Below, piece after piece: positions 1 to 17,496 of a stretch of 17,496 nt of DNA (the first letter of the stretch is position 1; every line of letters begins with the position of its first letter). Under the pieces are notes generated by a model. It was not told the DNA's origin. It did not search any database and was given only the letters and a program-made list of their open reading frames with translations. Made by a program: the position numbers and the translations under genes. Source of the DNA: Candidatus Binatia bacterium (GTDB taxonomy: Bacteria > Desulfobacterota > Binatia > Bin18). Location of the stretch: NCBI GenBank assembly GCA_963664395.2, contig CAXXIS010000007.1:1-17496 (forward strand). Direction: 5' to 3'.

Positions 1-508
1 CAACTTTTTGAGTATGATGGCCCACCGCCAGGAGGTCGTTGAGCCCATGTGGCGAGCCTATGTTGACATGTTCGAGGGCGGCATCGTCGAGCCACCGCTC
101 AAGGAGCTGGTGCGTATCAAAATTGCCTATCTGAACGGGTGTTTATTTTGACAGGGCTTTCGCTATGCATCGGTGATGCAAAAAGGACTGACCGAAGAAA
201 AAATCGCCCAACTCGAGGATTATGAAAACAGCCCAGCCTTTACTCCCCGCGAGAAGAGCGCCCTCCGCTATGCCGAAAAGCTGGCCGTTGATGTCGACGC
301 TATGGATAATGACGAGTTCTTTAGCGGGCTACAGCAACATTTTACCGACGCCGAGATCGTGGAGCTCGGTATCGTGATTGGATATGACATCGCCTTTGGT
401 CGGCTGCTGCGCGTGTTTGACGCCGACCCGAAGGTGTGTGAAGTCCCGGAGCATCGGGAGGTTGGTATAGACGTTAGCCAATCCCCCGCTCTGTCCGCAG
501 CAAAGTAG
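1..508 (+). CDS. AhpD-like / carboxymuconolactone decarboxylase family protein, probable selenoprotein (CxxU); 5'-truncated by the window edge
   Basis: Frame 2 is open from base 2 and reads NFLSMMAHRQEVVEPMWRAYVDMFEGGIVEPPLKELVRIKIAYLNGCLF-[TGA 149-151]-QGFRYASVMQKGLTEEKI..., continuing in frame into ORF 173..508. KELVRIKIAxLNGCxx(C/U) is the AhpD/CMD active-site helix. The downstream FTPREKSALRYAEKL and LQQHFTDAEIVEL segments are typical of the same family. Confidence 0.85.
152..190 (+). promoter_or_regulatory. Putative bacterial SECIS element
   Basis: Lies immediately 3' of the in-frame TGA. Upper stem TGCATC(166-171)/GATGCA(175-180) closes a GGT loop. Lower pairings are CTTT(157-160)/AAAG(182-185) and CAG(152-154)/CTG(188-190). 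The G-led apical loop starts 20 nt after the UGA, as in the bacterial SECIS model. Confidence 0.65.
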
Positions 509-518
509 TGAGTGCTAC

Positions 519-552
519 GGGTGGGTCAGCAGCCGGCCCACCCTCTTCTCTT
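519..552 (+). terminator. Probable intrinsic terminator downstream of the AhpD-like gene
   Basis: GGGTGGGTC(519-527)/GGCCCACCC(535-543) stem with one G-U pair, followed by pyrimidine-rich TCTTCTCTT; lies between convergent genes. Confidence 0.45.
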
Positions 553-574
553 GGCTAGCTTACCGGAACGTCTC

Positions 575-596
575 GGCGCTGTCGTCAGACAGCGCC
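575..596 (-). terminator. Hairpin just downstream of the thiolase stop codon
   Basis: Perfect 9-bp stem GGCGCTGTC/GACAGCGCC with a 4-nt loop, 2 nt beyond the thiolase stop. No clear U-tract. Confidence 0.4.
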
Positions 597-598
597 CC

Positions 599-1840
599 TC
601 AGATCCGTTCGATAATCGTGGCAATGCCCATGCCGCCGCCGATACACATGGTGACCAGCCCGGTGGTTTTATCCTGACGTTCGAGTTCGTCGAGGACGGT
701 TCCTATGAGCATGCTGCCGGTTGCGCCGAGCGGATGACCGAGAGCGATCGCCCCACCGTTGACGTTAACCGTGTCCGGGTCCATGTCACAGCCGCGCATG
801 GTTTTCAGGGGGACAACCGCAAACGCCTCGTTGATCTCAATCAGGTCAATATCAGTGATTGTCATACCGGCTTTCTTGAGCACCTTTTTGGTAGCCGGAA
901 CCGGTGCGGTCAACATAATAATAGGCTCATCCCCCGCGGTTGCGGTGGCGACAATCCGAGCGCGCGGTTTCATACCGTGGCTGCGGGCATACTCCGGAGA
1001 GGTAAGCAGCAGGGCTCCCGCACCGTCAACGATGCCTGAAGAATTGCCGGCGTGATGGACATGGTTGATCTCTTGCACATCCGTGTAGCGTGACAGCGCC
1101 TTTTCGTCGAAACTCAGCGTGTCGCCCTTTTGGACATACTTTCCCAGTTCCGCAAAGGAAGGGGGCAGTTGGCCAAGCCCTTCAAGCGTCGTGCCTGGTC
1201 GCGGGTATTCATCGTGTTCGAGGATCACGTTGCCTTCAGCATCGCGCACGGGGATCAGGCTCTTTTTCAGACGGCCCTCTTTGTGAGCACGGGCATAGCG
1301 CTGCTGGCTCGACAGCGCGAATGTGTCACAATCTTCGCGGCCAAACCCCTCTCGGGTGGCAATCAAATCACCTGAGATGCCTTGCTGTACAAGCGGATGG
1401 AGTTGGCGCAGATGGCGATTATGGCCGTCGATCCCACCCCGGTCCGCATTCATCGGCACGCGGGACATGGACTCCACACCACCGGCAACCACCACGTCCT
1501 GCTCGCCGGACTTGATGCCCATAGCCGCAAAATTCACCGCCTGCTGTCCTGAGCCGCAGAAACGGTTAATCGTGACACCCGTCGAATCGTTCGGCCACTC
1601 GGCTGCCAGCACAGACATCCGGGCGATGCACATCGCCTGTTCACCATACGCAGTCACACAGCCCACCACCACGTCTTCAACGTCAAGCGGGTCCAAGTGG
1701 TTCCGTTCTTTTGTGGCATTCAGGACTTGCGCCATAAGCTCCTGGGGATGGAGTCCTGCCAGCGCCCCGTCTTTCTTGCCCCGCCCACGCGGGGTGCGAA
1801 CTGCATCAATAATCCAGGCTTCGCCCATGACTTCCTCCAT
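599..1840 (-). CDS. Acetyl-CoA C-acetyltransferase / 3-ketoacyl-CoA thiolase
   Basis: Thiolase motifs [17 protein letters not shown] (catalytic Cys), [20 protein letters not shown] and TMCIGGGMG. The start may be the second ATG (1828). Confidence 0.97.
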
Positions 1841-1923
1841 CGTTTCCTATCAGACAACTCAGTTGGGAATTCTATAGCGGTGGCCGCGGGCGAGAGGGGA
1901 TTGTCCGTGTTTCAGCGACATCC

Positions 1924-1964
1924 GCCAAGTCGGGGGGACAGACAATTGCGCGTCCCGACTTGGC
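1924..1964. repeat. Intergenic inverted repeat (11-bp arms)
   Basis: GCCAAGTCGGG (1924-1934) / CCCGACTTGGC (1954-1964) with a 19-nt spacer, between the GPP34-like gene stop and the thiolase upstream region. Confidence 0.6.
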
Positions 1965-1989
1965 TCCTGACACCGCTGGCGTAGTCGGT

Positions 1990-2643
1990 TCAGCGCTGCG
2001 CCAGCGCCATCGCCGTCATGACTGCCTGTTCAATTTCAGCGATCACGCTGCCGACTTCGCGGCCGATCAGATCCATCTTGCGGAGCTGCTCGATACGGGG
2101 ACCGGACCGCTCAAGCTCGCGGGCGGCGAATATGTCGCCCAGGAAGCCACAGGCATCGACCAGACAGATCAGGGCGACATCCCTGGGATCGGGGATATCG
2201 TCGGACAGCAACACGTCCTCAATCCGCAATTTGACCTCGCGTTCGACGCGCCCGTCGATCGTCGGATAGCGCCGTGAACGGAAGACCCACAGGAATTTCT
2301 TGTCCTGGGACTCCAGAATGCCGCGCTCGATCAAACTGGCCAGCGCCTGCTGCCGGATTCCGGTCGTCTCCTGGCCGGCCAGTGTCTCTATCCAGCCCTT
2401 GGTATTCTTTGTCTCGCCGGAATTCGCAATATACGCCAGGGCCTGATCGAACATCGGGTTGCCGGTCGGCGTCGAGTCGAGACTCACGAGTTGCTCGGGG
2501 TCGGTGTCGATTCGGTTGGCGAAGGCCAAGTCCATCAGTACCGCGCCGGCAAGGATGTATTCCACGGCTCCCCCACGGATTGGCAGGAACGCCCCGTCAT
2601 CATCCAGCATCAACAGCAGTATCTCTTCAGCGAATGTCAGCAT
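1990..2643 (-). CDS. GPP34 / GOLPH3-VPS74 family protein
   Basis: N-terminal MLTFAEEILLLMLDD, then LAGAVLMDLAFANRI, LIERGILE...KKFLWVFRSRRYP and DPRDVALICLVDAC, all characteristic of bacterial GPP34 proteins. Confidence 0.85.
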   Translation of the reverse strand: MLTFAEEILLLMLDDDGAFLPIRGGAVEYILAGAVLMDLAFANRIDTDPEQLVSLDSTPTGNPMFDQALAYIANSGETKNTKGWIETLAGQETTGIRQQALASLIERGILESQDKKFLWVFRSRRYPTIDGRVEREVKLRIEDVLLSDDIPDPRDVALICLVDACGFLGDIFAARELERSGPRIEQLRKMDLIGREVGSVIAEIEQAVMTAMALAQR

Positions 2644-2653
2644 AGCGCCGTCC

Positions 2654-2989
2654 TCAGGACCCCGCGGCCAGGGCGGCAGCGCGGGTGTCGTAGTAGTCGA
2701 GCATCGTCAGGAACCCGCTGACCTCCATGACCGCTTTGCACGTAGCCCTGAGCGCGCAGACCGTCAATTTGCCGCCGCCCTGTTGGCATTTTTTGGCACC
2801 AACGAGCACGACGCGCAGGCCGGCGCTGCTGATGTAATCCATCTTGCTGCAATCAAGCAGCACGCGGGTATCGCCGCGTTCGACGATGGCCGAAATGCAC
2901 TTCTCCAGATCCGGCGCGGTAGAACCGTCAACGCGCCCGTCCGGCGCGACGACCACCACGGAGTCTATCGTTTGCTCTTCAATTTTCAT
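2654..2989 (-). CDS. STAS-domain anti-sigma factor antagonist
   Basis: Starting at ATG 2989 (MKIEEQ...): GRVDGSTAPDL, LLDCSKMDYISSAGLRVVL (phosphorylatable Ser motif) and VMEVSGF. 111 aa; the longer 3115 start in the ORF track is unlikely. Confidence 0.92.
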   Translation of the reverse strand: MKIEEQTIDSVVVVAPDGRVDGSTAPDLEKCISAIVERGDTRVLLDCSKMDYISSAGLRVVLVGAKKCQQGGGKLTVCALRATCKAVMEVSGFLTMLDYYDTRAAALAAGS

Positions 2990-3200
2990 TGGGCAGCCTT
3001 TCTCTTCAATCTCGACCGAATAGCCGCGTTCAGCCGTCTGGCTGAGGCAGGGATAGCACAGCGGCCGGTAGGCGGCAACCCTTTCTTGACCGCCAGCGAA
3101 GCCCGCTCGTGGCAAGCCTCACTCTTGGCGAGGGCGATAATTGCTGGCAGAATGTCCTAAATTCAAGAGGCTGGACACCAAATCAAAAAGGGAGATGCGT

Positions 3201-4421
3201 ATGGACAACGGAATTTTATCAGGACTGCGAGTGATCGACTGCGGGACCTATGTTGCCGGACCGGCCTCGACGACCATTATGTCGGATTTCGGGGCCGAGG
3301 TATTGAAGATTGAGCGACCCCAGGGCGGCGACCTCTACCGCTCCATGTCGGATTTACCCGGCTTTGCCAAGGCAGACCTCAACTGGGGCTGGATTCTGAC
3401 CAGTCGGAATAAGAAGAGCGTCGCCCTCGACCTGGCTTCACCCCAGGGCAGAGAGGTGCTCATTCGGCTGGTCAAGACTGCGGACGTGTTTGTCTCCAAC
3501 TACCAGCATCCGCTGCTCGAAAAGTTCCGGCTGACCTGGGCTGACCTTCAGCCGGAAAACGAGCGACTCATCTATGCCCATCTGAGCGGCTACGGAGATG
3601 CGGGCGAGGATGCCGACGCACCAACCTTTGACGCGCTGGCCTATTGGGCGCGCTCGGGCCTGATGATGAGCGTCGTGGGCATGGACGGCACGCCCAGCGG
3701 CCCACGCCCCGGCATGGGCGACCACCCGACCTCGGTCTCTCTATTTGGCGCGATTATGCTCGGCCTGTATCAGCGCGAACGCACCGGACGGGGCTTAAAG
3801 GTCGGGACCTCGTTACTGGCCAGCGGAGCCTGGGCCAACGCCTGCGACCTCCAGGCCAAATTCTGCAACGCCACGTTTCCGGAACGCGGCGACGACGGCA
3901 CGCCGCCCAACCCGCTGGCAGCCGGCTATCGGAGTCGTGACGGCAAAGCCTTCTTGGCTATCCTGCTCGACCCCGACAAGGAATTTCCCAATCTGTGCAA
4001 GGCTCTCGGCCAAGCCGACCTGGCCACCAACCCGCTGTTTGCCACCAACGAGGCCAGAGCGGAGAATGCCACAGCCCTCTTTGCCATTTTACAGGGCCAG
4101 TTTGAATCGCGGGACCTCGATGAATGGCGGGGGCTGTTCAAGCAGTCTGATATCAAATGGGCGCCCCTGCCGGTGCGAGACGAGGTGGTCGAAGACCCGC
4201 AGATGCGGGCCGCCGGCGCCTTTGTGGATATGGAGTACCCTGGGCACGGCACGCTGACGACCATCAACAGCCCCATTTTTACGACCGCCGGTGACAAGCG
4301 AACGCCCACCCCGGCGCCGCAGTTGGGCGATCATACCGGCGAGATCCTGCGCGACCTGGGGTATGACGAAGCAGCCATAGCCGCGCTGGTGCGTGACGGC
4401 GTGGCCGCGGTGGGTGAGTAA
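3201..4421 (+). CDS. CaiB/BaiF family (class III) CoA-transferase
   Basis: LSGLRVID...AGP, GAEVLKIERP-GGD, RNKKSVALDL, TFDALA (catalytic Asp region) and PAPQLGDHT. ATG at 3201 is preceded by an SD-like AGGGAG. Confidence 0.95.
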   Translation: MDNGILSGLRVIDCGTYVAGPASTTIMSDFGAEVLKIERPQGGDLYRSMSDLPGFAKADLNWGWILTSRNKKSVALDLASPQGREVLIRLVKTADVFVSNYQHPLLEKFRLTWADLQPENERLIYAHLSGYGDAGEDADAPTFDALAYWARSGLMMSVVGMDGTPSGPRPGMGDHPTSVSLFGAIMLGLYQRERTGRGLKVGTSLLASGAWANACDLQAKFCNATFPERGDDGTPPNPLAAGYRSRDGKAFLAILLDPDKEFPNLCKALGQADLATNPLFATNEARAENATALFAILQGQFESRDLDEWRGLFKQSDIKWAPLPVRDEVVEDPQMRAAGAFVDMEYPGHGTLTTINSPIFTTAGDKRTPTPAPQLGDHTGEILRDLGYDEAAIAALVRDGVAAVGE

Positions 4422-4430
4422 CTTCAGCCA

Positions 4431-4472
4431 GTAGTGTCGGATGACGCCTGTGGCTCATCCGGCCTACGGACT
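4431..4472. repeat. REP-like palindromic repeat, copy 1
   Basis: GTAGTGTCGGATGACGCCTGTGGCTCATCCGGCCTACGGACT; imperfect hairpin, near-identical to the copies at 7503 and 8023. Confidence 0.8.
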
Positions 4473-4521
4473 GGGGAGTTGGGTGATGCTGCACGTATCA
4501 TTCTGAGAAAGGGGGAATACG

Positions 4522-5163
4522 ATGAGCGATCCATCCAATATTGATCCATCACTTCGAGATTTCATCAAGGACGAAGCAGACAGAGCTCGGGGCGAAGCGA
4601 TAGCTGATACTGATCGCTTGCGTCGCGACTTCAAAGTGGCAGGTATCGTCATCACCCCTCTCCTGGCTCTGGCAGCTTTCTTTGGCATCCCGACGCTGAT
4701 CAATAACGCGGTCGAAAAAGCCATGAAAGAATATGCTATCAAGGAAGTCAGTGAGAGGGCGGAGGAAATTAGCAAGAATTTGGAAGAGACGAACGATAAA
4801 GCAGGAATGCTCCTCAATAATATTACAGAAGCCGCTAACAAGGTGGCGGAAGAAAAAAGACTCTTCCTGGAAGAGTTGGTTGGTCTGGGCATCGAAACTC
4901 GTCGCTACCGGCTAAACTTACCCCAAAGACAAGGAACTTACTCTTACGAGACCGGTCTGAAGAAGACCAAATTCGAGGCAGCCATAGTGAGTAGTTGGAG
5001 ACTTTCGGGAGCGCGCTGCTCATACTCTGACTTGGAGGAGACTTGGCGAATCAAGGTTACCAAACCGCTAGGCTGTCCAAGACTGGATGTACGGATCGTG
5101 TATTTGCCTACTGCAATCGTAAAGAAGGCTTATGATAGCGTAACACTGAATCCCATCAGGTAG
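4522..5163 (+). CDS. Hypothetical single-pass membrane protein with coiled-coil region
   Basis: 213-aa ORF with a purine-rich SD (GGGGGAA), one hydrophobic stretch (VAGIVITPLLALAAFFGIPTLI), then an E/K-rich helical segment. No family recognised. Confidence 0.7.
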   Translation: MSDPSNIDPSLRDFIKDEADRARGEAIADTDRLRRDFKVAGIVITPLLALAAFFGIPTLINNAVEKAMKEYAIKEVSERAEEISKNLEETNDKAGMLLNNITEAANKVAEEKRLFLEELVGLGIETRRYRLNLPQRQGTYSYETGLKKTKFEAAIVSSWRLSGARCSYSDLEETWRIKVTKPLGCPRLDVRIVYLPTAIVKKAYDSVTLNPIR

Positions 5164-5347
5164 GGGCGATGCGTCGTGATGAAGCACATCCTCGATACGG
5201 GAGAAACGCTTATAGATTACTTGATCGTCCTTCAAAATCCTGTTGAACTCAATGAATGCCTGACATCATGAAGACCCCACAATATACCCTAGGCCGCCAT
5301 GAACGTGGAGGAATTTCCGTCTTCCATATTTCTTGAGCCCCATACCG

Positions 5348-6682
5348 ATGCCAATAGCGACTGAGACGCTTCCCCATACGAGCGGCGCCCGGAATAACCA
5401 GAACAAGCTCCGGCCCGAAGACCAGCCGGTTCACGACTGGTATCGGTTTGTACTGTCATTCCCACCCCACTTGGTCCGTGACTATCTTGGACGGTTTGGC
5501 GTTCGCCCCTCCGAGACGGTTCTCGATCCATTCTGCGGAACCGGCACCACATTGGTTGAGTGTAAGAAACTCGGCATTCGGAGTGTCGGAATCGAGTCGA
5601 ACCCCATGGCGCACCTCGCAAGCTCGGTAAAAGTCGATTGGTCAGTCGATCGTACCGGACTTCTGGACTATGCCGAGCAGGTTGTCACGTCAGCGAGAAA
5701 AACTCTGGAACAACAGGGCATAAGTGAATGGACCGGCCTCCCGCTGTTTACCGCTACTAGACCGGAACACTCACCGCTGGCCGAACTGCGTCCTGAGCAG
5801 TTAAAATTGCTATTAAAGGACTCAATCAGCCCTCTCCCCCTGCACAAGACCTTAATGTTGCTGGACGCAATCGACCGACAGGGCGACCGGCAGATGCAGC
5901 AATACGGACGGCTCGCACTGGCCAGTGCGCTGGTACAGCGTATCGGCAACCTGAAGTTTGGCCCGGAAGTAGGGGTTGGGAGGATGAAGGATGACGCTCC
6001 GGTCTTCGATGCCTGGCTTGACCGTGTCCGGTCCATGGCAAGCAACATTGGTCTCGTCGGAGACCGAGCTGACGTGACCGCCCGAGTCATTAAGGCCGAC
6101 TCCCGACAGATCGGCCAGATTCTGGAGCCGCAATCGGTCGATGTGGTCATCACGTCCCCGCCATACCCAAACGAGAAAGACTATACGCGCACGACGCGCT
6201 TGGAGTCCGTCATCCTTGGATTGATACGCAACAAACAGGACTTGCGGGCGCTGAAACAGGGCTTGGTCAGATCCAATACGAGGGGTGTGTACAAATCGGA
6301 TACGGACGATCTTGAGGTTGCGGACAATGTCGAAATACGAAACATCGCCGAGGCCATTGAGCAACGTCGGGTTGCGTTGGGAAAAACCTCCGGCTTCGAG
6401 CGGCTCTATCCACGCGTCACCCGGCTGTACTTTGGCGGTATGGCACGACATCTGGCTTCCCTCCGGCCCGTCCTCAAACCGGGGGCGCGACTCGCTTATG
6501 TGGTGGGCGACCAGGCGTCCTATCTGCGGGTCATGATTCGGACAGGGCGTCTGCTGGCCGAACTGGCGCAATCGTTGAACTACACTGTTGCTGGCATTGA
6601 CCTGTTTCGGACCCGGCTGTCAACGGTGACCGGCGAGCAGCTTCGGGAAGAAGTCGTTCTGCTCGAATGGCCGGGTCACTGA
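5348..6682 (+). CDS. Site-specific DNA methyltransferase, amino-type (probably N4-cytosine), alpha-class motif order
   Basis: VHDWYRFVLSF, motif I VLDPFCGTGTT near the N-terminus, motif IV VITSPPY in the C-terminal half, then LKPGARLAYVVGD. Start is ATG 5348 or TTG 5333. Confidence 0.92.
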   Translation: MPIATETLPHTSGARNNQNKLRPEDQPVHDWYRFVLSFPPHLVRDYLGRFGVRPSETVLDPFCGTGTTLVECKKLGIRSVGIESNPMAHLASSVKVDWSVDRTGLLDYAEQVVTSARKTLEQQGISEWTGLPLFTATRPEHSPLAELRPEQLKLLLKDSISPLPLHKTLMLLDAIDRQGDRQMQQYGRLALASALVQRIGNLKFGPEVGVGRMKDDAPVFDAWLDRVRSMASNIGLVGDRADVTARVIKADSRQIGQILEPQSVDVVITSPPYPNEKDYTRTTRLESVILGLIRNKQDLRALKQGLVRSNTRGVYKSDTDDLEVADNVEIRNIAEAIEQRRVALGKTSGFERLYPRVTRLYFGGMARHLASLRPVLKPGARLAYVVGDQASYLRVMIRTGRLLAELAQSLNYTVAGIDLFRTRLSTVTGEQLREEVVLLEWPGH

Positions 6683-7497
6683 CCGAGAGGGGGTACGCTA
6701 TTCCGTCCCGGAACCGCTATGTGGCGATCATTGAGGCGATTTTTCACGCCAAGTATCAACCTGGACAACGGGCGGTGGCTTTCGAGCGAGAAGATATCGT
6801 CACGTTCGCATCCAGACTGAATATCCAGCTTCCCAAAAATCTGGGCGACTTGGTCTACAGCTTCAGATATCGAACTGCGCTCCCGTCGAGCATTCTTGCC
6901 GAGGCTCCTGCAGGAGAAACCTGGATCATTCGTCCCGCAGGACGGAGTCGATACCAATTTGTCTTGGTGGCCGACAGGCCGCTCATTCCTAACCCGAACC
7001 TTGCGGTGACGAAGGTCCCCGACGCGACTCCCGGAATCATCGCGAAATATGCGTTCAATGATGAGCAAGCTGTCCTGGCTCGTATTCGTTACAACCGATT
7101 GATCGACATCTTCTTGGGGATAGTCTGCTATTCGCTCCAAAACCATCTGAGGACGACTGTGCCTCAAATGGGCCAAGTAGAGACGGATGAAATATACGTG
7201 GGTGTGGACAAGAGCGGCTCTCATTACGTCGTACCTGTCCAGGCCAAGGGGGAGAAGGATACGCTCAGCAGAGTTCAGATTGAGCAAGACATAGGGCTGT
7301 GCGCCGATAGACTCCCGTCTCTGATCTGCCGGCCCGTTGGAGCGCAGCCCATGCGGGACAACCTGATTGTGCTCTTTGAGTTTGAGCACGCGAGTGGCGA
7401 TGTGAGAGTAGTTTCGGAAAAGCATTATCAACTGGTGCCACCGGACGGCGTAACCGCCGAAGACCTGACCGCCTATCGACAACGACTGTCGGATTGA
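6667..7497 (+). CDS. Putative type II restriction endonuclease (PD-(D/E)XK-like)
   Basis: Overlaps the MTase 3' end by 16 nt. QVETDEIYVG...VVPVQAKG fits a D...(Q/E)xK nuclease core. 276 aa is typical of a type II REase. Confidence 0.72.
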   Translation: MAGSLTERGYAIPSRNRYVAIIEAIFHAKYQPGQRAVAFEREDIVTFASRLNIQLPKNLGDLVYSFRYRTALPSSILAEAPAGETWIIRPAGRSRYQFVLVADRPLIPNPNLAVTKVPDATPGIIAKYAFNDEQAVLARIRYNRLIDIFLGIVCYSLQNHLRTTVPQMGQVETDEIYVGVDKSGSHYVVPVQAKGEKDTLSRVQIEQDIGLCADRLPSLICRPVGAQPMRDNLIVLFEFEHASGDVRVVSEKHYQLVPPDGVTAEDLTAYRQRLSD

Positions 7498-7502
7498 TAG
7501 CC

Positions 7503-7544
7503 CGTAGGTCGTATTACGCCTGCGGCTCATCCGACCTACGGACT
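7503..7544. repeat. REP-like palindromic repeat, copy 2
   Basis: CGTAGGTCGTATTACGCCTGCGGCTCATCCGACCTACGGACT, between convergent stops (7497 and 7543). Confidence 0.85.
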
Positions 7545-7971
7545 ACCAGCCGGCCACATCTTTTCTGGCGATGATCCGGGTCGGCGTGACCCGGACGATC
7601 AGTTCTCCCGGTACGCTGTTGCGCTTGCCGTAAGCCGCGGATTGGTCGGCGCCCATATAGCGTCCACCAATCCGCGTTGCCCAGTACAGGAGTTGCTCAG
7701 GGTCATCGCTCAGGCTGACCGTGCCGTCGATCTGGACAAACGCAAACGGCGGCGTTTCATCGTCAACGCACAGGCTGACTCGCGGGTCACGCCGCAGGTT
7801 GGCCGCCTTGACGCTGGCCTGCCACGTGGAAAAGACCAGCGTCTTAGCGTCCACATCGAACCAGACCGGGACAACGTGGGGATGGCCGTTTTCTTTGACC
7901 GTGGCGCACTGAGCGGTGCGCGCCTGTTCGGTCAGAAAGGTCCAGACTTCGTCGGTCGTCATCCTTTTCAT
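7543..7971 (-). CDS. PPOX-class (pyridoxamine 5'-phosphate oxidase-like) probable F420-dependent oxidoreductase
   Basis: ATVKENGHPHVVPVWF, KAANLRRDPRVSLCVDD and FVQIDG fit the split beta-barrel family. Likely start MKRMTT at 7971 (GAGG upstream). Confidence 0.9.
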   Translation of the reverse strand: MKRMTTDEVWTFLTEQARTAQCATVKENGHPHVVPVWFDVDAKTLVFSTWQASVKAANLRRDPRVSLCVDDETPPFAFVQIDGTVSLSDDPEQLLYWATRIGGRYMGADQSAAYGKRNSVPGELIVRVTPTRIIARKDVAGW

Positions 7972-8022
7972 GACCGGAATTGTGACCTCTTTCTCATGCT
8001 GAAGCAAAGCAGCCGCAGAAAT

Positions 8023-8059
8023 GTCGGATTACGCCTGCGGCTAATCCGACCTACGGACT
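8023..8059. repeat. REP-like palindromic repeat, copy 3
   Basis: GTCGGATTACGCCTGCGGCTAATCCGACCTACGGACT; arms GTCGGATTA/TAATCCGAC pair perfectly. Confidence 0.85.
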
Positions 8060-8102
8060 CACGCGGCCTGTCGTTCCGTGTGGCGAACTGAATCAACCAT
8101 AC

Positions 8103-8987
8103 TCAACGTAGATCGTTGGGGAGGCTGCGCTGAGTAAAACCCACTACCATCCCAAAGGCTTGCTCCGGCCCGAGGATGATGGTGTCTGCGCCGTCCGGTT
8201 CGGGCTGGAGTTGCTTGCCTCTCAGAAAATCCTGGGCTTGGCCAAGGTCTGCGGTCTTAAATACCAGGGAATAAATGCCCTCGCCGTTTTGCTCCAACTC
8301 ACGGCCTTCCGGGCTGGTCGCAGCAAGAGGTTGGACCAGTTCCACGACCGTATCTTCACCAACGGCGACAAAGGCACTCTGCTTGCGGCCCTCGGTGTGC
8401 TCCTCGTGGAGCAGGCTCCCGCCCAGAATGTCGCAATACAGCCGCTTGGCCGCGGACAGGTCCCGAACAACTACGCCGATGTGCGAGGCGCGCTGGATGC
8501 CGAGCGGATGCTGGCGCCAGGGGTCGCTTGACCAACCCGGTTCCAGCCGCGGGTCGGCTATGTAATCGCCGGACAGGGCAAACTCCAGTTGGCCGGGTGT
8601 CTGTCTCGGATGCGTCCAAATGGCCGCCGTGTCGTACGGCGGCTTCACCTCTTTGCCGACAAGATTATAGAGCCGCAGGCCAGCCGTATCGAGCCGGGCG
8701 GAGATGGCCGCAACATCGTCCACATACCAGGCAATGGAGTGGAAGTGCTGTCCGAAACGGTCGTGAAATCTTTTCACCGACGGATTCCTGAGGTTCTCCA
8801 CGCGGGCGGGCATCATCGGCTCCATGATGACGTCGCCGATGGCAATCAGGGAGGCATTACGACCGGCCAACTCTTCATAGCCGTTATAGAAGCGCGTGAC
8901 GGAGAACACGTCGTCATACCACCGGTCAACGGCTTCGAGGTCGTCCACAACGTGGGTGAGATGAAACAGCTTGCCTATGGTGAACAT
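8103..8987 (-). CDS. VOC (glyoxalase / methylmalonyl-CoA epimerase-like) family protein with two tandem domains
   Basis: Repeated modules: HLTHVVDDLEA...FHSIAWYVDD and SHIGVVVRDLSAA...VELVQP...GEGIYSLVFKT. Strong SD AAGGAGG. Confidence 0.9.
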   Translation of the reverse strand: MFTIGKLFHLTHVVDDLEAVDRWYDDVFSVTRFYNGYEELAGRNASLIAIGDVIMEPMMPARVENLRNPSVKRFHDRFGQHFHSIAWYVDDVAAISARLDTAGLRLYNLVGKEVKPPYDTAAIWTHPRQTPGQLEFALSGDYIADPRLEPGWSSDPWRQHPLGIQRASHIGVVVRDLSAAKRLYCDILGGSLLHEEHTEGRKQSAFVAVGEDTVVELVQPLAATSPEGRELEQNGEGIYSLVFKTADLGQAQDFLRGKQLQPEPDGADTIILGPEQAFGMVVGFTQRSLPNDLR

Positions 8988-9595
8988 GGGTGCCTCCTTT
9001 CAGCGAGACCCCCCACCCGTTGGGCAAACGGGGCAAATCCGTTGGGGCAGCGGGCTTTAAGTTTTTCCATATCAGTTCTTTCTGCTATCGCCGCATACAT
9101 TGCCCTTAGACTCGGTTGTGAGTGAGCAGCATCTCTCAAATTTTTACATTTACTCTTGGGATCACCTTCAGATTCGGGATTTGGTGGGAGATCAATGCGC
9201 GTCTCCAACGCCTCTGATAAGGCTTGCTCATCGGCAAGCATCCAGGCATCAAAAGTCTTGATTGCCACGCCGAGCGCTCGCGGGAGTGACAATCGGAGAT
9301 CGTCCTGGGCTCGGTCGAATTGCTGTTTCCTCTCCTCGTCGCCATCTTGATCAATAACGAGAATGATTGCGTCATAGCCCTCACGTTCGGCCAGACGAAT
9401 CCAGCCCAGAGCACGTTTCTTATAGCGTCCGCCTCTCCCTGGCTGGGCGTGCTGTCGGACTTCCCGGCTACTCACTTTTTTCCGCTCAAAGCTCACGTTT
9501 CCATCGAGCAGCCTGGACGCCAGCATCACGAGAGCACCGTCAAGACTGTTGTCACCTAGTTCGTGTACTCCTTCGGAGACAATGAGAATTCTCAT
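8975..9595 (-). CDS. DUF4276/RloB-like TOPRIM-fold putative nuclease
   Basis: N-terminal ILIVSEG (TOPRIM Glu), LVIDQDGD (DxD), FDAWMLAD, NPE..DPK and C-terminal CPNGFAPF. Start overlaps the ATPase stop by 4 nt (9592-9595). Confidence 0.7.
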   Translation of the reverse strand: MRILIVSEGVHELGDNSLDGALVMLASRLLDGNVSFERKKVSSREVRQHAQPGRGGRYKKRALGWIRLAEREGYDAIILVIDQDGDEERKQQFDRAQDDLRLSLPRALGVAIKTFDAWMLADEQALSEALETRIDLPPNPESEGDPKSKCKNLRDAAHSQPSLRAMYAAIAERTDMEKLKARCPNGFAPFAQRVGGLAERRHPCSP

Positions 9596-10773
9596 TTATC
9601 GGCTGCCACACGGGGAGAAGAGGTTTCGGCCAGAGCTTCATCACCTTCGGCTGTCCAGATCTCACCTAACGTGAACACGTCAATTTGTTCTTTGACAGTT
9701 CGGCTCTCGGAGAGCTGATGGACTACGACCGACCCATCTTTTTCCTTATGACATAGAGAGACCTCGTCGGGTTGGAACTGGTCAACAACATAAGGGGAAT
9801 GTGTGGTGAGAAGAATTTGCGTATGTCCTTGCTCAGTGATCAGTTCGCCAAGAATTTGAAGCACCTCCTGTAAACGTTTAGGGTGAATGCCATTTTCGGG
9901 TTCTTCGATAAGGAGAACGCGGGGTGGGTGGGGTAAATACAAGATAGTGAGGTAGGCCAAAACCAAGAGCATCCCATCGGAGACCTGAGCGGCTGGAAGC
10001 TCTTGTTTGTTTTTTTTTAATCTGAAGTAGAGTCCTTTTCCGTCAGCTTGCTCAAGTATAGGAATCTGTTCCGGATCGTCTATTGGTCCGGTAAATGCCT
10101 GTTCCCGAATGAGCAGAATGGAATCAACCTCTGGAAAAATCCGCTTAAAATGGTTCTCCAGATTCTCGAATTGTCGTCTGTCATAACCAAGAATGTCGTC
10201 CAGGCAGAGTGCTAATCCAAAGCCGGTCGATTCCATCCGAAACCGGCGTTTAGATTGTGCGGCAACAGGCAGGGAGAGCAGTCTTGGCACCCAGCGGTAC
10301 AAATGAACTCCGGAGAGAGCCCCATGAAGCTCGCGTGCAGCAGAGCGTTGTCCATCAGACACCTTCTCATCTCGTTCAGTGATGCGATATATCGCGGTCA
10401 TATCGAGTGGGAGGGTAGGCAAAGCAACCGACTTGTCAAACGTCAAAGCCTCTTCTATGACTTCGACATCTCGGCGCTTCGTCAGGAATCGACACGCGAT
10501 CCGGTATTTCCAGTTCTTCTCCTCGACCTTCCCTTCTGCTTCAAGAGCAACTAGCCGATCAATATCTCCTTTCCAGACCAAATCGGATCCTTGCCAGGAC
10601 CCAACAAATGCTTGTGGGAGTTTATGATCCACACTCCGACATAAAGAGGCGAGGGCTTCCAGAATGCTCGTCTTGCCAGAGTCGTTCGGCCCAATCAGGA
10701 CATGCATGGGCGTCAGGTCCAGCGTCACATCGCGCAGGGCCTTGTAGTTTTGGACCCGAAGACGGGTGATCAT
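9592..10773 (-). CDS. ABC/SMC-like AAA family ATPase (AAA_15/AAA_21 type)
   Basis: MITRLRVQNYKAL, Walker A GPNDSGKT, signature VSDGM, Walker B/D-loop LLIEEPENGIHP and H-loop TTHSP. No TM segments. Confidence 0.92.
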   Translation of the reverse strand: MITRLRVQNYKALRDVTLDLTPMHVLIGPNDSGKTSILEALASLCRSVDHKLPQAFVGSWQGSDLVWKGDIDRLVALEAEGKVEEKNWKYRIACRFLTKRRDVEVIEEALTFDKSVALPTLPLDMTAIYRITERDEKVSDGQRSAARELHGALSGVHLYRWVPRLLSLPVAAQSKRRFRMESTGFGLALCLDDILGYDRRQFENLENHFKRIFPEVDSILLIREQAFTGPIDDPEQIPILEQADGKGLYFRLKKNKQELPAAQVSDGMLLVLAYLTILYLPHPPRVLLIEEPENGIHPKRLQEVLQILGELITEQGHTQILLTTHSPYVVDQFQPDEVSLCHKEKDGSVVVHQLSESRTVKEQIDVFTLGEIWTAEGDEALAETSSPRVAADK

Positions 10774-10835
10774 TTTCCGCTCCCTAGTCTGGATTAGCCG
10801 CCTCTAGGATAACATGAGGCCGCGCGCCGATTTGC

Positions 10836-11294
10836 TCAGTCGTTGTTGGCCCAGCTCTCTTCGTAGTTCGTGCTCATGCGGCCACGCGCGCGGAGGTGCT
10901 GTATCTTCCACTCTCCGTTCACTTTGACGTAATCGTCTTCATAGCGCGCCGCCAGCCACTTGGCCTGATTGTTCTTGTAGAACGTGAACGGTCCAAAGAA
11001 GTACCAGACGCCCGTGGCCCGCTCGCCGTCAATTTTGATGATCGGGTTCATCACCTGGTGCTGGGAGAAGCTGATCAGCGTCTGGAATTTTTTGAACAGC
11101 TCGCGAATGGCCGCATGGCCCTGGGCCTTGCCGAAACCGGCACCTTCCCAGATACCATCTTGGGCAAAAATCGTGGTGATGCGCTCCGGGTTGTGATCGT
11201 CATCGCAAATATCGCAGTAGGTCGCCTTGAGTTGCTTGATGGCCTCAAGGTCCTCAATACGGGTTAATCGCTGTTCGAGTACAGCTACATCCAT
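10836..11294 (-). CDS. NTF2/SnoaL-like family protein (BaiE/LinA-like)
   Basis: LEAIKQLKATYCDICD, IFAQDGIWE, SQHQVMNPIIKIDGERATGVW and YEDDYVKVNGEWKI. SD GGAAGGAG. Confidence 0.9.
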   Translation of the reverse strand: MDVAVLEQRLTRIEDLEAIKQLKATYCDICDDDHNPERITTIFAQDGIWEGAGFGKAQGHAAIRELFKKFQTLISFSQHQVMNPIIKIDGERATGVWYFFGPFTFYKNNQAKWLAARYEDDYVKVNGEWKIQHLRARGRMSTNYEESWANND

Positions 11295-11321
11295 TGTCTT
11301 TCTCCTTCCCGTGTTTCAGAC

Positions 11322-13025
11322 TCAGTTCTCACCAGCCCGTAGCACCCGCCCCGGCAGGCCGCCGACATGTTCTCCCTCTTCGTACAGCACGTGTCCGTTG
11401 ACAATCGTGTATATAATACCTTCCGACTGCGTCACGAGCCGACGCCCGCCACCGGGTAAATCATGACGTACTTCCGGGCGTTCCGGAGAGCGAACGGTGG
11501 TCAGGTCAAAAATTGTGATGTCAGCCGCCATTCCGGGCTGCAGCAGGCCACGCCGGGGAAGACCAAAATACTGCGCCGGCTCGGAGGTGATACGCTTCAC
11601 CGCATGTTCCAGCGTAATCGCCTGTTTGTCGCGCACGAACGTGCCTAACAGATAGGTTGGATAGCCCGCGTTACACAGCATGTCGACGTGCGCACCACCG
11701 TCAGAGATACCAATCAGCGTGCGTGGGTCGCTGAACTTCTTTGCTACCCGTTCCTCATTGATATCGAGCCGCGGCAGCATGTAGTCGAGTTGGAGCCCGT
11801 CTTCAAGCGAGAGATCAAAGAAGGCGTCGAGTGGCGCCACGCCACGAGCATGGGCTATCTGTGCGATCGTTTTCCACTCAAGCGCCTTGAGGGCGGGCTG
11901 CGTCGCTTCCTTCACCTGAGTATTCTTCCAGATGTCACGCAAAAGCGGGCGGTGTTCCAGGTCAACAGCAAACGCGCGGCGAAACTCCGCGTCCGCATAG
12001 GTCCGCTTTTGATCTGCGAGCGAGGCATCACCAAATACCGGTTTCATCGAGCGCATACTGGCGAACAAGAACGGGTTGCGCAAATTAAACTCAACCGTCA
12101 GTGGCCGTACCGCAACTTGCGGGCGACAACCGCGGGCGAGCAGCGGCGCAACCTGGTCCAGGGTATCAGTCCACGCTTCGGGTGCGTCATCCCGGTCGCG
12201 CAGATTGAGCCAGGTGACGGGCCGTCCGCTCTCCGTTGCGAGCAGCTCAAGCAGCGCGTATTCTTTTTCGGAAACCGTGCTCGGCTGTTTCGTCAGCGCG
12301 ATTTCAATTGTGCCCCGACCCCGTTGTCCGAGCAGCCTGGAATAGGCCCGCAATTCAGCCTGACTGGCCAAACGGCAGGCCAGCGGTTTCGCTTTGTAGC
12401 CGATATGCTGTGGCAGGACCGTGAGAGAGAAGCCCAGGGCGCCGGCGTCAAGCGCCTCGCCCAGCAGCGCGCTGATCTTGCCTGTTTCAACCTGTGTGGC
12501 CTCACGCTCCATAGCGTCGTCCCCCATGACGAACTGACGGAACGGAGACAGGGCGGCCAGGAATCCGACGTTGATACCAATCCCACGCCGAGCGGCCGCG
12601 TCCATATACTGCGGGAAACTTTCCCAGTCCCACGGCAGGCCCTGACTGAGGACCTCGTAGGGAATGGCCTCAACGTGGACAAGGTTCGAGGTCGCAATAT
12701 CGCGCTCCTCGGGCTTGCAGGGGGCCAGTCCGACACCGCAATTGCCCATGATCACGCTGGTCACGCCATGCCAGGATGAACAGGTGACGAGCGGGTCCCA
12801 ACAGATTTGGGCGTCGTAGTGGGTATGCGGATCAATAAAGCCCGGCGCAACAATGAGATCTGAAGCGTCGATTACGCGCGCGGCCCCAGCCGTGATCCTG
12901 TCCGAGCCTTTGCCTATCTCGACGATACGACCAGCGTGGACTGCCAGGTCGGCACGAAAAGCGGGTTTCCCGCTCCCATCAACGACTGTTCCATTTTTTA
13001 TCAGTAGATCGTATACCATTGCCAT
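11322..13025 (-). CDS. N-acyl-D-amino-acid deacylase family amidohydrolase
   Basis: DLLIKNGTVVDGSG, APGFIDPHTHYD (metal-binding HxH), GVTSVIMGNCG, SDGGAH and RGLLQPGMAADITIFD. Confidence 0.93.
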   Translation of the reverse strand: MAMVYDLLIKNGTVVDGSGKPAFRADLAVHAGRIVEIGKGSDRITAGAARVIDASDLIVAPGFIDPHTHYDAQICWDPLVTCSSWHGVTSVIMGNCGVGLAPCKPEERDIATSNLVHVEAIPYEVLSQGLPWDWESFPQYMDAAARRGIGINVGFLAALSPFRQFVMGDDAMEREATQVETGKISALLGEALDAGALGFSLTVLPQHIGYKAKPLACRLASQAELRAYSRLLGQRGRGTIEIALTKQPSTVSEKEYALLELLATESGRPVTWLNLRDRDDAPEAWTDTLDQVAPLLARGCRPQVAVRPLTVEFNLRNPFLFASMRSMKPVFGDASLADQKRTYADAEFRRAFAVDLEHRPLLRDIWKNTQVKEATQPALKALEWKTIAQIAHARGVAPLDAFFDLSLEDGLQLDYMLPRLDINEERVAKKFSDPRTLIGISDGGAHVDMLCNAGYPTYLLGTFVRDKQAITLEHAVKRITSEPAQYFGLPRRGLLQPGMAADITIFDLTTVRSPERPEVRHDLPGGGRRLVTQSEGIIYTIVNGHVLYEEGEHVGGLPGRVLRAGEN

Positions 13026-13057
13026 TGCCCCCTTTTCTTTTGGCTCTGCCCGGTACT

Positions 13058-14848
13058 TTAATACTCACTGCCTGTGGCAAGAGAGAGTGCAGGTCTTTCC
13101 CCGAGCTGCCCGATGTGCCATTCGCGCGAGAGGTCCTGGGCACGCACCATGCGCGCGTAGTAACCGTCATGGACCAGCAGACTCTCGTGCGTGCCCTGCT
13201 CCGCAATACGTCCGTTGGCGAGAACAACGATGAGATCCGCGTCGCGGATGGTGCTGAGACGATGGGCTATTGCCACGGTGGTGCGCTGCGCGGTGAGCCG
13301 CGAAATCGCTTCTTGGATCAGATGTTCGGTTTCGGTGTCCACCGAAGAGGTCGCCTCATCAAGGATCAAAATCGGGGCGTCTTTGAGCAGTGCCCGCGCA
13401 ATGGACACGCGTTGCTTTTGCCCGGCGGATAATCGGACCCCGCGTTCCCCAATGAGGGTGTCATAGCCCTGGGGCAAGTCGCGGATGAATTCCTCCGCAT
13501 TGGCCGCCCGAGCCGCGGCGTGCAGCTCGGCCTCCGAGGCGTCCGGTCGGCCAAAGAGGAGATTCTGGCGGACGCTGCCGTGGAAGAGAAAGACATCCTG
13601 CAGCACCATGGCAATATTGCCGCGCAGAAAGTCGAGCTCCAAAGACCGCACGTTGTGTCCGCCAACGCGGACAGAGCCGTGTTGTGGGTCGTAAAAGCGG
13701 GGGATGAGGTTGGTTGCCGTCGTTTTTCCCGCACCAGTCGTGCCAACCAACGCGACCATAGTCCCCGCGGCGACGGTGATGTTGATGGCGCTGAGGACGG
13801 GCCGGGCCGGCTGATAGCCAAAGGTGACGTCTCGGAGCTCCACGTCCCACGTCATCCGGGCTGGCCGCACGCCGTGTGGTGGGCTGACAATATCGGGCTG
13901 GAGGTCGAGCAGCTCAAACACACGCTCCGAGCTGACCGCGGCTTTTTGGAGCGTGTCGTTGATATTGGCGAGTTGCAAGAAGGGTTGATAAATCTGGGTC
14001 AGATACACAATAAATACGAACAAATCAGCCGCACTCACACGACCGCCGAGCGCCATGGCACCACCCAGCAGCGCGATCAGCACCACCCCGACTCCGCTGG
14101 TGACTTCGATCACGCCGACCGGCACGAACGACAGGGTACTGGCCCGCAGCATATCGTCCCGCAGCCGTTTGCTGCGATTTTCGATCGCGTACGCCTGGAG
14201 CTTTTCCTGAACAAACGACTTGATCACCGTCACACCGGACAGGTTATCCTGGACCTGCGCGGTGAGGTCTTCGAGGCGCTGCCGTACCGGGCGCCACTCG
14301 GTACGGACTTTTGAAACCGAGCGAAAGACTACCCAACTGGCTACCGGCAGCGGCAGGAGGGCAACCAGGGCGAGTTGCCAGTTCAGATAGAACAGGACGC
14401 AGATCATGGCCGTCGGCAGAACAAAAGCGTTGATCGCTTCCGGAATCCCATGAGCGATAAAATCTTCGATGGCCTCAATGTCGTTGATCGAGCGGGCGAT
14501 CAACCCTCCGGTGCGTTGCGTATGGAAAAAGCTGTGGGGCAGACTCTGCAGATGGGTATACACTCGGACCATGAGGCTGTGCAGGACATCGAAAGACACC
14601 TCGTGGGAGAAACGGCCATAGCCATACCGAAACAGCCCCCGCCCGATATACACCACCAGCAGCAGCCCGCTAATGCCGATTAAGGCCGGCAGCGTTCCGC
14701 CCCCTTCGGTGATCCACTGGATAATCCGGCGGATGAGCAGGGGCGGCACCAGACCGGTGCCGGCAAAGAGGAGACCGCAAGCGACCGCCATCATCATTTT
14801 CTTTTGGCTTCCGCGCAACAATTGCAGCAGACTCAGCAGGGTGGGCAT
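13058..14848 (-). CDS. ABC transporter, fused permease/ATP-binding protein (MsbA/Sav1866-like exporter)
   Basis: N-terminal TM helices, Walker A GTTGAGKT, signature LSAGQKQR, ILILDEATSSVD and AHRLST. Start MPTLL at 14848 follows the SD AAGGAGG. Confidence 0.95.
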   Translation of the reverse strand: MPTLLSLLQLLRGSQKKMMMAVACGLLFAGTGLVPPLLIRRIIQWITEGGGTLPALIGISGLLLVVYIGRGLFRYGYGRFSHEVSFDVLHSLMVRVYTHLQSLPHSFFHTQRTGGLIARSINDIEAIEDFIAHGIPEAINAFVLPTAMICVLFYLNWQLALVALLPLPVASWVVFRSVSKVRTEWRPVRQRLEDLTAQVQDNLSGVTVIKSFVQEKLQAYAIENRSKRLRDDMLRASTLSFVPVGVIEVTSGVGVVLIALLGGAMALGGRVSAADLFVFIVYLTQIYQPFLQLANINDTLQKAAVSSERVFELLDLQPDIVSPPHGVRPARMTWDVELRDVTFGYQPARPVLSAINITVAAGTMVALVGTTGAGKTTATNLIPRFYDPQHGSVRVGGHNVRSLELDFLRGNIAMVLQDVFLFHGSVRQNLLFGRPDASEAELHAAARAANAEEFIRDLPQGYDTLIGERGVRLSAGQKQRVSIARALLKDAPILILDEATSSVDTETEHLIQEAISRLTAQRTTVAIAHRLSTIRDADLIVVLANGRIAEQGTHESLLVHDGYYARMVRAQDLSREWHIGQLGERPALSLATGSEY

Positions 14849-14856
14849 ACGCCTCC

Positions 14857-15087
14857 TTATGCGTCCAAATGGTATATTCTGGCGGTATTGCCGCCCACAA
14901 TCCTGGCTCGCTCCTCCTCGCTGCACTCACTCAGAATCTCGTCAAGAATCTGCTGTGACCGGGGAAAGGTATATTCGGGGTGGGGGTAGTTACGATTCCA
15001 GGTTGTGAGTGTGGTCCCACCGTTTACCAGCATGCGGACCAGGGCGGAGCCCATTAGCCCACAACCAATGACGCTGATCTCGCTCAT
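14857..15087 (-). pseudogene. Chimeric remnant: NAD(P)-binding dehydrogenase N-terminus fused to an amidohydrolase C-terminus
   Basis: MSEISVIGCGLMGSALVRMLVNGGTTLTTWNR (GxGxxG...WNR, beta-hydroxyacid dehydrogenase / imine reductase start) is joined directly to NYPHPEYTFPRSQ...EERARIVGGNTARIYHL (amidohydrolase_2 tail). Only 76 aa in total. Confidence 0.78.
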
Positions 15088-15254
15088 AGCCCCCTCCTCT
15101 CCATCACCTACCATATTCTCTTCTCCAGAGAGAATAGGCGTAGGGAGAACTATTTCGACTACAATTTAACGAATCCGCCTATGGATTAAGAGGATGATGA
15201 AAATCCAAGCGAGACTGGATCACGGAATCGCGGGGTACTGCCAGACGATTCCTC

Positions 15255-15785
15255 TCACGCCGCGATCTTCCATTGAGAGCTTCTCGGGCGTTTTTCAAAA
15301 AGAAGTCGGGCAGTCTTACGTGATGCTTTCTTTTCCGAAGTCTTAGCCAGCGTTAGGAGTACTTCTTTAACGGATTCGTCCTGAGAGGCTTTATGTGCAA
15401 TCACTCGTGTGAGCTTGTCTGCTGCCGCTCCAAGGACGTAAGTTGCTCCGGTTCGCTGAACCTTCCTGTTCTCAACCCGAGAGAGATGTTCGGGACTTAC
15501 GCCTAAAATCCGGGCAAAATCCTTTGCCGGCAACTCTACGTATTTGCGCAAAAACCTGACTTCAGCTCCAGTGAGCAGATCGATCTTCCGGATAAGGACT
15601 TTTGCAATTACATCATCCAATTGTTCTACTTTCGGGATTTCAACGAGTTCTTCTCCGCACTGACATGCATAGAGTGTCACCCCAACCAAAAACACATTGT
15701 CCAACCCACTCTCGACGTACTGATACGGCTGCTCAATGGTCGTCTTCTGACCCTTCAAATCCCTGTCGCAGCCAGGGCACCGCAT
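15255..15785 (-). CDS. MqsA-like antitoxin (Zn-ribbon + XRE HTH)
   Basis: CPGC...YQYVESGLDNVFL...CQCGE Zn ribbon; LTGAEVRFLRK...AKDFARILGVSPEHLSRVEN HTH. SD GGAGG. Confidence 0.85.
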   Translation of the reverse strand: MRCPGCDRDLKGQKTTIEQPYQYVESGLDNVFLVGVTLYACQCGEELVEIPKVEQLDDVIAKVLIRKIDLLTGAEVRFLRKYVELPAKDFARILGVSPEHLSRVENRKVQRTGATYVLGAAADKLTRVIAHKASQDESVKEVLLTLAKTSEKKASRKTARLLFEKRPRSSQWKIAA

Positions 15786-15794
15786 AAAACCTCC

Positions 15795-16097
15795 TTAGCG
15801 AATCACAGTTATGAGAATTAACTTGCCGTTAATCTCAACTACGCAGGACATAGACTCTCCATCAATTGTTGATCCTTGCACTTTGTAGCGCCACAGGCGA
15901 GACGGCTTACTATGTTCAATGACTCGACCATATTTCAGACAATGTCGAATATCGCGCCGACTGAGTTTTCGTTGCGCCATACGTTGTCTGGCATGGCCCG
16001 TCAACACAATCCCAACGTCTCGCTCAAGCTGTCGAATCCGTTCAATCGCCCGGCGGGGAGATAAGGGACGGTCTGGAAGGCGGTCGATCTCGCTCAT
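15795..16097 (-). CDS. DUF4258-family putative toxin (RelE-like fold)
   Basis: LTGHARQRMAQRKLSRRDIRHCLKYGRVIE...WRYKVQG...LILITV; basic 100-aa protein ending 9 nt upstream of the antitoxin gene. Confidence 0.82.
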   Translation of the reverse strand: MSEIDRLPDRPLSPRRAIERIRQLERDVGIVLTGHARQRMAQRKLSRRDIRHCLKYGRVIEHSKPSRLWRYKVQGSTIDGESMSCVVEINGKLILITVIR

Positions 16098-16184
16098 AGC
16101 TACACCTCATCATCATATTCCGACATTCCATATCGTCGCTCCTTTCTCCTGCATTCGTTCCCCCCTAGTCATCGAGGACTAGAG

Positions 16185-16218
16185 TTGATTATTTATCAAT
16201 TTTAGAGAATTCTGTCAA
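16185..16218 (-). promoter_or_regulatory. Putative sigma70 promoter and overlapping operator of the TA operon
   Basis: Minus-strand TTGACA (16218-16213) followed by AT-rich TGATAAATAAT in the -10 zone. The palindrome TTGAT-N5-ATCAA (16185-16199) covers that zone. Confidence 0.5.
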
Positions 16219-16303
16219 ACGACCTCTATTTTCGGTATTAGACGAAATAGGCCGTTATTTTCAGAATGGGCAGTGAGGCCGTTGAAATGCCAAGGAGGGT
16301 TCG

Positions 16304-16593
16304 ATGAAGATACTGATAGTTGTCCTGTTCCTGTTGCTCATGGGGCATCGCCCCCCGTTTCTGCTCAATCCGAGTCCTCGTCTCAAGTCGATTCCCTCCA
16401 AGAGAAGATCAATCGGTTGTGGGACAGTAGCGCAGATGTTGATATCGAAGTCACGGAAGCGGGGTGTGAGGCGGCTCAGGCTCAGATCGACGCGCTGGAT
16501 ACGAACCCAGGCGGGTGGGTGCGGTTCACGCGGCCAGATGTGACCACGTTGCTGAACAGCGTCGCCGATTGTCCAGAAGAAGAGGAGGAGTAG
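16304..16593 (+). pseudogene. Small secreted acidic protein interrupted by a 1-nt frameshift
   Basis: SD AGGAGG and signal peptide MKILIVVLFLLLMG lie in one frame; the mature-looking body ...PPVSA|QSESSSQVDSLQEKINRLWD...DCPEEEEE* lies in another. Adding one base in G4 (16342-16345) or C6 (16351-16356) joins them. Confidence 0.6.
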
Positions 16594-16762
16594 CGAACGA
16601 GTACGGCGTTGACTGAGGGAATTATATGCCAAAGTCACATGAACGAGGAAGGGACAGCGAAGTGATGGGAAGGCGTAGCAGCAGCGAGACGACCGTCTCT
16701 TGCACAGACTTCATCCACGGGCTAAGAAAAAAGTACAGCATTGGTCTCACCTATAAGGAGGG

Positions 16763-17428
16763 ATGAGAAAAAGCGTTATGCCCAAGAACATTATCAATAC
16801 CGTTGTCTTTGCCAATAGGGGGAGTACTCCTCTTTCCAGCGCTTTGTTTGATGAGCGAGAATTATGTGATGAATTTGGTGCACTAGATAAAGAGCAGCTT
16901 AAGGCCAACCAGATGAGTCAGTGTCGTTATGCAGAGGGAAAGTATGAATTTTCGATTGTGCCAGATCGTATCATTATCCGATCTAATCGAGACCAAGAGG
17001 TTCTTCCATCTGCACTGATTAACGCAGCCCACAAGGTTGTCAGAGCAATTGAACCGATGAGAAAAATCATTTCGGTGACCGCGCTCGGCATCAACTGCGA
17101 GGCCACCTTTTTCGCTAAGGAGGTGGGCAGAGAGGGAACGGCTTTGTGTCGTGATATGACAATGGGTCCCATCGCCAATCACCTGTTGCAGGGGCTGTCT
17201 GTATATGCGGGGTCCACGTCGTTTATTTGCTTCTCCAATCAGATTCAATACACTATCCGTGTAGAGCCCGAGCATGCCGCACAGGGTCATGATCTGTTTA
17301 CCGATGTCAATGGCCATCAAGATATAAAAACAGAAGATTCCTTACAGCAGAAATTGGGTGCCGTCGGAGAAATTCGGGGACAGATTGAGCAGTTCCATCG
17401 GCAAGTGTTGACCTTAAAGGAGATATAA
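16763..17428 (+). CDS. Hypothetical protein (221 aa)
   Basis: Long ORF with a strong SD (TAAGGAGG) and protein-like alpha/beta pattern; no confidently recognised family. Confidence 0.75.
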   Translation: MRKSVMPKNIINTVVFANRGSTPLSSALFDERELCDEFGALDKEQLKANQMSQCRYAEGKYEFSIVPDRIIIRSNRDQEVLPSALINAAHKVVRAIEPMRKIISVTALGINCEATFFAKEVGREGTALCRDMTMGPIANHLLQGLSVYAGSTSFICFSNQIQYTIRVEPEHAAQGHDLFTDVNGHQDIKTEDSLQQKLGAVGEIRGQIEQFHRQVLTLKEI

Positions 17429-17429
17429 G

Positions 17430-17496
17430 ATGCAAGAGCCAGCCTTTCATGTTTCCGACACGTGGCCAACAGTCCAAGAACACTACTATGCTGAGC
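17430..17496 (+). CDS. Start of a hypothetical protein, truncated by the window edge
   Basis: ATG 1 nt after the upstream TAA, preceded by AAGGAG; open to the end of the window (MQEPAFHVSDTWPTVQEHYYAE). Confidence 0.5.
   Translation, partial: MQEPAFHVSDTWPTVQEHYYAE

Follow-up and report, generated by a model that had tools for sequence, protein, structure and literature searches.

An AhpD/CMD-family gene with an in-frame UGA predicted to encode selenocysteine in a Candidatus Binatia bacterium

Gene, reading frame and genomic context

The window analyzed here, the whole stretch of 17,496 nucleotides, corresponds to bases 1-17496 of contig C8 of a metagenome-assembled Candidatus Binatia genome (G000), which comprises 14 contigs and 5.04 Mb and has an estimated contamination of 5.37%. 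The 3′ part of an AhpD/CMD-family gene lies at its left end. The initial annotation had described a frame from 2 to 508 that is broken only by the TGA at 149-151, and the translation of the window bore this out. Frame 2-511 contains 168 sense codons and one internal TGA at 149-151; it closes with TAG at 506-508, followed immediately by an in-frame TGA at 509-511, which makes tandem stops. The motif around the internal TGA reads L-N-G-C-L-F-TGA-Q-G-F-R, with TGT at 140-142 as the Cys codon. The window begins at the first base of contig C8, which leaves the frame open at base 2, and 30 codons of the 5′ end of the gene are missing beyond the contig start. The features of the locus are as follows.

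2..508, + strand: 3′ part of the AhpD/CMD-family predicted selenoprotein gene, codons 31-198 and stop TAG 506-508 (from translation, the Pfam CMD match, the C1 copy and dN/dS)
140..142, + strand: TGT, Cys77, first redox residue of C-x-x-U (from the sequence and an invariant column; aligns with Cys48 of PA0269)
149..151, + strand: TGA, predicted selenocysteine, residue 80 of the full protein (from conservation and the Cys/Sec alignment)
166..180, + strand: putative SECIS core hairpin with 5′ arm UGCAUC 166-171, loop GGU 172-174 and 3′ arm GAUGCA 175-180 (from covariation, RNAalifold and the bSECIS model)
176..178, + strand: ATG in the 3′ arm of the hairpin, a putative false start used by gene callers (from database protein starts, MQKGLTEE; no upstream Shine-Dalgarno sequence)
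519..553, + strand: terminator-like hairpin (519-543; 9 bp, 7 of them G-C) with a T-rich tail, 11 nt past the stop codon (pattern match only; the terminator consensus scan found 1 vs 0.4 expected)

A complete copy of the gene with 97.6% identity is located on contig C1 of the same genome, and the missing 5′ end was recovered from this paralogous variant region. The C1 copy starts with an ATG at C1:1127970 behind AAGGAGG and has 198 codons, with TGA at codon 80 and TAG as the stop. A BLAST comparison aligned C8 with G000:C1:1128059-1142942 at 97.3-97.6% identity in two blocks (window 1-10316 and 10450-14839), and window 14840-17496 had no C1 counterpart among the matches listed. No overlap was found between the first 20-50 bases of the window and other contig ends. 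C8 looks like strain heterogeneity that was assembled as a separate contig.

The downstream neighbors of the gene encode a thiolase, a GPP34 protein and a CoA-transferase, and the upstream neighbors encode a hypothetical protein, a methyltransferase, a dienelactone hydrolase, an HbpS-like protein and a Rieske protein. No functional link to these neighbors was found, and no AhpC/Prx gene was adjacent. The 217-aa ORF at 1990-2643 (- strand) matched Pfam GPP34 (Golgi phosphoprotein 3 family, 1e-45), an odd family name for a bacterium. Further along the window are a DNA methylase-like ORF (5333-6682, + strand), an AAA_21 (AbiEii-type) ATPase with an unassigned 206-aa partner ORF (8975-10773, - strand) and a DUF4258 ORF (15795-16097, - strand). 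Together these could form a defense or toxin-antitoxin cluster where the contig is variable.

It had also been proposed that standard gene calling splits the gene and that both sides of the TGA belong to one CMD/AhpD domain. Because the table 11 ORF list gives only 173-508 (GTG start, 111 aa), the gene is split or shortened by such calling, and the state of the databases agrees with this. In a collection of 5.8 billion proteins, the 13 best hits (P0001-P0013) were 96-116 aa long and covered 54-65% of the query; P0001, P0002, P0005 and P0008 start at a Met nine codons past the TGA (MQKGLTEE) and lack the active site. Two other database proteins carry a Trp at the Sec column (P0014) or lack the motif region through an internal deletion (P0015), and both look like decay products. 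The best full-length hits were Cys forms with at most 44% identity, named CMD family protein in the source and mostly from Nocardia. The single-domain claim was likewise upheld: the read-through fragment matched Pfam CMD (PF02627) at 42.5 bits against a cut-off of 23, and the match spans residues 24-92 with the TGA inside it.

Conservation of the TGA, sequencing reads and the downstream hairpin

Relatives were searched for in 61 genomes (G000 and 60 relatives). Seventeen other genomes of the genus carried orthologues with 88-98% identity, and one TGA was flagged in each of these. The G000 C1 copy and these 17 orthologues made up a set of 18 sequences, and a codon-by-codon comparison showed that all of them begin with ATG, carry TGA at codon 80 and meet the next stop only at codon 199. 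The frame is more than a chance opening, because the TGA is kept in 18/18 sequences. Pairwise dN/dS in this set was 0.064 before the TGA (codons 1-79) and 0.108 after it (codons 81-198); because of these values, both sides are under purifying selection and maintained as protein.

The same arrangement was found beyond the genus. Further TGA homologues (L033-L043) belong to genera and families elsewhere in the class, and the 34 TGA loci examined comprised the 17 orthologues, five genes of G000 and another 12 genes from 11 more distant loci. All 34 have the TGA at the codon-80 column and a Cys three codons earlier. The five C-x-x-TGA CMD genes of G000 have the motifs NGCLF-U, NDCAL-U, NDCNL-U, NECQL-U and NSCHY-U. 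The four further paralogues (L045-L048) lie on C1 near 984597, 3692850, 2067124 and 1752130; a hairpin with a G-rich loop follows each TGA, and the TGA occupies the same column in paralogues at 30-48% identity. Two more CMD paralogues of G000 lack the motif. Eight chosen homologues flagged without an internal stop were used as controls. Four of them (L049, L050, L052 and L053) have TGC at the Sec column (GCPFC, GCSFC, DCAFC and GCSFC), and the other four have no motif and a Glu at this column. The initial annotation had placed the TGA at the second Cys of the AhpD motif and suggested asking whether homologues have Cys or a conserved TGA there; both were found, the Cys in the CxxC controls and in PA0269 (Cys51), and the column is an invariant C/U in an alignment of 25 proteins.

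Two loci were observed in passing. At L039 (G054:C17), two Sec-type CMD genes with minus-strand TGA codons at 1827 and 1191 lie about 640 bp apart and form a tandem paralogue pair. L032 / L075 (G019:C1:6024924-6025427) is a decayed gene copy that reads TGG at the Sec column, has two TGA and one TAG in frame, and contains an insertion that destroys its hairpin.

The letters at 149-151 were compared with four public runs from four studies (two RNA-library runs and two whose kind is not stated but is probably DNA), which were kept as contigs without depth, strand or transcript ends. Contigs of all four runs cover 1-189 and bridge the TGA, and none of the 40 differences listed falls at 149-151 (another 45 stand outside this list), which bears on the earlier suggestion to check the reads at this site. 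A strain variant at 145 changes TTA to TTG, which is synonymous, and keeps the TGA. The RNA-library contigs also bridge the TGA, and contigs from RNA libraries are no proof of transcription. The 17 independent assemblies are a stronger argument against a sequencing error than the run contigs. In two RNA-library runs, a 33-nt contig piece over the hairpin (window 160-192) had a depth of 110 and 320, far above its flanks; the 161-200 bin was raised in all four runs, and contigs break at about 160-192. The depth peak and the contig breaks probably reflect a word common to strains or paralogues and not biology.

A hairpin begins 14 nt past the UGA, and its loop begins 20 nt past it. In the 18 genus sequences, the closing pair is U:A in five and C:G in the other 13, with no mixed combination, and the remaining five pairs are invariant. 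The 60 nt from the TGA onward were aligned for 28 of 35 sequences, leaving out the near-identical orthologue loci L018, L019, L022, L023, L024, L027 and L030, and the alignment contained 25 distinct rows. Over these rows, 84.5% of the cells of an 8-pair helix were paired, compared with 28-46% when the 3′ partners were slid by 1-3 columns. Seven of the eight pairs change on both sides, and the covariation score was reached by 0/500 shuffles, a statistic that is overstated for related, coding sequences such as these. RNAalifold recovered the same inner six pairs, five of them with compensatory changes. At the fixed position, among the 25 distinct sequences of the 34 TGA loci, 6/6 pairs were formed in 21 and 5/6 in two; the hairpin is shifted by at most 2 nt in two sequences, L035 (6/6 pairs) and L048 (5/6). 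The mean number of pairs at the fixed place was 5.56 of 6 in the 25 Sec-type sequences vs 2.0 in nine non-TGA homologues.

The bSECISearch model, as given in the Fig. 2 legend of PMC13188914, describes a bSECIS element with a loop of 3-9 nt, an upper stem of 4-16 bp, a G in the first two loop positions, a UGA-to-loop spacing of 16-37 nt, and an energy of -7.5 kcal/mol or lower. The hairpin resembles this model in loop size (GGU, 3 nt), stem length (6 bp), loop G (positions 1 and 2) and spacing (20 nt), and fits it in all four. In energy, the agreement depends on the stretch folded: the 6-bp core reached -6.0 kcal/mol in a 25-nt window, and the limit of -7.5 was passed only in a 52-nt fold (-10.0 kcal/mol) that includes a lower stem without covariation. 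This lower stem (CUUU/AAAG, CAG/CUG) was rejected as unsupported, with its outer columns mostly unpaired or without covariation. Folded on their own, 140-215 and 149-200 had z-scores of -0.09 and -0.48, no better than shuffles, and the hairpin is therefore not callable from a single sequence. An Rfam search of 1-600 with E up to 10 returned no SECIS family, and its sole match, the sRNA ar7, arose by chance (11.5 bits vs 60).

Predicted fold, active site and selenocysteine machinery

The nearest solved relative by sequence was PA0269 of Pseudomonas aeruginosa (E about 1e-13), whose NGCAYC aligns with NGCLFU. The active site of PA0269, as described in the available text of PMC3141380, consists of Glu36, Cys48, Tyr50, Cys51 and His55 on a two-helix hairpin. 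The equivalent residues of the Binatia protein are E65, C77, F79, U80 and R84. E65, C77 and C/U80 show no variation across the 25 aligned proteins, and the conservation of R84 is at least 90%. The AhpD-like features given in the same part of PMC3141380, that is, a Glu 12 residues before the first Cys, the first Cys itself and an all-helical two-helix hairpin, are all present, and the second-Cys position of C-x-x-C is filled by the predicted Sec (TGA) as a functional analogue. Two AhpD proton-relay residues were not found in this protein: the third motif position, which is His or Tyr in AhpD, is occupied by Phe79, and the His four residues past the second Cys is replaced by Arg84. Because two of the five relay residues differ, the chemistry may differ from that of AhpD.

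An AlphaFold2 model built from the 25-protein alignment (pLDDT 82.2, pTM 0.78) is all-helical and forms one compact domain across the TGA, in which helices 61-75 and 78-90 make up the active-site hairpin. In Foldseek, AhpD/PA0269 were the best matches (probability 1.00, TMt 0.79-0.84), and full-length "peroxidase-related" AhpD-core proteins reached a TMq of up to 0.73. The CMD-fold debrominase Bmp8 was also matched (TMq 0.65-0.69, 14-15% identity), no better than other family members.

PA0269 and AhpD (PDB 2O4D, 2IJC and 7XW1) share with the Binatia protein a helix-turn-helix bearing Glu and C-x-x-C, with E65/C77/U80 in the places of Glu36/Cys48/Cys51. They differ from it in having Cys51 where Sec is predicted, Tyr50 where it has Phe79 and His55 where it has Arg84, and the Binatia protein is about 55 residues longer than PA0269 at the N-terminus. 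The "peroxidase-related" proteins of 180-190 residues (3C1L, 6K40 and 2PFX; TMq 0.72-0.73) are closer to it in length.

The initial annotation had proposed searching the genome for selA, selB, selC and selD. The proteins SelA (596 bits), SelB (390 bits) and SelD (316 bits) all scored over the curated cut-offs, and ARAGORN found one tRNA-SeC adjoining selA. These genes are all on C1, the same contig as the full gene copy. RF2 is also present (504 bits, over its cut-off). TGA terminates 7/11 Pfam-supported ORFs of the window and 953/2640 long open frames on C1, where it is the commonest terminator. Because of the RF2 gene and these counts, TGA is a normal stop in this genome, and the site at 149-151 is a local exception.

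Alternative readings and place among known families

In our reading, frame 2-508 makes up the 3′-terminal five-sixths of a single AhpD/CMD-fold redox gene of 198 codons, in which the UGA is very probably decoded as selenocysteine, giving a Cys77-x-x-Sec80 active site; we put the probability of this reading at about 0.9. The decoding as selenocysteine, which the initial annotation had claimed from the motif, is supported by the conservation of the TGA, the Cys/Sec pairing, the covarying hairpin, the Sec machinery and the AhpD-like fold together. The product is most likely a selenol/thiol oxidoreductase.

Four other explanations were weighed against this. A recent inactivation of a former CxxC gene would make the TGA a nonsense mutation, and decayed copies do exist in the family, namely L032 (TGG plus stops), P0014 (Trp) and P0015 (no motif region), to which L032 is akin. 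Such copies have lost the TGA and the hairpin, the opposite of what is seen here, where the TGA persists in 18/18 orthologues with no other in-frame stop, in paralogues as distant as 30-48% identity and with low dN/dS both upstream and downstream; the probability of a pseudogene is vanishingly small. An error of sequencing or assembly at 149-151 could be suspected, since C8 is a short variant contig and the genome was assembled from a metagenome and has the contamination given above, but it has a negligible chance of being right, as the same TGA stands in the C1 copy and 17 other assemblies, four public runs cover the site with none of the listed differences at it, and the strain variant at 145 keeps it.

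The other two explanations accept the TGA. The UGA might terminate, so that a 79-residue N-terminal peptide and a separate 110-residue C-terminal protein from ATG 176 are made. RF2 is present, gene callers predict the C-terminal ORF, and P0001-P0013 have the corresponding length and coverage. However, ATG 176 has no Shine-Dalgarno sequence and lies inside the hairpin arm. The TGA is located within both the CMD match and the predicted single helical domain and coincides exactly with the catalytic Cys column, and of the two parts the N-terminal one is more strongly constrained. It is thus extremely unlikely that the halves are expressed separately, which had been raised earlier as an outcome to check. 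It is very unlikely that the UGA is read without selenium as Trp, Cys or Gly, by genome-wide reassignment or local leaky decoding. The TGG at the Sec column of decayed relatives points that way, but because RF2 scores over its cut-off and long frames end more often in TGA than in either other stop codon, TGA is not reassigned; moreover, the Sec pathway is complete, and the Cys and Glu homologues lack the SECIS-type hairpin, which covaries here at the distance required.

With the UGA decoded as selenocysteine, a working scheme can be put together from these parts. The hairpin at 166-180 with its GGU loop would be bound by SelB carrying GTP and Sec-tRNA(Sec), and selenocysteine would be inserted at UGA 149-151 in place of termination by RF2. 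In M. tuberculosis AhpD, the second residue of the motif is the nucleophile. By analogy with the family, Sec80 would lie three residues past Cys77, at the opening turn of helix 78-90 and opposite the conserved Glu65 on helix 61-75. Its selenolate would attack an oxidized substrate, which may be a peroxide or the sulfenic acid or disulfide of a partner, and the selenenyl-sulfide formed with Cys77 would then be reduced by a cellular reductant.

A different range of substrates was also considered. Deiodinase is a selenoenzyme, which provides a parallel for reductive dehalogenation, and the five C-x-x-Sec CMD paralogues of this sponge-associated Binatia genus, with Arg where AhpD has its relay His, might be lineage-specific selenol enzymes for electrophiles other than those of peroxide or AhpC reductases, for example in debrominating sponge metabolites. 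This proposal is a long shot. The likeness to Bmp8 is one of fold only, in a comparison drawn from PDB titles, and our literature search on Bmp8 as a debrominase found no paper.

The initial annotation had counted AhpD-like CxxU proteins among the known prokaryotic selenoproteins, and the literature confirms this class. Table 3 of PMC1088965 (Sargasso Sea, 2005) lists AhpD-like (27 sequences) and CMD-domain (4 sequences) selenoproteins, both with a CxxU motif. The accessible portion of PMC2398784 (GOS, 2008) gives AhpD-like 1 (COG2128, 299 sequences) and AhpD-like 2 (pfam02627, 70 sequences), and AhpD-like/CMD selenoproteins also appear in the portions available of a 2026 review (PMC13188914) and of BSepDB (PMC13326102). 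The Binatia gene has both marks of the CMD/AhpD-like 2 CxxU class, a PF02627 match above the gathering score and the C-L-F-U motif. It resembles the selenoproteins of Zhang, Fomenko and Gladyshev, as far as the accessible text of these sources describes them, in its CMD/AhpD domain, in Sec at the second Cys, in a hairpin with a G in a small apical loop after the UGA and in having widespread Cys homologues. It differs from them in that the Binatia subfamily is not named in the portions available of PMC1088965, PMC2398784, PMC13188914 and PMC13326102, and in that one Binatia genome holds five paralogues. A limited literature search found no publication on Binatota selenoproteins; in PMC9999580, "selenocysteine" occurs in the reference list only.

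Among the curated NCBIfam models, none reached its cut-off with the full-length protein. The best-scoring one was NF053654, "YciW-related (seleno)protein", which is Sec-containing by NCBI annotation and aligned over 1-170 of 179; it gave 83 bits with the fragment, of which it was also the best NCBIfam match, and 85.4 bits with the full-length protein against a cut-off of 310, which makes the Binatia protein a relative and not a member. The models cited by the review were also missed (TIGR01926, 39.8 vs 81.8; NF041047, 12.3 vs 110). Because the NF053654 and TIGR01926 cut-offs are missed and two relay residues are absent, we filed the gene as a new subfamily member of the AhpD/CMD superfamily and not as an AhpD orthologue.

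The new part of this finding is small: a subfamily that falls below every curated NCBIfam cut-off, is shortened in the protein database and has five paralogues in one genome. It adds a clean, covariation-supported example of a bacterial SECIS element with a 3-nt GGU/GGC loop. Its main significance is an annotation fix, and the knowledge of selenoproteins itself is unchanged. Because no NCBIfam model reaches its cut-off, the Binatia gene keeps being shortened by annotation pipelines; with a subfamily model built from the present alignments, some five selenoproteins would be regained in each genome of the genus.
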